Of a stretch of DNA of 60,123 bases, positions 1-60,123 are shown piece after piece. Source of the DNA: a virus (taxonomy: Duplodnaviria; Caudoviricetes). The notes below the pieces were generated by a model. That model had not been told where the DNA came from. It searched no databases and saw only the letters and a list, made by a program, of their open reading frames with translations. Positions within the stretch are counted from its first letter, which is position 1; each line of letters begins with the position of its first letter. The position numbers were made by a program, and so were the translations under genes. The DNA lies in IMG/VR virus record IMGVR_UViG_3300025853_000086, positions 1 to 60,123 of that record; one strand, given 5' to 3'.

Positions 1-28
1 ACTAGGCAGGCATTTTGTACTGGTTGGT

Positions 29-460
29 TTACTTGCTGGCTTGCGGTTGCACTACCAGCTTAACGTATGGTGTGCCCCACGTTGCGCTGCTAGGGCTATA
101 GCCTCCTTGTAGCATTGCCATTAGGCAAACGGGTTTTTTGCTGCTATGCCCTAGTGGTTTAGCGGCTGCTAGTATTGCTGCTAGGCTAGTGTTACCTTCC
201 ACCCCTTGCAGCAACCAATCCTGTATAGTTTGGCGTACGCCGCCTGCCTTGCCGTTATAGCCAAACGGCACAGGGCTGCTAGTGCCTGCCTGTACATTTG
301 CCAGCGGCACAACTTGCACATTGTGTAAGTTGCCGCCTGCTGCTGTGTTAACCCATGCCCACAGTTGCGCGTAAGTAATTTCCTTACCGCCTGTAAACGT
401 GGCAACGTTTACTGTTGCTGCTGCTGTTGTGTTTTTTGTTGCTGTTTTTGCTTTAGCCAT
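29..460 (-). CDS. Hypothetical protein, GA/TC-depleted paralog of 1647-2075
   Basis: 143-aa ORF; differs from the second copy only by synonymous changes and one codon indel; shares SPVPFGY, GGVRQTIQDW, PLGHSxKKPVCL and GGYSPSS motifs with the paralog. Confidence 0.93.
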   Translation of the reverse strand: MAKAKTATKNTTAAATVNVATFTGGKEITYAQLWAWVNTAAGGNLHNVQVVPLANVQAGTSSPVPFGYNGKAGGVRQTIQDWLLQGVEGNTSLAAILAAAKPLGHSSKKPVCLMAMLQGGYSPSSATWGTPYVKLVVQPQASK

Positions 461-718
461 TTTTATATACCTTTAGTTGTGTGTGTGTTTTTGTGGCCTT
501 GTTTGCTGACCACGGAGTAATAGTAGCATTTTAGTGAACTATTGCAACCGTTGTAGCGAACTATTTTTTTGAGGATTTTATAGCATATACAGACACCACC
601 TGTCGGTGTCTGTGGCTTTCTAACTTCTCCTCTGTTGAGATGGGAATGGGAATGGGAATGGTTTATCTTAAGGCAGCAGCCACCAGTAACGCGACTGCCG
701 TCAGTGCAAAGAAAATCC

Positions 719-880
719 CTAGGAGCGCCATGTCGCCATCAGCCCTCCGGCTACCATGAGTAGGCAACCCTGCATTGCAATCAAGCCTAGCCAGAACAAC
801 TCTTGAGCTTCAGCTGCTGAACAGGCAACGATCAACCCTGTTATGAACAGGACCATACCAATGTTGTTTATCAGTCTCAT
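719..880 (-). CDS. Small two-TM membrane protein
   Basis: Two hydrophobic stretches; ATG at 880 has SD GAGAAAGG; upstream promoter at 916-944. Confidence 0.7.
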   Translation of the reverse strand: MRLINNIGMVLFITGLIVACSAAEAQELFWLGLIAMQGCLLMVAGGLMATWRS

Positions 881-915
881 ACCTTTCTCCGTATGTAGTG
901 TTGGTGTGCAAGTGT

Positions 916-953
916 AGTATGCCAAGCCGACACTGGGTGAGCTAGTCTTGTTT
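916..953 (-). promoter_or_regulatory. Sigma70-like early promoter
   Basis: AAACAAGAC-TAGCTC-N17-CATACT; near-identical motif at 6653-6691. Confidence 0.65.
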
Positions 954-1076
954 ATTCAACAATACTCCATAGAGGATGATTGATAATAACACCGAGATTG
1001 ATTGATAGTGATAGGTAGGGGGGAAATCCTCCGGAATCATCAATACTCTTCGTTTCTCTGGAATGGGAATGGGAGA

Positions 1077-1095
1077 AAGGGGGACAAGCCCCCTT
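1077..1095 (-). terminator. Hairpin terminator
   Basis: AAGGGGG-N5-CCCCCTT stem right after the ORF 1098-1361 stop, followed by a pyrimidine run on the minus strand. Confidence 0.6.
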
Positions 1096-1097
1096 AC

Positions 1098-1361
1098 TTA
1101 CAGATTAGACAAGAAGTCAGTCAGGTCTTGTAGCTGCTTATCGTCACAAACAATAAACGCCCCGAGACAGTTGACTTTTAAATAGTCATCATTAGTGTTG
1201 GTTATTGTAACGTCAGTCTGGTGTGTATACCCAGTAACCGAGATTTGGGTTAAATCATCAACCATTACCAACATGGTGTTGTCAGTCTTGTCAACAAACA
1301 ACGGTTGTATACCCACTTGGTCAAGGGATTTTAATACAGCATTAGTGCAAGCAGTAAACAT
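1098..1361 (-). CDS. Hypothetical protein
   Basis: 87-aa ORF with CTCATAGAAAGGAG leader; conserved in the second repeat copy. Confidence 0.85.
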   Translation of the reverse strand: MFTACTNAVLKSLDQVGIQPLFVDKTDNTMLVMVDDLTQISVTGYTHQTDVTITNTNDDYLKVNCLGAFIVCDDKQLQDLTDFLSNL

Positions 1362-1588
1362 AATCAGCTCCTTTCTATGAGTTTTATGGTATTTGTTAAT
1401 TACTACAAAGCCAGTATGCCAATAGACTTTTTGTGAAACAACCCCCCCCAGAAAAAGAAAGATATTGATTACTTATGTATATGTATACATAAGTAAAAGT
1501 CATCCTCAATCCTCCTCCTCTCGGGAAAGGGAAGGGAGAGGATGGGAGGGGAATGGGAAGTCCTCAATATTCATCCTTTTCGCAAGTC

Positions 1589-1613
1589 AAAAAAGAGGGA
1601 GCCGAAGCTCCCT
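1589..1613 (-). terminator. Intrinsic terminator
   Basis: AGGGAGC-TTCG-GCTCCCT (cUUCGg loop) followed by CTTTTTT, downstream of 1647-2075. Confidence 0.9.
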
Positions 1614-1646
1614 AATCACACACGTACGACTCAAGGAGTGGTCAGG

Positions 1647-2075
1647 TTAACCCTGAACCACCAGTTTGACAAACGGTGTCCCCCAATACTTGCTAGACGG
1701 GGAGTAGCCACCGTGCATGAGCGCGTGGAGGCAGACCGGCTTTTTGCGCGAGTGCCCAAGCGGAGCGGCCTTATTGAGCGCAGTCTTAAGACTACGGTCA
1801 CCGTCCACACCGCGTAGCATCCAGTCCTGTATAGTTTGTCGTACGCCTCCAGCGCGACCACCATAACCGAACGGTACAGGTGACGTGCTAGCCAGATCCA
1901 CGTTATCCAGTGGAACAATCTTCACGTTGGCCTCGTTACCACCGGCATGCTCTTGGACAAACTTCCAGATGTCACCGTATGAAAGCTCTTCACCGGTGAG
2001 ACAGAGCTCAGCCACTTTTACCTCGGCCTTCGCGACTGGTGCTTTCTTTACTGCTTTCTTAGCTGATGTAGCCAT
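1647..2075 (-). CDS. Hypothetical protein, normal-composition paralog of 29-460
   Basis: 142-aa ORF, strong SD, own promoter and terminator, full-length similarity to 29-460. Confidence 0.93.
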   Translation of the reverse strand: MATSAKKAVKKAPVAKAEVKVAELCLTGEELSYGDIWKFVQEHAGGNEANVKIVPLDNVDLASTSPVPFGYGGRAGGVRQTIQDWMLRGVDGDRSLKTALNKAAPLGHSRKKPVCLHALMHGGYSPSSKYWGTPFVKLVVQG

Positions 2076-2136
2076 TTTCCTATCTCCTTTCTATGAGAAA
2101 TGATTGGTCCTACATAACCCCTTGGTTACGGTATTC

Positions 2137-2170
2137 ACTATACTCTCATTAGTTATCATTGCCAGTCTTT
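2137..2170 (-). promoter_or_regulatory. Sigma70-like promoter
   Basis: AAAGACT-GGCAA...TATAGT upstream of 1647-2075. Confidence 0.55.
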
Positions 2171-2344
2171 TTGCATCCTTCTTAATCGGTCAAGATTGAC
2201 GTCATCATCAATCTTCCTCGTATACACCCACCATCGTTCGTCATCAATCATCCTCTTTCTTCTTAGAATGGGACGGGATAGAAGATGAATGATGATGACA
2301 AACGAGGATAGAAGAAGAGTTGACCACGCACAACGCCTCACGCA

Positions 2345-2779
2345 TCACGGCTCATGCTCTTTCTTCCTCGCATGGGCGATAATAAAATCAAGGAGGGCGG
2401 TCCAATCATACGGCCTCCCCGTTTCCCAATCCGGGGTCAACGCCTCACGGTCCTTCGTCCCCTCAGCTAGCTCCATGGCTCTTTCTCCTCCAAATAATTT
2501 GAGGGAGGAGGAGGAAGGATGACCAACAAGGTTCCAGACACTGCCCCCTTGATTTGAATACTGTACCTGCCATGCGATTTGGTGCGGTCTCAGGTCGATC
2601 TTTCTTATGACTTTTAATTGACTGACTTTTAGTTCAATCCAAAAGGAAGTACCGTCCTTCACTCCGTGAACATCAGGTACTCCGGGAGTAGCCCAAGTCT
2701 CGAGGCGTGTCCAAAACACGCCCGAGGCTTTAGTCCCTTGTTTTAACTTACTCCATAACTGGGACTCAGGTTTAGACAT
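2345..2779 (-). CDS. PD-(D/E)xK nuclease, VRR-NUC/Holliday junction resolvase-like
   Basis: E..LW, GVPDV, FWIELK and LRPHQIAW motifs. Confidence 0.8.
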   Translation of the reverse strand: MSKPESQLWSKLKQGTKASGVFWTRLETWATPGVPDVHGVKDGTSFWIELKVSQLKVIRKIDLRPHQIAWQVQYSNQGGSVWNLVGHPSSSSLKLFGGERAMELAEGTKDREALTPDWETGRPYDWTALLDFIIAHARKKEHEP

Positions 2780-2966
2780 CCGCCCCTCCGTGGCCGACTA
2801 CCGCTTGCAGTTGCTCTTGACACGATTCACACGGGGTTTTATCCTCGTTTTCGATGTATTTCGCGTAGTTATTGCCGAGCATCGGCTTACCGCACAGGGT
2901 TTGTCCCTTACCCGCGATATTCCAGTGTTGCTGCCCAAGACGTTTTGTCCATTCATCAATCCGCAT
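2772..2966 (-). CDS. Small Cys/His-containing hypothetical protein
   Basis: 64-aa ORF coupled to neighbours; H..LCG..CxxC. Confidence 0.7.
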   Translation of the reverse strand: MRIDEWTKRLGQQHWNIAGKGQTLCGKPMLGNNYAKYIENEDKTPCESCQEQLQAVVGHGGADV

Positions 2967-3216
2967 AAAGCACCTCCATCAATTGGTGTGGTTGTGTTTC
3001 AAAAGTAACCCAGTCACCGCAGGCTACCGATTTATCACCTACGGTCACTGGTAGCGTCTTAGCGTATTGAATAAACCGACCTAAGCGCTCCTCCTCGAAC
3101 AGCTCATGCAACTTGTCATGCTGCTCGCAATAGCAGTACGCGACTGCCCACAGGGTACCCATCACAGGCATAAACGACACTTGGTCGTCACTTGCTATGT
3201 TAAATACCTCAATCAT
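2956..3216 (-). CDS. Hypothetical protein
   Basis: Start trimmed to MIEVFN, giving an ATGA overlap with the upstream stop. Confidence 0.65.
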   Translation of the reverse strand: MIEVFNIASDDQVSFMPVMGTLWAVAYCYCEQHDKLHELFEEERLGRFIQYAKTLPVTVGDKSVACGDWVTFETQPHQLMEVLYAD

Positions 3217-3467
3217 GACATATCCCCTAGCATGCCGTCGGCTATCCACTCTTCTGGGTGTTCGGACCATTGCTGCAAGAAGTCTGCTTGCCATGCCATG
3301 TCGGGGTCTACTACAGGCATATCACAGGGGTAGTCCCTATTGCCGTCTTCCATTAAGGCATTGCATCCTAGCTGTGCAAAGAGCTTGGCGCGATTCTTGT
3401 AATCGCCAAACTCGTGTAGGGTGTCATGCTCCCAAGGTTCTCCACAAAACTTACAATGTATATCCAT
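3213..3467 (-). CDS. Hypothetical protein with CxxC
   Basis: 84-aa ORF with CTCATAGAAAGGAG leader. Confidence 0.8.
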   Translation of the reverse strand: MDIHCKFCGEPWEHDTLHEFGDYKNRAKLFAQLGCNALMEDGNRDYPCDMPVVDPDMAWQADFLQQWSEHPEEWIADGMLGDMS

Positions 3468-3555
3468 GTCGCAACTCCTTTCTATGAGTTAGTGAGCGTA
3501 CCTACTTGGTACATTACAATGGTGCGCCACGACACCAACCCCGAGCAACTCTTGT

Positions 3556-4089
3556 TTAGTCTTCTTGCGTCGCTTCACCTTCGATCACTAGATTACCTTG
3601 CATAATCGCCTGTAGAGCAGGGAAGTCTTCTTGGAGTTGTTGTATTTCTTTAAGGACTTCCTCTTTGCTCATCTGGTCAATGCGCCCGTGCAAGATTTCT
3701 TTGCGATCTATGTACAATCCTGCTGCTTGGCCTCTAGACTTTTCCGCAGCGACAGCCGCAGCGAAATTGTTACCACTGAGGGCAGCATCACGGATCTCTG
3801 CTAGTTTTCTGACATGGCCTTCAAATGTGACTTCGTACTTGACGCCAAGCTCTTGTTTGATTTCTGCAATACGTTGATTGACCCTAGGGTTCAGCTTGAG
3901 CATTTGCGAAGCAATAGACGCAGCGGAGTTCTCACTGAATCCAGCACGGAGAGCGGCTTCTGTTTGGGTGACATCTTCGCAAGCAAAGATCATCGCAAAC
4001 TTTTCCTGCTTTGCAGTGAGATTCCTTACCTTGTCCGAGCGGACGGGCACATCCAACTTCTTTTTGTGAGTAACTTTTGGCAGAGCCAT
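3556..4089 (-). CDS. terS: Terminase small subunit
   Basis: LTAKQEKFA...TQTEAALRAGFSENSA N-terminal HTH typical of TerS. Confidence 0.8.
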   Translation of the reverse strand: MALPKVTHKKKLDVPVRSDKVRNLTAKQEKFAMIFACEDVTQTEAALRAGFSENSAASIASQMLKLNPRVNQRIAEIKQELGVKYEVTFEGHVRKLAEIRDAALSGNNFAAAVAAEKSRGQAAGLYIDRKEILHGRIDQMSKEEVLKEIQQLQEDFPALQAIMQGNLVIEGEATQED

Positions 4090-4112
4090 CGTATCTCCTA
4101 GACTAACTTACC

Positions 4113-4331
4113 GGACTTTACATAATAGGTCGAAAATCGCGAAGGACAAAAATGCATTTTATCACATTCCGTCGCCGCGCGAACACGAGTTTGATGAACA
4201 TATATTTTTCTATATTGGTCCATTTGGACATAACTCCTTGAATAACCAAGTATAGTGTGATATCGTATATTATAGAATGTTAAAAATCCATTTTACGCAT
4301 CTCGCGAATTTCGACCTATTATGTAAAGTCC
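4113..4331. repeat. Inverted-repeat-bounded element A
   Basis: 30-bp arms at 4113-4142 and 4302-4331 with one mismatch; core ACTTTACATAATAGGTCGAAAATCGCGA. Confidence 0.9.
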
Positions 4332-4370
4332 CCTGAACAGAGGTTATTGGTCAAAAATTGATCAACTTTT

Positions 4371-4465
4371 GAATTCTGTAAGACTTTTTTGAATTCTGTA
4401 AGACTTTTTGAATTCTGTAAGACTTTTTGAATTCTGTAAGACTTTTTGAATTCTGTAAGACTTTT
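4371..4465. repeat. Tandem array, 5 x 19 bp (GAATTCTGTAAGACTTTTT), iteron-like
   Basis: Copies start at 4371, 4391, 4410, 4429 and 4448; no spacers. Confidence 0.95.
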
Positions 4466-4581
4466 GCCATAATCCCCGCCCCTTACTCGACGCCCCTAGG
4501 CTGTTTGATAGTGCATGCCTAGGGGTAAGGCAGGGGTGGGGTTGTCCAAGGGCAGGTAGACAGTCTAGCGGCGGCTTGGGA

Positions 4582-5007
4582 TTATCCAAACAGTTTGTGC
4601 CATAAGGTAGGCCATAGTCCACGGTGGACAGGTTCTTCCTTCTTGTCGAACACGCCTTGGTCAACTGCCGTGGTGACGGTTGTTTTTTCTGCGGACGGCA
4701 CCGGATTAGGTGCCGCCATCCCTGCGCTAGTCACCGTGATGGTTACACTTTCCGTCTTGGTCTTGGTCTTAGGTTTTGCATCGGCCACCCCTGCCTCTTT
4801 AAGAGCCACATTAGTGATAGGCAACCCCCGCTCAATGTTTTCGTTTTTCAGCCGACGATACACCACATACTTGACTTGCTGCTGTGTCATTTTATACTTT
4901 GCAGCCAGTTGTTTGATTGTCATGCCTTGAGCTTTGTCCGCCGCAATTTGATAGATCATTGCGTCGTTCCATTTTTCGTTAAAGTGCCCATCCTCTTTCT
5001 TAGCCAT
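4582..5007 (-). CDS. Putative HTH DNA-binding protein
   Basis: GMTIKQLAAKYKMTQQQVKYVV is HTH-like; SD AGGAG. Confidence 0.65.
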   Translation of the reverse strand: MAKKEDGHFNEKWNDAMIYQIAADKAQGMTIKQLAAKYKMTQQQVKYVVYRRLKNENIERGLPITNVALKEAGVADAKPKTKTKTESVTITVTSAGMAAPNPVPSAEKTTVTTAVDQGVFDKKEEPVHRGLWPTLWHKLFG

Positions 5008-5236
5008 TGTGCTTCTCCTGTGTGAGGTGTTCTAGTTGACCTACCGTCCGAGCAAGTTGAATAATATACTCATCCAGTGGATTTTTACACTTTTTGCACT
5101 TGGTGTCCCCAAGTAGGACCACCAACTCCCAAAGTAGGGCAGTCTCGTCGTGGTGGGTAAAGATCTGCCCCAAGGCTCGCTTTTCCCTGCGAGCCAAGTT
5201 GTAGACTACATCTAGCTTTTGTGTAGTCTGGGTCAT
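5000..5236 (-). CDS. Hypothetical protein
   Basis: ORF coupled to neighbours. Confidence 0.7.
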   Translation of the reverse strand: MTQTTQKLDVVYNLARREKRALGQIFTHHDETALLWELVVLLGDTKCKKCKNPLDEYIIQLARTVGQLEHLTQEKHNG

Positions 5237-5601
5237 TAGTACCAACAGGAGTACTCTACCTGCCCTCCCTGTTCTAGTGCGTCCAGCGCAGCTTGCACAA
5301 ACTCGGCATCTTGTTGGGCGTAGTCTTCAACGGCTTGGTCTTGCCATTGGTGTCCCCAAAAGAAACCTCCTCTGCAAAAATAGTCCTCGTACCCTTTTGC
5401 GATTTGGTTCTGCAAATCCAGCAGGTCGTCTTTGGTGAGCACAAGTGTTTGACAGTTGAAGTCTTCGGCATCCTCGCCGTGGACGGTGTCTGCCCACAAG
5501 GCTTGCATGAACTCTTGCAACCGCGAGTGTTTGCGCCAGTAAAACTCAACGGCTTGGGCGTGGTCCTTTTGGCGGACAAAACCGTATTGATCTAAACCCA
5601 T
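5236..5601 (-). CDS. Conserved phage hypothetical protein
   Basis: MGLDQY...YWRKH...FFWG...YSCW pattern common in phages. Confidence 0.8.
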   Translation of the reverse strand: MGLDQYGFVRQKDHAQAVEFYWRKHSRLQEFMQALWADTVHGEDAEDFNCQTLVLTKDDLLDLQNQIAKGYEDYFCRGGFFWGHQWQDQAVEDYAQQDAEFVQAALDALEQGGQVEYSCWY

Positions 5602-6107
5602 TAGTCGGTCTCCTCATTTTCTACGTGTGGTAATAGCTCTGGTTGGGGCAGGTGTTTATCCCCAAAATCTAGGTTGGTGTCCATCCATTCTTCTAATGCG
5701 TCGGGTTGATCGGTCCACTCAATCACCTTGAGCACCGGAATATGTTGCTTGGTTTCTGCGCAGCGCACCTCGGTTGCGCCGACATAGACGCGGTCGTGAC
5801 CGCGCACGTCGTAAATAAAAACCCGAAAGGTAAAGTCCGGTGGTAGGCGGTAGATACCGGCAAAATCCATGCGGAATCGCTTGGCAGCATCTTTTACAGC
5901 GGTGCGCAGGTCGGCGTCACGTGACCATACTCCAGCGCCATACTCATCAAAGATGGTTGCTATAAAATCAGATTCGGTAAGGTCCTCCTCTTCTGTTGGA
6001 AAAGACACGGTGATGTAACCCGCGCCAATGTCACCCAACTCATCATTTACTTCCCACTTGTGGGTCGGGCACGTTTCCAACCAATCATAAAACTCTTTTG
6101 TGTTCAT
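5601..6107 (-). CDS. Hypothetical acidic protein
   Basis: 168-aa ORF, SD AGGAGG. Confidence 0.8.
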   Translation of the reverse strand: MNTKEFYDWLETCPTHKWEVNDELGDIGAGYITVSFPTEEEDLTESDFIATIFDEYGAGVWSRDADLRTAVKDAAKRFRMDFAGIYRLPPDFTFRVFIYDVRGHDRVYVGATEVRCAETKQHIPVLKVIEWTDQPDALEEWMDTNLDFGDKHLPQPELLPHVENEETD

Positions 6108-6118
6108 GGTATGGCCTC

Positions 6119-6598
6119 CTAGGTAATTATCCGCGCTTGGACTTCCACCGTTGCGTTGTTGATAATTTCCTGCACGGCGTCGCTTAGGTTGTCGCGGAGG
6201 TAGTCGTCTAACAAGTCGTTAACGGCATCTTGTAGAAGGTGGGGGGACAACTGTTCGTCGGGGTTGTCGGCTTTGTACTCTACCTCGTCTAGGCGGTCGG
6301 TTAGTTCCTGCAACCTGTCGTCGTCTTGTGGGTTTAGGGGACGCATAGCCTTTTCAAGGTCTGCTAGTTTGACAGTAAGGCAGTGGAGTAGGCTATCCAA
6401 CTTGTGGACGGTGGTTTCTACCTTGGCGAGTTTGAGGCTATACACCCGCAGCGCAAACTCTTGTTGGGTCAGGTATTTGGTTACCGGCTCCATGCACAGG
6501 TCGACTTCGGTTGCTACTTGCGATAGCGTGAGTTGATCAGATAGGCGATCAGTAGTATCAGGGTCAGTGTGAGAAATGGCATTGCTTTCTATATCCAT
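6119..6598 (-). CDS. Coiled-coil hypothetical protein
   Basis: Start trimmed to MDIES after the CTCAAGAAAGGAG leader. Confidence 0.78.
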   Translation of the reverse strand: MDIESNAISHTDPDTTDRLSDQLTLSQVATEVDLCMEPVTKYLTQQEFALRVYSLKLAKVETTVHKLDSLLHCLTVKLADLEKAMRPLNPQDDDRLQELTDRLDEVEYKADNPDEQLSPHLLQDAVNDLLDDYLRDNLSDAVQEIINNATVEVQARIIT

Positions 6599-6652
6599 TA
6601 GGTACTCCTTTCTTGAGTAGTGGTTGATGCACAGCTCTTGCTGCACCCCTAC

Positions 6653-6691
6653 AGTATGGCTGCCGAGTGCAAAGGTGAGCTAGTCTTGGTT
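6653..6691 (-). promoter_or_regulatory. Sigma70-like early promoter
   Basis: AACCAAGAC-TAGCTC-N18-CATACT. Confidence 0.6.
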
Positions 6692-6878
6692 ACTCTTCTT
6701 TGTTCCGCAGACTTTTACTCCAAACGGGGTCGAACAGAGAATCTTTCGCGCTGACGCCAGGAGGAATCTTCGTTATTCGTCCTCCCTTGGCTAGGTATTC
6801 TTTCACGTGGTTGTTCAACAAATCGCGCAGGTGAGTTTTTTGGTCTTCGGTGGGGAGGTCTATCTTTGTGGTGGTCAT
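6690..6878 (-). CDS. Small hypothetical protein
   Basis: YLAKGGRITKIPPG motif common in small phage proteins; ATGA coupling. Confidence 0.75.
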   Translation of the reverse strand: MTTTKIDLPTEDQKTHLRDLLNNHVKEYLAKGGRITKIPPGVSAKDSLFDPVWSKSLRNKEE

Positions 6879-7276
6879 GGTATGCCTCGGTAAAAAGTGT
6901 GTTTATGGATAACCGTAGTCACTTGTCCAAACATTGCCCACGCAGGAGCCACCTTGTGATTGTGATAGTGGGTGGCTCCGTCGGTGTGGTCCGGGAGGTA
7001 ACCGGTCAAATATGCAAGATACATTGCCTGTCGCCAAGCGGGGATGTCGGTGGGGGTGTCGGACTTGCCATCGCAATAGAAGCTAAACTGACATCGATCG
7101 CGGATAGGGTGGTCCCCCCAGTAATGTCCCTGCTTGACTACGGCACAAGCATCGGCAGGGTAGCGGGGGTCCTGTATCCTGTTCTTTATCACTTGGGCAA
7201 CGGCTATCTGTCCCGATAATGGTTCGCCTCGGGCTTCAAAATAGATAGCCAAGGCCACGCACATCAAGCTAGTCAT
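6875..7276 (-). CDS. SleB-like cell wall hydrolase (Hydrolase_2)
   Basis: IYFEARGE..GQIAVAQVIKNR, CQFSFYCDG, GATHYH and H.FY motifs. Confidence 0.92.
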   Translation of the reverse strand: MTSLMCVALAIYFEARGEPLSGQIAVAQVIKNRIQDPRYPADACAVVKQGHYWGDHPIRDRCQFSFYCDGKSDTPTDIPAWRQAMYLAYLTGYLPDHTDGATHYHNHKVAPAWAMFGQVTTVIHKHTFYRGIP

Positions 7277-7469
7277 CGTAGATACTGTGGTTCTTTTCAA
7301 AAGGACGGCAGGTTTCCAGCACGAGGTGTTGCATCTCTTGCGCCTCCTTTTTTCCAACCACTACCATCATGTTAGGTTGTACTTGGACAACGCACATCGT
7401 CCGTTGTTCCTCGTGTGCTAAGAACTCGGCCTCTTCTAACGCAGCCATTGGGTTGCTAAAGTAACTCAT
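7269..7469 (-). CDS. Hypothetical protein
   Basis: 66-aa ORF within the operon. Confidence 0.7.
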   Translation of the reverse strand: MSYFSNPMAALEEAEFLAHEEQRTMCVVQVQPNMMVVVGKKEAQEMQHLVLETCRPFEKNHSIYDD

Positions 7470-7627
7470 TCTTCTTCCTCAGTTGGGTTGGTAGGGTCCT
7501 CGTGCCCGTCGTAATAACAACTGTCGGGATGCTCACACGCATACTCAAAATACCATTTGTCGCCAGTGCCGAACGGGTCATACTCCCGCTCGCACACTGG
7601 GCAACCGTCACCGTTGGGTGGGCACAT
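7466..7627 (-). CDS. Small Cys-rich protein (53 aa, not in the ORF track)
   Basis: Hand translation MCPPNGDGCPVCERE...; fills the gap and overlaps both neighbours. Confidence 0.65.
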   Translation of the reverse strand: MCPPNGDGCPVCEREYDPFGTGDKWYFEYACEHPDSCYYDGHEDPTNPTEEEE

Positions 7628-7911
7628 CAACTTATGCTCGGCCAAATCCGCACGGGTGCGTCGGAGTTGAGAAAGGTTTCAGTGATGTACATGTCGTCCC
7701 GTAAGTCTAGGTCATAACACCTGCTTAGGAAAAGCCCTGCGTCGCAGTCCTCTTCTAAGGCGAAGTGCGTGGGATTGACCTCGGAGTTTTGATAGCTGTA
7801 ACTACTGAAGTCTTTAGGCTCTAGACCCACCAAATCCAGCTGCTTGCGGCTGACTATTAACCAACCGTGTCCGGGATCGCTTACAAATTCCATCTTTAGG
7901 TTCATCTGCAT
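7627..7911 (-). CDS. Conserved phage/plasmid hypothetical protein
   Basis: DPGHGWL...LEEDCDA motif. Confidence 0.8.
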   Translation of the reverse strand: MQMNLKMEFVSDPGHGWLIVSRKQLDLVGLEPKDFSSYSYQNSEVNPTHFALEEDCDAGLFLSRCYDLDLRDDMYITETFLNSDAPVRIWPSIS

Positions 7912-7913
7912 GG

Positions 7914-8282
7914 CTAGTACTCCGACGGTAATAAGAGGGTACCATTCATGTACCAGAACTTCCAGTCACCTTCGGGGGCATCGGTGTAGTCCATTTTGCG
8001 AGTATAGTATACATTGTCGTCGCCGTCGGTAACCGTTATCCAGGCTTGGTTGTCTGCTACGGTGAGTGTAATAAAAGCGTCGTATGACTGATTATGGATG
8101 GAGTGTATCTCCGTGCTGATAATATCTAAGAACCAGTACGCTCCTGCTTTTTCGCAAAAGTGTTGTACACCCTCAGTGTATAACATACCACCGAGGAAGT
8201 CAGGTTGCTTATACACTTCCATGGAACCCGTGAAGTGACGCAAGTCTTGCGCCAGTTGATCTGCCGATATTGCTGTTTCCAT
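7914..8282 (-). CDS. DUF6876-like protein
   Basis: LYTEGV...AGAYWFLDII, YTD and LLLPSEY motifs; start trimmed to METAIS. Confidence 0.75.
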   Translation of the reverse strand: METAISADQLAQDLRHFTGSMEVYKQPDFLGGMLYTEGVQHFCEKAGAYWFLDIISTEIHSIHNQSYDAFITLTVADNQAWITVTDGDDNVYYTRKMDYTDAPEGDWKFWYMNGTLLLPSEY

Positions 8283-8292
8283 AACTTTCTCC

Positions 8293-8475
8293 TTATGAAT
8301 GAGTGTAACCATCGGTTTCTACTGCTAACCACATACCCGACCAAGGCACGACAACGGCGTTGTCCATACCAACGGTAGGCTCTGCTTTTTTAAGGAACTC
8401 AACAAACCCTAAATCTTGGTTGTTCTGCTCCCACTTGTTGTACAACGATTTTACTTGGTCAACTGTCAAGTACAT
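8293..8475 (-). CDS. Small hypothetical protein
   Basis: 60-aa ORF, strong SD, ends GMWLAVETDGYTHS. Confidence 0.8.
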   Translation of the reverse strand: MYLTVDQVKSLYNKWEQNNQDLGFVEFLKKAEPTVGMDNAVVVPWSGMWLAVETDGYTHS

Positions 8476-8520
8476 TGTAATCTCCTTTCTGTGGATTACG
8501 GTTTCTGTTAATGCCTAATA

Positions 8521-8558
8521 AGTGTGGCTTAGGACGGCACCGTCCGTAAAGTCTTATT
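8521..8558 (-). promoter_or_regulatory. Sigma70-like promoter with a palindrome in the spacer
   Basis: AATAAGAC-TTTACG-N18-CACACT; GGACGG-N2-CCGTCC in the spacer. Confidence 0.55.
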
Positions 8559-8561
8559 TGT

Positions 8562-8801
8562 TCAGAACAGGTCGTTGTCGGTAGACCATGTTGCTCCTAT
8601 CCCGTAACCACATCCCGAGCAAGCTATTTGACACGTTACTTCAGCCAAGAGCATAAACTCTTTTCCTCCACAGAGCGAGCACACTAGAACATCAACAATT
8701 TCTTGTCTTGTTGTGACTGGGTCTACAGGTGGCTTTTCTCTCTTTCTGAATGGGACAACATTGCTTGTTGCATCCACGGGGGCGTTGGTCTTGTCTTCCA
8801 T
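8562..8801 (-). CDS. Zn-ribbon protein
   Basis: Two CxxC pairs; NVVPF motif. Confidence 0.7.
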   Translation of the reverse strand: MEDKTNAPVDATSNVVPFRKREKPPVDPVTTRQEIVDVLVCSLCGGKEFMLLAEVTCQIACSGCGYGIGATWSTDNDLF

Positions 8802-9226
8802 ACGCATAGTTTTGCCTTATCATTTATGTAGTAGCGGCGATACGCAGCAATCGGGTCGTGGTCTTTGTACTCAGGGGGCATGGCTTGCGCAAAAGGAGTG
8901 AACCCTTGGGCGGTCAGCTGCTGTGGCGCATTGGTGAGCAGTTGTAAAACTTTTTGACACCCATGCACCCTCCCATACCGGTAAGTGTATTCGTCACAGA
9001 GCGCCAAGCCAAGTTTGAGTAACCATTGGTAGTTGGTCAAGGTTTGGCCTGCCCACAACGTACAAGGATGTTTTTGATGCACCGGCTTGTACGGTCCTGG
9101 TTCGTCGTAGCGCCAGTGTACGGTGGACAGCATTTGGGTGGTCTCTAAGGGCATTTTGACAACGTGTTTGTCGCAATGCCACCGAGCGCATTGTTCGTGG
9201 TCCCAGTCTAAGAGGAATATGTTCAT
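8723..9226 (-). CDS. Pyrimidine dimer DNA glycosylase-like protein
   Basis: MNIF.LD, HCDKHVVKM.LE..QML, HPCTLW, EYTYRYG..H and AYR.YY motifs. Confidence 0.85.
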   Translation of the reverse strand: MNIFLLDWDHEQCARWHCDKHVVKMPLETTQMLSTVHWRYDEPGPYKPVHQKHPCTLWAGQTLTNYQWLLKLGLALCDEYTYRYGRVHGCQKVLQLLTNAPQQLTAQGFTPFAQAMPPEYKDHDPIAAYRRYYINDKAKLCVWKTRPTPPWMQQAMLSHSEREKSHL

Positions 9227-9267
9227 CTAAGTACCCTTGCTATTAACAGGGTAAGTGTAATGGTCAA

Positions 9268-9417
9268 TTAACGGCGAGATGCGTTCTCATTGCTCTCGTT
9301 TGTTCTGTCCATTTCTTCTAGGATATCGATGAGCAGATACAACTCATGGAGCAAATTACCGAGGTGGTGGTCGTCTATGGTTTCGGTGTCTACTTCCACG
9401 GAAAAGTTAATCTTCAT
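9268..9417 (-). CDS. Small acidic protein (49 aa, not in the ORF track)
   Basis: Hand translation MKINFSVEVDTETIDD... Confidence 0.55.
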   Translation of the reverse strand: MKINFSVEVDTETIDDHHLGNLLHELYLLIDILEEMDRTNESNENASRR

Positions 9418-9949
9418 CTAGCATACCTATCAGCTGTAGTGCTGGAGCAAACCAAGGCTCGGCGTGGTACTTGGTCAAGTAATTGCCGCCACGCTTAAAC
9501 ACATCAAGAGCAAAGGTGTTGCCCATCTTATATAGGCGATGACAGTGCAGCATCAGCTCGAGTTTGTCGCAAGTATCGCAGATTCCGGTTTCTTCTTCGG
9601 ACAATGGGATGTTTATCCCTAACTCTTGTTCTACTGCTTGCTCTAGCGTAGCCATGCAATCAGCCAGTATGGGATGCCTCCATTTGGTAGTAGCGGGTAG
9701 GTCACCTAGTTCGCCCTCGGGTACATCGTGGTAGAGCATATGCAGTAAGCACTCTTTGCTTGTATCAGGCCAAAGTGTATGCAGTAGCACTGCTGCTCTC
9801 CAAGAATGGGCGGCGACGTCTTGGTGGTCAGCCAGTTCGGGGCGGGTATGGTAACGCTTGACATACCCCCCTTTGAGTTTACGATGCAGCACGGCTAGGG
9901 TAGCTACTCCATCATTGTTGTGTGTTTGTGTTTGAGTCCGCGTGTCCAT
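9407..9949 (-). CDS. HD-domain (YfbR-like) deoxynucleotide phosphohydrolase
   Basis: VKRYHT, VAAHSW, YHDVPE..GDLP and CDKLE motifs. Confidence 0.88.
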   Translation of the reverse strand: MDTRTQTQTHNNDGVATLAVLHRKLKGGYVKRYHTRPELADHQDVAAHSWRAAVLLHTLWPDTSKECLLHMLYHDVPEGELGDLPATTKWRHPILADCMATLEQAVEQELGINIPLSEEETGICDTCDKLELMLHCHRLYKMGNTFALDVFKRGGNYLTKYHAEPWFAPALQLIGMLDED

Positions 9950-11829
9950 GGCTTCTCCGTGAAGGTTTGTTTTGCTTCCCCCCAGTTTGGTCCAAATTCT
10001 GCATCAACTACGGAGGGAACTTCTAGTTGTGCGCAGGTCTCCATTATCTCGGCTATTTGTTTGGCTTGCTGCTCGCTGTGGACGGATACGTCTAACTCGT
10101 CGTGTACCTGTACCATTGGTATTATGCCTTCCTCGTAAAGGGCGACCATTGCAGCCTTGGTCTGGTCGGCTGCGCTACCTTGTATCAACTTGTTGAGAGC
10201 TTTGTAGGTAAATGCCCGTTTGATCCCAGGACCATGCTCTGCATAAGCATCTTGGTAAGTCATAGGTTTCCAACTACCGTAGCGGGTAGGTTCCCATTTG
10301 TCAAACCTACAGCGGCGTCCTAAAAGGGTTCTTATAACCCCCCGCTGACTTGCCCGCCTAATGCAGTGGTCGCTTAACTCTCGTACAAAAGGGACTTTGG
10401 CATGGTAAGTAGCAAACAATTCTTGGGCATCTTCGTATTCTAAGCCGAGGCTTGCGGCGAGCTTTTTTGTGCCCATGCCGTAGAACAGCCCAAGGTTGAT
10501 GTCCTTTGCTTGCTTGCGCGGTACGCCTACGATATCTGCCGCCAATTGGTGGAAGTCCGTCCGTGGGTCTGCTTGGTACTGCTGTGCAAAGTCTGCCGCG
10601 CCTCTAAAGCCCATCAACTTACTGTAATGCACCACTATGCGGGGTTCTTGGCTAGAGTAGTCGAAAGCGCCCCACAGACAGTCTTTTTCTGGTAGGAATA
10701 GGCTGCGTATAAGTGGTCCGAGTTCTGGGTGGCGAGCAGGAATCTGCTGCAAGTTAGGGTTGCTATAACTGAACCGCCCCGTGACAGTGCCGCCGTCGTC
10801 GCTGCGGAGGGGGTGTAGCTCGGCGTGGATTTTACCGTTTATCTCGTGCTTTAGTATGGCGTCTATAAAAGTACCACGCGCCTTTTGGTACTCCCGCGCT
10901 TGGACAATCATTTGCGCTACGCTGTGGTCATGGTTCACTAAGAACCCTTTTGTAAATGACGGCGCTTGGGTCTTTTCCGTTTTGGGGTACGGTAACCCTA
11001 ATTTGTCAAAGGCTTTGGCTACACTTTCCGCCGCCCAGATGTCCACTTCTACTCCGGTGATGCGTTTGACTTCTTTGACCAAAGCGGCCTCGCGTTTTAG
11101 TAAGTCTTGCTTAACGCGCTCAGCTTTGTCTAGGTCGACGTTTACGCCCTGCATCCGCATGGCAATGATGATAGGCGTGATGCGTAGCTCTAAGTCTACG
11201 ATGTCGCCTATATCTTCTTGTATTATTAGGGGTTCGAAATGGTTCCATAACCGCAAAGTAAGGGCGGCATCTTGTTCGGCGTAGGCTCCCACATGGGCAG
11301 CAGGGAGTTTGTACATTTCGGATTTTGGATTAACTCCAAAACTAGCCGCTGCTTCTCTAAGATGAACTTCGGATTTTCGGTCGGATAAGTAGTCCCTTCC
11401 AAGGGAATTAAGTGCATAGGAGAATCTGTTTTCGTCGAGCAAAGGTGCAATAACCATTGTGTCGATGATTCTTCCATGCACTTTGACACCCTCGCGGAGC
11501 AGCCACCCAACATCGTAAGGAGCGTTATGGAAAATGTAATTCCTATCCACCGAGACAACATCTTGTACCCACCGTAGTGTCATTGCTGGGTCAAAGTTTG
11601 GACCAAACTCATGCCTAATAGGAAAGTACCATTGATCGCCGTCCACGGCTACTGCTATGCCGATAATATGCCCGTCGCCTCGTGCCCATCCTGCCCCCAT
11701 AGTCATGAGGTTCGGGTCTTTGGTTTCTAAGTCTATTGCTACTTGTTTGGCAGAACTAAGGTCGGGGTAACCGTCGGGCATAACCCACTCAGTTGGTGGT
11801 TGGAACATTGGGATCTGCATTCCGGTCAT
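9904..11829 (-). CDS. DNA polymerase family A with 3'-5' exonuclease
   Basis: DLET, HNAPYD, TGRFS..NPNLQQIP, DYSSQEPR, K.INLG..YG and QVHDEL motifs; the start may be 11820. Confidence 0.97.
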   Translation of the reverse strand: MTGMQIPMFQPPTEWVMPDGYPDLSSAKQVAIDLETKDPNLMTMGAGWARGDGHIIGIAVAVDGDQWYFPIRHEFGPNFDPAMTLRWVQDVVSVDRNYIFHNAPYDVGWLLREGVKVHGRIIDTMVIAPLLDENRFSYALNSLGRDYLSDRKSEVHLREAAASFGVNPKSEMYKLPAAHVGAYAEQDAALTLRLWNHFEPLIIQEDIGDIVDLELRITPIIIAMRMQGVNVDLDKAERVKQDLLKREAALVKEVKRITGVEVDIWAAESVAKAFDKLGLPYPKTEKTQAPSFTKGFLVNHDHSVAQMIVQAREYQKARGTFIDAILKHEINGKIHAELHPLRSDDGGTVTGRFSYSNPNLQQIPARHPELGPLIRSLFLPEKDCLWGAFDYSSQEPRIVVHYSKLMGFRGAADFAQQYQADPRTDFHQLAADIVGVPRKQAKDINLGLFYGMGTKKLAASLGLEYEDAQELFATYHAKVPFVRELSDHCIRRASQRGVIRTLLGRRCRFDKWEPTRYGSWKPMTYQDAYAEHGPGIKRAFTYKALNKLIQGSAADQTKAAMVALYEEGIIPMVQVHDELDVSVHSEQQAKQIAEIMETCAQLEVPSVVDAEFGPNWGEAKQTFTEKPWTRGLKHKHTTMME

Positions 11830-11959
11830 CCTTTTTAATTTTCATGGGCTGCTTACAAGAACATATCGGCCACTTGTTTTTGAGTGACCGGTACGTCTTG
11901 GTTTTTTGCTCCTTGCCGCATTCACAAACAGCGATTACTTCGGTATCTAAACTGGTCAT
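11789..11959 (-). CDS. Small Cys-rich protein (56 aa, not in the ORF track)
   Basis: Hand translation MTSLDTEVIAVCECG...WPICSCKQPM; ATGA coupling. Confidence 0.6.
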   Translation of the reverse strand: MTSLDTEVIAVCECGKEQKTKTYRSLKNKWPICSCKQPMKIKKDDRNADPNVPTTN

Positions 11960-12288
11960 TTTTGTTTGGATACAAGCTCCGCTTCAACAAGGGTGAGATA
12001 ACGGCGCAGGTCGCGGATGTCGTCGATTACGCCTTCGTCTCTTTGGTCTTTAGTGCAAGCGGCAAAGATGTCCCACCCTTGCTCGGACACTTGCTTTTCT
12101 AGCCTGTCCCACTTACGGGCTAGCATCATAAAAGCACCAATGCCTCCGCGCTTTTTCCAACTGTCGCCGTAGCTTTGCTCAGCTTGGTGGAGTTTGTACA
12201 CGTCCATGTCGGCTACTTGTTGGCACGTCTCCATGAAGCTCGTATAAGTTGCTTTGTCTGGTACTGATGCGTAGTAATTGTTGTCCAT
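11956..12288 (-). CDS. Nucleotide-modification-associated protein (Nmad1/MazG-like)
   Basis: YGDSWKKRG...RKWDRL...D.I.DL..Y pattern; adjacent to the TS homolog. Confidence 0.72.
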   Translation of the reverse strand: MDNNYYASVPDKATYTSFMETCQQVADMDVYKLHQAEQSYGDSWKKRGGIGAFMMLARKWDRLEKQVSEQGWDIFAACTKDQRDEGVIDDIRDLRRYLTLVEAELVSKQK

Positions 12289-12289
12289 G

Positions 12290-13270
12290 TTACAGTCTCC
12301 TCTCAAACCATTCGGTACAGGCTTTACGCCATGCTTTGTCTTCTATGCACATTGCTGTGAAAAACGCCCCTTCCTTATCCTTACCTTTCCACTGTTGCCA
12401 CGCTTGATACATAGGCACGGCGGTCTCGGCTATATACCTGTTTCTGTACTCATGGTCGCTTGACCCGTCATGCATGAACAACTCTAACTCCTGATCGAAG
12501 GTTGTTGGGTCGTCAACTAAATTAGGTGGTTGGTAGAGCACAATAGAGTCGTCTACGAGTTCGTAGTTGCTGTACTGTGGTTGCATACCTTGCAGCTTGT
12601 CTAATACCTCTACATAGGCGTGTAGATTGTTTGAAAACTGCACATAGTGCCCCACATGTAAACCAAGCATCTGCGCCATGTATTCCAACAACACCGACAT
12701 ATGTACGGCATTAGCACCGTATGCACCCCAGATCATATCGTTGCTGCGGTTTACCACAGTCATGTTAAGTGTTTCGTCCCGGACTTGGAAAAAAATCTGG
12801 GTGTTGCAGGGGTAGTCTTTGCCATCGTTGGTGGTTACTAGGTCATGGTTAGCATCCCACATACTAACCACTGTCCGGCGGTCGTTAGGGTAAGTAGTCA
12901 AGCGATGCATAGCTAACTTGAGTTGGTCTTTACCAAACCAATTGCGCCATCGGTAACCGTAAGCTCCGTGGAAAGAAACACCATCGTCGCTGTAGGTGTT
13001 TATCCTACCGTTGAACTGGTTGATCCATTTGACGTCGTTACGTCCGGCGAGCATCCAAAAGGCTTCCATCAAATGGAAGAAAGGGTTGGCGTCCCGCTCT
13101 GGGTAGAACAAGGCTCGTTCTCTGGAATGCGTGTAAGTAGTAACTACCGGAGTAGGGAACTCTAACACGGGACCATTGCGGGTCTGTACTTGTACTCCCA
13201 TTGCTTCGATCCCTTGCTTGGCAATATACAAAGCCTCGCTTACGTTTCTTGCTCGTATAGTGTGTGTCAT
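12290..13270 (-). CDS. Thymidylate synthase homolog, likely dUMP hydroxymethylase
   Basis: Catalytic DYPCN, NRSNDMIWGAYGAN (Asn at the dUMP specificity position) and NLHAY; start trimmed to MTHTIR. Confidence 0.88.
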   Translation of the reverse strand: MTHTIRARNVSEALYIAKQGIEAMGVQVQTRNGPVLEFPTPVVTTYTHSRERALFYPERDANPFFHLMEAFWMLAGRNDVKWINQFNGRINTYSDDGVSFHGAYGYRWRNWFGKDQLKLAMHRLTTYPNDRRTVVSMWDANHDLVTTNDGKDYPCNTQIFFQVRDETLNMTVVNRSNDMIWGAYGANAVHMSVLLEYMAQMLGLHVGHYVQFSNNLHAYVEVLDKLQGMQPQYSNYELVDDSIVLYQPPNLVDDPTTFDQELELFMHDGSSDHEYRNRYIAETAVPMYQAWQQWKGKDKEGAFFTAMCIEDKAWRKACTEWFERRL

Positions 13271-14550
13271 TCTTGTACTCCCATTGCTGCTTGCCAAATA
13301 CCAAAAAATTCTAACTTCTTATGGCACTTTTCCTGTAATTGTTTTGTTTCCTTTCCTGTCGCACAGCCTTGTGTGCTGTTGGCTAGGTCTATGTACTCTT
13401 GGGCTACGGCGGTATCGGCAAAGCGTTGGACAGCCGTGACATTGTTGTTAGCAATGGTTGTCCATTGGTTGCTATCGGTTAAGCCATTGTCGATTATGTC
13501 GGCAAACTCTTGGGGGGTTGCTGCGGCAGGTACCTCTATGTAGTTGACGCCCGCCGTGAACACCTTGCTGTTGTTCATACCTAGGTCGGTTGCCACAGGC
13601 ACCGCTCCGCAAATCATGGCTTCCATAGTTGTACGATTAAAATGCGCACCAAAGGCCGAATACTTTTTAGACCAACTGGGGTCTATCTGTAGCTTGCTGT
13701 CCCGCAGGAGGTGGTAGTGCATATCAGTAGGGATGGTGCCTACATACTCCATGCCGTGACGCAGGGCTTTGTCCCAGATACGGTCACCGGTTGCGTCAAA
13801 ATACTTAGGTTTGCATTTTTCTTGGCTAGTCATGTAGCGGTACTCTATCCCTGCGCCGCCTACTCGCTTAGGTTCTTTTGTTTTTAGGTGTGGTATGGCA
13901 CGGATTAACGTATCTACCCGCTTCCATGCTTTGAATACCTGCACTGCACAAAATCCGGCACGGGTTTCAAACTTCGACATAGGCACCGCATTAGTTAGGT
14001 CAAAGGGGTTTACAATCATTTTGCGGGGTATAGCAATACACTCCGCACTGTGATACGCAGACTCGTGTACGCAAACCATCGCGTGAAAATGATGCCCAAC
14101 CCAAGCCAGATGCGGGTACAGTTCGGGCAGGTTACCATCGTGTATGATGGCTATGTTTTTAGTCCCGCTGTTGTACAAGTCTAGCCATTCGTTAACGGCG
14201 GCGTTTTCTTTGTTGACGGTAGGCACAGGGATATGCCACAGGACGAAGTCGTACCCGCTGCATTTGTTTTTGAACTTAGCTCGCTCGTTAGGGTCTAGGT
14301 AAGCCACTTTGTTCTCGTTAGGCCACCACCATCCCCTAGCCTGATGGAAGAACAATCCTGTGCCGTGCTTGCGGTACTCTGCTAACACCTCTGGTTTTGG
14401 TCCACGGGTAACACCAAACTTCTTTTTAGGGCACAGCTTGACAAAGTCTACAGTGTGGCCTAGCTTGACAAAACCTGCTGCTAGGTTCTCCGCGTGGTTG
14501 ATAATACCGCCATAATCTTGGATGTCGAACAGGGTCATGAGTATTTTCAT
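13267..14550 (-). CDS. GT-B fold glycosyltransferase, putative DNA base glycosyltransferase
   Basis: N-terminal MKIL...YGG...LA..F...GHTV; C-terminal EAMICGAVPVATD. Confidence 0.85.
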   Translation of the reverse strand: MKILMTLFDIQDYGGIINHAENLAAGFVKLGHTVDFVKLCPKKKFGVTRGPKPEVLAEYRKHGTGLFFHQARGWWWPNENKVAYLDPNERAKFKNKCSGYDFVLWHIPVPTVNKENAAVNEWLDLYNSGTKNIAIIHDGNLPELYPHLAWVGHHFHAMVCVHESAYHSAECIAIPRKMIVNPFDLTNAVPMSKFETRAGFCAVQVFKAWKRVDTLIRAIPHLKTKEPKRVGGAGIEYRYMTSQEKCKPKYFDATGDRIWDKALRHGMEYVGTIPTDMHYHLLRDSKLQIDPSWSKKYSAFGAHFNRTTMEAMICGAVPVATDLGMNNSKVFTAGVNYIEVPAAATPQEFADIIDNGLTDSNQWTTIANNNVTAVQRFADTAVAQEYIDLANSTQGCATGKETKQLQEKCHKKLEFFGIWQAAMGVQE

Positions 14551-15452
14551 TAGTTGACAGCTCCTATAACAGGTGTCTTTGTTGTTGCTTGCTCCACACG
14601 GAACAGGCTCCGTGGTGTGCCCTGTTTTAGGCGCACTCTTTCATACTTGTCCCACTCGCACAGGCTATGCTCTATGGTGCGCATGTCTACATCTAAAACA
14701 GGAACGCATGAATCTTTTAAATGACGTCTTGCTACACACAGTAGATCAACCATCTCGTCGTTGGCTTGCTTTGAGTTAAGAGATTTTTTAAGGTCACGTT
14801 GGTGGATACGGTTCAATCCGCGTATTGCTCCAGGACCGGCGTTTGCCCATGTGAACTTGTCATAAGGCCAATGTAAGACAGGCGTGTAGCTGAGGTCGGT
14901 AACTACCTCATAAGCCATAAAACCCCCGCCTCCCCAACCTTTATATTGTCCTAACATTTTGTGCGTCAGTTCTAGGCTTCGGTTTTCTTGTATACTTTTG
15001 GTAATCTTGGTGCGGTCTTCCCAGATAGGGGTAAGGAATTTGTCGACTACTACCTCAGACTTTGGTAACTTGAGTCCTTGGTTAGTGATTATATAAGCTC
15101 CGGTGAAGGTTCTTTGCTTGCGAGCAATGCGTTGCTCTATCAGGCGCTTGGTTTCTTCTGGGTTCCAGTCGGTTACCCAACCGTGCTCTTCTGCAAACTC
15201 TGTAGTGCCAACCATGCGAAACAAACAAGTGTTGAACACTATCTGCTCGGCAGGTCTTCGGTCTTGTAGGTTAGTCCAGTTTTTGCGCATCCAAACGGTT
15301 ACCCTGTCGTTCTCGCGAAAAGGGTTAGTGAACTTGTAGTTGGCTAAGATAGGATCAGCTGTCCAAGGCGGGGGGTTACCCGCCGCCCTGTTCAGGTAGA
15401 TTTGGTGCCGCTCTTTTATCCAACCGAAAAAACTTTCTATAGCTTCGGTCAT
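14550..15452 (-). CDS. aGPT-Pplase1 / 5-hmdU DNA kinase helical-domain protein
   Basis: ERHQIY, PPWT.DPIL..YKFTN..RE.DR.T, FTGAYII, F.AYEVVTDL, GPGA.RGL and EH.LCE.DKY.R motifs. Confidence 0.88.
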   Translation of the reverse strand: MTEAIESFFGWIKERHQIYLNRAAGNPPPWTADPILANYKFTNPFRENDRVTVWMRKNWTNLQDRRPAEQIVFNTCLFRMVGTTEFAEEHGWVTDWNPEETKRLIEQRIARKQRTFTGAYIITNQGLKLPKSEVVVDKFLTPIWEDRTKITKSIQENRSLELTHKMLGQYKGWGGGGFMAYEVVTDLSYTPVLHWPYDKFTWANAGPGAIRGLNRIHQRDLKKSLNSKQANDEMVDLLCVARRHLKDSCVPVLDVDMRTIEHSLCEWDKYERVRLKQGTPRSLFRVEQATTKTPVIGAVN

Positions 15453-15462
15453 GTTAGGTTCC

Positions 15463-16008
15463 TTATTTTAGTTCAATGGCTCCGTGGTCGATGGCGATCT
15501 GTATATCGGTGCCACCTCCGGGAGAAGGCTGCAAAGCGCGTAGGAGAGTCATTGCTTCGCCCACGGTTGGGCTATTCATAACTACGACCATGTTGCGGTG
15601 CCGATTAGTACCCTGCCGGATAGGTGGCTCGGCTAGCAGTGGGACAATAGAAAGTTTTGGGTCAAAGCGTTTACGGGTTTCAACTTTCTTTTCTACGGGT
15701 TGGGTTACTTGTTCGGGTTGGGTCATTGATTCCTCCACTGGGGGTGTCCAAACAACAGCTTTAGTATCTACAAAATCGTGCAGGGTTTCAACTAATTGTT
15801 GTTGGTTTACAAAAGACATGGGTTTGCCGATAGCTTGCCACACCGAATGCAATCTTTCAAAAGAGTAGTGTTTAAGCAAGTTATCGGGGTTGTTGCCTCG
15901 ATACACAATAGACTTGTGGTTTATGGCAGGACATTGGTTGGCTATCTGCAGATTCTCAAAAGCAAGCAGTTGATAGCCTGTGGCGTTTTCACAAATTGCG
16001 TAGAACAT
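15463..16008 (-). CDS. Hypothetical protein, first gene of the modification operon
   Basis: Start trimmed to MFYAIC after ATAGAAAGGG. Confidence 0.78.
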   Translation of the reverse strand: MFYAICENATGYQLLAFENLQIANQCPAINHKSIVYRGNNPDNLLKHYSFERLHSVWQAIGKPMSFVNQQQLVETLHDFVDTKAVVWTPPVEESMTQPEQVTQPVEKKVETRKRFDPKLSIVPLLAEPPIRQGTNRHRNMVVVMNSPTVGEAMTLLRALQPSPGGGTDIQIAIDHGAIELK

Positions 16009-16030
16009 GGGATCCCTTTCTATGGAATAA

Positions 16031-16069
16031 GGCAAGGTTCATTATAGTAATGAACCTTGCCCCGAACAA
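16031..16069 (-). promoter_or_regulatory. Sigma70 promoter overlapped by a perfect 14-bp inverted repeat
   Basis: TTGTTC-N17-TATAAT; GGCAAGGTTCATTA-tag-TAATGAACCTTGCC. Confidence 0.8.
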
Positions 16070-16080
16070 GAAGTATTTTA

Positions 16081-17109
16081 TCAAGCTACTTTAGCGTACT
16101 CCAGTGCTTTAGTCAACGCTTGGCGTTTGGTATTTGCACCGCTACCGAACCACGCACTGTGCAGAGCGTTGCCTTGCTCGTGGGAACGCTTCTGGTGATC
16201 CACTATGTAGGTCACCGCATTGAGTGCGCCCCACCATGTTCCCTTAGCAGATTCTAACCCTGCTCCGGGACTAAGGTCAACTGCGTCGCGTACCATTTGT
16301 GCTGTGTGTTTGAACTCATCGCGCAGCGGCGGCAGCTTGCTAATGTCAGCAGCTTTGCCACGCTCTATCAGCGCATTGGGTTGGAATAGCTCCGCAATGA
16401 AGTTATCTAACTGGTCGCCTTTAGCCTTTTTCTTAGCTAAGAACTGGGACTGCTCTTGGAACGCTTGCATTTGGTTACCGGACAAGCCTAGGGCTTCCTC
16501 GGCTGCGCGTTGTATTTCCTCGTCGAACATTTGTAGATGCAACACACGGAACTTGTTGCCTTGCTGTCCTAGTGCCATAGTCAGGGTATTGTTACACACC
16601 ACTCGTATGGGCGTGAACATAATGGTCATCGCTTTGCCTACTTGGTGGCTGTTGTTGAGCAGGAGGTAGCCTTCGACTTCGTCACCCCCTGCAAGGGTGA
16701 ATCCTTTGGCAATCTTAGCCAAGCCCCAAACATCCTTGCCTCCTTTTAAGCTACCCGCCGTTTCCATAGTCATGTTACCTGCTTCGGTAAACTTTTTGAA
16801 GAACGACATAACTTCTGCATTCTGGAACGGCACATAACTTTCACCACAGTTGGACAGGACTTTGTTGTCGCTGTCGCGGACTAGGAAGTGTTGGTCTGGT
16901 GCGCGGATAAAACTAGCCTCGCCAGTTGGGTCGACTATATTCCAACAGTCGGGCTTGTCTACAGTGTACGCCGGACGCTTGCTAACTGTCCAGTCTATTT
17001 CTGCTGCGATAAGCATTTCCTGTGGGGTCATTGTGGAATCGACTGCGTTACCTAAACCATGCCAAGGGACTTGGTTAGCGTAGGCCATTGTTTCTACTTG
17101 GTGTGCCAT
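16081..17109 (-). CDS. DUF932 family (TIGR03299-like) phage/plasmid protein
   Basis: MAHQVETMAY..PWHGLG, ETAGSL.GG and TPIRVVCNNTL motifs. Confidence 0.9.
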   Translation of the reverse strand: MAHQVETMAYANQVPWHGLGNAVDSTMTPQEMLIAAEIDWTVSKRPAYTVDKPDCWNIVDPTGEASFIRAPDQHFLVRDSDNKVLSNCGESYVPFQNAEVMSFFKKFTEAGNMTMETAGSLKGGKDVWGLAKIAKGFTLAGGDEVEGYLLLNNSHQVGKAMTIMFTPIRVVCNNTLTMALGQQGNKFRVLHLQMFDEEIQRAAEEALGLSGNQMQAFQEQSQFLAKKKAKGDQLDNFIAELFQPNALIERGKAADISKLPPLRDEFKHTAQMVRDAVDLSPGAGLESAKGTWWGALNAVTYIVDHQKRSHEQGNALHSAWFGSGANTKRQALTKALEYAKVA

Positions 17110-17129
17110 GTGGAACTCCTTTCTGTGAG

Positions 17130-17426
17130 TTAATGTATTGTTGGGGAAGATATATTTACCGTTGTTTCCGGCAAGGTTAAAAAAGTAGTTATAAACGAGC
17201 TATACTCCATTTCAACTTCTACGTACTCGGTCAGCCCCACTAAAACAGTTATTACAACACCGTCGTCTGGTAGGTTTACTATCTTAGCTACCGGAAAATT
17301 GTGGTTTTCTTCTAACTGTTCTAACAACTCGGGGTCAACCCAGTGGCTAAGATCTAACTGTATAGCCGTTTGGTTGATCTGGGTAAGCGTATGCTTGTCC
17401 ATGTACTTTATTTTCTGGGTTGCCAT
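17130..17426 (-). CDS. Hypothetical protein
   Basis: 98-aa ORF, SD GGAG, upstream promoter. Confidence 0.7.
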   Translation of the reverse strand: MATQKIKYMDKHTLTQINQTAIQLDLSHWVDPELLEQLEENHNFPVAKIVNLPDDGVVITVLVGLTEYVEVEMEYSSFITTFLTLPETTVNISSPTIH

Positions 17427-17461
17427 GCTTTACTCCATAAGTATTATTTAATGGCAACGCC

Positions 17462-17490
17462 AGTGTAGTGTCAACTGTGTGTTTTGATAA
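17462..17490 (-). promoter_or_regulatory. Sigma70-like promoter
   Basis: TTATCA-N17-TACACT. Confidence 0.55.
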
Positions 17491-17497
17491 GCCTTTG

Positions 17498-18193
17498 TTA
17501 CTCTTGTTTGTTCAAGCCTTTGTAGAACTGGTCAACCCTGCGTAACCACATATCCTTATATTTTTGGAACTCTTTGCCATACACACCAAACTCCGAGGTA
17601 GTACCATCCCTCACTGCCATGAGAATAATGGCGTGGTCTATGTCTGTTCCGTGCAGCTCGTTATGAGCCAGAGCATATGCAGCCAGTTGGCAAAAATAAT
17701 CTTCAATCCATTCACGCCGCTTAGGTTTATTGCTCTGTTTGAAGTCTACGATGCAAGGTTTATCCCTGTAAACACCCACCAAGTCTGTGGTTCCTGCGTA
17801 TTTATCAGGATAATAGAGCATGACTTCGCTGCCCCAGACCTCGTTCAAATACTTAAAGTAAGTATGGATTAACTTGTAGCCCATGCTGTAGCCCTGAATC
17901 ATTTGCCAATCGGTTGGGACAGGCAAAGGTCGGTCGGCTAACATCTCCTCTATAACAAGGTGCATATAAGTACCTACTTGGGCAGCGTCGTCGCGGATGC
18001 GGTCAGCCTCGGCTTGGCCTACCCGCTCAACCCATTTAAGAAGAGATTCTTTATCTTCTTTGGTCTCCCCTAGAATGGTGGTAACACTAGGGAGCTTTTG
18101 GTCCCCGCAGACGTACCTTCGACCTTCGGGCAGGTCTTGGCGTTCTAATGTTTGATACTGGTAGGGTGGGTTTATTTCAAAAAGGGGTGGCAT
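17498..18193 (-). CDS. PD-(D/E)xK exonuclease
   Basis: PSVTTIL, GT.MH, YAGTTDL, IVDFKQS and QLAAYA motifs. Confidence 0.9.
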   Translation of the reverse strand: MPPLFEINPPYQYQTLERQDLPEGRRYVCGDQKLPSVTTILGETKEDKESLLKWVERVGQAEADRIRDDAAQVGTYMHLVIEEMLADRPLPVPTDWQMIQGYSMGYKLIHTYFKYLNEVWGSEVMLYYPDKYAGTTDLVGVYRDKPCIVDFKQSNKPKRREWIEDYFCQLAAYALAHNELHGTDIDHAIILMAVRDGTTSEFGVYGKEFQKYKDMWLRRVDQFYKGLNKQE

Positions 18194-18200
18194 AGCTTCC

Positions 18201-19718
18201 TCAACAGGGTAGGGAATAACCCTTACTAGACATGGGGTGGATTAAATGCAGGTTCTGCTTTGCTCGGGTTAGGCCAACATAAAAAACCCTCGCCTCGTCT
18301 TCGTCATGGTGGGGCATATTACGCCACATAGAATAGGGCTTGGTCATAGTATCGGTAAGGAGTAAGACGTTATCTGCTTGCGCACCCTTAGAAGAATGAA
18401 TGGTGGATATACGAATGCGAGGTTCTTCTAATAACTTTTCCCCCTTACGGAGACAGGCTTTAATGTAGCCCTTGTCTTGGTCTGTTATCTTACCCATGCC
18501 CTTATCCCAAGGTAGGCTGTGCAATAACCCGTGGGATTGTTGTAAGTCTGCAAGACTGTAGAACACACTATCTTCACCGTCGGGCATTGTTTTACACCCG
18601 TAGGCTATCTGGGTGTGGAGCATCATTTGTTGGTACACCAACCGGACATGCTCGGCGGGTAATCTGGCCCCTTCGCGTAAGTTTTCCCACAAGCGGACAG
18701 CTTCTAAAACACGGCTATCTATACTGCGGCTACCGTTAAACGAATACAAATGCCCCCGCCGCCTGACCTGCTCTTCTATCTGTTGCGCACCCTTGGTTGT
18801 CCTACTTAATAACAACCATTCTCCTTGGGAGATGTTTACCTCCTCCGAGTGACGGTACCAGTTAATAACACCCTGCTCATCTTTAGGGGTAAAGCTCTTA
18901 GGTCTGCGACCAACGACCCGCTCAATCACTTGTTTGCTTAGGGTGTGGTGTAAATGCGGAATGCGATAGCTCTTGTTGAGCAGGGTGACATTGCCCTGTA
19001 GGTTTACAAAGTGTTCTACGTCTGCCCCTGCATACCGGAAGATAGCTTGGTCGTCATCACCGGCGACATAACAAATCTTACTGTTCTTTTGCAGCAAAGC
19101 AACCATCTCCCATTGGATGGGAGAAAGGTCTTGGGCTTCGTCTATGAACACCACCTCTAACTTGGGAGCAGCTTCTCTTTTCAAAAACAGCTCGAGCATT
19201 CCGGTGTAATCGTACAAACTGTTTTGCTCTTTCCAATGGTTTAACCCACGCTGAACATAGTCTACACGTTCCCAATCGGTTTTACGGGGGACAATACTGT
19301 CGTTGTATAGTTTACGCAAAGGTTGGCGCATGATACGCGCCATGTTGATTATTTCTAAAAACTTGTCCCCGTAACCAAAGTCTTTGTATGGGCCTTGATC
19401 TATCTGCGGTCCGGAATAAAACTTACCTATCTTTAACCAATCGGCAATCTCTTGGTACTTGGCAGGGTTCATAATTTGAGAGTGGGTCAGTCCGGCTTGT
19501 AAAAAAGCCAGACTGTGGAGCGTTCTAAAATAAGGGAGGTCTAACTTATTAAGACTAAACTTCTTCATCGCTCGGGATACCGCCTCTTCCGCTGCCCTGC
19601 GTGTAAAAGCAAAGTAGCCAATACGATCCGGCGGCACACCCTTTTCTAAATACTCTTCTACCAAGGACAACAGTTTAGTGGTTTTACCTGTTCCGGGAGG
19701 TCCTAGAATAATATTCAC
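18201..19718 (-). CDS. UvrD/Rep-like SF1 helicase
   Basis: GPPGTGKT, DEAQD, GDDDQAIF, TIHSSKG and YVGLTRA motifs. Confidence 0.95.
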   Translation of the reverse strand: MNIILGPPGTGKTTKLLSLVEEYLEKGVPPDRIGYFAFTRRAAEEAVSRAMKKFSLNKLDLPYFRTLHSLAFLQAGLTHSQIMNPAKYQEIADWLKIGKFYSGPQIDQGPYKDFGYGDKFLEIINMARIMRQPLRKLYNDSIVPRKTDWERVDYVQRGLNHWKEQNSLYDYTGMLELFLKREAAPKLEVVFIDEAQDLSPIQWEMVALLQKNSKICYVAGDDDQAIFRYAGADVEHFVNLQGNVTLLNKSYRIPHLHHTLSKQVIERVVGRRPKSFTPKDEQGVINWYRHSEEVNISQGEWLLLSRTTKGAQQIEEQVRRRGHLYSFNGSRSIDSRVLEAVRLWENLREGARLPAEHVRLVYQQMMLHTQIAYGCKTMPDGEDSVFYSLADLQQSHGLLHSLPWDKGMGKITDQDKGYIKACLRKGEKLLEEPRIRISTIHSSKGAQADNVLLLTDTMTKPYSMWRNMPHHDEDEARVFYVGLTRAKQNLHLIHPMSSKGYSLPC

Positions 19719-21238
19719 TAAAGAATGCCTTCGTTTGGTAGCTCAGGTAACGGAATGGACTCTTCATACTCTTGGAAGTAATCCTGTGGTAAAGACCAGA
19801 CATGCACTCCCTTGCCCCGTACCCGCCAAAACATCTTTTCGGCTTGCAGGTCTTGCAGCCGCAAAGTAATCTTGTTGGACGTGTAGTGGTTAAAGTCGTT
19901 CACGTGCAGGTGCTTTTTCAAGTCTTTTACTTGGAACCACACCTTATCGTCAACCCAGACAGCAACCCCTTGCAAAATGTCTTCGCGCTCTTCACCTTTA
20001 GCTCTGTCACAAGCAAAAGCATGGAGCAGGTCTTCAAATTCTCCTTTAATAGTAGCATCCGGTGGGACTTCTACTATAGTTAAATTGTCCAACAATAACT
20101 GAATTGTTGTCTGCCACGCCCGTTGATTTACCGTAACAGGGAACCTGTTGATTTGCGACACACATTCTTTTTGAAAAAAGTTTTGGCTAGTCAGCGCATT
20201 AGTACTCAGTTCTACACGGTTGCCATCCACGTTAAGAATCCAGATAGGTGGGTCGCCATCGATTTTAGTAAGACTGGAAAGGTCATTGGTCACACCCGTC
20301 GGCCCGACACCATACTTGCGTCTTTTACAAACAGCTTTGTCGCAAAAGGGCTTTATGGGTTGGTCTTCGCACTTGTAAAAATACTCTTTCTTTTTTAGCT
20401 GCCGGATTATTGTACCTACCTCGCTGTGGCCTAGGGGCGGGTGTAGGTAATCCATGTTGTAGCGTTGGAGTAGCGTTTCCCAGTTGTCCTCGTCGTACAG
20501 GCGAGCATACACACCTAAGTTGAATAGGGCATTGTTCCGCGAACCTTCACCAAATCCTTTACTGCATAAGTGTTGTAAGCAGGGAGGACCCTCTTCTAAG
20601 ATACCTTCCTTAGTGCCAAAGGACATGTTCAGCTTGCGGAACTTAGCAGGAGTGGTAACAAAGTCTTTGGCGTAGGTTATAAACTGCTCTGGGGTTAAAG
20701 CTACGCCATCGTCGTCGTAACCGTAGCGGGTGGATTTATCACCCGAGTGGTACGGCATATTCAAAAAGTTACCTGTGTCGCCTCGCTCTACAAGAATGGT
20801 GGACTGCTTGGGGAAGATCTCACACCCAGAGTGGCCTAACGCCGCACTGAGCTCTGCCATCTTGCGCTGGACTTCCTCTGCGGGGATGGCTTCTGTTAAA
20901 AATATCCAGACGTGCGCCCCACCACTCTTTGTTCTCCCCACTACGGCGGGTATCTTGTTGGCGCGGAGGGTGGTTACTAAATCTTTTTGGACTACGTCGT
21001 ACTGGTCTATATCTATTGCGCCCCAACGGCAAAGGTTCTCGCTGTTGATAGGGATAATACCAAGGCCGGTTCCACCTTTTAAATGCTCTTCCCACATGTC
21101 GGCGGTGGTTGGCTCGCGTATAACTTTTGCTGTGCCTTGTTTCTTGCCGTCGCGGTCGCGGGTGGTACTAACAACATAAGTCCCGTGGGCTATGTCGCTG
21201 CCTTTGAATAACTCATAAAATTCGTGTGCTAGTGTCAT
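19718..21238 (-). CDS. Primase-like protein (AEP with PriCT-like domain)
   Basis: WGAIDID, RTKSGGAH, GNFLNMPY and PPCL...EGSRNNALF motifs. Confidence 0.8.
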   Translation of the reverse strand: MTLAHEFYELFKGSDIAHGTYVVSTTRDRDGKKQGTAKVIREPTTADMWEEHLKGGTGLGIIPINSENLCRWGAIDIDQYDVVQKDLVTTLRANKIPAVVGRTKSGGAHVWIFLTEAIPAEEVQRKMAELSAALGHSGCEIFPKQSTILVERGDTGNFLNMPYHSGDKSTRYGYDDDGVALTPEQFITYAKDFVTTPAKFRKLNMSFGTKEGILEEGPPCLQHLCSKGFGEGSRNNALFNLGVYARLYDEDNWETLLQRYNMDYLHPPLGHSEVGTIIRQLKKKEYFYKCEDQPIKPFCDKAVCKRRKYGVGPTGVTNDLSSLTKIDGDPPIWILNVDGNRVELSTNALTSQNFFQKECVSQINRFPVTVNQRAWQTTIQLLLDNLTIVEVPPDATIKGEFEDLLHAFACDRAKGEEREDILQGVAVWVDDKVWFQVKDLKKHLHVNDFNHYTSNKITLRLQDLQAEKMFWRVRGKGVHVWSLPQDYFQEYEESIPLPELPNEGIL

Positions 21239-21253
21239 ACTGCCTCCAGTAGT

Positions 21254-21294
21254 AAAAGGTGGGATCCCCCCTGTAAATGCAAAGGGGATCCCGC
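21254..21294 (-). terminator. Hairpin between the SSB-like gene and primase (terminator or attenuator)
   Basis: GGGATCCCC...GGGGATCCC stem followed by ACCTTTT on the minus strand. Confidence 0.6.
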
Positions 21295-21326
21295 AGTTTT
21301 AGGGCGATCAACCCCTACTACTGTTC

Positions 21327-22148
21327 TTACATGACACCATCGTCAAATTCTTCTGGGGTAAGGTCATCGTCCGAAGCATCAACCTTCGCCGCTTCTTGTT
21401 CTTTGACCTGTACCTCACCTGCTTTTACAGATTTAGCAAACGCCATTGCCATATCAAACAGGGTTGCATCGTCTGGGTCTTGTGGGTTTAAACCACGCTC
21501 GCGTGTGATATCCCAACCGAACCACGAACCTTCGTCGTTTTGCTCGTGGACTGTTTTAGCACGGTACACTTGGGACATCAACGGCATGATATACACACCC
21601 TTGGCACCCTTGGCTGTTAAAGACTGGGCTTGGGTCATCCATTTACGGGCTTTCTTCAACTGGGTACTGGTCATCGTAATCAATGCACGTTGTGGGCCGA
21701 GTTCTGGGTGTAATACAAGTACAAAAAACTGTGCAGTATTTTGGAGATAGTTGCCATTGGGCAGCATATCTTGGTGGGTACGCTCATCCCTGCGGGTGGT
21801 TGCTACAATGGGGTCGGTTGGCTCATACGCCTGAACGTAACCACCACCTTGTTCGCGGGGCTTCCACTCTACAAACCTACGGCTGTAGTGGCAGGGAATA
21901 AGCTGGACACCTTCCTCGCCGTTGTACACTTCGTTAAGTACAGTATTAAAGAACATACCTTCCTCGGCACCTTCTACATAAGCACCGTCACGCTTATTTT
22001 TCTGTGGTGACATGGCTTGCAGAATACGCAGGAATGGGATGGCAAGGTCTTCGCTGGTTACTTCGCTAAAGCCTAGGTCGCCAAACTCTTCAAAACCCTC
22101 GTACACAGTAGGCAGGGCATCTGTTTTAGTTGCTACTTCTTTAGTCAT
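21327..22148 (-). CDS. Putative single-stranded DNA-binding protein
   Basis: DLAIPFLRILQ.MSPQ motif, acidic C-terminal tail, position in the replication module. Confidence 0.65.
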   Translation of the reverse strand: MTKEVATKTDALPTVYEGFEEFGDLGFSEVTSEDLAIPFLRILQAMSPQKNKRDGAYVEGAEEGMFFNTVLNEVYNGEEGVQLIPCHYSRRFVEWKPREQGGGYVQAYEPTDPIVATTRRDERTHQDMLPNGNYLQNTAQFFVLVLHPELGPQRALITMTSTQLKKARKWMTQAQSLTAKGAKGVYIMPLMSQVYRAKTVHEQNDEGSWFGWDITRERGLNPQDPDDATLFDMAMAFAKSVKAGEVQVKEQEAAKVDASDDDLTPEEFDDGVM

Positions 22149-22150
22149 GG

Positions 22151-22711
22151 TTATATTCCTTTCTTGGGAGTTACGATTTTTGTTTTTTCGCCTATAAACA
22201 AGCCAAACATGTCAGCGGGGATGTTAGCCCCTTTCTCGGTTTGGTCTTTTACAAACGCCTTAAGTGTCATGGGTTCTACCCACTTTTTAGTGCTGACTGC
22301 CATACCTTTCTGCTCGAGGTCTCGCGCAAACAGTTCGGCTTGCTCCTCTTGCCCACGCACAAAATTAGTAGCCACTTGGTTTTTGATTAAATCACCAAAG
22401 CCGTTATCCACTAACCAACTGAACGCTTGGTCGGTTTTATCTTTGGGGATGCTAGCACTGTAGAACTTACCTACAGAAACACTAGACCCGTCAGCTAATT
22501 CCAACTTGGATATGCCATACTCCGACATAGCAGCAGGTAGTTGGTCCTCGGAAATAGAGCGGAGTGCCTTTTTAGTTTCTTTTACTTCTTCCTCGAGTTC
22601 GGCAATGCGTAACTCTAAGGTTTGTTGGGTTCTAGCTAGGCTGCTAACCTTGCTGAGGCCTTGTTCGTCAACAGAAGAAAGTTCTCCCGCCGCTTGCTCA
22701 AAATCAACCAT
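22151..22711 (-). CDS. Conserved replication-module protein (coiled coil)
   Basis: AF.WL..NG.GDLIK and VEPMTLKAFV motifs. Confidence 0.75.
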   Translation of the reverse strand: MVDFEQAAGELSSVDEQGLSKVSSLARTQQTLELRIAELEEEVKETKKALRSISEDQLPAAMSEYGISKLELADGSSVSVGKFYSASIPKDKTDQAFSWLVDNGFGDLIKNQVATNFVRGQEEQAELFARDLEQKGMAVSTKKWVEPMTLKAFVKDQTEKGANIPADMFGLFIGEKTKIVTPKKGI

Positions 22712-23048
22712 CGGTAGGGTCTCCTGTTTTATGGTAAAGGTCTGCTTCTAAGGGGAGGTATTTGGCAAGCTGCCTGTCCCACTTAAGCATTTTGAATCTG
22801 CCATTGTTATGCCTACTAGCAATAGCAGCCGAAAGAGCAATAATCGCAGGGTCACCGGCAAGTAATATGTAGTCTTGGTCGTTAAACTTGGATAGCTTGC
22901 GGTTAATCTTGCGAATAGCAGGTTGGGTAGACCAAGCTGCTTGCTCCTCTGCGGGGATAAGTATTTCAAGATCGCCAAAGGTACTAGCGTCTGTAATGTC
23001 TCGGCCACGCACTTCTTGCGTTATGTAAACGGTCATGTCTTTCTCCAC
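22704..23048 (-). CDS. Conserved hypothetical protein
   Basis: DYILLAGDP and LKWDRQ..Y motifs. Confidence 0.8.
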   Translation of the reverse strand: MEKDMTVYITQEVRGRDITDASTFGDLEILIPAEEQAAWSTQPAIRKINRKLSKFNDQDYILLAGDPAIIALSAAIASRHNNGRFKMLKWDRQLAKYLPLEADLYHKTGDPTDG

Positions 23049-23149
23049 ATGAGTTAATTGGTATACCCTTTATTGCAAAGGGGTAGTTATAGTAGCCCAA
23101 AGATAAAAAATAGCAAACTCGTTTTTGCTCCAATATATTTCAGTAAACC

Positions 23150-23318
23150 ACTTTACATAATAGGTCGAAATTCGCGAACGTAAGTGCTTGAAAATAATTC
23201 ATAAATTGCCGCGCGAACACGAAAGAAGTGAACAACTGAGTGATATTGTATATTGTATATCGGAAATTGTTAAAAAACTAATTTTAGTACATCCGACTTT
23301 TACTCCTATTATGTAAAG
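23150..23318. repeat. Inverted-repeat-bounded element B, homolog of element A
   Basis: Left arm ACTTTACATAATAGGTCGAAATTCGCGA; right arm CCTATTATGTAAAG; internal GCCGCGCGAACACGA shared with A. Confidence 0.88.
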
Positions 23319-23343
23319 CTGTTACAATTAGACCAAACAAGAG

Positions 23344-23372
23344 TTGTTCTGCTGCCGCCCTACACCTATACT
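23344..23372 (+). promoter_or_regulatory. Sigma70-like promoter of the helicase
   Basis: TTGTTC-N17-TATACT, preceded by AAACAAGAG. Confidence 0.7.
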
Positions 23373-23410
23373 TACCGTACCCTAATAGAAAGGTGGGTGA
23401 GGAAAAAACA

Positions 23411-24850
23411 ATGCGATACAGATTCAAGTACAAGCCGTACCAACATCAGCTTGATGCTTTGGAAAAGGCATGGGATAAACCCTTTTTTGCGTTCTTCATG
23501 GATATGGGCACCGGAAAGTCTAAGGTGCTTATAGATAATATGTCTATGCTGTATGACAAAGGCCGTATTACCGGAGCGTTAATTGTTGCACCCAAAGGGG
23601 TGTACAAAAACTGGGAGCGTAAAGAGCTGCCCACACACCTGCCCGACCATGTAAAAGTGAACATCGTGGCGTGGTCACCAGAAAAAACAAAAAAGAAAGA
23701 AAAAGAGCTAGCTACGTTGTTCGAGGTTAGCGACGACTTGCAAATCTTCGTTATGAACGTGGAAGCCTTTTCTAGCAAGCGGGGGGTGGATATAGCAGGT
23801 AAGTTTTTGTTTTGTCATAAAGCTCTTTTAGCCGTGGACGAAAGCACCACCATAAAATCTAAAGACGCAGGTCGCACAAAAAACCTGTTGAAACTAGCAC
23901 GGAAGTCTCCCTACCGCAGGATCCTAACCGGATCTCCGGTTACCAAGTCTCCTTTGGATTTGTTTACCCAGTGCGAATTTTTAGAGGACAGCGCCCTAGG
24001 CCACGGCAGTTTTTGGACATTCCAAAGCCGGTACGCCAAATTGGTTCGCACTACGATGGGTGCCCACTCGTTTAACAAAATAGTAGGTTATCAAAATTTA
24101 GACGAGCTTAACGGCATAATAGAACCGTTTAGTTTTAGAGTGCGCAAAGAAGATTGCTTAGACTTACCCGACAAGGTATACACCAAGCGCACCGTAGAGC
24201 TAACTAAAGAGCAAGCCATCCTTTACGAACAAATGAAACGCAACGCCCTAGCCATTATCCAAGGCGAGGGTTTGGTTACTGCAAGTACCGTCTTAACCCA
24301 GATGTTGCGCTTGCAACAAGTGTGTTCTGGTTTTGCAAAACTAGAAGACGACCGCGTGGTCACCGTGCCAAGTAACAAACTTACCGAGCTGATGTCTGCC
24401 ATAGAGGAAATCGATGGCAAGGTTATTATCTGGGGTAATTTTACCCACGACCTGCACCTCATAGGCGACGCGTTGAAAAAAGTCTACGGCACAGAAAGTG
24501 TTGCCCTGTTTTACGGTGAAACACCCACCGAAGAGCGCCAAGACATTGTGGAAAACTTCCAAGATCCTGCTAACCCTCTGCGCTTTTTTGTTGGTCAACC
24601 ACGCACCGGCGGTTATGGCTTAACGCTTACCGAGGCCAATACTGTTATCTACTACTCCAACGGCTACGACCTAGAGGTGCGCCTCCAATCCGAAGACCGT
24701 GCCCACCGTATCGGCCAGACCAACAAAGTAACCTACATAGATTTAGTGGTGGAAAACACCCTAGACGAAAAAGTCCTGCAAGCCCTGCGTAACAAGATAG
24801 ATATCAGTACGCAGGTCATGGCAGAAGACTACAAGCAGTGGATAGTTTAG
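23411..24850 (+). CDS. SNF2-family helicase, the only convincing plus-strand gene
   Basis: MDMGTGKS, DES, LTGSP and QSEDRAHRIGQ motifs. Confidence 0.95.
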   Translation: MRYRFKYKPYQHQLDALEKAWDKPFFAFFMDMGTGKSKVLIDNMSMLYDKGRITGALIVAPKGVYKNWERKELPTHLPDHVKVNIVAWSPEKTKKKEKELATLFEVSDDLQIFVMNVEAFSSKRGVDIAGKFLFCHKALLAVDESTTIKSKDAGRTKNLLKLARKSPYRRILTGSPVTKSPLDLFTQCEFLEDSALGHGSFWTFQSRYAKLVRTTMGAHSFNKIVGYQNLDELNGIIEPFSFRVRKEDCLDLPDKVYTKRTVELTKEQAILYEQMKRNALAIIQGEGLVTASTVLTQMLRLQQVCSGFAKLEDDRVVTVPSNKLTELMSAIEEIDGKVIIWGNFTHDLHLIGDALKKVYGTESVALFYGETPTEERQDIVENFQDPANPLRFFVGQPRTGGYGLTLTEANTVIYYSNGYDLEVRLQSEDRAHRIGQTNKVTYIDLVVENTLDEKVLQALRNKIDISTQVMAEDYKQWIV

Positions 24851-27800
24851 GCTAAGGAAGCAATGCCCTGTGGTTGTCCGCGCCGCCGCTCTATTGCAGA
24901 TAGGGTAGGATCAAAGGGAAACAGCTCACTAGCCGTTGGTGTTTGTGTCGCCGCTTGTGGTGGAGCCGCCGCCGGAGCCGGTGTTGCAGCCGGAGCCGGA
25001 GCAGTGCGGTTAGGTGGCAAACGGCTAGCATCTACAGCATTAGAGTCTGGTTGTCTTGGTAACCCTTGCATACGCAACAGGTTAGGATCCATCCCAGGAG
25101 CTGGCCCCGTTGGTACCGCCGGTCCGCTGACAGGTAAGTCAACCGAGACAGACCGCTCACCTTCCCCTGTTGGCAGTTGGTCTTCTATAGAGTAATTGAT
25201 TCCATTAGCAAACAACCACGCGTTGAGCCTACGCTTAGTGGCGGGGAGCATTTGGGTACCTCCTCTAGGTGTACCTGTTAATAGAGCAGTTATTTCTGGG
25301 TCGAATATCATTTCTCGCAGAATGGCATCGGTCCGTAGACTACTATTCCTGCCTACCGCACGACTAACCACATAACCCAAAGCAGACAAGCCAGATATAC
25401 GGCCTTCGGCTGTTGCCCTTGCTAATGTACTTAACGACCGTAACGACGTGCCCGTAAGAGCCTCGAGGGCACCACCTTCGCCTATTAAACTTTCCGGTGT
25501 TATTTGCGCACCCCTGTTTAATTCACCTGTCGTCTGTAACCTGCGGAAGGTCTCCCCTGCTAACAATAAATTATCTAAGTGTTCTTGGCCGAAAGCTACT
25601 TCCAAAGATCGACGGTTCTGGTCCAAAAATTTGATAAACGTTTCTGGACTTTCCGCGTAATTCGGTTGTTTTCTGGTAACCACCTCCCACACACCACGGC
25701 GTAATGTCTTTTCCCTTTGTTGCTTGGCTGCACCAGACAACCCTGCGGTAAGCTCGGTACGCAGTTCGTTCATCAGGCTTGGGTTTTGAATAGCAGCTTC
25801 TAAAACCTTTTCTGGGTTCTCGCCGTTTTTAGCTAATGTTTGGTACAGTTGGTTCTTTTCGATAGCCGTTCGACGAGCAGTCAACTCTGCTTGGCGTTGC
25901 ACACTCTGTTGGATTAACCGTTGGGTATCCCGTAATTGGTCTATAACAGGCACACCACCAATCTCTAACCCCTCTAGCTTGGCAGCGTTCTGGTTTATGT
26001 AGGTGTTCAATTTATCTGGGTCGAACACGCCCTTACTAGGTGAGTATGTTTTGTTGCGTACATCGTCTAAAATCATAGCACCAATGTTGTTCATCATCCG
26101 TGGGTCGTCACCAAACAGGTTAACAAACTCGGTTACGGTATTACTGTTTTCTAAAAACGATTGGGCAACCTGCTCATCTGGGATAACGTAGACAGGGTTT
26201 TCTGGTGTGCTACCTGCTCCTGCACTACGCACACGGAGTGTGCCGTAACGCTCGTAAGGCTCAATCACGTTTTGATTATACCAACCACGGAACTGTTCAA
26301 AGTTATCGTTCACTTGCCCAAAGTTTTTGGCAACGTCGTCTAGCTCATCGGCAAGAATAGCCAAGTTTCGTACATCAGTTTTATTGCCTTTTGCTGCGGC
26401 AGCACCGATAGCCGAGCTGACCTGGTCACGAAACCCCTTCCATTCTTGAAAGCTCAACATCTCATTAGGGTTATCTATATATGCTCTTACTTGACTAGGC
26501 AGACCTGCGTAATCCAATGCTTCTGTCCCGTTAGCGTTTTGGAAAGAACGACGCATCCTCATTCTGGAATCACGGAACGTGGTTGGGTCTAGTATTTCGT
26601 CTGTTTCGTTTATACCCATTTTTGTAGCAAGATTTTGGGCATCGGTTTTGGCTTGGTTGTGACCTTCTATAATAGCAGCACGGATCTGCTGACCTGTTCT
26701 AGCCACTTGTCGACTACCATACTCCGGATACACCCCTGTTCTAGCATTAGCCCAAAGGGAGAAAGAATCGGTTATTCCGTTTAGCTCTGCATCTATTCCG
26801 TTAATAGTAGTTTGGTAATTACCACTAGCTTGGTCGATGATGTACAGCGGGACATCGTCAATCCCAGTACCAGAAAAGTTACTGTTGATGTAGTTCTGTG
26901 CTGCACCCAACGCTCTGTTTTTGCGTTGATTATTCAACTGATTAAACTGAGCAGACCCACGTTCCACGGCACCTGTTTCGGTAGCTATTAGGTTAGGCGA
27001 CTGTAGTCTTTCGGCAGGGCTAAACAAAATGGATTCACCTTCACCCATGTAAGGAGCAAAAGTTGTTTCTATTTGGGATGCTTGGGCTAAGTTTTGGATG
27101 CCTTCGTCGGTGGCAGAAAAAGACTGTATCTCTTGGTTGATGCCACGCAAAGCTCGCTCACCTGTTACCCCTTCCGTTGCTGTTGCGTTACCAAGGATAA
27201 AGTCAGCTTCCTCTGTTACAGCTAAAGTAACAGGCTCTGCTTTTCCTTTTATCCAGTTGAAAGCGTTGCGCACTATAGTAGGCGTGGGTAGGTTTTTAGC
27301 CACATACCATAATCCTGCGGGAGCCAAGGGTAGTAGGCCACCGGCTCCGGTCTGCGTACCAAACAAATCTTGTTCTGCTTGCATACCTATGCCACTGATA
27401 CCCGAAACACCTAATTCTATTCCGGTAGCGGCTCCTGGAGATGTCCGATACGGAGCTATCATTACTTCGCGTACACGGTTTCCAAGATTAGGGTTGTTTG
27501 CAATGGAAGTTAAATCTTCTCCCGTTTTGGAAATGATATTAGCCTTAGGAGTTAGGCTAGCGGCACGTTGGGTCATACCTGCAAAAGGAGCAGCCATAGC
27601 CATCATCTTGCCTGCTTCGCGGCCATAAGTACCAAACCCCTCGGTTGTACCTATGTTCTCACCTTTACCGTAAGACAAGATGTACGGGATGATTGTTTGT
27701 TGGGCTTCGTAATCACCTGAGTTGAAAATACGCAACAGTATGTCGCGGTCGATGCTACCTTCCGGTGCTAGACCGGAAGCTTCTATCCCACGGGAAATTG

Positions 27801-28137
27801 TATTGATTGCAGCATCTGGCAGGTAAGCCAGAGCTTCGTTTATACCCATAGCAACATCTTCTATGCCGGTGGCACGAGTAACTGTTTCTATCGGTTTGAC
27901 GACGTACTTTTCCAATACGCTTGGAAAACGAGCACCAATCACAGGATCACCTACGTTAGCCCCCGTAAAACGGGCAGACCTAGGTGTATATTCCATGCTC
28001 ATAGTAGGCTGTGGCGCAGCAACCGGAGCACTATACTCAAGACCCTCTAGTTGGGCTTGCAGCATCTCAGGAGTAAACTCGTCACTCTCTTCTTCTTGAG
28101 TTTGCTGCCCCATTACTTGCGATGGTAGCTGTGCCAT
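24847..28137 (-). CDS. Large internal virion (ejection) protein
   Basis: 1096 aa at the end of the structural operon; ELFPFD...GIASL C-terminus. Confidence 0.65.
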   Translation of the reverse strand: MAQLPSQVMGQQTQEEESDEFTPEMLQAQLEGLEYSAPVAAPQPTMSMEYTPRSARFTGANVGDPVIGARFPSVLEKYVVKPIETVTRATGIEDVAMGINEALAYLPDAAINTISRGIEASGLAPEGSIDRDILLRIFNSGDYEAQQTIIPYILSYGKGENIGTTEGFGTYGREAGKMMAMAAPFAGMTQRAASLTPKANIISKTGEDLTSIANNPNLGNRVREVMIAPYRTSPGAATGIELGVSGISGIGMQAEQDLFGTQTGAGGLLPLAPAGLWYVAKNLPTPTIVRNAFNWIKGKAEPVTLAVTEEADFILGNATATEGVTGERALRGINQEIQSFSATDEGIQNLAQASQIETTFAPYMGEGESILFSPAERLQSPNLIATETGAVERGSAQFNQLNNQRKNRALGAAQNYINSNFSGTGIDDVPLYIIDQASGNYQTTINGIDAELNGITDSFSLWANARTGVYPEYGSRQVARTGQQIRAAIIEGHNQAKTDAQNLATKMGINETDEILDPTTFRDSRMRMRRSFQNANGTEALDYAGLPSQVRAYIDNPNEMLSFQEWKGFRDQVSSAIGAAAAKGNKTDVRNLAILADELDDVAKNFGQVNDNFEQFRGWYNQNVIEPYERYGTLRVRSAGAGSTPENPVYVIPDEQVAQSFLENSNTVTEFVNLFGDDPRMMNNIGAMILDDVRNKTYSPSKGVFDPDKLNTYINQNAAKLEGLEIGGVPVIDQLRDTQRLIQQSVQRQAELTARRTAIEKNQLYQTLAKNGENPEKVLEAAIQNPSLMNELRTELTAGLSGAAKQQREKTLRRGVWEVVTRKQPNYAESPETFIKFLDQNRRSLEVAFGQEHLDNLLLAGETFRRLQTTGELNRGAQITPESLIGEGGALEALTGTSLRSLSTLARATAEGRISGLSALGYVVSRAVGRNSSLRTDAILREMIFDPEITALLTGTPRGGTQMLPATKRRLNAWLFANGINYSIEDQLPTGEGERSVSVDLPVSGPAVPTGPAPGMDPNLLRMQGLPRQPDSNAVDASRLPPNRTAPAPAATPAPAAAPPQAATQTPTASELFPFDPTLSAIERRRGQPQGIASLA

Positions 28138-28146
28138 GGATTAATC

Positions 28147-30654
28147 CTACCTTAGCTGACTGTACTTTACTTTTATGGGACTGTTAGGCGGCATGTTCTG
28201 CCACAATTGGGCAGGCAGTTCTGCTGCTCGTGCTTGACTAGCTGTCATTTGGACGTAAGTATCTTTGTTCAAAGCACCTTGTTCGTCTAGCATGTTCAGG
28301 TACAGGATCTCGTTATCACGGTAAGGGAATGGGTCAGACTTATCTCCTATTGGAATACTGTCTATGGTATGTATTGGTGTATCGCCAAGGATACCACGAG
28401 CATGGGCAAGGTCATTGAACATGACTCGAGTTAACTCCTTAAAATCAACATACGCTTTTTCGGGATCTTGCCAGAATTTGCTAGGATCTACCGATAAGTC
28501 TTTAATAATGTCTTGTTCCGCTACTGCATATCGATCACTCAAGGCTTGAGCAGCAACTACTTGACGGACGAAACGTTCCATTACTGCACGACCACGATCT
28601 GTTTTAGTAAACTTGAGCCAACCATCCATGCTGTCAGGCATGATAGAAGCTACATTGTTGCTCAAGAAAGATTTGACACTGTTGTACGGGCCGACAGAGT
28701 CACTAATCATGCCGATGATGTTTTGGGCTTCCTGCAAGGCAGCTACGTTACTGGTGATTCTACGGTTGTAATTCGCAATCTGTTCAGTACTGAGGTTTTC
28801 ATACATAACACCTGTTGGTGCCAGTGTTTGTACCAGAGGGTTACCCTCGATCACTTTACCATTAGCATCGAATTTTGCAGGGGCAAGCTCAAACGCTAAA
28901 CCACCTGTTTGTGCCTGTGGTGTGCTCGCCAAAATGCGTTGCCCCGCGTTATCACCCATCTTAGGTATAATAAACACACGACCAACCGCATCTTGACTAG
29001 TAACTTCTATAGCATCGCGCTCGTTACCTACTATAAAGCCAGCGGGGGCAATTTGTGCATTGCGGACGTTGCCGTCTGGTGCCATAAAATAGCTACCGTT
29101 GAGGAAAAATCCTGGAACTTCTCTGTATCCTACAAGGGTAGTTGGGTCCGGAATCAACAAGTCTGTTTTCTGTGCATCGGTCAGGTCTAAGGCACCCGCA
29201 CCACCCATCGTTTTGATAGTGGTAGCGTCTAATGGTACTGCTCCGCTAGGCAGCTGCTGCAATCCCTGTGGGGTAACCATGCGTAAGCCATCGGCTGTAC
29301 GTTGCACGGTAATGACCTCGGACTTACCATCCGCTTTTTGATACGTATAAGGCTGTGCCGGTAACACTGCAAACGAGTTGTTAGCCGACCATGCTGCTAA
29401 AGCAGAGTTGTTAAACCTATCACTGTTCACCGTATCGGTAGAAAGACCTTTGTTCAACGCGTCTTGTCTTATTCTTAGGTAGGCGTCTTGCCAATTGTTC
29501 TGGTCGGCTTCGCTTTGTTGTATAGCCGTGCTAGCTATCTGGAACTGCTGTTGGTTAAAGCGGTCGGTCTCGGCCTGCTCTTGCCCAAACGCAAACTCTT
29601 TTAACTGCCGCTCTTGCTGTGCCTTCTGGGATGCTACTTTGCTCAGGTCGGCAGCAAAATCACCTGCGGGAGTAGTAAGCGCCTGCAAGATAGATCCTGG
29701 AGTTTGCGCTATCTGGCTACCGTAACGGGCGAGTGCTAACGCCGCTTGGATGTCTTGGTTCTGTTGGTCGCCTTCGCCAAAAAACTCTTGGGCTTCGGCT
29801 GCCAAAGCTTCTTTACTGCGGGGCTTTTGTATGTACGGCTCTAGCATAGACTGATAAGCCTGATTGATATCTTCGGCTGTTCGGTTTTGAGGCATGAACG
29901 GCTCTAAAAACCCGTAGTACTCTTCCCCAAACTGCTGCGCACTGGCAGGGTCAATCATTCTTTGGCTAGGCGGCAGATTGCCTTGCAAATACATGTTAGG
30001 CTGCTGAGTCATCGCAGGTAGCCTAGCGTAATCGGCCTGTCCTTGTGGAGTGACTCCAGGCATCATAAAAGGCGTAGGTTGACGCGGGGGTTGAAAAACA
30101 TTAAAGCCCTGCATGACTCCGGGAATGCCTGCAATCTCACCAAACCTTGGAGTACCATTATTTCGCATAACGGGCTGGGCACCTTGTTCCATCATGCTCA
30201 TGGCTTGCTGTACTTGGTCTGGCTGCGTAGCTGACGGCCCCTGTTGCTGCATCAAACTGGCTAGGCCACCTTCGCCTTCTTGCAGGGTATCCATTATCTG
30301 GAAAGTAGGCTGCAACAAAGCCAACACCGACTCCGGCGTTTTGTTAGCATCGGTCTTGCCTACCAAATCAGCTAGTTCGCTGTACCGCTGCTTGATTGGC
30401 TTTTGGTCACCCCGCAAAGCATTGATAATACCTTCCACATCCTCGGCTTGGTCTATGCTAGCAAACAACCCATCCATGCTCTCGGCTGCGGCTTGCAAAC
30501 CAGTAGCGGCGAGCATGTCTTGGTCCTGCGGGGGAGCAGCGGGCATAGGTTCGTCTAGCAAGCCACTTGTTATACCAGTCCCTAACGACGGCTGAGGAGT
30601 GACCTGTGGTGGACCAGTGAACATGCCTCGTTCGTATATTGGATTAACCGCCAT
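28147..30654 (-). CDS. Putative internal virion protein
   Basis: 835 aa, Q/A-rich, Cys-free; position in the operon. Confidence 0.62.
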   Translation of the reverse strand: MAVNPIYERGMFTGPPQVTPQPSLGTGITSGLLDEPMPAAPPQDQDMLAATGLQAAAESMDGLFASIDQAEDVEGIINALRGDQKPIKQRYSELADLVGKTDANKTPESVLALLQPTFQIMDTLQEGEGGLASLMQQQGPSATQPDQVQQAMSMMEQGAQPVMRNNGTPRFGEIAGIPGVMQGFNVFQPPRQPTPFMMPGVTPQGQADYARLPAMTQQPNMYLQGNLPPSQRMIDPASAQQFGEEYYGFLEPFMPQNRTAEDINQAYQSMLEPYIQKPRSKEALAAEAQEFFGEGDQQNQDIQAALALARYGSQIAQTPGSILQALTTPAGDFAADLSKVASQKAQQERQLKEFAFGQEQAETDRFNQQQFQIASTAIQQSEADQNNWQDAYLRIRQDALNKGLSTDTVNSDRFNNSALAAWSANNSFAVLPAQPYTYQKADGKSEVITVQRTADGLRMVTPQGLQQLPSGAVPLDATTIKTMGGAGALDLTDAQKTDLLIPDPTTLVGYREVPGFFLNGSYFMAPDGNVRNAQIAPAGFIVGNERDAIEVTSQDAVGRVFIIPKMGDNAGQRILASTPQAQTGGLAFELAPAKFDANGKVIEGNPLVQTLAPTGVMYENLSTEQIANYNRRITSNVAALQEAQNIIGMISDSVGPYNSVKSFLSNNVASIMPDSMDGWLKFTKTDRGRAVMERFVRQVVAAQALSDRYAVAEQDIIKDLSVDPSKFWQDPEKAYVDFKELTRVMFNDLAHARGILGDTPIHTIDSIPIGDKSDPFPYRDNEILYLNMLDEQGALNKDTYVQMTASQARAAELPAQLWQNMPPNSPIKVKYSQLR

Positions 30655-32573
30655 TAGATATACCCTGCTCTACTTGCTGCTGTACCAAGACCAACCGCCG
30701 TGGTTGCCCCACCTACCAACTGTGACCCAAGCGAGGCCTGTGGTGCTGTTGCTGCCGTGATAGTACTCTGGGTGCTAGGCGCACCACGCAATATGTCACT
30801 GTAGAAGCCTAACCGTTGGTAAGGCTCGTACACGTCTTGCATTTGGGTTTGGCGCTCGGCATCCAAACGCTGCTGCTCTATTGCTCTTGCATCTGCGCCC
30901 AAACCAGCTAGCGTACCGATATCTCTTCCCATCATGGTCTGGCCTGCTTCTGCTAGCGCGGCTTGCTGTGTGCCTAACGAGCCTTGCGCTTGGCCTAACG
31001 CGCCAATGCCACTGGCAATTCCTTGGCCTATCTGCGCGGCCTGTAGACCAAGGTCGGCACCTGTTCTGCCAATGTCGGAGAACTGCCCTGCCAAATTACC
31101 CTGTAGCTGGGCACCCTGCAATCCTAACTGCCCACCACTTATGCCTAGATTACCACTAGCCTGCGCTGCTGCTTGCGCTTGTTGCGCGGCTTGTAATCCT
31201 AACCCACCTTGTTGCGCGGCGTTGGCTGCGGCTTGCTGCTCTGCGCTTAAACCTAACTGTGCTGACTGTAGCATACCTTGCTGCTGTAGACTGCCTACAT
31301 CCAAACCTAGGCGGGCTGCCATCTCGTTAGTGCTGATGCCTAACTGTGCCGCTTGCTGTTGTACCTGAGCCATTAGGTCTTGGGCTTGCATCTGTGTGCT
31401 AGTACCGAGCTCTACACCCTGTATACCAAGGCGACCACCGGCTTCTGCTGCGGTGAGTGCTGTACCTGCACCTGCTTGCCCAAGGGAACCCATAAGCTCG
31501 GCGGCTGATTGGCCTCGTCGTTGTTGGTCTTCGAATGCTCTTAGGGCTGCTTCTTGCGAGGCACCATATCCTTGTGCGCGTAGTCCTGCGGCTGTTTGAG
31601 CTTGCTGCTGTAGCAAATTACGTCCGCGCTCGGAGGCCACAATACCTTGCCGTGAACCACCAAACGCACCTGCACCTACTGCTTGAGCAGCCTCAGCACG
31701 ACCTGCAATATCACTGGCGCGTTGCATGTCGGCCATCGTTGCGTCTATCACTGCTTGCTCGTAAGGGTTCATATAAGAGGCAACGGTGCTAGGGTCAAAC
31801 GCACCGGTAGTGCCTTGTAGTCCCATCATGCCTCGTTGGGCGCTTTGCAGTCCAAAGTCGGATGCTTGTTGTAGCCCACGTTGAGCTTGCAACGCTTGCT
31901 CTAACCCTTGGGTAGCTGCCCGCTGACCAATACCCTGCGCTCCTGCACCCGCTTGCTGTGCTGCTAAGGCTTGTTGGTTAGCGATGCTGAGCGCATCCTG
32001 CCCAAAACCGCTAGTCGCTGCTCCTAAGCCCTGCCCGAGCGCACGAGTATCGGCACCTACTTGGCCTGCAATGCCTCGGCCCGCTGTTGTGGCTGCTCCT
32101 AGCTGCCCTGCTGCGGTGTCTGCTGCGCCATAGCCCCGCTGCATGGCTGCGGCAAGGTCAACTTGGGATTGCTGTACTGCGGCCTGTGCAGGAGCTTGAG
32201 CAGCCATCGCGGCTTGCATGGCTGCATTAGTGCCTTGGGTAGCCATATCTTGGAAGGGGCTATACCCTGTTAGAGCCTGCCCACCGACACGCATAGCCGT
32301 GTCGTAGACGTTTCTGGCAGAACCTAACGTACCTAAACCTTGTTGGATAGACTGCCCCGCCTGCCCTAACAAAGGAGCAAATGCACCTACGCCGGTCATA
32401 CCTAACTGTTGGGCTTGCAGTTGGGCAGGTGTCATACCTGCTACTTGGTAAGCGGGCAGACCGCCTTGTGGCTCTACGGAGGTTAGCTGTTTAGCCAAAT
32501 CCATAAGGCCAAGTTTATAAGCCTCAATGTCCGGAGCTTCGCGGGTTATAATCTCTTGGAATTCTGTAGCCAT
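30654..32573 (-). CDS. Putative DNA ejection/pilot protein
   Basis: A/G/Q-rich, with YMNPY, GAFGGSRQG and EPYQRLGF motifs. Confidence 0.65.
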   Translation of the reverse strand: MATEFQEIITREAPDIEAYKLGLMDLAKQLTSVEPQGGLPAYQVAGMTPAQLQAQQLGMTGVGAFAPLLGQAGQSIQQGLGTLGSARNVYDTAMRVGGQALTGYSPFQDMATQGTNAAMQAAMAAQAPAQAAVQQSQVDLAAAMQRGYGAADTAAGQLGAATTAGRGIAGQVGADTRALGQGLGAATSGFGQDALSIANQQALAAQQAGAGAQGIGQRAATQGLEQALQAQRGLQQASDFGLQSAQRGMMGLQGTTGAFDPSTVASYMNPYEQAVIDATMADMQRASDIAGRAEAAQAVGAGAFGGSRQGIVASERGRNLLQQQAQTAAGLRAQGYGASQEAALRAFEDQQRRGQSAAELMGSLGQAGAGTALTAAEAGGRLGIQGVELGTSTQMQAQDLMAQVQQQAAQLGISTNEMAARLGLDVGSLQQQGMLQSAQLGLSAEQQAAANAAQQGGLGLQAAQQAQAAAQASGNLGISGGQLGLQGAQLQGNLAGQFSDIGRTGADLGLQAAQIGQGIASGIGALGQAQGSLGTQQAALAEAGQTMMGRDIGTLAGLGADARAIEQQRLDAERQTQMQDVYEPYQRLGFYSDILRGAPSTQSTITAATAPQASLGSQLVGGATTAVGLGTAASRAGYI

Positions 32574-34246
32574 TAGCTTCTTCCGTTTTCGAGGGTACGC
32601 ATGAAGTCGTACATCTTACGGGCACCGACTTTGCGGTCACCCCCACCTAAGTTTTCTACTGCCCTGCGCGTAACAACAAACTCGCCATCGCTTAAGAGCG
32701 CGGGTATTGAATCACTTGTTCCGGTTCCTGGACCAACTATCTCACCACCTTGGCGGTAACCCATCACCGCTTGACTTGCCGGAGCTAAGTAAGGATTAAC
32801 AAAATTACTCGCCGTGTACACAGGCTGTGCTGCTGACTGATAAACCCTACCTGTATCCGCTTGCTGCTGCGGGTTAGCTAACGCTTGGTAATAAGGGTTA
32901 CCGCCGAAGAACTGCGCAGAGTCAAAACCGTAACGGGCAGGGTCGCGCTCTAAATAATCGCGACCGGTTTCACCTGTGATTAATCCTGGTATCTGGGCTT
33001 CCTGCTCCCTGAAGAAGTTCGTACCTAGCAATGAATCGCTAGCTGCTGCGGTGCCCACTGCGGTAGCCGCCAGAGGACCATACTTTTGCAAAAATCCGGG
33101 AGTGGCTTTAGCCAAAGCGGACTTCATAGTGGTGTCTACAATGGACTGGGTTGCTGCATCGGTCAAAGCAGGTAAGCCTTGGCTGGTCAGGGCTGCGTTA
33201 GTTTCCGCTATAGACTTTGCTGCATCTTGCGCCGCCTGTGCAGAAACCTGTGCCGTATCCGGTTGTATACTCGCACGGCTTGGGCTTAGGTAATCGCTGT
33301 AGAAATCCTTGGGGCCGTACTGGTCTCCTGGAGTAAACGTCTGCTTGAGTGCTTGGCCTAGGCTAGGACGGGTTGTCTCTGTTAGGCTAGCTGCCGTACG
33401 ACCGCCAAGGTCACCTACGGACACCCCTCGGTTCAACGCCTCTAGTTGGGCTACGGTATCCACTTGTGGGGTAGCAGTAAATGCGCTATCGCCGAATGTG
33501 CCAAGGTCAGTGGTGCGTGTAATACCCTCGGTTACTCCTGCGGGCGTTGGTACGGCTGCACCTTGGGGCAATAATCTTGCTGCTTCGGCTGCTTGGGCTG
33601 CGCCTACGGCATCTGGTGTTGCGGCGGTAAAGGGGTTATCCAAAGAGAACGCTTGCTTTGCCGTTACGTCACCTAACTGGCCTGTGGGTGCTGCTTTACT
33701 ACCAAAGAAGCTGCCATCCCTAAACGCCATATTACCTAAACCGGCAATACCACCCGCGATTAACGCGCCTTTCAAAGAGTCTTTTAAGTTTCTACCACTT
33801 GCCAAACCGCCCGCCAGACTACCTAACCCTGTAGCAAAAGCCATAGGCATAGCCGGTAACAAGAATGGAGCAACGATAGGTAGCACAATCGGCGCGAGCT
33901 TTTTAACCACTTTTTTGAGGCCTTTGAAGAGCTTCTTCAAAAAGAACTCGGGTTGGCCTGTCTGCGGATTGATAGAGTTTAGCTCGTTACCTACAATGTA
34001 ACGCTCAGGCTCGATGCCCATGTCTTGCATCTGAGCAAAAAGCATAGACTTTAGGCGGGGGTTGGAATCCAACACTTCCATAGGGATGACGGTTTCGCCT
34101 TCCGCTGCATGGACTATGTAGGTGTCGCCGTTACGACCAAAATCGGCAAGCATCTCTGCTGCGTTTTGGAACTGCGGCAAACCTTGTGTTTGATCAAGTA
34201 CGGGTTGGTCTATAACCTCGTACCCTAAACTAGCGAGACCCTGCAT
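32573..34246 (-). CDS. Putative internal virion protein
   Basis: INPQTGQPEFFLKKLFK and GPGTGTSDSIPALLSDGEFV motifs; start trimmed to MQGLAS. Confidence 0.65.
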   Translation of the reverse strand: MQGLASLGYEVIDQPVLDQTQGLPQFQNAAEMLADFGRNGDTYIVHAAEGETVIPMEVLDSNPRLKSMLFAQMQDMGIEPERYIVGNELNSINPQTGQPEFFLKKLFKGLKKVVKKLAPIVLPIVAPFLLPAMPMAFATGLGSLAGGLASGRNLKDSLKGALIAGGIAGLGNMAFRDGSFFGSKAAPTGQLGDVTAKQAFSLDNPFTAATPDAVGAAQAAEAARLLPQGAAVPTPAGVTEGITRTTDLGTFGDSAFTATPQVDTVAQLEALNRGVSVGDLGGRTAASLTETTRPSLGQALKQTFTPGDQYGPKDFYSDYLSPSRASIQPDTAQVSAQAAQDAAKSIAETNAALTSQGLPALTDAATQSIVDTTMKSALAKATPGFLQKYGPLAATAVGTAAASDSLLGTNFFREQEAQIPGLITGETGRDYLERDPARYGFDSAQFFGGNPYYQALANPQQQADTGRVYQSAAQPVYTASNFVNPYLAPASQAVMGYRQGGEIVGPGTGTSDSIPALLSDGEFVVTRRAVENLGGGDRKVGARKMYDFMRTLENGRS

Positions 34247-34351
34247 ATGTTCGGTTCCTCGAATAGAATCAATATATGCAGGGTGCGTTAATTCCTGAGT
34301 TGACGCATACCTCAATAATACGCTATGCCATCACTGGCAGCAACAAACATC

Positions 34352-34651
34352 TTAGGTAAGTATTACTGTTACAGTACCTACAAATCCAGTAGCTTGCACA
34401 CCAAGTGGGTTAGGTTTGTTTTCTTTTGTGATTTTAACAAACCCGTTGTACTCAAACAAATCTCCGGGAGCTAACCCGTTATCCCCCTCCTGCAGATTGG
34501 TGAGAGCAAGGGTAGTGTGCCGCGCATCTCCAGGATTCTGCACTTGTTTAAGGAACAACTCAAACGCCCGTTGTATCTCAGCTTGGTGGGCTTGCTCATA
34601 TTGGCTAGGTGCCCGTGGGAAGAACGGTCTGTTTAACCCTCTGGACGACAT
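34352..34651 (-). CDS. Hypothetical virion protein
   Basis: 99-aa ORF coupled to the upstream tail gene. Confidence 0.7.
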   Translation of the reverse strand: MSSRGLNRPFFPRAPSQYEQAHQAEIQRAFELFLKQVQNPGDARHTTLALTNLQEGDNGLAPGDLFEYNGFVKITKENKPNPLGVQATGFVGTVTVILT

Positions 34652-36573
34652 TATCTAGCCCCATCCGGCCGGACTTCTACCCTTGGAGTACCTAACCGCC
34701 ACTGCGTCCCCGCAGTAGAAGATTCTACCTTGAGTGCAAAAGACCTGCCCCGCAACCGCACAAACGCTTGGTCGGTAAACTGCTCTACCGGTGTGGTAGA
34801 AGTTTGAACCACGTTGGACGTGTCGGATTGCAAGTACGCCCCTCCTGGGAAATTACGCACTTCCAAAATAAAATCTGCGCTTGGGTCATCCACTGTAGAA
34901 GCATCAAACGTCAGGTCGGGTATTATTTTGCTAAGGAATACAAACTCTTCCCCTTGGCCTAAACTCAATTGGCTACTCAAAACGTAGCTAGTTATTGGAC
35001 TAGGTGGGTTAGTGCTACCGTCGTTTACGCCAGACTCGTGTAAATACAGGTAACCATCGGTGCCTGCTGCTATAGGATTAATGTTAATACCTTTGTCCTG
35101 CCACGCGGTACGCGCTAACTGCCCATACGCCCAAGACTGCTCTATGTAATTGTACATAACGTAACGGTCGCACTCTTCCGAACTCGCAGATGGGTAAAAC
35201 CACCACACTTCCGAGAACGACGTATTGGCTGCGGCATTACACACCTCAAGCGCACTGTTGTTTATATCGTTAAAAACATAGGAGCGCACGGTACAAGGTA
35301 GCTTTTGCACTTGTCCTGTGTAGACGTAAAAATCACCTTCGCCCATCCAGAACACGTTATCGTCTATGGCTACGGCTGCCATTGGGCTGATGATGGTGGT
35401 ATTCTCGGATATCTGGTCCAAACCAAAAGTAAACGGCGGCCCAAGATATTGCAAACTATGGACAGACGTGTCGGTAAAAACCAAAGTTTGTTGACGAGTT
35501 TCTACCGCGCAAATAATCTCAGATCCCGCTCCTACCCTCAAATCACCTGCGGTGTTGGTGGGTGTTGGCGTCCAATCGGTAATAGACTCTTGGCTACTAA
35601 ACCGTATAAGCAAAGGGTCTTGGGTGCCTATTGCATCTAATGGGTCGCACCCAAACACGAGAACATGGCGGTCGGTATCGCTGACTAATACCTGTTTAGC
35701 TATAGTAGGGGTAGTTGCATCTGCTCCTGGGATGTCAGCAAGGGCGGTTGCACGGTCGGTACCTAGTGTGTCGGCGCTGGTATCCCAATAAAAAATACCG
35801 CCATCACGGATGTTGAACAATAAGTCTTCGCCGTAATTGTCTTCACCCCAAATGCGCAAAATATTTGTAGTAGTAAAAGGACTTAGTTCACCCCAACCAC
35901 CATCCCCCCATAAGCCAGCACCCCAACCCGTGCCCGCTACTACAGTACCAAGGCCGACGTTGAGTTGATACGCGCCAACTACACTAGCCCCTCCGTTACC
36001 AGTATCGGAAGCATTAGCCGCTAACGGGGTAAAAACCAAAGCACCATCTATTGTAATGCTAGCTATGCTTGTAGCGGCTGCTCGAGCAACGATTGTATAA
36101 CTGTTGCCGTCTATTACGGTAAGCTGGTACTCTTGGTTAAGAACATCTGCTGTAATGACGCCACCTAAACTAACCGCCCCACTAAAGGTAACAAAGTCTC
36201 CCGTAGCTGCGTTGTGGCTTACATCAGTTACTGTAATAGTAGCCGATCCGTCTACCGCTGCAAAAGTCACTTCCCCTGCTGGGGTTGTCGCCCTAATAGG
36301 TGTAATATCCCAGTAAAAGCCACCTTGCTCTATATAGTATTTAACGCGAGTACCCACACCAGTGAGTTTTGTGCCGTTTAAGTCTATCCAAGTGTGGATA
36401 GTGCGGCAAACACCTAAGAAGCTGTAAACAGAAGACCTAACCCAACCGCCAATTTTTTCTGGAAAGCCAAGCCTAAAGCGTATCTTATCGCTGTCGAACC
36501 AACCGCCTTCGTTAGCGTAAGAAGTCACATCTCTGTTGATTCCAGGACGGAATTGCAATTTGGTCAATGGCAT
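34651..36573 (-). CDS. Tail hub/nozzle protein (P22 gp10 or tubular B-like)
   Basis: MPLTKLQFRPGI..., beta-rich, IRFSSQE and RLRGR motifs; position. Confidence 0.7.
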   Translation of the reverse strand: MPLTKLQFRPGINRDVTSYANEGGWFDSDKIRFRLGFPEKIGGWVRSSVYSFLGVCRTIHTWIDLNGTKLTGVGTRVKYYIEQGGFYWDITPIRATTPAGEVTFAAVDGSATITVTDVSHNAATGDFVTFSGAVSLGGVITADVLNQEYQLTVIDGNSYTIVARAAATSIASITIDGALVFTPLAANASDTGNGGASVVGAYQLNVGLGTVVAGTGWGAGLWGDGGWGELSPFTTTNILRIWGEDNYGEDLLFNIRDGGIFYWDTSADTLGTDRATALADIPGADATTPTIAKQVLVSDTDRHVLVFGCDPLDAIGTQDPLLIRFSSQESITDWTPTPTNTAGDLRVGAGSEIICAVETRQQTLVFTDTSVHSLQYLGPPFTFGLDQISENTTIISPMAAVAIDDNVFWMGEGDFYVYTGQVQKLPCTVRSYVFNDINNSALEVCNAAANTSFSEVWWFYPSASSEECDRYVMYNYIEQSWAYGQLARTAWQDKGININPIAAGTDGYLYLHESGVNDGSTNPPSPITSYVLSSQLSLGQGEEFVFLSKIIPDLTFDASTVDDPSADFILEVRNFPGGAYLQSDTSNVVQTSTTPVEQFTDQAFVRLRGRSFALKVESSTAGTQWRLGTPRVEVRPDGAR

Positions 36574-36630
36574 GGCAAACCCACCAGAAAAATAGTCGTT
36601 TTATAATAGCATACAAGGAATCAATACCAA

Positions 36631-37098
36631 CTATCCTACGACTAAGTTTATCATCCAAAAAACTATACCCATTGTCGCTCCAGTCATTAAGAGGATCAAG
36701 GTACCGTCGATAATAAACCGTTTTTGCCTAGCCCGTGCTTCAGCAGCAGCGAGGCGTTGTGCGCGTATGGTGCGCCGTGTCTTCATCATCTCGCTGTAGA
36801 AGGCTTCTCCCGGCCCATACAATACGATGATTTCTCTGAGCTGAGTTTCCATCTGCTGCGTCTTGTGCTTTGCCATCTGTATTTCTAAGGCTTGGGCCTC
36901 TACCGACGAGCCTCGCAGGAACTTAGGGCCGTATTGGTTTTCTTTCTCTATCTCTAGGATTTTTTCCTTAGAATCAAAAAACCTACCTATATACTGAGCG
37001 GTATCCTCTATCTCACGTCCGGCATTTACTGCCTTGGCAACGAGGTTGTACGCTCTTGTCGCTCCTGCTATACAGGCACTTATCGTTATGGGGTCCAT
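36631..37098 (-). CDS. Hypothetical protein with C-terminal TM helix
   Basis: Start trimmed to MDPITIS. Confidence 0.75.
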   Translation of the reverse strand: MDPITISACIAGATRAYNLVAKAVNAGREIEDTAQYIGRFFDSKEKILEIEKENQYGPKFLRGSSVEAQALEIQMAKHKTQQMETQLREIIVLYGPGEAFYSEMMKTRRTIRAQRLAAAEARARQKRFIIDGTLILLMTGATMGIVFWMINLVVG

Positions 37099-37310
37099 TA
37101 GTACGGCCTCACTGCTTCGGGGTCTGCCCTTCGTGGTAAACAATAAGCTGCAAGGGCCACGCCTCTCGGCTCGTAATTAAGTGTCCGTTCTACTTTCCCC
37201 TTAACAATAGCTGTAGCAAAGTAATTGCACCTATTGATGTCATAGAAATACATGTCCGAAGACTGTATCTGGCCGTTGACCAGTACATATAACAAAAATA
37301 GATGCGTCAC
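37098..37310 (-). CDS. Hypothetical protein
   Basis: 70-aa coupled ORF. Confidence 0.7.
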   Translation of the reverse strand: MTHLFLLYVLVNGQIQSSDMYFYDINRCNYFATAIVKGKVERTLNYEPRGVALAAYCLPRRADPEAVRPY

Positions 37311-37321
37311 TTGTCATACTC

Positions 37322-37588
37322 TTAGGCCGCAGGCTGTTCCAAACGTGGATCAATCCAATCAGGGCAAAGTTCCCAAGCGCCGTTGACATAGTTGTATTTA
37401 CAACCGTACCAATCGTCTGGCTCAGTTACGCCTTCGATAAGAGTGGCGTTGCCAGAGTTTAGGTCGCCAATAATAAAGTCCAAGTTAGCAGGATCGCCTA
37501 CTTCAATGCAGTCGTCTTTTACGTTGACTTGTTTATCGTCAGCAAACAAGTACTTGGAGCAGTTTTCTTCGCATACTATAGTTTTCAT
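37322..37588 (-). CDS. Putative tail fibre assembly protein
   Basis: Small acidic ORF directly after the RBP; PDDWYGCKY.Y motif. Confidence 0.55.
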   Translation of the reverse strand: MKTIVCEENCSKYLFADDKQVNVKDDCIEVGDPANLDFIIGDLNSGNATLIEGVTEPDDWYGCKYNYVNGAWELCPDWIDPRLEQPAA

Positions 37589-37591
37589 GTT

Positions 37592-39025
37592 TTATCCTTT
37601 GATAAGAATTTCTGTTGACGATAAAGCTATACCCGCATAAACCACAGGATCGCCCGCAGACGCGCTTAATTCTCCATCAGGTGTTACATAGTAAGCTGTT
37701 GCCGCAGATAGCCCAGACTGAGCGTCGTCTACAGAACCAACGACTTGAATAGTAGCAGTTGCTCCATCAGAGTAAGCGCCATCAGATATACCTATAAATT
37801 TATCTGCGGTTGTAAAAACAGGAGTAACAACCTTAGTTTGAGATGGGTTTCCGTAACGGAAAGTGGCTATTTTATTATTTCCTGTGTCGTAAGCCATGCA
37901 CCCAAGAGTAAAGTCTGTAGTTTCAAACTCATACTCTGGCTCTAGCTCGACTACAGTGGTTCCCTCTATACCAAGTTTAGATATATATCCATCAAAACCC
38001 GAACCTGCATAAGTAAAATAACAACCACCCCCTACGAACCCACCTTGGTTTTTTGTAAGATAATAAGGAGTGCTATTATACACTGTAGTCGCAGAACCAT
38101 AAGTTGCGCTTGTCCCAGATATTGTTGCGGCTTTTGCTACTACTGCATTATAACCATAAGCAATTAACATTTTCCCAGAAGGAGGATGGTACATAACTTT
38201 AGAGCCGGTCGTAGTAGCGCTATTAAAGACAGTTCTTGCGCCGTAAGTAATAGTTGTACCAGAAATACTCAATACACTAGCTGTACCGTAAGATGAATTT
38301 TCCTCATCTCTATAAACTACCATAACTTTATCTTCAGCCGAATTATAATGGGCGTCTGCGTAGGCAATACCGCCGGTATAAAATACAGCCTCAGTTCCAT
38401 AGCTGATACTTGTTCCAGAAATAGTGCCTACCCGCGCTCGTCCGTAACCTCCGCTTTTCCAAGCCACTAAAAATTGATTACTAGTCCCAGTTAAGCAGAG
38501 GGCAGGCGCATAAGAGCCAAAATCCAGACCAGAAGATATAAAATTAGCCGAAGTACCAAAACTAATACTAGTCCCAGATACAGTGCCTATGATAGCTGTT
38601 CCTTGTCCTGATCCGGTGTAACCAATAACAACCATTTTTCCAGAGCTTGGCTCATAAACTATGTTTTGAAGCTGAAAGGTTGAAGTACTCCAAAATGTCA
38701 CAGGAGTTCCAAAGGTCAAAGTTGTTCCTGAGATTGTGCCTACAATAGCCGTGCCGTATCTTGAGCTGTTTACGCTGTTGTATATTAGAACGACCTTACC
38801 TTGAACTGGGTCATAAGCAGCCGCATAAATATTGTTTCCTTCTAAAAATGTAGAAGAAATAGTTGGCCCGCTAGTTACTGCGTAAGTGGCGTTTCCCGCA
38901 ACAACACTAACAGTTCCATCGCTATTTAAGGAAACTAAATCACCATTTGCTAATGCTCCAGATGCTGTGGCTTCTATTGTTCCACCACCGCCACCGCCAC
39001 CTATTAACTCGCTTAAATTACTCAT
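37592..39025 (-). CDS. Receptor-binding/tail tip protein with beta-propeller-like repeats
   Basis: Poly-Gly N-terminus; repeated G.A.VGTISGT.I..GT units; lower GC. Confidence 0.7.
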   Translation of the reverse strand: MSNLSELIGGGGGGGTIEATASGALANGDLVSLNSDGTVSVVAGNATYAVTSGPTISSTFLEGNNIYAAAYDPVQGKVVLIYNSVNSSRYGTAIVGTISGTTLTFGTPVTFWSTSTFQLQNIVYEPSSGKMVVIGYTGSGQGTAIIGTVSGTSISFGTSANFISSGLDFGSYAPALCLTGTSNQFLVAWKSGGYGRARVGTISGTSISYGTEAVFYTGGIAYADAHYNSAEDKVMVVYRDEENSSYGTASVLSISGTTITYGARTVFNSATTTGSKVMYHPPSGKMLIAYGYNAVVAKAATISGTSATYGSATTVYNSTPYYLTKNQGGFVGGGCYFTYAGSGFDGYISKLGIEGTTVVELEPEYEFETTDFTLGCMAYDTGNNKIATFRYGNPSQTKVVTPVFTTADKFIGISDGAYSDGATATIQVVGSVDDAQSGLSAATAYYVTPDGELSASAGDPVVYAGIALSSTEILIKG

Positions 39026-40087
39026 TTATACACTCCATCCAATACTAGCATCTATGTAACTCATGGTGATCTCACCAAAGTTAACATCAAAAGTTAAATC
39101 TGTAGCAGAACTAGCAATATTAGAGCCGTTCCTTGCTATAGTAAAAGATGTCGTAGCTGCCGCACCTGTACCATCTTTTATCCCTACAGTGTCACCTGCG
39201 CTTGGTGTAGCGGGTAAGGTAATAGTAATGCTACCCGCCGTGACTATTATAACGTCCCCAGAAACCGCTGTGTAGTTAGTGCCTTTCTGTATGGGGTATG
39301 CCGCTGCGCCTAGAGTTGTTCGCGCTCCGGCTGCCGTAGTTGCATTAGTGCCGCCGTTGGCAATAGGAAGAGTGCCAGTTACGTTTGTTGTGAGATTTGC
39401 GAACGTAGTTGAGGTGGTGCCGGTACCTCCGTTGGCAATAGGAAGAGTGCCAGTTACGTTTGTTGTGAGATTTGCGAACGTAGTTGAGGTGGTGCCGGTA
39501 CCTCCGTTGGCAATAGGAAGGGTACCCGTAACCTGAGAGGTAAGGTCGACGTTAACCAGTGTACCGCCAAGTGTAAGGTTTCCTGAACTTGTTACCGTAC
39601 CGGTCAGGGTTATGCCGTTTACCGTACCTGTACCGCCAACACTTGTTACCGTACCACCAATTTCTGTTGGGTTAGCGTTAAGTACCGCAGCGCCTGCGCC
39701 CGCACCGTCTGTGACGACCATTACTTTAGAGCCGTTTGGTACGTTTACCGTAGCGCCTGCCCCCTGTTTGATCGTAATGGTTTGACCACCGGTAGTAGCG
39801 TTGTCTATAATCCATATTTTACTAACAGTATTCGGTCCGAGAGTAATCACTCTTGTAGCCGTTAAACTAACCCCCGAAGTTATTTTTAAAAACATTCCTC
39901 TGGTAGGATCAGCACTGAAATCAGGAATAGTGAACGTCTCATCTGAGTCAGCAGCCATCGCTTTTGTGCCGTAGCCAAAAGCATCAGAAATCAACCCTAA
40001 GTTGGTGTTGGTGCTAGTGCCCCAAGTACCCGACTCGTCGCCTGTTGCGATCTCTTTTAGTCTAAGATCATTATCATAAGTAGCCAT
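39026..40087 (-). CDS. Tail fibre protein
   Basis: G/T-rich; GTLPIANGGT repeats; C-terminal ITLP.TPS.GD...GW domain. Confidence 0.8.
   Translation of the reverse strand: MATYDNDLRLKEIATGDESGTWGTSTNTNLGLISDAFGYGTKAMAADSDETFTIPDFSADPTRGMFLKITSGVSLTATRVITLGPNTVSKIWIIDNATTGGQTITIKQGAGATVNVPNGSKVMVVTDGAGAGAAVLNANPTEIGGTVTSVGGTGTVNGITLTGTVTSSGNLTLGGTLVNVDLTSQVTGTLPIANGGTGTTSTTFANLTTNVTGTLPIANGGTGTTSTTFANLTTNVTGTLPIANGGTNATTAAGARTTLGAAAYPIQKGTNYTAVSGDVIIVTAGSITITLPATPSAGDTVGIKDGTGAAATTSFTIARNGSNIASSATDLTFDVNFGEITMSYIDASIGWSV
39354..39520. repeat. Perfect 75-bp in-frame tandem duplication
   Basis: Units start at 39354 and 39429, with a partial unit at 39504. Confidence 0.92.
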
Positions 40088-40100
40088 CGGGGCACTCCAG

Positions 40101-40313
40101 TTATACTAATGTGCTGCCACCCGCAGGCGGTACGCTTGTCGCGTAAATCTTTGTATTCTGACGTAAGTTTAGTGCTTCGCCGCAATCTGAACAAGTGTCT
40201 GCTGTTATTTCAGCTTCATCAAGATCATACCCACAGTTACTGCATAAAAGCTCAACTTCATGCTTGGGGTCGATTGCTGCGCCTAAATCTGTTGCTTCGT
40301 TTACTATTTTCAT
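40101..40313 (-). CDS. Zn-finger protein
   Basis: CSNCG...CSDCG. Confidence 0.75.
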   Translation of the reverse strand: MKIVNEATDLGAAIDPKHEVELLCSNCGYDLDEAEITADTCSDCGEALNLRQNTKIYATSVPPAGGSTLV

Positions 40314-41368
40314 GCTGCTATTTCCGCCCAATTTGGTGTTTGACTATCGTCTACGTCTACCCAGCCTGCGTTTTGATTCGGTACTATTTCGCCCCAAACC
40401 AATACATTCCCAACTCTACCTGTGCCCTGTACGCCAATAGCGTACACTGTGGCTGTACCTGTTTCGGTGGTTTCACCTAATGCTGTGGTGCCTTGAACAC
40501 CCGTAACATTGACGTTGGCATCCGCTTCTGCTGTCGCCGTGCCTAGTTGAGCAGTTGCCTGTAGACCTGTAACGTCGATAATGTTGTTGGTTATCTGGGT
40601 TACCGTGCCTAGCTCGCCCGTGGCTTCTACGCCTGTAGCGCTAACTGTTGCTCCGGCAGTGACGGTTTCTTCACCAAGGGCCGTGGTTCCCACCACTCCA
40701 GTAACGGCAACAATGGCTACGCCGGTTACTTCAACCGATCCTACTGCGCCCGTGGCTTCTAAGCCCTCAGCATCTACATCGGCACCGGCTTCTACCGCAA
40801 CAGTGCCAATAGCGCCAGTAGCTTCTACACCTGTAACCGCAACAATCGCATCTGCTTCTACTGCGGCTGTGCCTAGTGCTGTAGTACCTTGAACCCCCGT
40901 AATGGCAACAACTGCTTCGCCTATTACAGCGACGGTACCCATCTCGCCAGTGGCGGCATTACCAATGACTTCAACTGCTCCATCGGCTTCTACCGCGATG
41001 TTGCCAAGTATTGTGGTGGCATCTACGCCCGTAACATCAACTATGGCAGCGGCGTTAACAACAGGGGTGCCTATCTCTCCAGTGCCTTCTACGCCTGTTA
41101 CGTCCGCTCTGGTACGTAGATCAACGGTGACTGAGCCGGTATTACCTGTGGCTGCAACGCCTGTAACTAAAACATTGGCGTCGGCTTCGACTGCAAGACT
41201 ACCAATAACACCGGTGCCTTGTACCCCTGTTGGAGATACTATGGCCTCTGCATAAACCGCAGCAGTACCAAGTTGCCCCGTAGCCTGAACGCCGGATACG
41301 CTTATGCTAACAGAGACATTTGCATCATCTGCTATGGGAGCCGAAGCTAAAGGGTAAAAACCTAGCAT
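40310..41368 (-). CDS. Repetitive virion structural protein
   Basis: Repeated VTGVEATGxxGTV units. Confidence 0.75.
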   Translation of the reverse strand: MLGFYPLASAPIADDANVSVSISVSGVQATGQLGTAAVYAEAIVSPTGVQGTGVIGSLAVEADANVLVTGVAATGNTGSVTVDLRTRADVTGVEGTGEIGTPVVNAAAIVDVTGVDATTILGNIAVEADGAVEVIGNAATGEMGTVAVIGEAVVAITGVQGTTALGTAAVEADAIVAVTGVEATGAIGTVAVEAGADVDAEGLEATGAVGSVEVTGVAIVAVTGVVGTTALGEETVTAGATVSATGVEATGELGTVTQITNNIIDVTGLQATAQLGTATAEADANVNVTGVQGTTALGETTETGTATVYAIGVQGTGRVGNVLVWGEIVPNQNAGWVDVDDSQTPNWAEIAA

Positions 41369-41380
41369 GACGCTCCTCCC

Positions 41381-44236
41381 TTACACACTCCAACCTATGG
41401 TGGCGTCTACGTAGGTCAATGTTATTTGCCCGAAATTTACATCAAAAGTAAGGTCGGTTGCAGAGCTTGCTATGTTTGAACCATTCCTAGCAACGGTAAA
41501 TGAGCTTGTTGCGGCTGCGCCCGTACCGTCTTTGACGATTACAAAAGCCCCAACAGCGGGAGAGGCAGGTAGTGTAATCGTAATCCCTGCTGTTTTTACT
41601 GTTAAGAAGTCGCCCGATACTGCTGTTGTATTAGCTGTAATAACTTGAGGGCCGGTAACTGCAAGTTGGCCTCCAATAGTTAAACTACCAGTAACACTAG
41701 CGCCTGTGCTTGTCGTGGATATCTTTGCCGCGCCGTCGTAATATAAGTCTGTTGCGCCATTGAAAGTGTGTCTAAGCGCCCAGTGATTATTAACATCGTC
41801 GTAAAGGCCCATATTGGACCCGTTATCGTGCATGAACACAGCGCGTCCGCCGATGCTGTAGCCTTCATAACCACCGTGAGCACCGCCGTCAATCTGTACA
41901 GAGCCGTAGGTACCCGAGACAGGTTGGAAGTATCCGTTGCCTGTATCACCTAGACGCACACCAGTGGTATTGACGGTTATCTCGGAGCTGCCGCCAGTAG
42001 CAAGGGTAATGGTATTTGTACCAAAAGCTAAATATGTGTCTGTGTCGCCTGAGTGATAAATATTGTCTGCGACGTAAATACTTCCTGTAACCTCTGCGTT
42101 TCCTACTACATTTAATTTTTGCGACGGGGCCGTAGTGCCGATACCGACATTCCCACGATCTAATACCAACACATCATTATAATCAACGCTATTGTTGGTT
42201 TGGCTAAAGTTCCACCTTACTACCCCAGTAGTTACAGTTTGCTTTAATCTTAACTGATAAGCGTCAGATGTTGAGTACCTCCACCGCATTACAGAGCCGT
42301 CGGTAGAGGTATTTTCAGAATTTACTGTTGGGTTTGTTGCTATAAGACTAGAAAAAGTTTTAACGCCATCGACAGTTTGGTCGCCAGAAGTATTAACAGT
42401 CGGCAAAGTAATATTCGCGCTACCGTTGAACGAAACGCCGTTGATTGTACGGGCTGTTTGGAGTGTAGTTGCAGTTGTAGCGTTACCAGATAGGGCGCCG
42501 GAGAATGTTGTAGCGGTGGCTGTGCCTGAAACGGTTAATCCCGATGTGGTAACCGTAACCGTGTTGCTTCCATTAGCATATAGCTGAAGAGAGCTGTTTT
42601 CGTTGTACTGAAGTATCCATTCGTTATTTATATCATCATAGAAACCAAAGTCATCTTGGTCACCCATGATTGACCAGTGAGAAGTGCCCGTTGGAGCGAT
42701 AGAAAAACCTTCCCAAGCACCTCCAGATGACACCTCAAGCAAACCGGAGCGGTTTGTGCTGTCTCGTAAAAGAATACCGTCAATGGTGGCTGAAGTGCTA
42801 AAAGTGCCTGTCGTTGCAGAAACGGTGCCGCCGGATTGGTTTGTCGCTGTGGTTGCCGTAGTAGCGTTACCCGCAATGTTCATTGTAGAACCAGACAACA
42901 GGGTCGCGGCAGCTTGAGCTGTATAAGAACGCCCGTAGGTATCTGAGCCGTTAGTTCCCGTAAACCTAGCCATACCAGAAGTAAGGCCAGTAGTAGAGAA
43001 TGTCCCGGTAGAATTGTAGTAAGTTGCAAAAACGTAACCGCTTCCGTCACGAGCGACGACCTTACTTGCTGTTGCTGTAGTGGTGGCATCGACGTTTAGT
43101 GTGACTGTACCAGAGGTTCCACCACCGGTTAGATAGCTGCCTGCTGTTACGCCCGTGATGTCGCCTACGTTAGAGGTCCACCCCGCATCGTTGTTAAACC
43201 CTGTCAGGTCTATATTGGCTTTGGTTAGCTTCCTCTGTACACCGCCTGTATCGACAACTACAAAATAATCGCCGTCTCCATTGGTGGTGGAGGTTGTTAG
43301 CTCGTTCAGGTTCAGAGTAATAGTTGGGGTTGCCCCCTCGCTTGAAGCGCTTCCGTCTAGGCCCGCACCAGTTGCAATAGTCGCAACGTAGTTACCAGTG
43401 GTGTCTGTACCCAAAGCAACAGAGTTAGCAGCTATGGTTGCGGCAATGCTTACGTTACCGCTGCCATCAAAACTACCCGAAGTGCCTGTGACATCACCCG
43501 TTAAGCTGATTGTCCTGCCTGTAGCTAGAGTGGTTGCAGTCGTAGCGTTACCAGACAACGCACCAGAGAATGTTGTGGCAGTTGCTGTGCCAGTAACGTC
43601 TATGCCTGTGGCGGTTGTGGCGAGTTTGACTGCGTTGTCATAGTAAAATTCAGCCCTACCATCCCCATCAAAATATGCTAAATACTCAGTACCTGCCCCA
43701 TTTTTTATGGCGAGTTGATCTGCTTGAATCCACATCTCATTTGGCAATTCGGATTCAATAATATTTCTAGTGCCATTGTGATAAATCTGTAGATCATTAC
43801 CCGCACCAAACGTAGCCTTGTCGTTATCGCCAAAGGTCATGTCTCCAGAGGAAACAAAGCTAGTACCTGTAATAGCCCCCGCACTAAAGTTACCAGAGGC
43901 ATCCCTAGCGACTAGTGTAGAGGCAGTATTGGCTGTATCGCTTTGCAGGTCTTCTGCGGCAGCAGTGACAAAAATAGTCGCGTTACCAGAGAGGTTAAGC
44001 AAAGACCCCGTGCTACTTTCATCAAGCGTACGGGAAAGCGTCGTACCCGACGCCGTATAAGTGCCCGTGCCTATTTCCCACGCAGTGCCGTCTTCTATGG
44101 TGTACCGGACAGTCTCGGCGTTTGCTACCCCAGCATCTGCAAAAGTCTGAAACCCTGCTATCGCAGAGCCAAGCGTAACTGTCCCTGTCCCCGTCGTAGC
44201 GGTGGACATTTTAGCTCTATTTACTAACGTCACCAT
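41381..44236 (-). CDS. Long tail fibre protein
   Basis: [26 protein letters not shown] and [10 protein letters not shown] fibre motifs. Confidence 0.85.
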
Positions 44237-44253
44237 AACTAGGGTCTCGAGGT

Positions 44254-44688
44254 TTAGGCAATACGGATAATAGCGTTGCTCGCATCAGCAGCAGGGAAGA
44301 CAATAGTAAAGTCACCCGCAGTTGAAGTTTTGTCTGAGCCAAAATCCAGAACCGCAACAGCAGGGTTAGTGCCGCCGTCAGCCAAGTAGATCAAAGCGCC
44401 ACGAGCAGTAATAGTCGCTGAAGACCATGTAGTGTCCGCAAAGTCTAAGAACGCTGTGGTGCCACTTGAAGCAGGGTTCGCTGAGATAGTCAGCGTGTTT
44501 CCGCCCGCAGTGTAGCCTGTGCCTGAGACTTCGTTAGTTACGCTGTATGCAGTAGTAGTCGCATCCAGTGTAGCCGCTGAAGTGAACAGAGCGATCTTGA
44601 ACGTCTGTGCTGTACCGCTGCTGAAGTCGAATGTTCCGTCAAGAACACCAACTTTGAATGATGTTGCCATCGCTTGTGTAATAGCCAT
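44254..44688 (-). CDS. Virion structural protein
   Basis: FKIALFT, GYTAGG and ITARGALIY motifs. Confidence 0.75.
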
Positions 44689-44731
44689 TTGTGTTTCCTC
44701 TTAATAAACGCTATTTAATTTTCCCGTATTG

Positions 44732-45385
44732 TTAAGATACGGCAGGTCTCCTAACTAGTCCGGTGCGGTAAGCGTCAGTGATTTCCTTCGCCTCTCCGAA
44801 GTTCTTGAGTGCGACCACGGCTTCCATAAACCGTTTGTCATAGTTCTGCATAAGATCTGGCTCACCTTTCATATAAGTGTACGCTTCGATGAGAGACCCA
44901 TACAACATTGCCAACTCCGCGTTTTCACTGAGCCAAGTAGATGCACTATCTGCACCAGAAGTAAGGCTGTTAGGGCGGTAAAAATAATGCAGCTCCACAG
45001 TAAAAGTATCACTAGGGGTTGGGCTAACAATAAAATAGTCTGTGTTAAACAACGCATAATACTTAGGTTCACCCGTGGCTGTAGCATCAGGGTTATATTC
45101 TTGAACATAGTTTACATCTTTATAGTCCAAAAACACTTTGTTACCATTGCTGTCTGTATAGGACAACGAAAACGGTGCTAAAAAGTCGTTCGGGCAACCA
45201 AGATACTGGTTGCTCGCTGAAGTGTTCGCGGTAGCATTCTTGCGGAAAAACGTAAGCTGCACGTTTTTAAGTATGCGCTCCTCCGCTGCCCGTATAAATA
45301 TAGGCAGGTTGTTGACAAAACTAGTCTCCGTGTTTTGGGTATAGTCTTGTATCGCTTGCTTTAACTCACCGTAAGTAAAACTCAT
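44732..45385 (-). CDS. Head-tail adaptor / tail tubular A-like protein
   Basis: TY.ELK.AIQDY, G.PKYYA and LYGSLIEA motifs. Confidence 0.68.
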   Translation of the reverse strand: MSFTYGELKQAIQDYTQNTETSFVNNLPIFIRAAEERILKNVQLTFFRKNATANTSASNQYLGCPNDFLAPFSLSYTDSNGNKVFLDYKDVNYVQEYNPDATATGEPKYYALFNTDYFIVSPTPSDTFTVELHYFYRPNSLTSGADSASTWLSENAELAMLYGSLIEAYTYMKGEPDLMQNYDKRFMEAVVALKNFGEAKEITDAYRTGLVRRPAVS

Positions 45386-45684
45386 GACGTAACCACCGTT
45401 ACCCAACCAACACACCCGACACCGGTAACAGGGCCGAGCGACTCATTTTCCACAACGGGAATACCCACATACACATTGTAAGGCTCCACCCTATCTGTTC
45501 TAGGATTATGCAACGCTTGTGGGTCAGCCGGTTTAGTGATCGGTTCTAGCTGAGGGTGTTTTGGCTCAAAACACTCTTGACAAACCTTAAACCCTGTCCA
45601 CTCCACCTGCATACTTAAATAAGGGTATTGCTGCCCACATCGGTCGCAAATAGCTAAGGACTGTATCCCAATGGCATACGTCAT
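45382..45684 (-). CDS. Conserved Cys-containing protein
   Basis: AICDRCG...C.ECFEPKHPQL. Confidence 0.75.
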   Translation of the reverse strand: MTYAIGIQSLAICDRCGQQYPYLSMQVEWTGFKVCQECFEPKHPQLEPITKPADPQALHNPRTDRVEPYNVYVGIPVVENESLGPVTGVGCVGWVTVVTS

Positions 45685-46364
45685 TAGTACACCCCGTAAT
45701 AATCTTTATTCGGTGTGAGCTTTAAATTAGCTCGGTCGCGGTCTTCACTTGCCGCTCTTTCAAACTCTTCTTCGTAAATAGCTTTTAAAAACTGGGTGCG
45801 GTCGGGTGCTCTTTTTAAACTAATATAGTAGGCCAAACCCGCCGCCAAACAGGGGTAAAACCTGAAAGGCATTTCTAATGTATTCTGTTGAGTATCTGCA
45901 TCGTCTATACGAACTAACCTATCAAACACCAGAGTATACGCTTGGTCTGGTGTAGGCCATACATTCACATTAGGGTTTATCTGTCTGTCGACATAAAACT
46001 CAGTCGGCCTCGCTTGCGTGTTTTTGGTAGGGATGTTCAAAAACTCCTGCCTACTCACCCGCGATATACTAATATCTTGTTGGTTGCTTTCGCCTGCGTT
46101 AGTACGCACCACAGCAGACAAAATGTCTATTGTGTCCGTACCTAGACTATACGCGGCTGTCCCTTGAACTAAGCTCACCGAAGTCTGCTCAATCGTCCAC
46201 CGATTAAGTCCTCTATTTGCCCAGTCTGCCAACATCAAATTGAGAGACCGCCGAGCGGTTTTTAGGTCGTAGCCGGTACGGGCTTCTATCCCACAACGCT
46301 CGAAGGCCTCCTCAACGTATTCGGCAACGTCAAGCTCAAAATCTTTTGAACCAGATACAGCCAT
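45684..46364 (-). CDS. Head-tail connector-like virion protein
   Basis: EEAFERCG, ARRSLNLM.ADWANRG and PFRFYPC motifs. Confidence 0.68.
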   Translation of the reverse strand: MAVSGSKDFELDVAEYVEEAFERCGIEARTGYDLKTARRSLNLMLADWANRGLNRWTIEQTSVSLVQGTAAYSLGTDTIDILSAVVRTNAGESNQQDISISRVSRQEFLNIPTKNTQARPTEFYVDRQINPNVNVWPTPDQAYTLVFDRLVRIDDADTQQNTLEMPFRFYPCLAAGLAYYISLKRAPDRTQFLKAIYEEEFERAASEDRDRANLKLTPNKDYYGVY

Positions 46365-46374
46365 CATTTATTCC

Positions 46375-46689
46375 TTATGAGCATGGCCCTTTGACCATTT
46401 TGCTACCAGAATCGCCACCGTAGCGCATTTTTTTACGCTTAGTAGATTCACCGTAGCCTCCCATTGCCATAGCTTTGCGGGGGGACTCCATCATTGAACC
46501 ACCACCCATTTTCTTTTTACGATCTTTCATAGGAAAACCCTCTTGCATGTTCTTGTATGCTGCCGGAGAAATAGTTGACTCGCTTTTAGAGCGGGAAGTC
46601 CCTGCTTTTTTACGAGCATTTATGTTGTCGTACAGACCTCTTGCCATTGTAGTCACCTGCTTGGTTTCTTGTCCGCGTGTTATCGGCAC
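46375..46689 (-). CDS. Small basic protein
   Basis: K/R/M/G-rich; GLYDNINAR. Confidence 0.7.
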   Translation of the reverse strand: MPITRGQETKQVTTMARGLYDNINARKKAGTSRSKSESTISPAAYKNMQEGFPMKDRKKKMGGGSMMESPRKAMAMGGYGESTKRKKMRYGGDSGSKMVKGPCS

Positions 46690-46901
46690 TAGCCTAAACC
46701 TTTGAGTAGCTGCAAAAGTGTGTCGCTATTAACTAAACCACCAAAAACTACCGCACCAACTAAAACCCACTTAGCTTGAAACAAGGCTTTTTTGACATCC
46801 CGCATGTCGGTATGCAACTCTTCCACTTTGCTGTAAATATGCTTTTGAGTTGTACGCATTTCCGTGAACTCAATTTCAAGCTCGTGTACTGTTTTAGCCA
46901 T
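46689..46901 (-). CDS. Coiled-coil protein with one TM helix
   Basis: Start trimmed to MAKTVH. Confidence 0.7.
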   Translation of the reverse strand: MAKTVHELEIEFTEMRTTQKHIYSKVEELHTDMRDVKKALFQAKWVLVGAVVFGGLVNSDTLLQLLKGLG

Positions 46902-46912
46902 CATTCCTCCAC

Positions 46913-47197
46913 TTACCACGCTTTGCATGACCAATACCTTGCCGAAAATTTATCTTTGGCGGTATCGCAATTGTGCCTAGCGCGGAAGTTAGACCTACGT
47001 CCGGGAATGTTCTTTTTTATCGTCATGTTAGGGTCGCCAAAACGGACTAACTTGACCTCATCACCTTTTTTAGCCAACACCGCTGACTTTTTTGGGCCAT
47101 TGGGTGTGCGTTTAGGCTTGTTGTATCCGGCAAATGTCTCCCCTCGGTAGGTTAGCCTACCGGAAGGGGTTCTTTTTACGTTCTTTGTACTAGCCAT
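46913..47197 (-). CDS. Conserved basic phage protein
   Basis: KLVRFGDPNM, F.ARH.C and ARYWSCKAW motifs. Confidence 0.8.
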   Translation of the reverse strand: MASTKNVKRTPSGRLTYRGETFAGYNKPKRTPNGPKKSAVLAKKGDEVKLVRFGDPNMTIKKNIPGRRSNFRARHNCDTAKDKFSARYWSCKAW

Positions 47198-47993
47198 CTA
47201 ATTCCGTACCATTCAAAATATAAGTAATATCTAACGTAGCAGAAGCGGTAATTGTCCCGCCTATACTGTCTGCTTGCGCCCGTACTTCAATATCGGTTTT
47301 TTCTGCAAAAGATATCGGGTTCCAATAACTAATCGCCGTAGAATTATTGGCTAATAAAACTCTGTCTTTTACTTGCATAACTTCGCCAAAAGGACGGCCC
47401 TCTAAAGTAAAAATGGCAAATTTACCCGAGCTAGAGGACGCTGAAACATCTTTTTGATGCAAATACGCCGTGTACCCTCTAGGCACTGTCCAAACACACA
47501 TCAAAGTTTGATTATCACCAATTGCTATGGAGGCATACTTAGCCACCGGAACACCCGAAGCGGGTGTCGCTTCTGTCCCAACGTATAAAGTGCCTACATT
47601 TTCACCCGAACTTCCCGCTGAACGCACCACCATGCGAAATACCCGAATCCAATTAGACGCCTCTCCCAACTGAACGGCGCTTTGCCCGGCTAACGAAACC
47701 GTTACGTTTACTTCGTCATAGTTCGCGTCTAACCCGTACACCTGAACCGTTCGTGCCCCAGTGCCTGCTGACGTATCGTTTGCATCCGAACTTGAAACAT
47801 ACAAAGTCGAAGCCGCCGCAAGGTAGGTATATGTACCGCCTATCGTCCACACTGTTTCAGGAGACGTTCCTATATCCGAATTATAACCAAATTTATGTAA
47901 CGAAATATGATACGAAATCTGGTTTCGAGATACTTGCAGCTCAAACGGCTCGCTAGTGCCTACACGAGATATGGAAGAGACTTGGCGAGCCAT
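47190..47993 (-). CDS. Hypothetical beta-rich protein, probably virion
   Basis: 267-aa ORF; SSSDANDT.AGTGARTV motif. Confidence 0.75.
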   Translation of the reverse strand: MARQVSSISRVGTSEPFELQVSRNQISYHISLHKFGYNSDIGTSPETVWTIGGTYTYLAAASTLYVSSSDANDTSAGTGARTVQVYGLDANYDEVNVTVSLAGQSAVQLGEASNWIRVFRMVVRSAGSSGENVGTLYVGTEATPASGVPVAKYASIAIGDNQTLMCVWTVPRGYTAYLHQKDVSASSSSGKFAIFTLEGRPFGEVMQVKDRVLLANNSTAISYWNPISFAEKTDIEVRAQADSIGGTITASATLDITYILNGTELDG

Positions 47994-48001
47994 AGTGCCC
48001 C

Positions 48002-48277
48002 CTAACTGTAAAAAACAGTCATTGCCGTAATATTTGTTTCTACCGAAACATATATATCAGACACACGGATACCCTCATCCGGGATGTTAACCGAATGAGA
48101 ATCATCTGTTTTAAAGTCAATATCTAAAGCAGTAGCGCCGCCATTACCGTCGGTAATAGTCAAACGACCGGCTCCAACATTGTCCGTTAAAACCTGTATT
48201 TGGCGTATACGAGCCGGACCTACTCCCGCAGAACCAGTGCCCGTTAGCCGTTTAGCTTTTACATCAGAACCAGCCAT
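48002..48277 (-). CDS. Small virion protein
   Basis: 91 aa, SD AGGAGG. Confidence 0.75.
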   Translation of the reverse strand: MAGSDVKAKRLTGTGSAGVGPARIRQIQVLTDNVGAGRLTITDGNGGATALDIDFKTDDSHSVNIPDEGIRVSDIYVSVETNITAMTVFYS

Positions 48278-48290
48278 ATCAACCTCCTAA

Positions 48291-48746
48291 TTAAGAAAGG
48301 TTATTGTTCTGGATATACAGAATAGTAACTGTTGCTACACCAGCAGTTCCGTCACCATCAGTTGCAGTGAAGTCTGCTAATACTTGTAGGTCTGTGGTTC
48401 CAACATCAGTTGCTTCTGTGTCCAACGTACCACGAGTAGTTCCTGCAGACTGAACACTGGTAGACGGGATAAACGCATCTGCATCAGCAGAAGTACCTAC
48501 AACAACGGTAGATGCAGTTCCATCATCATTAGCTGTAGTCACGTTAAGGATAGCGTCTACAATTTGAGAGTTAGCAGGAATGGTAGCAACTACTTGGTTT
48601 GCACTAGTCGCACCTGCAATGTCGATAACTTTAGACTGCGCCATCAGAACGTAGCCGACGTTCGCAACATTAGTACCAACGGTAGATCCAGTAGTATCTT
48701 TGATAGTCCCAGCTTTGATAGGACCAGAGAAAGTGGTAGTACCCAT
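48291..48746 (-). CDS. Putative capsid decoration/fibre protein
   Basis: MGTTTFSGPIKAG N-terminus; follows the major capsid gene. Confidence 0.65.
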   Translation of the reverse strand: MGTTTFSGPIKAGTIKDTTGSTVGTNVANVGYVLMAQSKVIDIAGATSANQVVATIPANSQIVDAILNVTTANDDGTASTVVVGTSADADAFIPSTSVQSAGTTRGTLDTEATDVGTTDLQVLADFTATDGDGTAGVATVTILYIQNNNLS

Positions 48747-48853
48747 AAAGAAACACCTCTTGCACAAGGATTCGCTTTACAGAAAGTGCAACATCAGGGG
48801 GCATAGACCTGTCTGCAAAGCTATTGTGATGCCCTACTAGTCAAACTATACGC

Positions 48854-48884
48854 AAAAAAAGAGGGGGACACAAGTGCCCCCCTC
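48854..48884 (-). terminator. Intrinsic terminator after the major capsid gene
   Basis: GAGGGGG...CCCCCTC stem plus T7. Confidence 0.88.
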
Positions 48885-48890
48885 AGTTTT

Positions 48891-48912
48891 TATCGTTTCA
48901 CGTGAAACGATA
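48891..48912. promoter_or_regulatory. parS-like perfect palindrome
   Basis: TATCGTTTCACGTGAAACGATA; core matches the parS consensus tGTTTCACGTGAAACa. Confidence 0.72.
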
Positions 48913-49821
48913 TTAAGCTCCAGGAGAGCCAAATACGCAACGTGGGTCCGAGACACCAAAGCTGTAACGCTCACGAGCTTTGTAGCGCACGTTGCCAGTC
49001 TCAAAATCACCTTCCATAGAAGTTTTGATCGCAGAGCGGACAAAATGCTTAAAGCCGTTCGGTGCATCCGTTTTGATGAAGAATGCGTCTGGATCGGTTA
49101 GGAAGTGGTTGACCACATAACCGTCAGGCAACATACCCATGTTACGGATTGCGTTGATGTCGTTATCAGCAGTGCTTGGACGCAAGTTACTAGCCATCAA
49201 GCGCTCAGCAACGAATTGCAGCGCAGGAGGGATAATTAGCTTACGGCCTTGCAGTGCAATCTTCAGGCCACGCTCGTCGATGAACGCCGAGATATCAATC
49301 AACGACTGTTCAAGTGACGTTTCGTTAAGGTCTGCCGCAGTTGCAAGCTCGTTTGCAAAGTTACCACCACCTACAGTTGGGTGAGCAGTAGAGCAGAGCT
49401 CTACACCGTCGCCGATCGTGTAGTTGCTATCGAACGCATTGTTCAGGATAGCCGCTGCTTTGACTTGCTTAGTGTTAGCCATACTACGAGCCAAAGCGCG
49501 TGTGTAGCGAGAGCTGAGGCGGTCGTAGAGGTTATCCTCAACGGCTTCTTCAGTGATCGCAAACGCAAGCGCGATTGTTTCGTGAGTATAGCGAGCAGTA
49601 AACGCTTCGTTAGCTGTGTCGTAAGATACAGCTGCGCCTTCACCCTTAACAGGTGCTTGGCCGAAGCCTGCTAACATGACTTCTTCTTCAAACGCTCGGT
49701 CTGAAGATTCTGTCTCGAAGATTTCGGCATGCTCATTGTCATACCTATCGTACTCCAGACCGAACAAGGCATTCAATCCTGGCTCAAGTTCTTTTAGGAG
49801 TTGGGAACGAGTAATCGCCAT
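48913..49821 (-). CDS. Major capsid protein
   Basis: MAITRSQLLKELEPGLNALFGLEY...RYKARERYSFG; position after the scaffold gene. Confidence 0.92.
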   Translation of the reverse strand: MAITRSQLLKELEPGLNALFGLEYDRYDNEHAEIFETESSDRAFEEEVMLAGFGQAPVKGEGAAVSYDTANEAFTARYTHETIALAFAITEEAVEDNLYDRLSSRYTRALARSMANTKQVKAAAILNNAFDSNYTIGDGVELCSTAHPTVGGGNFANELATAADLNETSLEQSLIDISAFIDERGLKIALQGRKLIIPPALQFVAERLMASNLRPSTADNDINAIRNMGMLPDGYVVNHFLTDPDAFFIKTDAPNGFKHFVRSAIKTSMEGDFETGNVRYKARERYSFGVSDPRCVFGSPGA

Positions 49822-49833
49822 TTCCTATTCTCC

Positions 49834-50451
49834 TTATACACCTGCGCCAGTGCCATTAGCACCGTAGCGGTAGAAGTGATTGTTGAGTTGAACAATTGCC
49901 AAACGACCTGCGGCAGTTGCATCGTCACTGTTTGGCTGATCAGCAAAACCGACAATACGCATGTTTAAGGTGTTGGTAGTGTTCACCGTTGAGACAGCCA
50001 GTTCACCACTAGACATACCAGTAGTAGCATTACCACTAGTCGCCGAGGCAAAATCAGCATTTGCATGGACAGTTAAGTCCGCTGCGGCAGCATCACAATT
50101 GATCAAGAATAACTGATCAGGGTGTGCTGCGATAAGTGCAGTTGCAGCCGTACCAGACTTGACAGCAGCAGTTCCAGGCCACTTATTAGTGAACGTAGGA
50201 GTGCCATTTAAGTCAGTGTACTGACAACCAATAAACGCGCCCAGTATAGGTACAGTTCCGCCATCGGCGGCACCTACGATGTCAATCATACCGTTTGCTA
50301 AGGGGATAACGGGGGTGCCTTCGTAAATTACACTGGAGGTACCCGCTGTCGCCGTAGTTTGGATATCGAAGGACATAACACCGTTGGTGTTTGCACCTGC
50401 ACCGAGCATTTTATAAGGCCGAAGGCCAAATGCGGCATCTATATTAGCCAT
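49834..50451 (-). CDS. Capsid-associated protein
   Basis: MAN.DAAFGLRP N-terminus; directly precedes the major capsid gene. Confidence 0.7.
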   Translation of the reverse strand: MANIDAAFGLRPYKMLGAGANTNGVMSFDIQTTATAGTSSVIYEGTPVIPLANGMIDIVGAADGGTVPILGAFIGCQYTDLNGTPTFTNKWPGTAAVKSGTAATALIAAHPDQLFLINCDAAAADLTVHANADFASATSGNATTGMSSGELAVSTVNTTNTLNMRIVGFADQPNSDDATAAGRLAIVQLNNHFYRYGANGTGAGV

Positions 50452-50466
50452 TGCTCAGATCCTATT

Positions 50467-50928
50467 TTAATCGGAGGAACCTTTGTTCCCACCGAAAGTT
50501 ACACGAGACTGCCTTTCAGGTTTAATGATAGGCATAGACGGATGTTGCTCCCGCATGAGATCATTGTCCACGGCGGTCATTTGATCTCTCGTCTGTTGAC
50601 GGAAATGATCATTGCGCTGTTTACGTGTCTCTATTGGGAATCTACCAAGTACCAGTCCTCCAACACCAATAACACCTGCGTGTTTACCATCTTGGACGGT
50701 TGGTGCTTCGAAATCTGGATACTCATCGGCGCGAACTAGCTCAAAACCTTCGCGGAGGCGAGCGGACAGGTTCTTTTTATCGTCATAACCCATGATTGAC
50801 TCACGAATCCAACGATGAACAAAACCTTCCGGAGCGGGTGGTGCGTCCAGTGTTGACGGTGGCCTCCAAGGCTTTGCTCTGGAGGATTTTTCCCTAGTTT
50901 GGGATGTGCGTGGGCTTCTTTCGGTCAT
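50467..50928 (-). CDS. Conserved head-module protein
   Basis: WRPPSTLDAPPAPEG..HRWIR motif. Confidence 0.78.
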   Translation of the reverse strand: MTERSPRTSQTREKSSRAKPWRPPSTLDAPPAPEGFVHRWIRESIMGYDDKKNLSARLREGFELVRADEYPDFEAPTVQDGKHAGVIGVGGLVLGRFPIETRKQRNDHFRQQTRDQMTAVDNDLMREQHPSMPIIKPERQSRVTFGGNKGSSD

Positions 50929-50938
50929 TTAACCTTCC

Positions 50939-51853
50939 TCACGAATTCTGCATGCGGAGCAGTTGCTTCGCGTACTGTTGTTCAGTTATACCAAGTTTTT
51001 TTGAAATTGCAACTTGAGACGGAGATAGTTTGATTTCCCTACGACCATTACCATTCCCACCCCCTCGGCTCGCAGAGGCCACTTTTGGTCCTCCGGTTGC
51101 TTTAGGTTTAGCTGTTTGGAACTTATGTGGAAACTCTATGCGTATACGGTTATCTATTTCGGCATAGTAATCGTCGGAAGTAGGATCAAAACCCTCTACT
51201 TCTGTCAATTGCTTATGCAGGTACATAGCCGTTAGGGTCATAGGCTCGTCGCTACCAAACCATTCATTACGGCTTGCCCACTCTTCTGCACGAGGATCGG
51301 GCTTTGCTTTTTGTGGTGGTTGATACGGCTGCTGTTGTGGAACGGGTTGTGCATTGCGTCGCTCTTGCTCTTGCTTTACATAAGCAAGACGCTCTTGCTG
51401 TCCTGCTAAAGTAGCAATGCGTTGTTGCGCTTCGATTTGGGCATCGATGTCACCACGGTCAATCGCTCTTTTAAGTGTTTCTTTTAAAAGCTCGGACTCT
51501 GTCTTGACACGATTTTCAAACTCGTTGACATAAGAGGTATCCAACGACTTAGAGCGGTTGTTAGCCTCTTCCAACTGTTTTTGGACAGCTTGCGCATATT
51601 CCAAAGCAGCTTGCTCACGTCGCTCGGCTTCACGCATCTTGGCTGTTAGTTTGCCAATACGCTTTTGGACACCTTCGGTGTAGTTCTCTAACTCATCGTC
51701 AGATTCTTTTTTGGGTTTTTCGGAAGAGCTTTCTTCAGCGGAGGCTTGGGTAGCTTCTTCTTTAGAATCTTCAGAATCTTCAGAATCTTCTTCCACCGTG
51801 ACAACAATATCTTCTTCATCGTTCTGGTCTTTATTTTGGACTTCTTCAGGCAT
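50939..51853 (-). CDS. Capsid scaffolding protein
   Basis: Acidic N-terminus, coiled coil, C-terminal KLSPSQVAISKKLG. Confidence 0.75.
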   Translation of the reverse strand: MPEEVQNKDQNDEEDIVVTVEEDSEDSEDSKEEATQASAEESSSEKPKKESDDELENYTEGVQKRIGKLTAKMREAERREQAALEYAQAVQKQLEEANNRSKSLDTSYVNEFENRVKTESELLKETLKRAIDRGDIDAQIEAQQRIATLAGQQERLAYVKQEQERRNAQPVPQQQPYQPPQKAKPDPRAEEWASRNEWFGSDEPMTLTAMYLHKQLTEVEGFDPTSDDYYAEIDNRIRIEFPHKFQTAKPKATGGPKVASASRGGGNGNGRREIKLSPSQVAISKKLGITEQQYAKQLLRMQNS

Positions 51854-51867
51854 GGTAGAGCTCCATG

Positions 51868-52353
51868 TTACAGATGCATTATGTCATCTGGGCTATTGAT
51901 ACTAGCGAGGACTTCGTCATCGTTGAGGAGGCGAACTTCTCCACCTTCTATTTTAAAACGGCTACCCGCATAACGACCAAAAATAATCCAGTCACCCTTT
52001 TTACACCAAGGTTCGGCTTGGTCACCAAATTTAACGGAATCCTTATATGCCAAAGGCCCAACTTTTAAGACATAACCACAAACAGTAGCTACGCGCTCTT
52101 TTTCTTGGGTTTCGGATGTGAGGATAATACCTCCGTCGGACTTCTTTTTACCTTGGTAAGGTAAAATGAGTATGCGCCAACCAGTAGGCGTGGGTAACCG
52201 ATCCAATGCCTTTTCTGGTATTTTGCTAGGGTCTAACACAACTTTATCCGCGTCTACATAAGCCTCGGACAATAAGCCGTTGTCAACGTGTTTTGGGGGA
52301 GGAGGAGTTTTTTGTTCGCGAGCTATATGTGATGGCACGAGTATTTCACTCAT
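51868..52353 (-). CDS. groES: Co-chaperonin GroES-like protein
   Basis: PTGWRILI, GGIIL, VLKVGP, GD.IIFGRYAG and LLNDDEVLA motifs. Confidence 0.9.
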   Translation of the reverse strand: MSEILVPSHIAREQKTPPPPKHVDNGLLSEAYVDADKVVLDPSKIPEKALDRLPTPTGWRILILPYQGKKKSDGGIILTSETQEKERVATVCGYVLKVGPLAYKDSVKFGDQAEPWCKKGDWIIFGRYAGSRFKIEGGEVRLLNDDEVLASINSPDDIMHL

Positions 52354-52543
52354 CGTAATCTGATACCTCTTTTAGCAGGTCTTTTAGATCCTGTTCAGTT
52401 GTGGCAAGTTCCCCAAGACGACCTCGGAGTTCCTTGAAGGCAACAAAATCTGGAACAACACCATAACAAATGGTTTCTTGAATCATCTCTTGTCGTTGGC
52501 GCACATTCTTCAACATTTTTTCATAAATGTAAAGGTCGGACAT
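52346..52543 (-). CDS. Hypothetical protein
   Basis: Start trimmed to MSDLY; coupled to neighbours. Confidence 0.7.
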   Translation of the reverse strand: MSDLYIYEKMLKNVRQRQEMIQETICYGVVPDFVAFKELRGRLGELATTEQDLKDLLKEVSDYDE

Positions 52544-52965
52544 TACACATATTCTCCGATGCGGATCATGGTTGAAACTTCGGTTGCGCGGGAGCCTACT
52601 TGAGCTGCCCAACGGGAATCTAAAAGTTCATCAGCGGCGGTATTCCAATCACAGCTTTCCATAGCAGCCAGCGCGTTTTTAAACTGTTTTAAACGGGGCA
52701 TTCCTAAATTGAACACTAGGTTTATCATGGCGTCGCGGCGGACTTCGTCTAATTGCTTAAACCAATCAAAAGAAGCACCCAGTTCTTTGATGCACCTGTC
52801 TATATCGTTGCTGAGCAGGTAGTCTACTTCGTCGTCGGAGAGACCTAACCCACCATCTTGGTCTATGTTGCGCCCAACACCGATAGTCAAATACCCTGCC
52901 GAACATTTGTAGGCGTGTGAACGTACTCCCTCGTGGCGACGAAGAATCTCTACTACTTTATCCAT
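52543..52965 (-). CDS. Endolysin, T4-like lysozyme (GH24)
   Basis: HEG.R..AYKC..G.LTIGVGRN, FNLG and SRWA.QV..RA motifs. Confidence 0.92.
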   Translation of the reverse strand: MDKVVEILRRHEGVRSHAYKCSAGYLTIGVGRNIDQDGGLGLSDDEVDYLLSNDIDRCIKELGASFDWFKQLDEVRRDAMINLVFNLGMPRLKQFKNALAAMESCDWNTAADELLDSRWAAQVGSRATEVSTMIRIGEYV

Positions 52966-52970
52966 AATTA

Positions 52971-53447
52971 TTACCTGTTAAGTAAGCCAGCTATACCTAC
53001 ATACGGGTTTTGATAAGCAGGCATTGGTCCCATAGGAGCTTGCGTGAAATACTGCTCGCCCATGTTCCCATAGTTCATTCCGGGAGGTCCTAGCGTTACA
53101 CTAGATGGGGCAGGGGTAGCCGGTTGTTGTGCGGCAGCGGGAGTTTGGTTGTAAGCAGGGTTGTTACCCAAAAAAGAAGCGAGGTCTACATTCTGCACCG
53201 GTGCGGCCCTAAATCTTTCTTGGTCTAGCCCTCTAACGGAGGGAGTGTCTATGTTAGTGGGGTTGCCACCACGCATAGCATTGATCTGGCCGTCGGTCAG
53301 GTAAGCAGGCTCGTAGTTCTCAAAGTTAGGAACAGTGGTTTGCGCAACGGGGGCAGCAGTCTGGGCGGTCATTTGTGGTACCGCATTAGCATAATAAGGG
53401 TTGTTACCCAAAAAAGCAGCGAGGTCTATGTTTTGGTTAGGCATCAC
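52971..53447 (-). CDS. Pro/Gln-rich hypothetical protein with an internal repeat
   Basis: N.DLA.FLGNNP.Y occurs twice. Confidence 0.7.
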   Translation of the reverse strand: MMPNQNIDLAAFLGNNPYYANAVPQMTAQTAAPVAQTTVPNFENYEPAYLTDGQINAMRGGNPTNIDTPSVRGLDQERFRAAPVQNVDLASFLGNNPAYNQTPAAAQQPATPAPSSVTLGPPGMNYGNMGEQYFTQAPMGPMPAYQNPYVGIAGLLNR

Positions 53448-53932
53448 TCTTCCTCTTTTTTACTGGTACTCGCACTGGCTCCAAAATAAAAAGAAATAAT
53501 GGCGCTCACCAAACCACCCATATAACCTAAAACGAGGTTGATTAACTCCATGGAGTTTTGCTCTGGCGGCATGATAGTAATCATGGCGATATAACTACAG
53601 AAAAAGCCCACCATGACTATACCAATAAGCCTAGCTGTCCAGTCGGTTGCAAAATGCGTTCGGGCGTCTTGCTTATCTTTGGTTTCTAACTCAAAAATGT
53701 CGACTTCCATCTCTTTCATTTTGGCTTCGAACTTGAGCTCGGCCTCACGAATACGGACTAACTCTTCGGGTCCTGCCTCGCGCATCGCTTTGTCTATGGC
53801 TTTTGGCTCAGGCGCACAGCCTAAAACTTCAGCAATAACTTTACTGGCTACCCCGCCGATAGGTCCCCCCATCGCAGCACCCAACGAAGGCGCTACCGCC
53901 CCAATTAGTCCCTTCAGCTTGCCTAAGTTCAT
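53444..53932 (-). CDS. Putative holin
   Basis: Two C-terminal TM helices ending FYFGAS; near the lysozyme. Confidence 0.65.
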   Translation of the reverse strand: MNLGKLKGLIGAVAPSLGAAMGGPIGGVASKVIAEVLGCAPEPKAIDKAMREAGPEELVRIREAELKFEAKMKEMEVDIFELETKDKQDARTHFATDWTARLIGIVMVGFFCSYIAMITIMPPEQNSMELINLVLGYMGGLVSAIISFYFGASASTSKKEEE

Positions 53933-53951
53933 TTTTTGTGCCCCTGTAACT

Positions 53952-54077
53952 CTAAGTCAACAACAGTCCAACAAAGACTAAAGTGAGGAATACCGTCCAA
54001 AAACCAATCTGCACCGTAGTCGCAAATTGAATCTTACTCCACACCTTGGTGCCTATCTTGTCTAATAACTTGGTCAC
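53952..54077 (-). CDS. Small membrane protein (41 aa, not in the ORF track)
   Basis: GTG start with SD AGGAG; MTKLLDKIG...FWTVFLTLVFVGLLLT. Confidence 0.6.
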   Translation of the reverse strand: MTKLLDKIGTKVWSKIQFATTVQIGFWTVFLTLVFVGLLLT

Positions 54078-54080
54078 GGA

Positions 54081-54230
54081 TTAACTCCTAGTTGTTTTAC
54101 GCTTAGTGCGTGTTTTACCTGCTTTGCTCAACGCAATAGCGATGGCTTGATTCTGTGGTTTACCCGCTTGCATCTCAGTAGATATATTTCTACTAATGGT
54201 GCTTTTAGAAGAACCTTTTTTCAAAGCCAC
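54081..54230 (-). CDS. Small basic protein (49 aa, not in the ORF track)
   Basis: MALKKGSSKSTISRNI...GKPQNQAIAIALSKAG, a common phage motif. Confidence 0.75.
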   Translation of the reverse strand: MALKKGSSKSTISRNISTEMQAGKPQNQAIAIALSKAGKTRTKRKTTRS

Positions 54231-54232
54231 GG

Positions 54233-54433
54233 TTAGAACACTCCTGCAAACTTAGTACCACGCAAAGCTGCTCCTCCACCACGGCAAACTTTACTGTTAG
54301 TAGCTTGGTCGCTTGTGGCATCTAGAGTAGCATTGTTAGTGACAGCGGTGCCGCCGTCAGCCATTTTCTTACGCTTTTCTGGTTTAGAAAACGTGATCTC
54401 AATTTCCATGCCTTTCATCTTATCGTCTTTCAT
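54233..54433 (-). CDS. Small hypothetical protein
   Basis: Ends RGGGAALRGTKFAGVF; start trimmed to MKDDK. Confidence 0.7.
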   Translation of the reverse strand: MKDDKMKGMEIEITFSKPEKRKKMADGGTAVTNNATLDATSDQATNSKVCRGGGAALRGTKFAGVF

Positions 54434-56828
54434 TTCTGCCTCCAAAGGTTGGCGGGTTGGCTTGCCGTTGTGCAGACTGCTGCATGCGCATGGCTGCAAT
54501 GTCCTCGCTGGATTGTATACGCTCTCTGCCCAACGCGATGTTCTGGGCTTGGCGTTGTTGGTCTAAACGCAACTTTTCTTGATCGATTTGTTGGTCTGCT
54601 GCTTGGTCTTGCGCACGGAGTTCCAACTCCTGCTTCTTGATTGCCACCAACGGATCTTCGTCACCTTGTTGCGATGCCGGATTCTGCTGCTGGAACTGGG
54701 CGATCAACTGCGCTTGTATTTGGGCAACCATATCCTCATGCTGCTCGGGTGGCAACTGTTGTGCTTGCGGATTTTGCTGCATCTGTTGGTCGTGTATCAC
54801 GCGGGCCTGCAAACCAAGATGCTCGTAGATGTGCTTTTCCAAAGTCATTAGGACCGGCGGCTGCATCTGCGCCACGCGGGAGTTCATGTACGCCAAGTGT
54901 ACCGCAATATGCGCTTGGTGATCCTGCTCCGGGAATGCCTGCAACTTACCCTGCCCACCGGCAGCGGCACTTGCCTCTTGGTTCTCGGTGGCGGGGTCTT
55001 TAGGCTGCGGCTGCGGCTCGGGCTTGAGTATTTGGTCCACGTTCTGCACACCTAGGGCAGTGTAAACACGGCTGTAGGCCTCGCGTAAGTTGTGGAGTTC
55101 GGGTGCTGCTTGCGCCAATTTCAACTGCTCTTGGGCTAAAACCACTCGTTGCGACATGCTAAAGATGTTGGGATCGCTGACGGGAATGATATCCACCCTT
55201 GCGTCAAAATCTTCCGTCTTGATCATCGCTTCCACCCCTACCTCGTAAGGGTAAGGTTGGGGGTCTTGGGCAAATAACGCCGCAAGCATTTTTAACTCTT
55301 GCTTGAGGCTGCTATGTAGGCGCTTGTGTACGGCGCTGACTATCCGTGCCCCACGTTCTAGCAAAGCAATGGTTGTGCCAACGGGCATCTCTTGGTTGCC
55401 TTGGCCTACGCCCATGTCGGTAGTGCCTATAAACCGTTGGGCGGCCTCGACCACAAAACCCATCAACTGGAAAAGCGTCGCACTTGGCTCTTTGTACGGC
55501 AGCGGGATTATGCTGGCGCGTAAATCGCCTCCGGGAACGTCCACATCCCTAAACTCTCCTGGCTGGAGGGGATTATCGTCGTCGGCGATGCGCAAACCAC
55601 GCGCCTTGAACCCGCTAGGCATATTAGCCAAGGTACCGGCGTCTACTAACTGGCGCAGGGTACTGGTAGCCGTGCGTGATAAATTGCCCAACAAGTGAAT
55701 TAAGCCATAACCGTAAAACCCGAGTCCTGGAGTGAACTTGTAGTGGACAAAGTGCCGTATTTTATCCTTGCGGGGGTCTTCCATAAGGTAATTACGGCGT
55801 ATGCTGACTACGTCGCCTGAATCTTTGCACACAGTAACAATATACGGCAGTTTAATGCCAGATTCCTCGCCATCTGGGAGGAGGTCTGGGTACTCTGGAA
55901 TGTCCAAGTAGCAATGGCATTCGTAAAAAGTGAGTTGGGTGTCGGCACTGGCAGGGCTAACGCCGTCTATTTTGTCGTATTCTTCTTGGATTTGGTCTGC
56001 AGAATCACTGCCAGCAGTCACTTGTATGTCTAAATAGGTTCCGGCTACCTGCATTTTGCGGAATTCGTTCTCGGTTAGCTTAAAAACGTGTGTTACGCGG
56101 TCGGCTGATTGAAGATCGGTAGCAGTGTAGGGGACTATTACGTCCTCGGCGGGGATAAAGCGGCTTACGGGGCGACCTAAATTGTCATCCATGTAGACTT
56201 TTTTAAATGCACTGCCCGCCAAACCAACAAAGTAGAGCATTTGGTCGAATTCTGGCTCGAATTCTTCCATTTGGTACATCAGTTGGTAGTTCATGTAGTC
56301 TTGGACGCGTTGGGCTTGCTGCTCGGTAGCTGCGGAGGGCACACCAACAATGTTGGCTTTGACTGGCCCAGTAGCGGGGATCATCTCTTTGTACGCGCCG
56401 GACTGGAATTGCTGGACGGCCTCGTTCAAAACGGGGTGGGTTACGCCGGTGGCACCCATAAAGGGCTCGGTGCGGTTCTCGTAACGTAGGCCAAGCAGTT
56501 TGAGGCCTTTGGTGTAGGCTTGTTCCCAGTCTTGGCGGCTGGCGATATCGTCCTCGGCTGAGCCGGTGACATAAGCCGCCACGGCGACCAACGTATCGTC
56601 GGAAACTAACTCCGCTAAATTACCGTAAAAGTCGTCTGGCTCTTGGCCGAACATCTCTTCTTCGGGGCCAAACTCCACTAACGCGCCGCCTTGGTCATCG
56701 TCTTGGACGGTAACATTAAGGAAAGCGTCTTCTTGGTCCATGAGCTCTTGCTCGCCAATGCTCAGGGCATCGTTAGGAGCTTGTAGCAAAGCGCGGTCTA
56801 CGTTACTAGGGCGGACAGGGGTAACCAT
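54420..56828 (-). CDS. Portal protein
   Basis: 802 aa directly after TerL; GSAFKKVY, PGLGFYGYG and LRQLVDAGTL motifs. Confidence 0.88.
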   Translation of the reverse strand: MVTPVRPSNVDRALLQAPNDALSIGEQELMDQEDAFLNVTVQDDDQGGALVEFGPEEEMFGQEPDDFYGNLAELVSDDTLVAVAAYVTGSAEDDIASRQDWEQAYTKGLKLLGLRYENRTEPFMGATGVTHPVLNEAVQQFQSGAYKEMIPATGPVKANIVGVPSAATEQQAQRVQDYMNYQLMYQMEEFEPEFDQMLYFVGLAGSAFKKVYMDDNLGRPVSRFIPAEDVIVPYTATDLQSADRVTHVFKLTENEFRKMQVAGTYLDIQVTAGSDSADQIQEEYDKIDGVSPASADTQLTFYECHCYLDIPEYPDLLPDGEESGIKLPYIVTVCKDSGDVVSIRRNYLMEDPRKDKIRHFVHYKFTPGLGFYGYGLIHLLGNLSRTATSTLRQLVDAGTLANMPSGFKARGLRIADDDNPLQPGEFRDVDVPGGDLRASIIPLPYKEPSATLFQLMGFVVEAAQRFIGTTDMGVGQGNQEMPVGTTIALLERGARIVSAVHKRLHSSLKQELKMLAALFAQDPQPYPYEVGVEAMIKTEDFDARVDIIPVSDPNIFSMSQRVVLAQEQLKLAQAAPELHNLREAYSRVYTALGVQNVDQILKPEPQPQPKDPATENQEASAAAGGQGKLQAFPEQDHQAHIAVHLAYMNSRVAQMQPPVLMTLEKHIYEHLGLQARVIHDQQMQQNPQAQQLPPEQHEDMVAQIQAQLIAQFQQQNPASQQGDEDPLVAIKKQELELRAQDQAADQQIDQEKLRLDQQRQAQNIALGRERIQSSEDIAAMRMQQSAQRQANPPTFGGRNERR

Positions 56829-58291
56829 TAGTAGTAAATCCTTTGTCGTGGGACGGCAGGTTCGTCTTGGTAATCTTCTGGGTGACGTACAAAACCACCC
56901 TCCCTAAAACGGCGCAAGGCTTGGGTGACGGTATCCACGTAATCGTCGTGCTCCCCTGCGGGGAAAGCAGCACACTCGTCGATGACTTCTTCAGCCCATC
57001 GGCTGTCAGGTGCCCATACTAAACCACTTTCGAACAAGGGGGCAATGCTATTGACTCGCGTGTACTTATCGTTACCACGGCTAGGGCTGTAATTGCTCAC
57101 TGGTATACCCATTTGGCGCAACTCTTGGGTTAAAGGCATACCTGACGCCTTGGCCTCGATTAGTACACACTCGGGGTCCCAATACTTGTACTCCTCCATT
57201 GCAATGCGCCGCAACTCCGGGAAGTCCCACCTGCCACGTTTGGCATCCATTAGGATAATGTTGGGCGGGTCGCCATCTTGGGGGAAGAACACTCCCCATG
57301 TAGTAATAGCGGAGTAGTCGGCGGTGGTCTGCTTGCTAAAAGCGGTATCGTAACTTTGCAAAATGTAGCTCACGGCGGGCGGCTCTTCGGGCTTCCACGT
57401 TTGCCACCACTCTCGCTTAAGGATAGCAGAAACATCACTGGTAGGGTTTTGCTGCCACTGCGCTTGCCACTTACCAACCGACAAGCTACCTCGGACGGCG
57501 AGCAGGTCTTTCTTTTCCCAAAACTCAGGCCAGAGCGGCTCGTCCGTTTCGGGCATTAGAGCGGGGAACTCCACAATCTCCCACTTGTCGGCTAAGACAT
57601 CCCGCGCCTGTTGGCGCAACAACTTACCGGTTAAATCGTTTTCGGCCCAGCGGGTCATGACGATTACAATCGCCCCTCCTGGTTGCAAGCGTTGGCGCGG
57701 ACCACTGGTGTACCACTCGTACGCATGCTCTAAAGCCGTGGGGGAAAGGGCATCTTGCTCGGAATGCGGGTCATCGATGATCAACAAATCCGCTCCGCGC
57801 CCCGTAACCGCACCACCCACACCCGCCGCAAAATACTCACCGCCCTTACTAGTCTCCCACCGACCGGCTGCTTGGCTGTCGGCGCGTAGCTCCACGGCCT
57901 CAAACACAGCCTTGTACTCTTGAGAGTTCATTAAGTTACGCACCTTACGTCCAAACCTAAACGCCAGCTCGGCGGTGTGGGTAGTCTGCATAATCTTTAA
58001 GGTAGGCTTGCGGCCCATCAACCACGCGGGTAACAAGTAACTGCTAAACTCACTCTTGGTATGGCGCGGGGGCATATTAACAATAAGTCGCTTTAAAGAT
58101 CCGTCGGCTATACGGTCAAACTTCTCCGCCATAATCCGATGGTGCCTACCGTTAATAAACTCCGGCCAAACGGTTTTGGTAAAATCCATAAAATGGCTGC
58201 GGGCCGCTTCGGCTTGTTCTAAGCGCTTGGCTCGCTGGACTAACTTAGCGTACTTGCGTAACGATTCTTCCGGCAAAGAAGGCAAGGTCAT
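56828..58291 (-). CDS. terL: Terminase large subunit
   Basis: NMPPRHTKS, TGRGADLLIIDDP, SYDTA and HDDYVD motifs. Confidence 0.95.
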   Translation of the reverse strand: MTLPSLPEESLRKYAKLVQRAKRLEQAEAARSHFMDFTKTVWPEFINGRHHRIMAEKFDRIADGSLKRLIVNMPPRHTKSEFSSYLLPAWLMGRKPTLKIMQTTHTAELAFRFGRKVRNLMNSQEYKAVFEAVELRADSQAAGRWETSKGGEYFAAGVGGAVTGRGADLLIIDDPHSEQDALSPTALEHAYEWYTSGPRQRLQPGGAIVIVMTRWAENDLTGKLLRQQARDVLADKWEIVEFPALMPETDEPLWPEFWEKKDLLAVRGSLSVGKWQAQWQQNPTSDVSAILKREWWQTWKPEEPPAVSYILQSYDTAFSKQTTADYSAITTWGVFFPQDGDPPNIILMDAKRGRWDFPELRRIAMEEYKYWDPECVLIEAKASGMPLTQELRQMGIPVSNYSPSRGNDKYTRVNSIAPLFESGLVWAPDSRWAEEVIDECAAFPAGEHDDYVDTVTQALRRFREGGFVRHPEDYQDEPAVPRQRIYY

Positions 58292-58571
58292 AGGGCAGTG
58301 GCTCTTGGCTGAATGTTCAATGCGAATAATACACCATATATCGAAAATTTTTCTAGCACAATGAACCTACCCCCTCTTTTCTTGTTTAGGGGGGTGGGGA
58401 GCAGGGCTTTTGGTCGAGTAAAGTTCACTAATGATATAATGTTGTTGGTCCATCGAAGATTCGGGCAAAACATGGTTAGCCTAGGGCCAACCATAAGAGT
58501 GTCGTCTCTCAGGGGGGGTAGGGGGGGTAGGGGTGGCTTGGTGTTTTGTACCAAACGGTTTTTTAACGCGC

Positions 58572-58601
58572 AAAAAAATGCCCGCACTAGGCAGGCATTT
58601 T
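58572..58601 (-). terminator. Intrinsic terminator of the GA/TC-depleted gene
   Basis: AAAATGCCTGC-CTAGT-GCGGGCATTTTTTT. Confidence 0.85.
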
Positions 58602-58613
58602 GTACTGGTTGGT

Positions 58614-59042
58614 TTACTTGCTGGCTTGCGGTTGCACTACCAGCTTAACGTATGGTGTGCCCCACGTTGCGCTGCTAGGGCTATAGCCGCCTTGTAGCAT
58701 TGCCATTAGGCAAACGGGTTTTTTGCTGCTATGCCCTAGGGGCTTAGCGGCTGCCAGTATTGCTGCTAGGCTAGTGTTACCTTCCACCCCTTGCAGCAAC
58801 CAATCCTGTATGGTTTGGCGTACGCCGCCTGCTTTGCCGTTATAGCCAAACGGCACAGGGCTGCTAGTACCCGCCTGCACATTGGCCAGCGGCACAACTT
58901 GCACATTGTGTAAGTTGCCGCCTGCTGCTGTATTAACCCATGCCCACAGTTGCGCGTAAGTAATTTCCTTACCGCCAGTAAATGTAGCTACGTTTACTGC
59001 TGCTGCTGTAGTGTTTTTTGTTGCTGTTTTTGCTTTTGCCAT
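58614..59042 (-). CDS. Allele of 29-460 (GA/TC-depleted gene)
   Basis: Same protein minus one Thr. Confidence 0.93.
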   Translation of the reverse strand: MAKAKTATKNTTAAAVNVATFTGGKEITYAQLWAWVNTAAGGNLHNVQVVPLANVQAGTSSPVPFGYNGKAGGVRQTIQDWLLQGVEGNTSLAAILAAAKPLGHSSKKPVCLMAMLQGGYSPSSATWGTPYVKLVVQPQASK

Positions 59043-59287
59043 TTTTATATACCTATAGTTGTGTATGTGTGTGTGTGTGTGCCGCTGGGCACAGTTAAAT
59101 AATACTGTTTTTTGCCTTTATTGTAACCCCTTTATTTTAGAGGATTTTTTAGCATATACAGACACCACCTGTCGGTGTCTGTGGTCTTCTAACTTCTCCT
59201 CTGTTGAGATGGGAATGGGAATGGGAATGGTTTATCTTAAGGCAGCAGCCACCAGTAAGGCGACTGCCGTCAGTGCAAAGAAAATAC

Positions 59288-59449
59288 CTAGGAGCGCCAT
59301 GTCGCCATCAGCCCTCCGGCTACCATGAGTAGGCAACCTTGCATTGCAATCAAGCCTAGCCAGAACAACTCTTGAGCTTCAGCTGCTGAACAGGCAACGA
59401 TCAACCCTGTTAAGAACAGGACCATACCAATGTTGTTTATCAGTCTCAT
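59288..59449 (-). CDS. Allele of the 719-880 membrane protein
   Basis: One I/L change. Confidence 0.7.
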   Translation of the reverse strand: MRLINNIGMVLFLTGLIVACSAAEAQELFWLGLIAMQGCLLMVAGGLMATWRS

Positions 59450-59666
59450 ACCTTTCTCCGTATGTAGTGTTGGTGTGCAAGTGTAGTATGCCAAGCTGAC
59501 ACTGGGTGAGCTAGTCTTGTTTGTTCAACAATACTCCGTAGAGGATGATTGATAATAACACCGAGATTGATTGATAGTGATAGGTAGGGGGGAAGTTCTT
59601 CGGAATCATCAATACTCTTCTTTTCTCTGGAATGGGAATGGGAGAAAGGGGGACAAGCCCCCTTAA

Positions 59667-59852
59667 CTACCCCTCACTGATTTTTTCAAGCTGATACTCA
59701 TATGCCCAGTGACCGTTGTCTAAATCATAAGCAATGTCCCCTTTGTGAGGCTCACCGTCCTTTATTACTGTGGCTTGGACAGGATCCTCTATACCCCATC
59801 CGTCTCTCCACATCACCACGTCACCACTACTAAACTTGTACTTGTTACGCAT
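59667..59852 (-). CDS. Accessory 61-aa protein (SH3-like), present only in the right repeat copy
   Basis: F..GDVV.W pattern; SD AAGGGGG; flanked by 12-bp direct repeats. Confidence 0.75.
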   Translation of the reverse strand: MRNKYKFSSGDVVMWRDGWGIEDPVQATVIKDGEPHKGDIAYDLDNGHWAYEYQLEKISEG

Positions 59853-59869
59853 ATGTCAAGCCCCCTTAC

Positions 59870-60123
59870 TTACAGATTAGACAAGAAGTCAGTCAGGTCT
59901 TGTAGCTGCTTATCGTCACAAACAATAAACGCCCCGAGACAATTGACTTTTAAATAGTCATCATTAGTGTTGGTTATTGTAACGTCAGTCTGGTGCGTAT
60001 ACCCAGTAACCGAGATTTGGGTTAAATCATCAACCATTACCAACATGGTGTTGTCAGTCTTGTCAACAAACAACGGTTGTATACCCACTTGGTCAAGGGA
60101 TTTTAATACAGCATTAGTGCAAG
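59870..60123 (-). CDS. Allele of 1098-1361, truncated by the window end
   Basis: Identical translation. Confidence 0.85.
   Translation of the reverse strand, partial: CTNAVLKSLDQVGIQPLFVDKTDNTMLVMVDDLTQISVTGYTHQTDVTITNTNDDYLKVNCLGAFIVCDDKQLQDLTDFLSNL

Follow-up and report, generated by a model that had tools for sequence, protein, structure and literature searches.

A phage gene depleted of the GA/TC step beside an unconstrained paralog: a possible modification-free transcription unit

In the window (the whole 60,123-nt stretch of viral DNA analysed, IMG/VR record IMGVR_UViG_3300025853_000086), one copy of a duplicated gene is almost free of the dinucleotide step GA/TC, and the depletion spans its predicted promoter, open reading frame (ORF) and terminator. 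Selection at the level of this two-base step has deprived a still folded, functional protein of two amino acids, Asp and Glu. The best explanation, which we put forward tentatively, is that the phage may hypermodify its own thymine in the context TC, which would make the depleted gene a modification-free unit for transcribing a DNA-binding factor.

Depleted and unconstrained copies of one gene

The depleted copy, A (positions 29-460, minus strand; 143 aa, 3 Asp/Glu, pI 9.89), and the unconstrained copy, B (1647-2075, minus strand; 142 aa, 12 Asp/Glu, pI 9.52, with 23 GA and 24 TC), aligned over nearly their full length in BLASTP (79/135 identities, 59%; E 8e-59) and are true paralogs, as the original prediction had it. 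Its acidic residue counts were reproduced, and the alignment also bears out its pairing of the three Asp/Glu of A with acidic residues of B (KEIT/EELS, QDW and GVEG/GVDG) and the replacement of the remaining nine acidic B positions, which in A are T, T, K, Q, T, L, A, Q and N. The charge balance is kept (11 Lys+Arg and 3 Asp+Glu in A; 19 and 12 in B).

A third copy, A′ (58614-59042, minus strand; 142 aa), which the original prediction did not include, lies in a second depleted island within an imperfect repeat of the window start, 58586-60123 corresponding to 1-1351 with 41 mismatches in four long blocks, several indels and a 203-nt insertion. A′ differs from A by a one-codon indel and 17 synonymous codons, and the absence of any nonsynonymous difference places the protein under purifying selection. 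A GA/TC step is created by one of the 17 synonymous differences, compared with 96 of 313 possible synonymous changes (31%; P ~0.02 for the deficit, binomial estimate), and by this measure selection against GA/TC in A and A′ is ongoing.

The island around A (1-507) contains no GA and 4 TC and is cut by the window start inside the A terminator. When counted in 500-nt segments, positions 1-500 held all 4 TC and no GA, and the next seventeen segments held 13-35 GA and 24-58 TC each; base composition predicts 20 GA and 43 TC in 1-505. The island around A′ is complete (58510-59139, 630 nt) and has 3 GA/TC steps, all in Asp/Glu codons, versus ~62 expected. All six of the longest GA/TC-free gaps in the genome fall in these two islands (the next longest is 59 nt), and a comparison of the ten double-strand dinucleotide steps showed such an outlier for GA/TC only. 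There is one island per genome (the window and relatives G001, G003 and G005). The downstream edge of the A′ island is marked by a repeat of AGGGGGGGT (2.6 copies, 58511-58533) that is C-rich on the gene's strand, and in relatives this position is likewise occupied by C-rich tracts, with GAGAC coming next.

The limits of the island are those of the transcription unit, and the gap to the terminase large subunit (TerL) gene has a normal GA/TC density. Depleted units can still hold one GA in the Shine-Dalgarno region and occasional Asp/Glu codons. Consensus scanning placed a promoter-like site (GTTACA-17-TATTAT, 59099-59127) and a terminator-like hairpin with a T-run (58579-58593) of A′ inside its island, and a promoter-like site (CTGGCA-17-TATAGT, 2137-2165) and a terminator-like hairpin with a T-run (1596-1613) at B, all on the minus strand. 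The proposal that each copy has its own promoter and terminator thus stands in so far as candidate sites were found at B and A′; such sites are no more numerous than in shuffled sequence, and the terminator of A is truncated.

The 32 non-redundant depleted loci had 0-2.4 GA+TC per 100 nt between -100 and -21 and 0-1.1 between +1 and +60; the values for B genes were 7-13 and 14-23, respectively. In numerous divergent loci the end of the predicted -10 hexamer lies ~51-56 nt upstream of the ATG, and in the predicted untranscribed promoter (-100 to -61) GA/TC is five- to tenfold below that of B promoters. AAGACTKG, a promoter word common to B genes, was not enriched in the window (6 versus 4.3 expected). 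Metatranscriptome contigs from RNA libraries, which cannot rank genes, cover B (1617-2113) and the region of a 68-aa ORF; RNA-library matches to A were 31-nt low-complexity pieces only and, as A alleles diverge fast, are uninformative on A expression and on the original suggestion that the depleted copy would come first in expression and unlock or protect the genome.

Nucleotide-level avoidance and its distribution

The view that avoidance at the DNA level reshaped the protein was upheld, as flanks, synonymous codons and codon junctions have been purged as well. None of the nine Ser codons of A′ is TCN (6/9 in B), the codons GGA, AGA/CGA, TTC, ATC, GTC and CTC are absent from A′, and no G|A or T|C occurs at its codon junctions, compared to 9 G|A and 7 T|C in B. 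Loss of GA/TC in A entails near-total loss of Asp/Glu. Depleted copies have a median pI of 10.06 and are frequently without Asp/Glu. In the 46 depleted genes the sense strand has 5 GA other than in Asp/Glu codons, against 41 TC, and three genes have no GA yet 16-23 TC, a strand asymmetry as expected for transcription. The suggestion that the retained acidic residues are functional did not survive, as Asp/Glu are entirely absent from 27 of 159 distinct ORFs and the three retained columns are acidic in only 43%, 7% and 18% of the rows of depleted copies.

Two other causes were rejected. A cause at the protein level, either loss of tRNA-Asp/Glu or a need for an acid-free protein, is incompatible with the purge of Ser TCN, TTC, ATC, GTC, CTC and GGA codons, codon junctions, leaders and promoters. 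Mutational bias (e.g., TC-directed deamination) as the sole cause was dismissed because the adjoining and similarly built B is unaffected, because replacing Ser TCN with AGY needs multiple changes, and because the synonymous differences between A and A′ avoid new GA/TC.

IMG/VR relatives share the gene order TerS - nuclease - B - A - TerL. In the window, all on the minus strand, these neighbours are the terminase small subunit (TerS; 3556-4089, PF03592), a 144-aa nuclease-like protein that is the conserved upstream neighbour of B (2345-2779; phrog_2165, phrog_93) and TerL (56828-58291), the conserved downstream neighbour of the depleted copy; between B and A, a variable cassette region holds the 68-aa hydrophobic ORF (719-925) and an 87-aa ORF (1098-1361). 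The phages are marine, abundant and related to HTVC023P-type pelagiphages, and the purge is found in many lineages. Of 88 distinct second-copy ORFs, 46 are depleted, the ORF being intact in all 46, and 17 ORFs have neither GA nor TC. Co-occurrence of the two kinds of copy in genomes, for which the original prediction proposed a phylogeny, was supported: two copies are present in 107/135 sources, and the tree groups the B copies, 76 rows, in one clade (SH-aLRT support 100%). No fewer than 5 changes on this tree are required for the NORM label, and 13 for the four labels combined. The occupant of the island is always a member of the A/B family. Three relatives lack an island, two having two copies of which neither is depleted (G006 and G007) and one having a single copy (G010). 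Loci L003 and L082 have flanks ~96% identical to the window, but their A ORF contains 28-29 GA/TC, which points to a selective agent that varies on a fine scale, e.g., a host factor. No gene among the window ORFs separated depleted from non-depleted genomes (3 versus 3 relatives). As a separate observation, contig ends of relatives cluster in or beside A, and the window itself starts inside the A terminator; such contig breaks may reflect strain variation.

The A/B protein family

Searches of Pfam and PHROGs with A, A′ and B gave nothing significant, a Pfam search with 76 aligned members at E 0.1 gave scattered chance matches only, and a PDB sequence profile search returned 0 matches at E 10. 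Despite a confident model, Foldseek found no match at E <= 0.001 in PDB or BFVD (best E 1.9 and 1.5, respectively), and the ESM Atlas yielded viral hypothetical clusters only. Neither blastn of the region nor tblastn of B matched any of 50,697 phage records, and limited keyword searching of the literature turned up neither a dinucleotide-free gene nor any account of the A/B family. Judged by these comparisons, the family appears to be phage-restricted and without a known relative.

The conserved His and Cys proposed as functional residues keep that candidacy: among 76 sequences, C115 is invariant, as are R79, Q83 and Y124, and H108 occurs in at least 90%. The protein is basic, with an N-terminal tail rich in Lys/Ala/Thr. 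An enzyme needing carboxylates is unlikely; A and B are most likely non-enzymatic factors that would bind DNA, and possibly readers of the phage's modified DNA.

In one of 100 cluster representatives, P0191 (420 aa), the A/B domain occupies residues 59-193 and is followed by an HNH_2 nuclease domain (PF13391, E 9e-11). A search of 185,579 species genomes did not find the P0191 N-terminal domain, the HNH part alone being matched, and a search for longer members returned only P0220, the other part of which belongs to a ribosomal-protein Pfam family. A reader domain joined to HNH_2 is a typical architecture of modification-dependent restriction enzymes. P0191 is similar to these in layout, but stands alone among the 100 representatives, and Foldseek gave no fold likeness of A/B to SRA, EVE or PUA readers. 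Of 10 bacterial HNH_2 proteins akin to the P0191 C-terminus, nine lacked a Pfam-recognised N-terminal sensor domain and one had DUF3427; one of the nine has an extra HNH and a HIT domain. Assignment to a modified-base-binding family, one of the roles originally suggested, is a lead only, drawn from the link to a 5-hmdU DNA kinase and from this one HNH_2 fusion.

Explanations for the purge

The window encodes a 5-hmdU DNA kinase (14550-15452, minus strand; PF18723, E 1.6e-52; score 179 bits, cut-off 25), an adjoining group-1 glycosyltransferase (13267-14550, minus strand) and a thymidylate-synthase-like protein (12290-13297, minus strand; PF00303, E 6e-24) that, by analogy, is a candidate dUMP hydroxymethylase (5hm-dUMP rather than dTMP as product). 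The PF18723 kinase is present in 10/10 near-complete relatives. The kinase, the ThyA-like enzyme and the adjoining transferase are what the window has in common with the 5-HMUDK pathway of phages M6, ViI, phiW-14 and SH-Ab 15599. In reports on these phages the modified T precedes G or C: hypermodification is described at TG/TC for M6, ViI and phiW-14 (PMC6449724), and for the Acinetobacter phage SH-Ab 15599 kinase-pathway hypermodification is described at TG and less so at TC (PMC13458397). The context suggested here is TC, not TG. Bulky C5 groups are reported to block the RNA polymerases of E. coli and B. subtilis, probably at initiation (PMC4838386).

On the explanation we favour, the kinase would lead to a 5-hydroxymethyl-dU-derived hypermodified thymine in the phage DNA, the pathway in this clade would act on T before C, and TC, as well as GA on the opposite strand, would each mark a bulky base. 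With 5944 GA+TC steps tabulated, about 19% of T (both strands counted) would carry the modification if every TC were modified. The modified base would block RNA polymerase. Purged of GA/TC, the promoter, 5′ leader, ORF and terminator of A would be without bulky bases, so that unaided host RNA polymerase could bind and read the A unit whatever the modification elsewhere, and B would be the unconstrained copy with the preferred acidic residues. Counting in favour of such a modification-free unit are the specificity and locality of the purge, with one island per genome, its extension into predicted untranscribed promoter DNA, its strand asymmetry, the ongoing selection, the dinucleotide contexts reported for other phages with this kinase pathway, the kinase in 10/10 relatives together with the ThyA-like and glycosyltransferase genes of the window, the tolerance of the protein for total Asp/Glu loss with its net charge kept, and the fusion of one homolog to an HNH_2 nuclease.

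Counting against it, the three island-free relatives (G006, G007 and G010) encode the kinase too, and the kinase was therefore rejected as the determinant of depletion, since by itself it does not impose the purge. The M6-like phage PAE1, which has the kinase, showed no island for any dinucleotide step; phages already known for T-hypermodification evidently manage transcription without one, nor does the explanation account for how the other ~80 genes are transcribed. Six-bp palindromes gave a pattern that fits protection of TC sites: those containing TC/GA were the least avoided class in 7/7 genomes and, among the four T contexts, avoidance was strongest for those containing TG/CA in 6/7, a signal individually significant in 1/7 related genomes (G007, p 0.015) and present also in island-free genomes. 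GC-only 6-mer palindromes were strongly avoided (mean log2 o/e -2.3 to -3.1, 6 genomes scorable). Restriction-site avoidance is hence present genome-wide, and it does not account for a single unit having lost a bare dinucleotide.

A more far-reaching version is distinctly unlikely. In it, A would be a self-insulated pioneer gene, the only unit without the TC context, and would encode a novel type of hypermodified-thymine reader, able either to license host RNA polymerase on such DNA or to shield it; the genome would boot from A and then switch to the better paralog B, and bacteria would have captured the reader domain as an HNH restriction sensor (P0191).

The purge could instead be driven by a host defence acting on DNA at TC/GA sites, with A as a defence-proof counter-defence or essential factor and B as the better protein where the defence is absent or neutralised, which we think unlikely. 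An agent that varies between host strains would fit the occurrence of depleted and undepleted alleles in near-identical backgrounds (L003 and L082 against the window), and a host defence agrees with the repeated relaxation of the purge (at least 5 changes of the NORM label), with the failure to find a phage gene separating the two kinds of genome, with the effect on the promoter and on both strands, and with the fusion of one homolog to an HNH_2 nuclease. Candidates are a DarT-type thymine ADP-ribosyltransferase, a TC-preferring cytosine deaminase and a modification-dependent nuclease or binder, with motif preferences taken from general knowledge; we know of no defence that recognises a bare dinucleotide. 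DNA damage would moreover reach the other ~58 kb, and protection of one gene would be useful only if the damage were reversible, and the tie of the A/B family to kinase phages (10/10) suggests a link with the phage's own chemistry, against a host defence. That the island always holds an A/B family member would be explained if the protein itself were the GA/TC-directed agent: A and B would bind GA/TC or its modified T and coat or silence DNA, e.g., before packaging, and the site-free A unit would keep producing when all else, B included, is covered. The place of the genes in the packaging module between TerS and TerL, the basic protein with its Lys/Ala/Thr-rich tail and preserved net charge, and the monocistronic arrangement of each gene with a promoter-like site and terminator suit such an escape from the protein's own action. 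It is nevertheless improbable, as both DNA binding and a sequence preference are assumed, strand asymmetry is unexpected for simple occupancy of double-stranded sites, and there are lineages with two non-depleted copies (G006 and G007).

The purge might instead act on RNA, an A mRNA without GA (and UC) resisting a host or phage endoribonuclease much as ACA-less mRNAs resist MazF. Avoidance on the sense strand is stricter for GA than for TC, with three genes purged of GA alone, the presence of the lone Shine-Dalgarno GA and of a few Asp/Glu codons matches what a per-site cleavage risk would allow, and the downstream limit follows a C-rich tract that is possibly part of the transcript. Depletion extends, however, to the predicted untranscribed promoter (-100 to -61), albeit with transcription starts that are themselves predicted, and two unrelated RNA dinucleotides would have to be targeted, whereas GA/TC is a single step in double-stranded DNA; we know of no RNase with GA/UC specificity and regard this reading as quite improbable. 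Very improbable is a packaging or genome-end element, in which the island would be a pac/cos region cut by terminase on hypermodified DNA, or the first-entering DNA, with coding secondary. The island does lie 219-325 nt upstream of TerL (window and relatives), its downstream edge has the conserved C-rich repeats and GAGAC, and contig ends, including that of the window, fall in or beside A; contig breaks can stem from strain variation, however, and against this reading stand the strong purifying selection on the protein (ORF intact in 46/46 depleted genes), island limits that track the transcription unit and not the TerL gap with its normal GA/TC density, and the strand asymmetry of the ORF, which is unexpected for a terminase site.

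Comparison with known systems sets the A unit apart. To our knowledge, no modification-free island or A/B family member is known in the 5-HMUDK phages M6, ViI, phiW-14 and SH-Ab 15599, and we know of no case in which an entire dinucleotide has been removed from a gene. In SPO1, where thymine is replaced by a 5hmU derivative, TF1 is a small, abundant, basic hmU-DNA-binding protein. TF1 belongs to the HU family and has no motif-free gene copy, whereas A/B has no Pfam, PDB-sequence or fold match, an HU/IHF fold included (76 members in Pfam at E 0.1; Foldseek at E <= 0.001). T7 0.3/Ocr and the leading regions of conjugative plasmids are early anti-restriction genes on first-entering DNA and would share with A the logic of a gene needed before the remaining genome is safe or usable, along with a strong host-type promoter. 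Ocr is described as a very acidic DNA mimic with 34 acidic residues per monomer (PMC4872106). A and B, in contrast, are basic and many homologs have no acidic residue; by pI, neither has an acidic DNA-mimic surface of the Ocr type. ACA-less mRNAs resist MazF, and CpG suppression in vertebrate viruses evades ZAP. As in these target-free transcripts or genomes, a short word is avoided in A, presumably to escape a recognising factor, but here the avoidance is total, is confined to one transcription unit, affects both strands and the promoter, has removed two amino acids, and has an unconstrained paralog alongside.

If TC is the modification context, the island would be a natural readout of hypermodification sites and of their transcription cost, and would show the start-up of a virus with unreadable DNA. 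Its confident predicted structure, lack of a known fold relative and likely link to modified DNA make the protein a candidate new modified-base reader. Depleted, half-depleted and relaxed alleles of the gene form a naturally occurring set of controls for experiments.

Near-complete loss of GA and TC from one of two paralogs

The minus-strand genes A (29-460) and B (1647-2075) encode proteins with 59% identity almost from end to end (E 8e-59), and the three Asp/Glu residues of A all align with acidic residues among the 12 of B, bearing out the paralog pair of the original prediction. The GA/TC depletion claimed for A was confirmed and much strengthened: the first 500 nt contain no GA and four TC steps, relative to 13-35 GA and 24-58 TC in other 500-nt windows, and a third copy, A' (minus strand, 58614-59042), nearly identical to A and inside the repeat at the record end, lies in a 630-nt island (58510-59139) with three GA/TC steps, every one in an Asp/Glu codon. 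The genome density of 9.9 steps per 100 nt gives, by our own arithmetic, approximately 62 expected in 630 nt, which excludes chance. Outside the islands no GA/TC-free gap exceeds 59 nt, and GA/TC is the sole outlier among the ten double-strand dinucleotide steps. A' uses TCN for none of its nine Ser codons, and lacks GGA, AGA/CGA, TTC, ATC, GTC and CTC as well as codon junctions joining G to A or T to C, whereas B uses all of these. This codon choice shows that the target of the purge is a nucleotide word, and the earlier interpretation that DNA-level avoidance reshaped the protein therefore stands; its proposal that the retained acidic residues are functional does not, as 27 of 159 distinct complete family ORFs have no Asp/Glu.

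Besides a one-codon indel, A and A' differ at 17 codons, all of them synonymous, and only one of the 17 creates a GA/TC step, compared with 31% of possible synonymous changes. Basic residues were dropped alongside acidic ones (K+R of 11 in A and 19 in B), keeping the pI near 9.5-10.

Distribution of the family and the purge

Of 257 candidates found in a search with B, 241 are relatives at E ≤ 0.001; they come from metagenomes of marine and other aquatic origin, and every one of the 120 matches listed has 10-16 Asp/Glu. The family is present at 134 IMG/VR loci, where the one-strand order TerS, small ORFs, 144-aa nuclease-like protein, B, second copy, TerL, portal is conserved throughout; counting the window (n = 135), two copies are present in 107 sources, one in 26 and three in 2. 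The 159 ORFs used for class counts comprise 71 B-type (median GA 24, TC 26, Asp/Glu 12) and 88 second copies, the latter being depleted (46; median GA 1, TC 0, Asp/Glu 0), half-depleted (3; GA 0 but TC 16-23), intermediate (8) or near-normal (31; median GA 10, TC 26, Asp/Glu 7). Both GA and TC are absent from 17 of the 159, and the stop codon was TAA or TAG, never TGA, in the 49 loci examined with a depleted or half-depleted copy. Among 1.84 billion cluster representatives, a profile search returned 100 family members, and in the 72 of 120-260 aa the Asp/Glu count is bimodal (none in 15, one or two in 22, three to six in 3, seven or more in 32).

In a quick maximum-likelihood tree, B copies formed one clade of 76 rows, all normal, with 100% SH-aLRT; this clade co-occurs with second copies (107/135 sources with two copies), in line with the original prediction. 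Second copies formed a grade in which depletion labels need at least 13 changes, their branch order being uncertain because the alignment has only 143 columns and the trait under study changes the protein sequence. Among whole genomes, exactly one island was found in G001, G003 (539 nt without any GA/TC) and G005, at the second-copy gene, and none in G006 and G007, where the second copy is not depleted, or in G010, which has one copy. The 11 columns acidic in B are acidic in 0-43% of depleted rows and 0-59% of relaxed second copies (10-59% at ten columns), showing that acidic residues are preferred at these columns and held down by the DNA constraint.

AlphaFold2 (76-sequence alignment) predicted a confident alpha/beta domain (pLDDT 88.7, pTM 0.79) preceded by a disordered Lys/Ala/Thr-rich tail; the fold had no match in PDB or BFVD, and sequence-family searches returned none. 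Residues G46, G70, R79, Q83, P113, C115, A118, G122, G123 and Y124 are invariant and H108 is nearly so. The many members without any Asp/Glu argue against a carboxylate-dependent enzyme and fit a basic nucleic-acid-binding protein. In one member from the cluster representatives, P0191, the family domain is joined to an HNH_2 nuclease domain; the HNH part is common in bacteria, the fusion was absent from the species genomes searched, and a DNA-sensor role is a lead only. Purge and family both appear undescribed in the literature searched.

Extent and possible cause of the purge

Across 32 non-redundant depleted loci the purge extends from approximately -120 to +60/+80 around the ORF, and in many divergent loci the -10 hexamer of a predicted sigma-70-like promoter ends approximately 51-56 nt upstream of the ATG, placing the predicted promoter and some of the DNA ahead of it within the purge. 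One GA is often tolerated in the Shine-Dalgarno region (AGAAAGG, AGGAGG) and, in some lineages, in the promoter spacer; the downstream edge lies past the terminator and C-rich tract, at a conserved GAGAC. On the sense strand of the 46 depleted ORFs, GA occurs 5 times beyond the Asp/Glu codons, versus 41 for TC. As one transcription unit is purged, promoter included, and template-strand TC is hit harder, the pattern points to a cause that acts on DNA and is linked to transcription. In four metatranscriptome runs, contigs covered B as a discrete stretch (1617-2113), agreeing with a monocistronic unit without proving transcription; A was uncovered, which is uninformative because the data are contigs and A alleles diverge fast.

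A 5-hmdU DNA kinase (PF18723) is encoded by 10/10 relatives tested. Published work shows that the kinase pathway modifies T at TG and TC in M6, ViI and phiW-14 (PMC6449724), that T is modified at TG and less at TC in SH-Ab 15599 (PMC13458397), that bulky groups at C5 stop bacterial RNA polymerase, probably at the initiation step (PMC4838386), and that template-strand modifications also affect T7 RNA polymerase (PMC11550810). Among 6-bp palindromes in seven genomes, those containing TC/GA were the least avoided class and those with TG/CA the most avoided of four T contexts in 6/7, a consistent but weak trend in genomes that are not independent. GC-only palindromes are almost purged in the window (GCGCGC, GCCGGC and CCGCGG, log2 observed/expected near -4) and in relatives G001-G010 (in G003, GGCC 0 versus 42 expected and GCGC 0 versus 34), as expected if T modification cannot protect sites lacking T. 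Taken with the purge pattern, the kinase, the published contexts and polymerase block, and the palindromes favour the reading that TC would be the modification context of this clade, and that A would be kept TC-free so that one family copy can be transcribed whatever the modification. A may act first, as a bootstrap, or last, escaping a coat formed by A itself.

Against TC modification stand kinase-bearing genomes without an island, the failure to find a gene separating island-bearing from island-free genomes, and loci L003 and L082, whose flanks are approximately 96% identical to the window but whose A ORF, with 28-29 GA/TC, is the precise stretch where identity falls to 78-85%. Such fine-scale variation suits the main rival, a host-dependent agent driving the purge of the A unit; escape of the unit from its own protein ranks after it, followed by RNA-level immunity of the A transcript and then a packaging role of the island. 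In sequence, the L003/L082 A ORF looks like a cassette-like allele exchange. Relative to the window it has 51-55 synonymous and 16-19 nonsynonymous codon differences, with a promoter region 97% identical; B has 15 and 2.

Genome context and flanking elements

The window is a complete phage record, 60,123 nt in one contig, with nearly all genes on the minus strand. It encodes terminase large and small subunits, an SU10-like portal and a capsid protein; a family A DNA polymerase, UvrD-like helicase, AEP primase and SNF2 protein; a ThyA-like protein, group-1 glycosyltransferase, the 5-hmdU DNA kinase and a DUF932 protein; and a cell-wall hydrolase and pyrimidine-dimer DNA glycosylase homolog (8723-9226; PF03013, E 3.9e-6). 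By TerL, the closest cultured phages are Pelagibacter phages HTVC027P (61.7%) and HTVC023P (58%), and the kinase shares approximately 35% identity with its counterparts in M6-like Pseudomonas phages. Genes resembling Pam3 gp32-gp34 (21327-23048) link a cyanophage gene set to this phage.

Positions 58586-60123 form an imperfect direct repeat of 1-1351, differing by approximately 3% mismatches within the long blocks, by several indels and by a 203-nt insertion (59654-59856) holding a 61-aa ORF (59667-59852) that has a 95% counterpart in relative L002. Either the assembly of a mixed population of strain variants wrapped round on itself, on a map that is circular or terminally redundant, or this is a true diverged terminal repeat; each of three near-complete relatives carrying a depleted copy has one island only. 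Contig ends of the IMG/VR loci cluster within or beside the depleted gene several times above an even spread (approximately 22 right ends ≤202 nt from the last family hit, 8 left ends ≤120 nt), possibly reflecting hypervariable strains, low-complexity sequence or the physical ends of genomes.

At 58510-58540, and at the equivalent spot in many relatives, the stretch separating the depleted gene from TerL holds a C-rich repeat (gene strand), then GAGAC and a conserved word, ..AAGTTTTGGACAAATCTTCGAG..; this element could be a Rho-type terminator, late promoter region or packaging site. GGGAAT-type hexamer arrays precede every small transcription unit in the interval from B to A (637-661, 1060-1074, 1524-1560; again 59206-59230, 59629-59643), with GGAATGGGAATGG occurring 13 times at ≤2 mismatches versus 1.1 expected; some relatives have phased A-tract repeats (AAAAAAGTT) in their place. 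A 75-nt unit is repeated in tandem (39335-39520; 2.2-2.5 copies, 91-100% matches) within a 353-aa ORF (39026-40087) of the structural region, and an intergenic, iteron-like array at 4367-4465 (5.2 copies of the 19-nt unit TTTTGAATTCTGTAAGACT, 98% identity) may be an origin or regulator binding array.

Follow-up and report, generated by a model that had tools for sequence, protein, structure and literature searches.

Repeated non-coding linkers rich in GA and TC in an HTVC023P-type phage, probably terminator/promoter units of a variable small-gene array

The stretch of DNA analysed here (the window, 60,123 nt) belongs to an HTVC023P-type phage carrying a thymidine-hypermodification cluster. The nearest relatives of its TerL are those of HTVC027P, 023Pt_psg01, DSL-LC04 and HTVC023P; a megablast search with window positions 1-4200 gave no match among named phages, and the GC skew has no turning point in the window. 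The parts of PMC9599517 considered here report HTVC023P-type phages as widespread in aquatic viromes, and describe hypermodification clusters in HTVC023P-type clades. The window encodes a 5-hmdU DNA kinase (Pfam family PF18723, E 1.6e-52), together with a thymidylate-synthase-like protein, a GT1 glycosyltransferase and an HD 5'-deoxynucleotidase (Pfam), and hypermodification genes are found in 10/10 clade records searched. The first-pass annotation of this DNA, which proposed that certain intergenic blocks act as modification-dense transcription roadblocks, presumed thymidine-modification genes, and the kinase, the thymidylate-synthase-like protein and the glycosyltransferase bear out that premise.

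A variable array of small genes sits between terS and terL. Table 1 lists the features of its left end and of their right-end copies, including the four intergenic blocks, referred to below as islands 1 to 4.

Table 1. Features at the left end of the window and in the right-end copies
Feature	Position	Strand	Basis or remark
Gene p1, 143 aa	29..460	-	ORF; last unit before the spacer leading to terL
Inferred host-type p1 promoter, TTGCAA, 16 nt, TGCTACTAT (extended -10)	520..547	-	read from sequence
10-bp hairpin between island 1 and p1 promoter	589..613	-	DNA fold, region z -3.4, 0/200 shuffles as good
Island 1, sense strand (CCCATT)x3 then purine run	618..661	-	identical in right-end copy
Small membrane-protein cassette, likely start ATG 880, 53 aa	719..925	-	ORF
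Island 2, sense strand TCCCATTCCCATTCC box, purine run, C6, TC-array	965..1076	-	
Terminator-like hairpin GGGGGCTTGTCCCCC of the 87-aa gene, island-2 box directly after	1077..1095	-	fold
87-aa cassette gene	1098..1361	-	ORF; missing from a population variant
Perfect AT-rich inverted repeat, 13-nt arms, 2-nt loop	1469..1496	.	repeat search
Island 3, sense strand G-free C-rich tract with TCCCATTC, flanking ATTGAGGA repeats	1500..1580	-	
p2 intrinsic terminator, 7-bp stem then CTTTTTT	1596..1613	-	scan; homologous hairpin after p2 in relatives
Gene p2, 142 aa, ordinary GA/TC content	1647..2075	-	ORF
Promoter-like p2 site, CTGGCA, 17 nt, TATAGT	2137..2165	-	scan, 9/12 matches
Island 4, sense strand TC-array, TCCCATTC box, GA-array	2170..2325	-	
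Imperfect inverted repeat in island 4	arms 2234-2257 and 2282-2305		
Second copy of island 1	59187..59230	-	right-end overlap
Second copy of island 2	59534..59645	-	5 differences in 112 positions
Extra 61-aa ORF cassette, right copy only	59666..59856	-	

As first described, every island is bounded by a stop codon on one side and by the next start region on the other. Prediction of transcription signals in positions 1-4500 gave no excess over shuffled sequences, with 7 promoter-like sites versus 6.4 and 4 terminator-like sites versus 3.9; of the signals assigned to the units, the consensus scan recovered just those of p2, one promoter and one terminator. The putative p1 promoter scores below the threshold of the scan and has the same layout as the region upstream of p2 in relatives. 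Island 4 contains a box, with no terminator before it. The labels 'early' and 'monocistronic' given earlier to these units stem from predicted signals only. Contigs from RNA libraries cover p2, the 87-aa gene and, in library X16, islands 1, 2 and 4; such contigs cannot show transcription or its ends.

The islands contain 20-25 GA+TC per 100 nt, compared with a genome mean of 9.9: 9 in the 44 nt of island 1, 24 in 112, 20 in 81 and 36 in 156 for islands 2 to 4, respectively. The fractions of same-length windows reaching these counts are 0.018, 0.0024, 0.0005 and 0.0002, so that the four dense blocks are real, being within the top 0.02-1.8% of windows. The earlier count of about 19 GA+TC in positions 1501-1580 was exact. 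Island 4 has the genome maximum for 80-nt windows, 22, and the counts for islands 3 and 2 are 20 and 18. The other intergenic stretches (n=15) have 4-14 GA+TC per 100 nt, except for one 20-nt stretch at 20. The switch from a TC-rich to a GA-rich stretch on the plus strand, also noted at first reading, is present in every island, and islands 2 and 3 have an additional third segment. Over the window as a whole, GA/TC is the rarest complementary dinucleotide pair (odds 0.69 and 0.86). It has nearly gone from positions 58510-59139, where 3 TC are left, and the longest run free of it is 274 nt, compared with at most 59 nt outside the two p1 zones. The avoidance originally reported for gene 1 (p1) holds, with 4 TC and 0 GA in the gene, and GA/TC is purged from 31 of the 65 p1 rows examined. 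TG is not avoided in the window.

The islands share short words. The word GAATGGGA has 12 matches, all on the plus strand, versus 1.19 expected, a number reached by 0/100 shuffles; six belong to the four islands and four to the right-end copies, and the remaining two are at 8748 and 22032. The tandem hexamers reported at 640-661 and 1060-1074 were confirmed. The heptamers CATCAAT and CCTCAAT, described as common to three islands, do occur in islands 2, 3 and 4, but genome-wide neither is above chance (CATCAAT 7 versus 5.8 expected; YCTCAAT 7 versus 11.2), and they were rejected as significant words by themselves. The exact octamer, counted in five complete relatives, occurs 16 times in sense and 6 times in antisense orientation. 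Three of the relatives (G002-G004) have 15 sense and 0 antisense copies and two others (G005 and G008) have 1 versus 6, because of which the exact octamer is not regarded as clade-wide; most copies away from p2 are inside open frames.

The box TCCCATTC is strongly biased to one strand in related loci, with 125 sense-strand versus 9 antisense matches and a sense copy in 60 of 80 loci, these being the best 80 of 92. The core TCCCATTC-n-GAGGA is conserved among relatives. Neighbouring boxes are 25-29 nt apart, 28 nt being the value for 14 of the 22 distinct pairs. In relatives, 26 of the 71 distinct contexts have box 1 starting 5-9 nt past a T-run, which there belongs to the terminator. IMG/VR contains 82 stretches with the exact 15-mer TCCCATTCCTGAGGA, about the number expected by chance on a rough estimate. 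It stands in the canonical context in 16 loci, all of which have p1/p2, while 0/66 other loci show that context; the genes p1 and p2 are met only together with the boxes.

The same architecture recurs across the orthologous regions of related loci (the best 80 of the 92 found); all of these belong to one clade, and the counts are therefore not independent. Downstream of p2 in relatives, the recurring order is terminator, two boxes, palindrome and TC-array, and specific words are preserved, beyond composition. In 114 distinct units with a leader motif, TC is most frequent between -275 and -200 and GA between -175 and -100; a GA chain is found in 68 units and a TC chain in 66, versus 4 and 7 in the downstream coding stretch. 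Both array kinds occur together in 43/114 units, so the arrays are not universal. A pattern-based promoter count for these units (33 and 44) was probably misplaced and has been set aside. Within the array region of orthologous linkers, GA columns are kept in 475/494 cases (96%) versus 421/522 (81%) for other columns; within the box region the figures are 303/330 (92%) for GA/TC columns versus 263/382 (69%) for others, and CC columns match GA/TC columns there, with 95/99 conserved. The spacer base between GAs drifts (T 225, G 101, A 72, C 53). Palindrome arms of at least 9 nt are present in 38 of 55 distinct regions and comprise 35 different arm sequences, the palindrome varying among close relatives with its flanks constant.

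Folding was compared with 200 shuffled sequences, all of which were outdone by island 4 (z -3.1), island 3 (z -3.9) and island 1 (z -3.4), while the fold of island 2 is on a par with them (z -1.1). Action of the islands through non-B DNA, as a G-quadruplex/i-motif, a purine/pyrimidine triplex or a cruciform, would agree with these folds and with the location in this region of both canonical G4 motifs of the window, at 1523-1557 (island 3, plus strand) and 58512-58533; it nevertheless appears highly improbable. The motif being present in one of the four islands, the canonical G-quadruplex was rejected as a general explanation. The triplex (H-DNA) alternative raised earlier fits one island at most and was likewise rejected, island 3 having the longest all-purine tract in the genome, of 20 nt, and the other islands none above 14 nt. 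Covariation in the island-4 hairpin was looked for and none was seen, the arm changes in the related locus L009 being uncompensated, and relatives retain words. An Rfam search of positions 1-4600 gave two matches (E values of 0.48 and 0.61), neither of which came near its gathering score.

Short minus-strand ORFs overlap island 2 (942-1043), island 3 (1396-1509) and island 4 (2156-2341), as would be expected if the islands encoded small peptides, a reading that has very little to recommend it. A 10-nt indel in island 4 relative to L009 breaks the overlapping ORF, the start codons of the overlapping ORFs are not conserved among relatives, and repeat copy number in the islands varies by 5-6 nt; no Pfam or PHROGs family was found for the neighbouring small ORFs tested. 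The possibility that the islands would turn out to be coding, raised at first reading, was rejected on the frame-breaking indel and the unconserved start codons; the open frame is not conserved among relatives.

The overlap of the two window ends had been taken for a terminal repeat. The copies are 97-99% alike and are distinguished by an insertion of ~190 bp, and a 9296-nt DNA contig from run X1 extends past window position 1; the overlap is an imperfect assembly wrap-around over strain variants. Between the copies, island 1 differs at 0/44 and island 2 at 5/112 positions, compared with 17 substitutions (16 of them third-codon) and one 3-nt indel in gene 1. The first description had the islands better conserved than the synonymous sites of gene 1, but the neighbouring stretch 662-964 differs at 6/303 positions only, and on this ground the islands are not specially conserved between copies.

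Three lines of evidence make the linkers, the intergenic units that contain the islands, sites of cassette gain and loss. Cassettes turn over at linker borders: the endpoints of indels and replacements fall in linkers for a variant joint, for contig breaks, for an insertion into a terminator and in the maps of related loci L007 and L008. The joint 1059->1589, found in DNA run X1 and also in library X16, removes the 87-aa gene together with island 3, and has a depth of 33 in X1 versus 148-216 for its flanks. Contigs of X1 break at 581-610, 1085-1096, 1444-1447 and 2222-2224, and the terminator-like hairpin of the 87-aa gene coincides with one contig break of this run and with the insertion site in the right copy. 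There the extra 61-aa ORF is inserted inside the terminator and is flanked on both sides by a 12-nt direct repeat, CAAGCCCCCTTA (59654, 59857), equal to the 3' half of the terminator. At L007, where p2 is 99% identical, three extra linker copies with 83-93% identity lie between novel genes. The distance from p2 to p1 varies from 260 to 2124 nt, with a median of 465 (68 loci).

The islands are probably the middle parts of conserved, repeated, non-coding terminator/promoter linkers that work like the promoter early stem-loop elements (PeSLs) of T4 and join the small genes of a variable cassette array. Host RNA polymerase would transcribe these genes. A full linker, taken in the coding (minus-strand) direction, begins with a predicted intrinsic terminator, followed by one to three TCCCATTC boxes, each with a GAGGA-type purine run behind it, and, in the main linker, by an AT-rich hairpin of variable sequence. 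A TC dinucleotide array in steps of 3-4 nt and a mirror GA array come next, leading to an A-rich stretch and a predicted promoter of the sigma-70 type, its -10 extended, after which stand a leader hairpin and a conserved ribosome site. Each linker would close one transcript and open the next, insulating the units, and, because it is repeated, could also serve as a crossover point for cassette shuffling, like PeSLs in T4-like phages. The GA/TC density would be a property of the boxes and arrays, the reader of which could be an enzyme, a protein or the polymerase. Such an organisation would account for the exchange, within this lineage, of small early genes probably directed at the host, and the linkers would provide a ready marker for finding such cassettes.

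PeSLs are presented in the available part of PMC4122927 as composite motifs of terminator and promoter, through which indels arise in the variable regions of T4-like phages. The linkers resemble them in combining a stem-loop terminator and an early-type promoter in one intergenic unit, here by prediction only; in the similar copies that flank small ORFs of a variable region (repeat families D1-D4 and D9, and the extra copies in L007); and in the location within linkers of indel ends between close relatives. In contrast, PeSLs belong to T4-type myoviruses and use the T4 early promoter, whereas the phage studied here is of the HTVC023P type, which makes its linkers PeSL-like rather than members of that group. 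The linkers are also longer, at several hundred nt, and recombination is seen here in its products only. The clade-specific TCCCATTC-GAGGA boxes, variable hairpin and TC/GA arrays are unmentioned for PeSLs in the same part of PMC4122927.

The host-takeover module of Bacillus phage SPO1, the DNA of which contains hmU, and the pre-early region of T5 likewise have many small genes near a genome end, each driven by a strong host-type promoter and closed by a terminator, and the repeat-rich non-coding DNA of T5 has been proposed as an injection stop signal. The present case differs in that the end overlap is no proven terminal repeat.

Against the linker reading, a plain terminator/promoter linker needs no 100-150 nt of TC/GA arrays, and the GA/TC columns, being selectively conserved, suggest some additional function. 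The islands may also be the densest hypermodification sites. According to this tentative and partly supported alternative, a sharper form of the roadblock idea, TC would be the context in which the 5-hmdU DNA kinase of the clade starts hypermodification, and boxes and arrays would be selected for TC density on one strand and then the other; patches of bulky bases after terminators and before promoters might hinder RNA polymerase or translocases, or mark promoters. It is compatible with the linker explanation and would supply the missing function of the arrays. For M6, ViI and phi W-14, which share with this phage the kinase family PF18723, a TG/TC dinucleotide context of modification was inferred from resistant restriction sites, in the part of PMC6449724 considered here. 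The general rarity of GA/TC in the window and its near absence over 58510-59139 are consistent with this alternative, as are the retention of GA/TC columns when the base between GAs varies, and the frequent start of box 1 just past the T-run. Modification genes are found in the window and the clade records, and 023Pt_psg01 and DSL-LC04, two relatives that have no such kinase, lack the boxes too; in the spacers of DSL-LC04, the only ones inspected, no GA/TC arrays were seen. However, this co-occurrence comes from a single clade, and the TC context is deduced from avoidance and from other phages, in which TG counts as well, a dinucleotide unavoided here. The CC columns are conserved like GA/TC, and therefore a sequence-specific reader also fits; intrinsic terminators being already present, a roadblock may be redundant.

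A bolder and rather doubtful proposal, made by analogy, is that the phage writes a modification map into its sequence, in which TC-packed linkers would be barriers or marks of the base J kind and the TC-free p1 zone would have to stay unmodified. The zone would comprise p1 with its promoter and terminator, TC-free on both strands, to the point in some relatives of a protein that lacks Asp and Glu altogether, and the linkers would be TC-packed first on the coding and then on the template strand. Base J is a glucosyl-hydroxymethyluracil found at kinetoplastid transcription termination sites. The likeness lies in a modified thymine derived from hmU, in the hmU-pathway kinase and glycosyltransferase that the phage encodes, and in the candidate patches at unit ends; the difference is that base J depends on a JBP dioxygenase and the phage, judged from its genes alone, on a thymidylate-synthase-like protein and a DNA kinase. 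The available portions of PMC6449724 and PMC9599517 describe no modification-free or modification-dense genome zones. If the proposal were true, this would be, within a limited literature search, the first known phage genome to zone hypermodification by dinucleotide content, and one could test directly which sequence rule a 5-hmdU DNA kinase follows and how hypermodified thymine affects transcription.

Boxes and arrays could instead be bound by a phage protein acting as a regulator or insulator of early promoters, for which p1, p2, an HTH protein (4582-5007) and terS would be candidates. The fixed spacing, strand bias and conserved core of the boxes would suit this unlikely alternative, as would the restriction of the canonical 15-mer context to loci with p1/p2 (16/16, versus 0/66 others). 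The two paralogs are 63% identical over the aligned part and carry lysine-rich tails. The AF2 model of p2 (pLDDT 86) predicts a confident fold with a disordered basic N-terminal tail (residues 1-18), and such a tail on a fold without known relatives would be compatible with DNA binding. Against it, no DNA-binding fold or family was found for p1 or p2. Neither Pfam nor PHROGs returned a family for p1, p2 or the 87-aa gene, a tblastn search with p1 gave no match in named phages, and p2 had no match at E <= 0.001 in PDB profile, PDB fold and BFVD fold searches. Comparison of p2 with the Atlas returned viral hypothetical proteins only, a match to DUF3489 at 0.76 being a lead only. The arrays, moreover, keep the dinucleotide alone as their spacers drift, which is unusual for protein sites, and the palindrome varies in sequence among close relatives between constant flanks.

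The linker reading also has to be set against the improbable one that makes the main linker downstream of p2 an origin of replication or a pac (packaging) site, built from a pair of direct repeats, an AT-rich palindrome that melts easily, and flanking arrays of repeats. Boxes of fixed spacing do stand beside an AT-rich perfect inverted repeat in 38/55 distinct regions, the region lies between terS and terL, and the relatives of TerL presumably include headful packagers. However, a genome carries several islands, in numbers that differ between near-identical strains, and no gene for an initiator was found. An array of more classical type, consisting of a 19-nt unit in 5.2 copies with 98% matches, is located elsewhere, at 4367-4465, just upstream of terS.

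With 20-25 GA+TC per 100 nt, where the genome averages 9.9, the four intergenic islands near the left end of the window rank among the densest 1.8% to 0.02% of same-length windows; the remaining intergenic stretches of at least 36 nt hold 4-14 per 100 nt. The density noted in the first-pass annotation is thereby confirmed, and its count of 19 GA+TC in 1501-1580 was exact. The word it had found shared among islands, GAATGGGA, occurs 12 times in the window against 1.19 expected, always on the plus strand, with 10 of the 12 copies in the islands or their right-end copies, while CATCAAT and CCTCAAT are present as described but at counts not above chance. The islands are not coding, as a 10-nt indel and unconserved start codons exclude this. 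G-quadruplex and triplex models suit island 3 alone and were rejected as general explanations, and Rfam gave no family match.

Coordinates of the islands, associated genes and predicted signals in the window
Feature	Position	Location or strand	Remark
Island 1	618-661	intergenic	9 GA+TC in 44 nt
Island 2	965-1076	intergenic	24 GA+TC in 112 nt
Island 3	1500-1580	intergenic	20 GA+TC in 81 nt
Island 4	2170-2325	intergenic	36 GA+TC in 156 nt
p1	29-460	minus	paralog of p2
87-aa gene	1098-1361		cassette
p2	1647-2075	minus	paralog of p1
Intrinsic terminator of p2	1596-1613	after p2	good; predicted
Hairpin GGGGGCTTGTCCCCC		after 87-aa gene	predicted
AT-rich inverted repeat	1469-1496	after island 3	perfect, 13-nt arms
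TerS	3556-4089		
HD 5'-deoxynucleotidase	9407-9949		hypermodification cluster
Thymidylate-synthase-like protein	12290-13297		hypermodification cluster
GT1 glycosyltransferase	13267-14550		hypermodification cluster
5-hmdU DNA kinase	14550-15452		hypermodification cluster; Pfam E 1.6e-52
SNF2-type helicase	23393-24850	plus	ORF of at least 100 aa
ORF	46776-47150	plus	at least 100 aa
TerL	56828-58291		
ORF	58313-58648	plus	at least 100 aa

The reading with most support treats the islands as the interior portions of repeated terminator/promoter linkers, non-coding units between the small genes of a variable cassette array. On the coding strand each island lies 3' of a stop codon and 5' of the next start region, in agreement with the placement between genes proposed earlier; the terminators, promoters and all other signals are predictions. 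Each contains between one and three copies of the box TCCCATTC, or tandem CCCATT, in every case on the coding strand and with a purine run next to follow, along with TC-rich words of the type TCATCAATCATCCTC and the inverse GAGGATGATTGAT. As folded DNA, islands 4, 3 and 1 scored better than 200 of 200 shuffles; island 2 did not beat all 200.

The same architecture recurs in related loci, taken as the best 80 of 92 IMG/VR places found by a p2 search, all from one clade. Both paralogs could be located in 68 of the 80, with p2 placed before p1. Down to 68% protein identity, p2 is followed by a terminator and a TCCCATTCC-TGAGGA box; some 12 purine-rich nt separate this from a second box, after which come an AT-rich inverted repeat and TC-rich words. 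The motif comparison suggested by the first-pass annotation found TCCCATTC in the sense orientation in 60 of the 80 loci (125 sense copies versus 9 antisense), with paired boxes 25-29 nt apart (28 nt in 14 of 22 distinct pairs). Perfect inverted repeats with arms of 9-16 nt occur in 38 of 55 distinct regions downstream of p2, where the arms comprise 35 different sequences and shuffles average about 5 nt; the hairpin is retained while its sequence changes. Genes with the leader word TCGTAGAAAGGAG (72 sense, 0 antisense; 55 of 80 loci) are preceded by GA-rich words, an A-rich stretch and a predicted promoter made up of AAAGACTTGnnA, a gap of about 17 nt and TGnTAYTCT. The related leader CTCATAGAAAGGAG is identical before three genes in the window (1368-1381, 2084-2097 and 3475-3484). 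Positions counted from the leader motif put the TC maximum at -275 to -200 and the GA maximum at -175 to -100 across 114 distinct leader-bearing units, of which 68 have GA chains and 66 TC chains, versus 4 and 7 in the downstream coding stretch.

The exact octamer is not clade-wide, since among five complete relatives three together gave 15 sense and 0 antisense copies, and the other two 1 sense and 6 antisense; copies distant from p2 are mostly within open frames. Outside loci bearing p1 or p2, the 15-mer TCCCATTCCTGAGGA was found solely in unrelated, mostly coding contexts. The nearest named relatives by TerL (identity 58-63%) are the Pelagibacter phages HTVC027P and HTVC023P and phages 023Pt_psg01 and DSL-LC04. 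In the last two, small genes occur close to terS and terL, in DSL-LC04 as a same-strand run between them, and no boxes were found in either. A second conserved place with TCCCATTC boxes and purine runs, L182 (G003:C1:53402-53632), was found some 5.6 kb upstream of p2 in one complete relative, and similar boxes occur in two others, G002 and G004 (L171 and L173); all three are at or near a gene end, past a conserved ...TWKKR...PPF... coding stretch.

Cassettes are gained and lost at the linkers. In sequencing data read as contigs only, there is a variant in which 1059 is joined to 1589 through 11 letters, losing the 87-aa gene and island 3, so that a box comes directly after the p2 terminator; its depth in DNA run X1 was 33 versus 148-216 in the flanks, and the joint was also present in library X16. 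Contig breaks in X1 (581-610, 1085-1096, 1444-1447 and 2222-2224) coincide with linker borders. A related locus with 99% identical p2 carries three additional genes in the p2-p1 interval; copies of window 1100-1001 joined to 1469-1371, at 83-93% identity, border every one of them. In the right-end copy an additional 61-aa ORF (59666-59856) is inserted in the terminator, with a 12-nt direct duplication on both sides, and it appears to take the former terminator's G-run as its ribosome site. Over 68 loci the distance from p2 to p1 is 260-2124 nt (median 465), the most frequent state being a single linker without a cassette.

The PeSL elements of T4-like phages, as PMC4122927 presents them, are terminator/promoter linkers of this kind, repeated in variable regions. 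The present linker resembles them by its predicted terminators and promoters and its repetition in a variable cassette array, but because the phage lineage and the motifs differ, it is not a PeSL family member. A second study (PMC2839356) has reportedly treated PeSL elements as well.

Within the linkers the conserved unit is, as the alignments indicate, the dinucleotide itself. There are 370 chains (161 distinct) with at least five GA and steps of at most 5 nt; the step is most often 3 nt, and the intervening base is not fixed (T 225, G 101, A 72, C 53). In an orthologous GA-array aligned from 11 related loci, reference-GA columns were kept in 475 of 494 cells versus 421 of 522 for other columns; in the box region the values were 303/330 for GA/TC columns and 263/382 for the rest, with CC columns kept equally well (95/99), all figures being indicative only, as the aligned sequences are mutually related. 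This conservation agrees with the earlier proposal, made by analogy to base J, that the islands could be modification-dense roadblocks, which has real though indirect support. Box 1 often starts 5-9 nt past a T-run (26 of 71 distinct contexts), and a thymidine-hypermodification cluster occupies 9407-17109 and also includes a DNA polymerase, a 190-aa protein of unknown function and DUF932. A TG/TC context is inferred in PMC6449724 for other phages sharing this kinase family. The 5-hmdU DNA kinase was present in 10 of 10 clade records searched and in neither of two named relatives searched (023Pt_psg01 and DSL-LC04); hypermodification clusters are already known from some HTVC023P-type clades, according to PMC9599517.

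The roadblock proposal also draws on the near absence of GA/TC on both strands over 1-507 and 58510-59139, a zone comprising p1 and its terminator and, in the right copy, the p1 promoter. In the right copy only 3 TC are left over 630 nt; GA/TC-free runs reach 274 nt, versus at most 59 nt outside both p1 zones. In relatives, 31 of 65 p1 rows (not dereplicated, and including the window's own two copies) have at most 1.7 GA+TC per 100 nt versus a p2 median of 12.3. A protein reading the boxes would fit as well as roadblocks. Some p1 versions are devoid of Asp and Glu, and three p1 rows lack GA and keep TC on the coding strand. Residues 1-18, a basic tail, are the exception in an otherwise confident p2 model (pLDDT 86, pTM 0.78). 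Neither PDB nor BFVD gave p2 a match, it has no Pfam or PHROG family, and its Atlas neighbours are viral hypothetical proteins only. The family, found in this analysis in uncultured viruses only, has invariant residues including H108, S109, C115 and Y124.

An origin or pac function for the islands is less likely than the linker reading, because they occur several times and in varying number, and a classical array lies elsewhere, upstream of terS. There, in a 490-nt spacer directly upstream of the gene, the 19-nt unit TTTTGAATTCTGTAAGACT is repeated 5.2 times (4367-4465, 98% matches), forming a candidate iteron or terminase-binding array.

The ends of the record overlap, 1-1094 aligning with 58587-59665; 571-1096 matches 59140-59665 at 97% and 1085-1351 matches 59857-60123 at 99%, with about 190 bp extra in the right-end copy. 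The description as a terminal repeat was not upheld, as a true repeat would match exactly. Since the copies are not identical and a 9296-nt contig of X1 extends beyond position 1, we read the overlap as probable assembly once round a circular or permuted map, with a second strain picked up. The islands had been considered better conserved between copies than synonymous sites of p1, and the numbers hold: the copies differ at 0 of 44 positions in island 1 and 5 of 112 in island 2, while p1 has 17 substitutions, 16 at third codon positions, and a 3-nt, one-codon indel. Special constraint does not follow, as 662-964, a gene with spacers between the islands, differs at just 6 of 303 positions; the p1 promoter stretch (461-560) is only 62% alike. 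The two copies form a mosaic of strain variants.

The window, which takes in all 60,123 bp of an IMG/VR virus record, also encodes a portal protein, DNA polymerase, primase and helicase, and all but three ORFs of at least 100 aa are on the minus strand. In the spacer between p1 and terL (58292-58613), C6-7 tracts on the coding strand, AGGGGGGGT x2.6 on the plus strand, make up one of two canonical G4 motifs in the window. Next come TGAGAGAC, a hairpin and further blocks. The C-tracts and the hairpin are preserved in relatives, as is the word AAGTTTTGGACAAATCTTCGAG. This spacer may be a late promoter or packaging signal. A 75-nt tandem repeat at 39335-39520 (2.2-2.5 copies, up to 100% matches) lies within a 353-aa ORF (39026-40087).

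Follow-up and report, generated by a model that had tools for sequence, protein, structure and literature searches.

The window analysed here is the IMG/VR record IMGVR_UViG_3300025853_000086, a 60,123-bp sequence from an uncultured phage with a CheckV completeness of 100%. Between positions 9407 and 16008, all genes lie on the minus strand, in the order unknown ORF, HMUDK_hel, GT-B glycosyltransferase (GT), TS homolog, small protein, 4-Cys mini-protein, PolA, and HD (Table 1). A first-pass annotation had proposed this gene order and these identities, and Pfam and PHROG profile searches bore them out, except for the weak name "Nmad1-like" given to the small protein. Its view of the locus as a thymidine-modification cluster also holds: the cluster is of the M6/Pam3 type, with the kinase/AADT tailoring cassette missing and a glycosyltransferase present.

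Table 1. Genes of the modification cluster, with positions in the window and supporting matches
Feature	Position	Strand	Evidence
Unknown ORF	15463..16008 (ATG, 181 aa) or to 16035 (TTG, 190 aa)	-	without family match
HMUDK_hel / aGPT-Pplase clade 1, 300 aa	14550..15452	-	PF18723 E 1.6e-52; phrog_2396 1.7e-55
GT-B (GT4-like) glycosyltransferase, 427 aa	13267..14550	-	Glycos_transf_1 8.9e-9; Glyco_trans_1_4 3.8e-8
TS homolog, 335 aa from TTG	12290..13297	-	PF00303 6e-24; phrog_5131 9e-109
Small conserved helical protein, 110 aa	11956..12288	-	homolog of Pam3 gp54
CxC...CxC protein, 56 aa	11789..11959	-	translation
Family A DNA polymerase (PolA) with 3'-5' exonuclease	9904..11829	-	DNA_pol_A 5e-62; DNA_pol_A_exo1 6.6e-9; phrog_17 1e-121
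HD-domain YfbR-like 5'-deoxynucleotidase, 180 aa	9407..9949	-	PF12917 2.6e-9; HD_3 6.4e-6; phrog_6047 3.5e-33

The TS homolog, whose true start may be internal to the TTG start, is 42% identical to the yuavirus protein and has the signature of a predicted dUMP hydroxymethylase-type active site. Alignment to solved TS structures (E. coli numbering, from PMC13326640) places the catalytic Cys146 together with Asn177, Asp169, and Asp143, each of which is found in 57/57 TS homolog sequences, one yuavirus (PAC9) included. According to the active-site rules in PMC13326640, Asn177 indicates dUMP and Asp dCMP, position 143 is acidic in hydroxymethylases and not Leu, and D169N, giving Asn at 169, is diagnostic of 5-hydroxy-dCMP synthases. 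The earlier reading of the motif RSND...GAN, in which the Asn pointed to dUMP rather than dCMP, was correct. The active-site block is common to the cluster and the yuavirus enzyme, and the M6 group, to which PAC9 belongs, is reported to derive its modified base from 5-hmdU (PMC8989533).

Searches of the complete 60,123-bp record gave no match to the ADDT profile PF18724 at E ≤ 1 and none at E ≤ 10 to the 5-hmdU DNA kinase profile PF18748 or to the Yuavirus kinase protein used as a query, and tblastn with the kinase and AADT of AN14 returned best E-values of only 0.3 and 0.88. The only Walker-A motif in the coding-strand frames of the record lies inside the UvrD helicase. The earlier observation that no P-loop kinase and no second helical transferase is seen is thus confirmed. 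Among 50 ORFs of the record, mostly of at least about 90 aa, Pfam revealed neither a kinase nor a sugar-nucleotide enzyme; because no nucleotide-sugar synthesis gene is found among the ORFs scanned, the sugar donor cannot be guessed.

The GT scores 35.6 bits against Glycos_transf_1, for which the cut-off is 26.4. In Foldseek searches with its AF2 model (pLDDT 91.7), the top matches were HepE, PimA, BshA, and MshA (E 1e-14 to 1e-11), and the solved structures nearest to it belong to GT4 enzymes that depend on nucleotide-sugars. The protein models as a GT4-type retaining enzyme, so that its product would be alpha-linked. The 40 Foldseek matches listed, down to rank 50, include no DNA-acting glycosyltransferase; the T4 glucosyltransferase families are likewise absent from the matches listed and gave no Pfam match at E ≤ 0.01. 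A search for fusions joining the GT to HMUDK_hel, TS, or Tet/JBP gave none, which is weak evidence against its acting on 5hmU in DNA. The family is viral and widespread: we found 317 homologs at E ≤ 0.001, and the family occurs on 257 IMG/VR contigs versus none of 50,697 phage records. The 120 homologs listed are 40-96% identical, and where the longest contig is >40 kb, it measures 42-83 kb and is thus phage-sized.

We surveyed the genomic context in the best 80 of the 257 IMG/VR contigs carrying the GT. A TS homolog is found within ~7 kb of it in 67/80 loci, 62 of which contain HMUDK_hel too. In another 11/80, a Tet_JBP dioxygenase gene (PF12851 E 4e-25 and 4e-13) lies directly upstream, usually ending 4 bases ahead of the GT start or overlapping it; HMUDK_hel is absent from these 11 loci. 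TS homolog and Tet_JBP occur together in 0/80 loci, only L062 and L069 (the latter cut off upstream) have neither, and the yuavirus kinase, AADT, PLP, and rSAM genes are present in none of the 80. The association persists despite a gene order that varies across lineages (Pplase1-GT-TS; GT-Pplase1-TS; Pplase1-small protein-GT-TS; GT ~6.5 kb away). Since the GT sits beside either a TS homolog or Tet/JBP, it appears to go with whichever enzyme makes the 5-hydroxymethylpyrimidine. T-dioxygenases are reported in PMC13229309 to be "frequently associated with GTs", and the same source gives the lack of a nearby C5-methyltransferase as a criterion for them; none was found among 14 neighbours scanned in two Tet/JBP-type loci. 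In a quick tree (64/81 rows kept), the Tet/JBP-linked GTs form one clade of 6 non-redundant rows with an SH-aLRT of 100, and the switch of context therefore counts as a single evolutionary event, not as repeated independent support.

The best reading of these data, to which we assign a probability of roughly 0.6, is that 5hmU takes the place of T ahead of replication and is then O-glycosylated on the DNA. In the pre-replicative stage, the TS homolog would convert dUMP to 5-hydroxymethyl-dUMP, as its active-site signature and synteny suggest; the HD 5'-deoxynucleotidase, and perhaps also the Pam3-gp54-like small protein, would bias the nucleotide pool, and the phage PolA would build in 5hmU instead of T. 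Synthesis of 5hmU by a TS homolog at the nucleotide level implies genome-wide replacement. In the second stage, judging from context and fold, the GT would draw on a host nucleotide-sugar and attach the sugar directly to the 5hmU hydroxyl on DNA, giving an alpha-glycosyloxymethyl-uracil. Such direct glycosylation needs no phosphate activation, which would explain why the genes that M6/Pam3-type phages have for the kinase, AADT, PLP, and radical-SAM enzymes are absent, and the coupling of the same GT family to Tet/JBP dioxygenases elsewhere makes glycosylated 5hmU the best-supported product. Against this model stand the typically non-DNA acceptors of GT4 enzymes, to which the GT is assigned by modelling, and the lack of a DNA-acting enzyme among the Foldseek matches listed; it also leaves the action of HMUDK_hel without account, and acceptor, sugar, and extent are all things that we infer.

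HMUDK_hel scores 179 bits against PF18723 (cut-off 25) and is 35% identical to the M6/yuavirus protein. Its AF2 model (pLDDT 89) is all-helical, and a PDB fold search with this model gave 0 matches at E ≤ 0.001, the best marginal ones being HhH DNA glycosylases. The invariant residues include G206-P207-G208 and L264-C265-E266, the latter in 17/17 and 19/19 sequences. We consider it possible, though unlikely, that HMUDK_hel acts first, its invariant Cys-Glu, like that of its paralog AADT, attacking C6 of 5hmU and swapping the hydroxyl for another nucleophile without a kinase, with the GT either glycosylating the group so added or supplying a sugar to be transferred in its own right; this would end in a novel thymidine derivative that contains a sugar but differs from simple glycosyl-5hmU. 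AADT depends on a conserved Cys and on a Glu close to it (PMC8989533), the sole hhalign match to M6-type AADT covers this Cys segment, and the HMUDK_hel and GT genes overlap, with stop and start sharing 1 nt in this cluster and 4 nt (ATGA) at many loci. However, that hhalign match falls short of significance (E 0.15, probability 0.4%), a hydroxyl is a poor leaving group, and the GT family does without a nearby HMUDK_hel in the 11 Tet/JBP loci. Moreover, PMC8989533 assigns AADT to aGPT-Pplase clade 2 and reports that M6 gp55, of clade 1, is dispensable in vitro, so HMUDK_hel does not qualify as the transferase of the published pathway. With an invariant Cys-Glu in its sequence, the absence of an amino-acid transferase-like catalyst is nevertheless not certain. 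HMUDK_hel forms part of a conserved 5hmU backbone module (Pplase1-TS-HD-small protein-PolA) and tracks the TS route rather than the GT. If 5hmU is glycosylated directly, as we prefer, its role is most likely that of an accessory or catalyst on 5hmU-containing DNA, beside whichever enzyme modifies the hydroxyl, most likely the kinase in M6 and SP10 and the GT here.

GT4 enzymes usually act on lipids, small molecules, and polysaccharides. The nearest folds, which extend to TarM and SdgB, take polysaccharide, lipid, small-molecule, or protein acceptors, and the wording "glycosyltransferase involved in cell wall biosynthesis" appears among the source annotations in some cases. It is nonetheless quite improbable that the GT has a target other than DNA, such as an envelope glycan of the host, a lipid, a small molecule, or a protein of the phage, and is only carried along with the replication module: it adjoins a TS homolog or Tet/JBP in 78/80 loci, across gene orders and phage backbones that include T4-like ones with gp45/gp44 homologs, it overlaps the upstream DNA-modification gene, and an informal look noticed no membrane or secretion features. 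We see only a slim chance that the product of the TS homolog is ordinary dTMP, or else a 5-hydroxy pyrimidine of the kind known from RB69 and DLP3, with the GT glycosylating that base or nothing in DNA, since, although TS homologs include flavin-dependent 5-hydroxy-dCMP synthases feeding DNA arabinosyltransferases (PMC13326640) and His147 is changed to Asn in 57/57 sequences, the diagnostic D169N is not seen, Asn177 points to dUMP, Asp143 speaks against a plain methylase, and the motif block is that of the yuavirus enzyme.

Among the other genes, the 110-aa protein is, by sequence, clearly a homolog of cyanophage Pam3 gp54, which is annotated "nucleotide modification" (hhalign with Pam3_54: E 5e-42, 55% identity). 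It has 30 invariant columns in 17 sequences and is present in 53-54/80 GT loci. No Pfam match below E 0.015 was obtained; in favour of "Nmad1-like" is one protein-atlas cluster (score 0.95) with DUF1599 on 25% of its members, but DUF1599 itself gave no match at E ≤ 10. The 56-aa protein, whose two CxC pairs are zinc-ribbon-like, has no Pfam or PHROG match and has tblastn relatives in 40/80 GT loci. An HD 5'-deoxynucleotidase is found in 52/80 loci, and in yuaviruses and Pam3, too, the TS homolog is followed by a gene of this type. The unknown ORF, with no Walker A motif and no Pfam or PHROG match even at E ≤ 5, has relatives in 32/80 loci, only the closer ones, and a best protein-atlas score of 0.83 without a family; it is probably phage-backbone-specific and outside the modification core.

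The cluster shares with M6/PaMx11/Pam3-type systems the backbone order aGPT-Pplase1, TS homolog, HD 5'-deoxynucleotidase, small conserved protein, and PolA. It differs from them in lacking the P-loop 5-hmdU DNA kinase, AADT (aGPT-Pplase2), PLP enzyme, radical-SAM enzyme, and Nmad5, and in carrying a GT4-type GT between Pplase1 and TS, where those systems have Nmad5 and the tailoring cassette. The 11 Tet/JBP loci recall the phage Tet/JBP (5mYOX) T-dioxygenase and GT neighbourhoods (clade C2, ParB-independent; PMC13229309), for which the product on 5hmU is not stated as determined in the sections of that source consulted. In the 11 loci, the GTs, 36-39% identical to the present one, directly follow Tet_JBP, with an AAA_5 ATPase upstream. 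In both settings, the acceptor of the GT would be a 5-hydroxymethyl group on DNA, but there this group is made post-replication, on DNA and site-specifically, whereas here it would be made at the nucleotide level. The first-pass annotation had suggested a partly glycosylated 5hmU, base J-like or a new sugar-linked base, of which glycosyl-5hmU is supported as the probable product. The proposed glycosyloxymethyl-uracil resembles base J of kinetoplastids (JBP1/2 and JGT) but is not base J itself, a beta-glucosyl product of a GT-A fold enzyme following dioxygenase action (as described in PMC8256090 and 10.1101/2023.12.21.572611); here a retaining GT-B/GT4 enzyme, an expected alpha linkage, and 5hmU from a TS homolog are predicted. 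T-even 5hmC glucosylation, by a dCMP hydroxymethylase and DNA alpha/beta-glucosyltransferases, likewise combines a pre-replicative TS homolog with decoration by a GT on DNA, but the base here would be U-derived rather than C-derived (Asn versus Asp at position 177). Finally, the HTVC023P-type pelagiphage pairs of TS and aG/PT-PPlase1, in uncultured marine phages, are likewise kinase-less and lie beside PolA; no GT is linked to them in the sections of PMC9599517 consulted, whereas here a GT is inserted in the pair.

The modification cluster consists of eight tightly packed minus-strand genes at 9407-16035, which we recovered by ORF translation and by Pfam and PHROG searches with exactly the gene list and coordinates of the first-pass annotation. 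Of the profiles proposed there for searching, HMUDK_hel, Thymidylat_synt, and Glycos_transf_1 all found matches, and ADDT found none. The cluster and its flanks are listed below, together with a co-chaperonin gene situated among the head genes.

Genes of the modification cluster, its two flanks, and the co-chaperonin gene
Feature	Position	Strand	Family match or remark
DUF932 protein	16081-17109	-	upstream flank of the cluster
ORF of no family	15463-16008 (from ATG)	-	no family
HMUDK_hel/aGPT-Pplase1	14550-15452	-	PF18723, 1.6e-52
GT-B glycosyltransferase (GT)	13267-14550	-	Glycos_transf_1, 8.9e-9, above cut-off
Thymidylate synthase (TS) homolog	12290-13297	-	PF00303, 6e-24; phrog_5131, 9e-109
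Conserved protein, 110 aa	11956-12288	-
CxC...CxC protein, 56 aa	11789-11959	-
PolA	9904-11829	-
HD/YfbR-like 5'-deoxynucleotidase	9407-9949	-
Pyr_excise-like protein (pyrimidine-dimer DNA glycosylase family; PHROG "DNA binding protein")	8723-9226	-	downstream flank of the cluster
Cpn10/GroES-like co-chaperonin	51868-52353	-	among head genes; PF00166, 4.8e-12

The active site of the TS homolog indicates which nucleotide it is likely to act on. In E. coli ThyA numbering, and as far as the available text of PMC13326640 goes, Cys146 is catalytic, Asn at position 177 denotes dUMP and Asp dCMP, Leu at position 143 denotes methyl and an acidic residue hydroxymethyl, and a change of Asp169 to Asn marks 5-hydroxy-dCMP synthases. 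When the TS homolog was aligned to solved TS structures, its segments GKD-Y-P-C-N and N-R-S-N-D-x3-G-x4-N fell on these diagnostic positions, giving Asp at 143, Cys146, Asp169, and Asn177. Each of these residues was kept in 57 of 57 aligned sequences: those of the window and of yuavirus PAC9, plus the 55 homologs that remained from 64 TS-ORF-bearing loci once redundant entries and those below 70% length had been removed. The Asn of RSND...GAN, earlier taken as a sign of dUMP rather than dCMP, is the residue that the structure alignment places at 177, and that reading stands. The whole motif block is common to the window and the yuavirus enzyme, the latter belonging to the M6 group, in which the modified base is made from 5-hmdU (PMC8989533, available text). 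On these residues, shared with the yuavirus enzyme, the TS homolog is best read as a predicted dUMP hydroxymethylase, and not as a dCMP enzyme or a 5-hydroxy-pyrimidine synthase. Residue 165 is Asn where ThyA has His147, again in all 57 sequences, yuavirus included.

In M6-, PaMx11-, and ViI-type phages, a P-loop 5-hmdU DNA kinase phosphorylates 5-hydroxymethyluracil (5hmU) in DNA, and an amino acid then displaces the phosphate via aGPT-Pplase clade 2 (AADT or ADDT), whereas clade 1, M6 gp55, is dispensable in vitro for the amino-acid substitution reaction (PMC8989533, available text). The window shares with the M6/ViI pathway a TS homolog of the dUMP hydroxymethylase type with aGPT-Pplase1 nearby, in synteny with yuaviruses and cyanophage Pam3, but misses two of its defining features, the kinase and the AADT. 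Yuaviruses and Pam3 have the same backbone as the window (Pplase1, TS, HD, small protein, PolA) and, unlike it, carry the full kinase/AADT/PLP/rSAM cassette. Across the complete record, the 5-hmdU DNA kinase profile PF18748 gave no match at E ≤ 10, the ADDT/aGPT-Pplase2 profile PF18724 none at E ≤ 1, and the yuavirus kinase protein none at E ≤ 10; in local tblastn, the AN14 kinase and AN14 AADT reached best E values of 0.3 and 0.88, respectively. The sole coding-strand Walker-A motif in a six-frame scan is that of a UvrD helicase, and Pfam scans of 50 window ORFs revealed no kinase, PLP enzyme, radical-SAM enzyme, or nucleotide-sugar enzyme. These searches agree with the first-pass annotation, which had recognized neither a P-loop kinase nor a second helical transferase. 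The absence is well supported for the known families; it does not extend to an unrecognizable kinase, as the Pfam scans mostly covered ORFs of about 90 aa or more. Kinase-less TS and Pplase1 pairs adjoining PolA have been noted in pelagiphages, according to the accessible part of PMC9599517.

The GT scores 35.6 bits against Glycos_transf_1, for which the Pfam cut-off is 26.4, and its AlphaFold model (pLDDT 91.7) displays a two-Rossmann GT-B fold. The nearest solved structures found by Foldseek are HepE, PimA, BshA, MshA, GlgM, and glycogen synthase, all retaining GT-B enzymes of family GT4 (E 1e-14 to 1e-11), with TM scores, normalized to the target, of 0.6-0.7 for HepE, PimA, BshA, and MshA among the top matches. 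These nearest folds suggest that the GT may act with retention. No Pfam match to the T-even DNA glucosyltransferase, TAGT, or JGT families was obtained at E ≤ 0.01, and none of these enzymes is among the 40 Foldseek matches listed down to rank 50. The GT family is large, well conserved, and common in metaviromes. A search at E ≤ 0.001 gave 317 homologs, of which the 120 listed range in identity from 40% to 96% and come almost all from metagenomes; those of the 120 whose longest contig exceeds 40 kb lie on contigs of 42-83 kb. Relatives of the GT are encoded on 257 IMG/VR contigs, while tblastn against 50,697 deposited phage records gave no match at E ≤ 1e-5, so that the chemistry of this family has probably never been observed at the bench. 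The cluster as a whole likewise had no megablast match in the same 50,697 records. A search for longer, fused GT proteins, itself weak, returned none.

The main evidence on the GT comes from its neighbors, for which we inspected the best 80 of the 257 loci, with flanks of up to 7 kb per side. A TS homolog was detected by tblastn in 67 of the 80, cut by the locus end in three, and HMUDK_hel is also present in 62 of these 67; four of the remaining five begin fewer than 260 bases upstream of the GT, too close for a judgment on whether HMUDK_hel is missing. Gene order differs by lineage, being Pplase1-GT-TS in the window and elsewhere GT-Pplase1-TS, Pplase1-small protein-GT-TS, or a GT about 6.5 kb from Pplase1-TS, and the association of the GT with Pplase1-TS persists despite these differences. 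Eleven loci (L072-L082) have neither TS nor HMUDK_hel; there the GT directly follows a Tet_JBP dioxygenase gene (PF12851, 4e-25 and 4e-13), whose end usually overlaps the GT start or lies 4 bases ahead of it. Their backbones are T4-like and encode a gp45 clamp, a gp44 clamp loader, and a dNMP kinase; in loci with enough flanking sequence, an AAA_5 ATPase gene is present further upstream. TS and Tet/JBP never occur in one locus (0 of 80), and relatives of the yuavirus kinase, AADT, PLP, and radical-SAM proteins are likewise found in 0 of the 80. No C5-methyltransferase is among the 14 GT neighbors scanned in two Tet/JBP loci; its absence is the published criterion for T-dioxygenases as opposed to 5mC-dioxygenases, and T-dioxygenases are reported to be "frequently associated with glycosyltransferases" (PMC13229309, text available in part). 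Since the GT adjoins either known maker of 5-hydroxymethylpyrimidine in DNA, it is most simply predicted to be a DNA hydroxymethylpyrimidine glycosyltransferase. In a quick maximum-likelihood tree of 64 of 81 rows, from which 17 duplicates or short rows were left out, the Tet/JBP-linked GTs form one clade with an SH-aLRT of 100, which argues for one context switch and not several.

The order in the Tet/JBP loci (for example L082:3648-9862) is AAA_5 ATPase, Tet_JBP, the same GT family, a 271-aa protein, and a dNMP-kinase-like protein; the 271-aa protein has a weak match to Anp1, a mannosyltransferase. We regard these loci as candidate post-replicative 5hmU glycosylation clusters, possibly with a second sugar. 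Two of the 80 loci have neither TS nor Tet/JBP. One, L069, reaches about 700 bases upstream before it is truncated; TS and HD are both present in its sister locus, L068. The other, L062, has no TS, HMUDK_hel, or Tet/JBP within 7 kb and presents a third GT context; two radical-SAM genes, one of them B12-binding, lie upstream of its GT (L062:3960-8359).

HMUDK_hel goes with the TS route and not with the GT, as it is found in 62 of 67 TS loci versus 0 of 11 Tet/JBP loci. The window protein matches PF18723 with 179 bits over profile positions 1-277 of 281, and the family has invariant G-P-G and L-C-E motifs; against M6-type AADT, hhalign gave a sole match on the L-C-E Cys segment, with a non-significant E of 0.15. 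The predicted structure is all-helical (pLDDT 89). An HhH DNA-glycosylase-like fold has been predicted for HMUDK_hel/aGPT-Pplase1 (cited in the available text of PMC8989533). Foldseek found no PDB match at E ≤ 0.001; the marginal best matches include the HhH DNA glycosylases OGG1, Mag1, Tm1821, and MutY (E 0.6-1.2). Among longer HMUDK_hel proteins (P0124-P0134), the domain is fused to TS, PolA, a primase-helicase (PriCT/D5_N/AAA_25-type), a Dam methylase, or a thymidylate-kinase-like domain, although some may be read-through gene calls; SP10 gp186 is a fusion of HMUDK_hel to the kinase, again per the available text of PMC8989533. This search, itself weak, returned no fusion of HMUDK_hel to a GT. 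A complex prediction for the two gave a score of 0.01 (mark 0.32), which we count neither for nor against an interaction. We therefore place HMUDK_hel, possibly as a catalyst, among the DNA-level components of the pre-replicative 5hmU module.

The pathway that we propose builds on what is read directly from the window and its relatives, namely gene content, no recognizable kinase or AADT, the TS active-site signature, the GT4-like fold, and the coupling of the GT to TS or Tet/JBP. The TS homolog would convert dUMP to 5hmdUMP, the HD nucleotidase, perhaps with the small protein, would move the pool off thymidine nucleotides, and PolA would place 5hmU into DNA. The GT, as a retaining enzyme, would then transfer a sugar from a host nucleotide-sugar onto DNA at the hydroxyl of 5hmU, giving an alpha linkage. 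We put the probability that T is replaced by 5hmU before replication, and that 5hmU is then O-glycosylated on DNA, at roughly 60%. A wider proposal, which we advance tentatively and think rather unlikely in full, is that a large group of uncultured aquatic phages have genome-wide alpha-glycosylated 5hmU for T, as a pre-replicative counterpart of base J in bacterial viruses. HMUDK_hel would in that case be the DNA-level partner, as targeting subunit or Cys-dependent catalyst, of the enzyme modifying the 5hmU hydroxyl, which is the kinase in M6 and SP10 and the GT here.

T-even phages glucosylate 5hmC by means of a TS homolog and then a DNA GT. The window cluster follows the same logic, but its base would be uracil-derived and its GT is GT4-like, not T4-type, and it is not a member of that system. 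Nor does it belong to the base J system, which its proposed product would resemble: JGT is a GT-A enzyme in the available text of 10.1101/2023.12.21.572611, whereas the window GT is GT4-like. Many viral GTs adjoining ThyS or 5mYOX genes are already in surveys (10.1101/2023.12.21.572611; PMC13229309, each available in part), and sugar-modified pyrimidines in uncultured phages are therefore already in print. The trio of TS, aGPT-Pplase1, and GT4 without a kinase did not appear in the text consulted or among the papers listed in our literature searches, though the figures or datasets of these two surveys may show this GT family or the cluster. Within the same scope there was no demonstrated glycosyl-5hmU in a phage, the papers listed being kinetoplastid base J work and the same surveys. 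All the reconstituted thymidine hypermodification pathways in the available part of PMC8989533 run through 5-phosphomethyl-dU and use an amino acid or a polyamine. If true, direct attachment of a sugar to 5hmU would be a new class of modified thymidine in phage DNA, the GT an enzyme with which 5hmU in DNA could be tagged, and the TS homolog, Pplase1, and GT a simple system for finding the role of aGPT-Pplase1.

The "Nmad1-like" label given earlier to the 110-aa protein was not borne out, as PF07659/DUF1599 had no match at E ≤ 10 in a six-frame search or at E ≤ 5 in hmmscan; the one lead to DUF1599 comes from an atlas cluster, with the domain on 25% of its members. By hhalign, the protein aligns with Pam3 gp54 at 55% identity (E 5e-42). 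Searched against PDB sequences, its profile found only a chance-level match (E 0.2), and hhalign showed no relation to the yuavirus DUF3310 protein. A protein-atlas search with the 190-aa form of the ORF of no family gave no usable lead. The flanking Pyr_excise-like and DUF932 genes are kept in closer relatives, in 34 and 33 of 80 loci, respectively. Promoter and terminator scans of 8500-23500 were not above shuffles (21 versus 16.5±3.7; 17 versus 18.7±4.7) and set no operon limits.

At 60,123 bases, the window comprises an entire virus record, with completeness estimated at 100%, nearly all genes on the minus strand, and no tRNA genes found. Its two ends, positions 1-1351 and 58586-60123, are copies of each other, 97-99% identical over about 1.35-1.5 kb and slightly offset (start-to-start spacings 58569-58772). 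They may represent a terminal repeat, or a circularly permuted genome whose assembly wrapped around; about 58.6 kb of the record is unique. The Pfam scans, which included all large ORFs, identified replication, lysis, and SU10/Pam3-like structural proteins. Pam3 gp32/gp33/gp34-like proteins occur alongside SU10-type portal and adaptor proteins (21327-23048 and 44732-56828, both minus strand), so that the backbone combines traits of cyanophage Pam3 with traits of SU10-like phages. At 24847-44236 (minus strand), nine large ORFs (352-1096 aa), scanned along with one of 170 aa, had no Pfam match at E ≤ 0.001, nor had the latter; they presumably encode tail or fiber proteins. One Pfam-less ORF of this stretch contains a 75-nt tandem duplication at 39348-39497.
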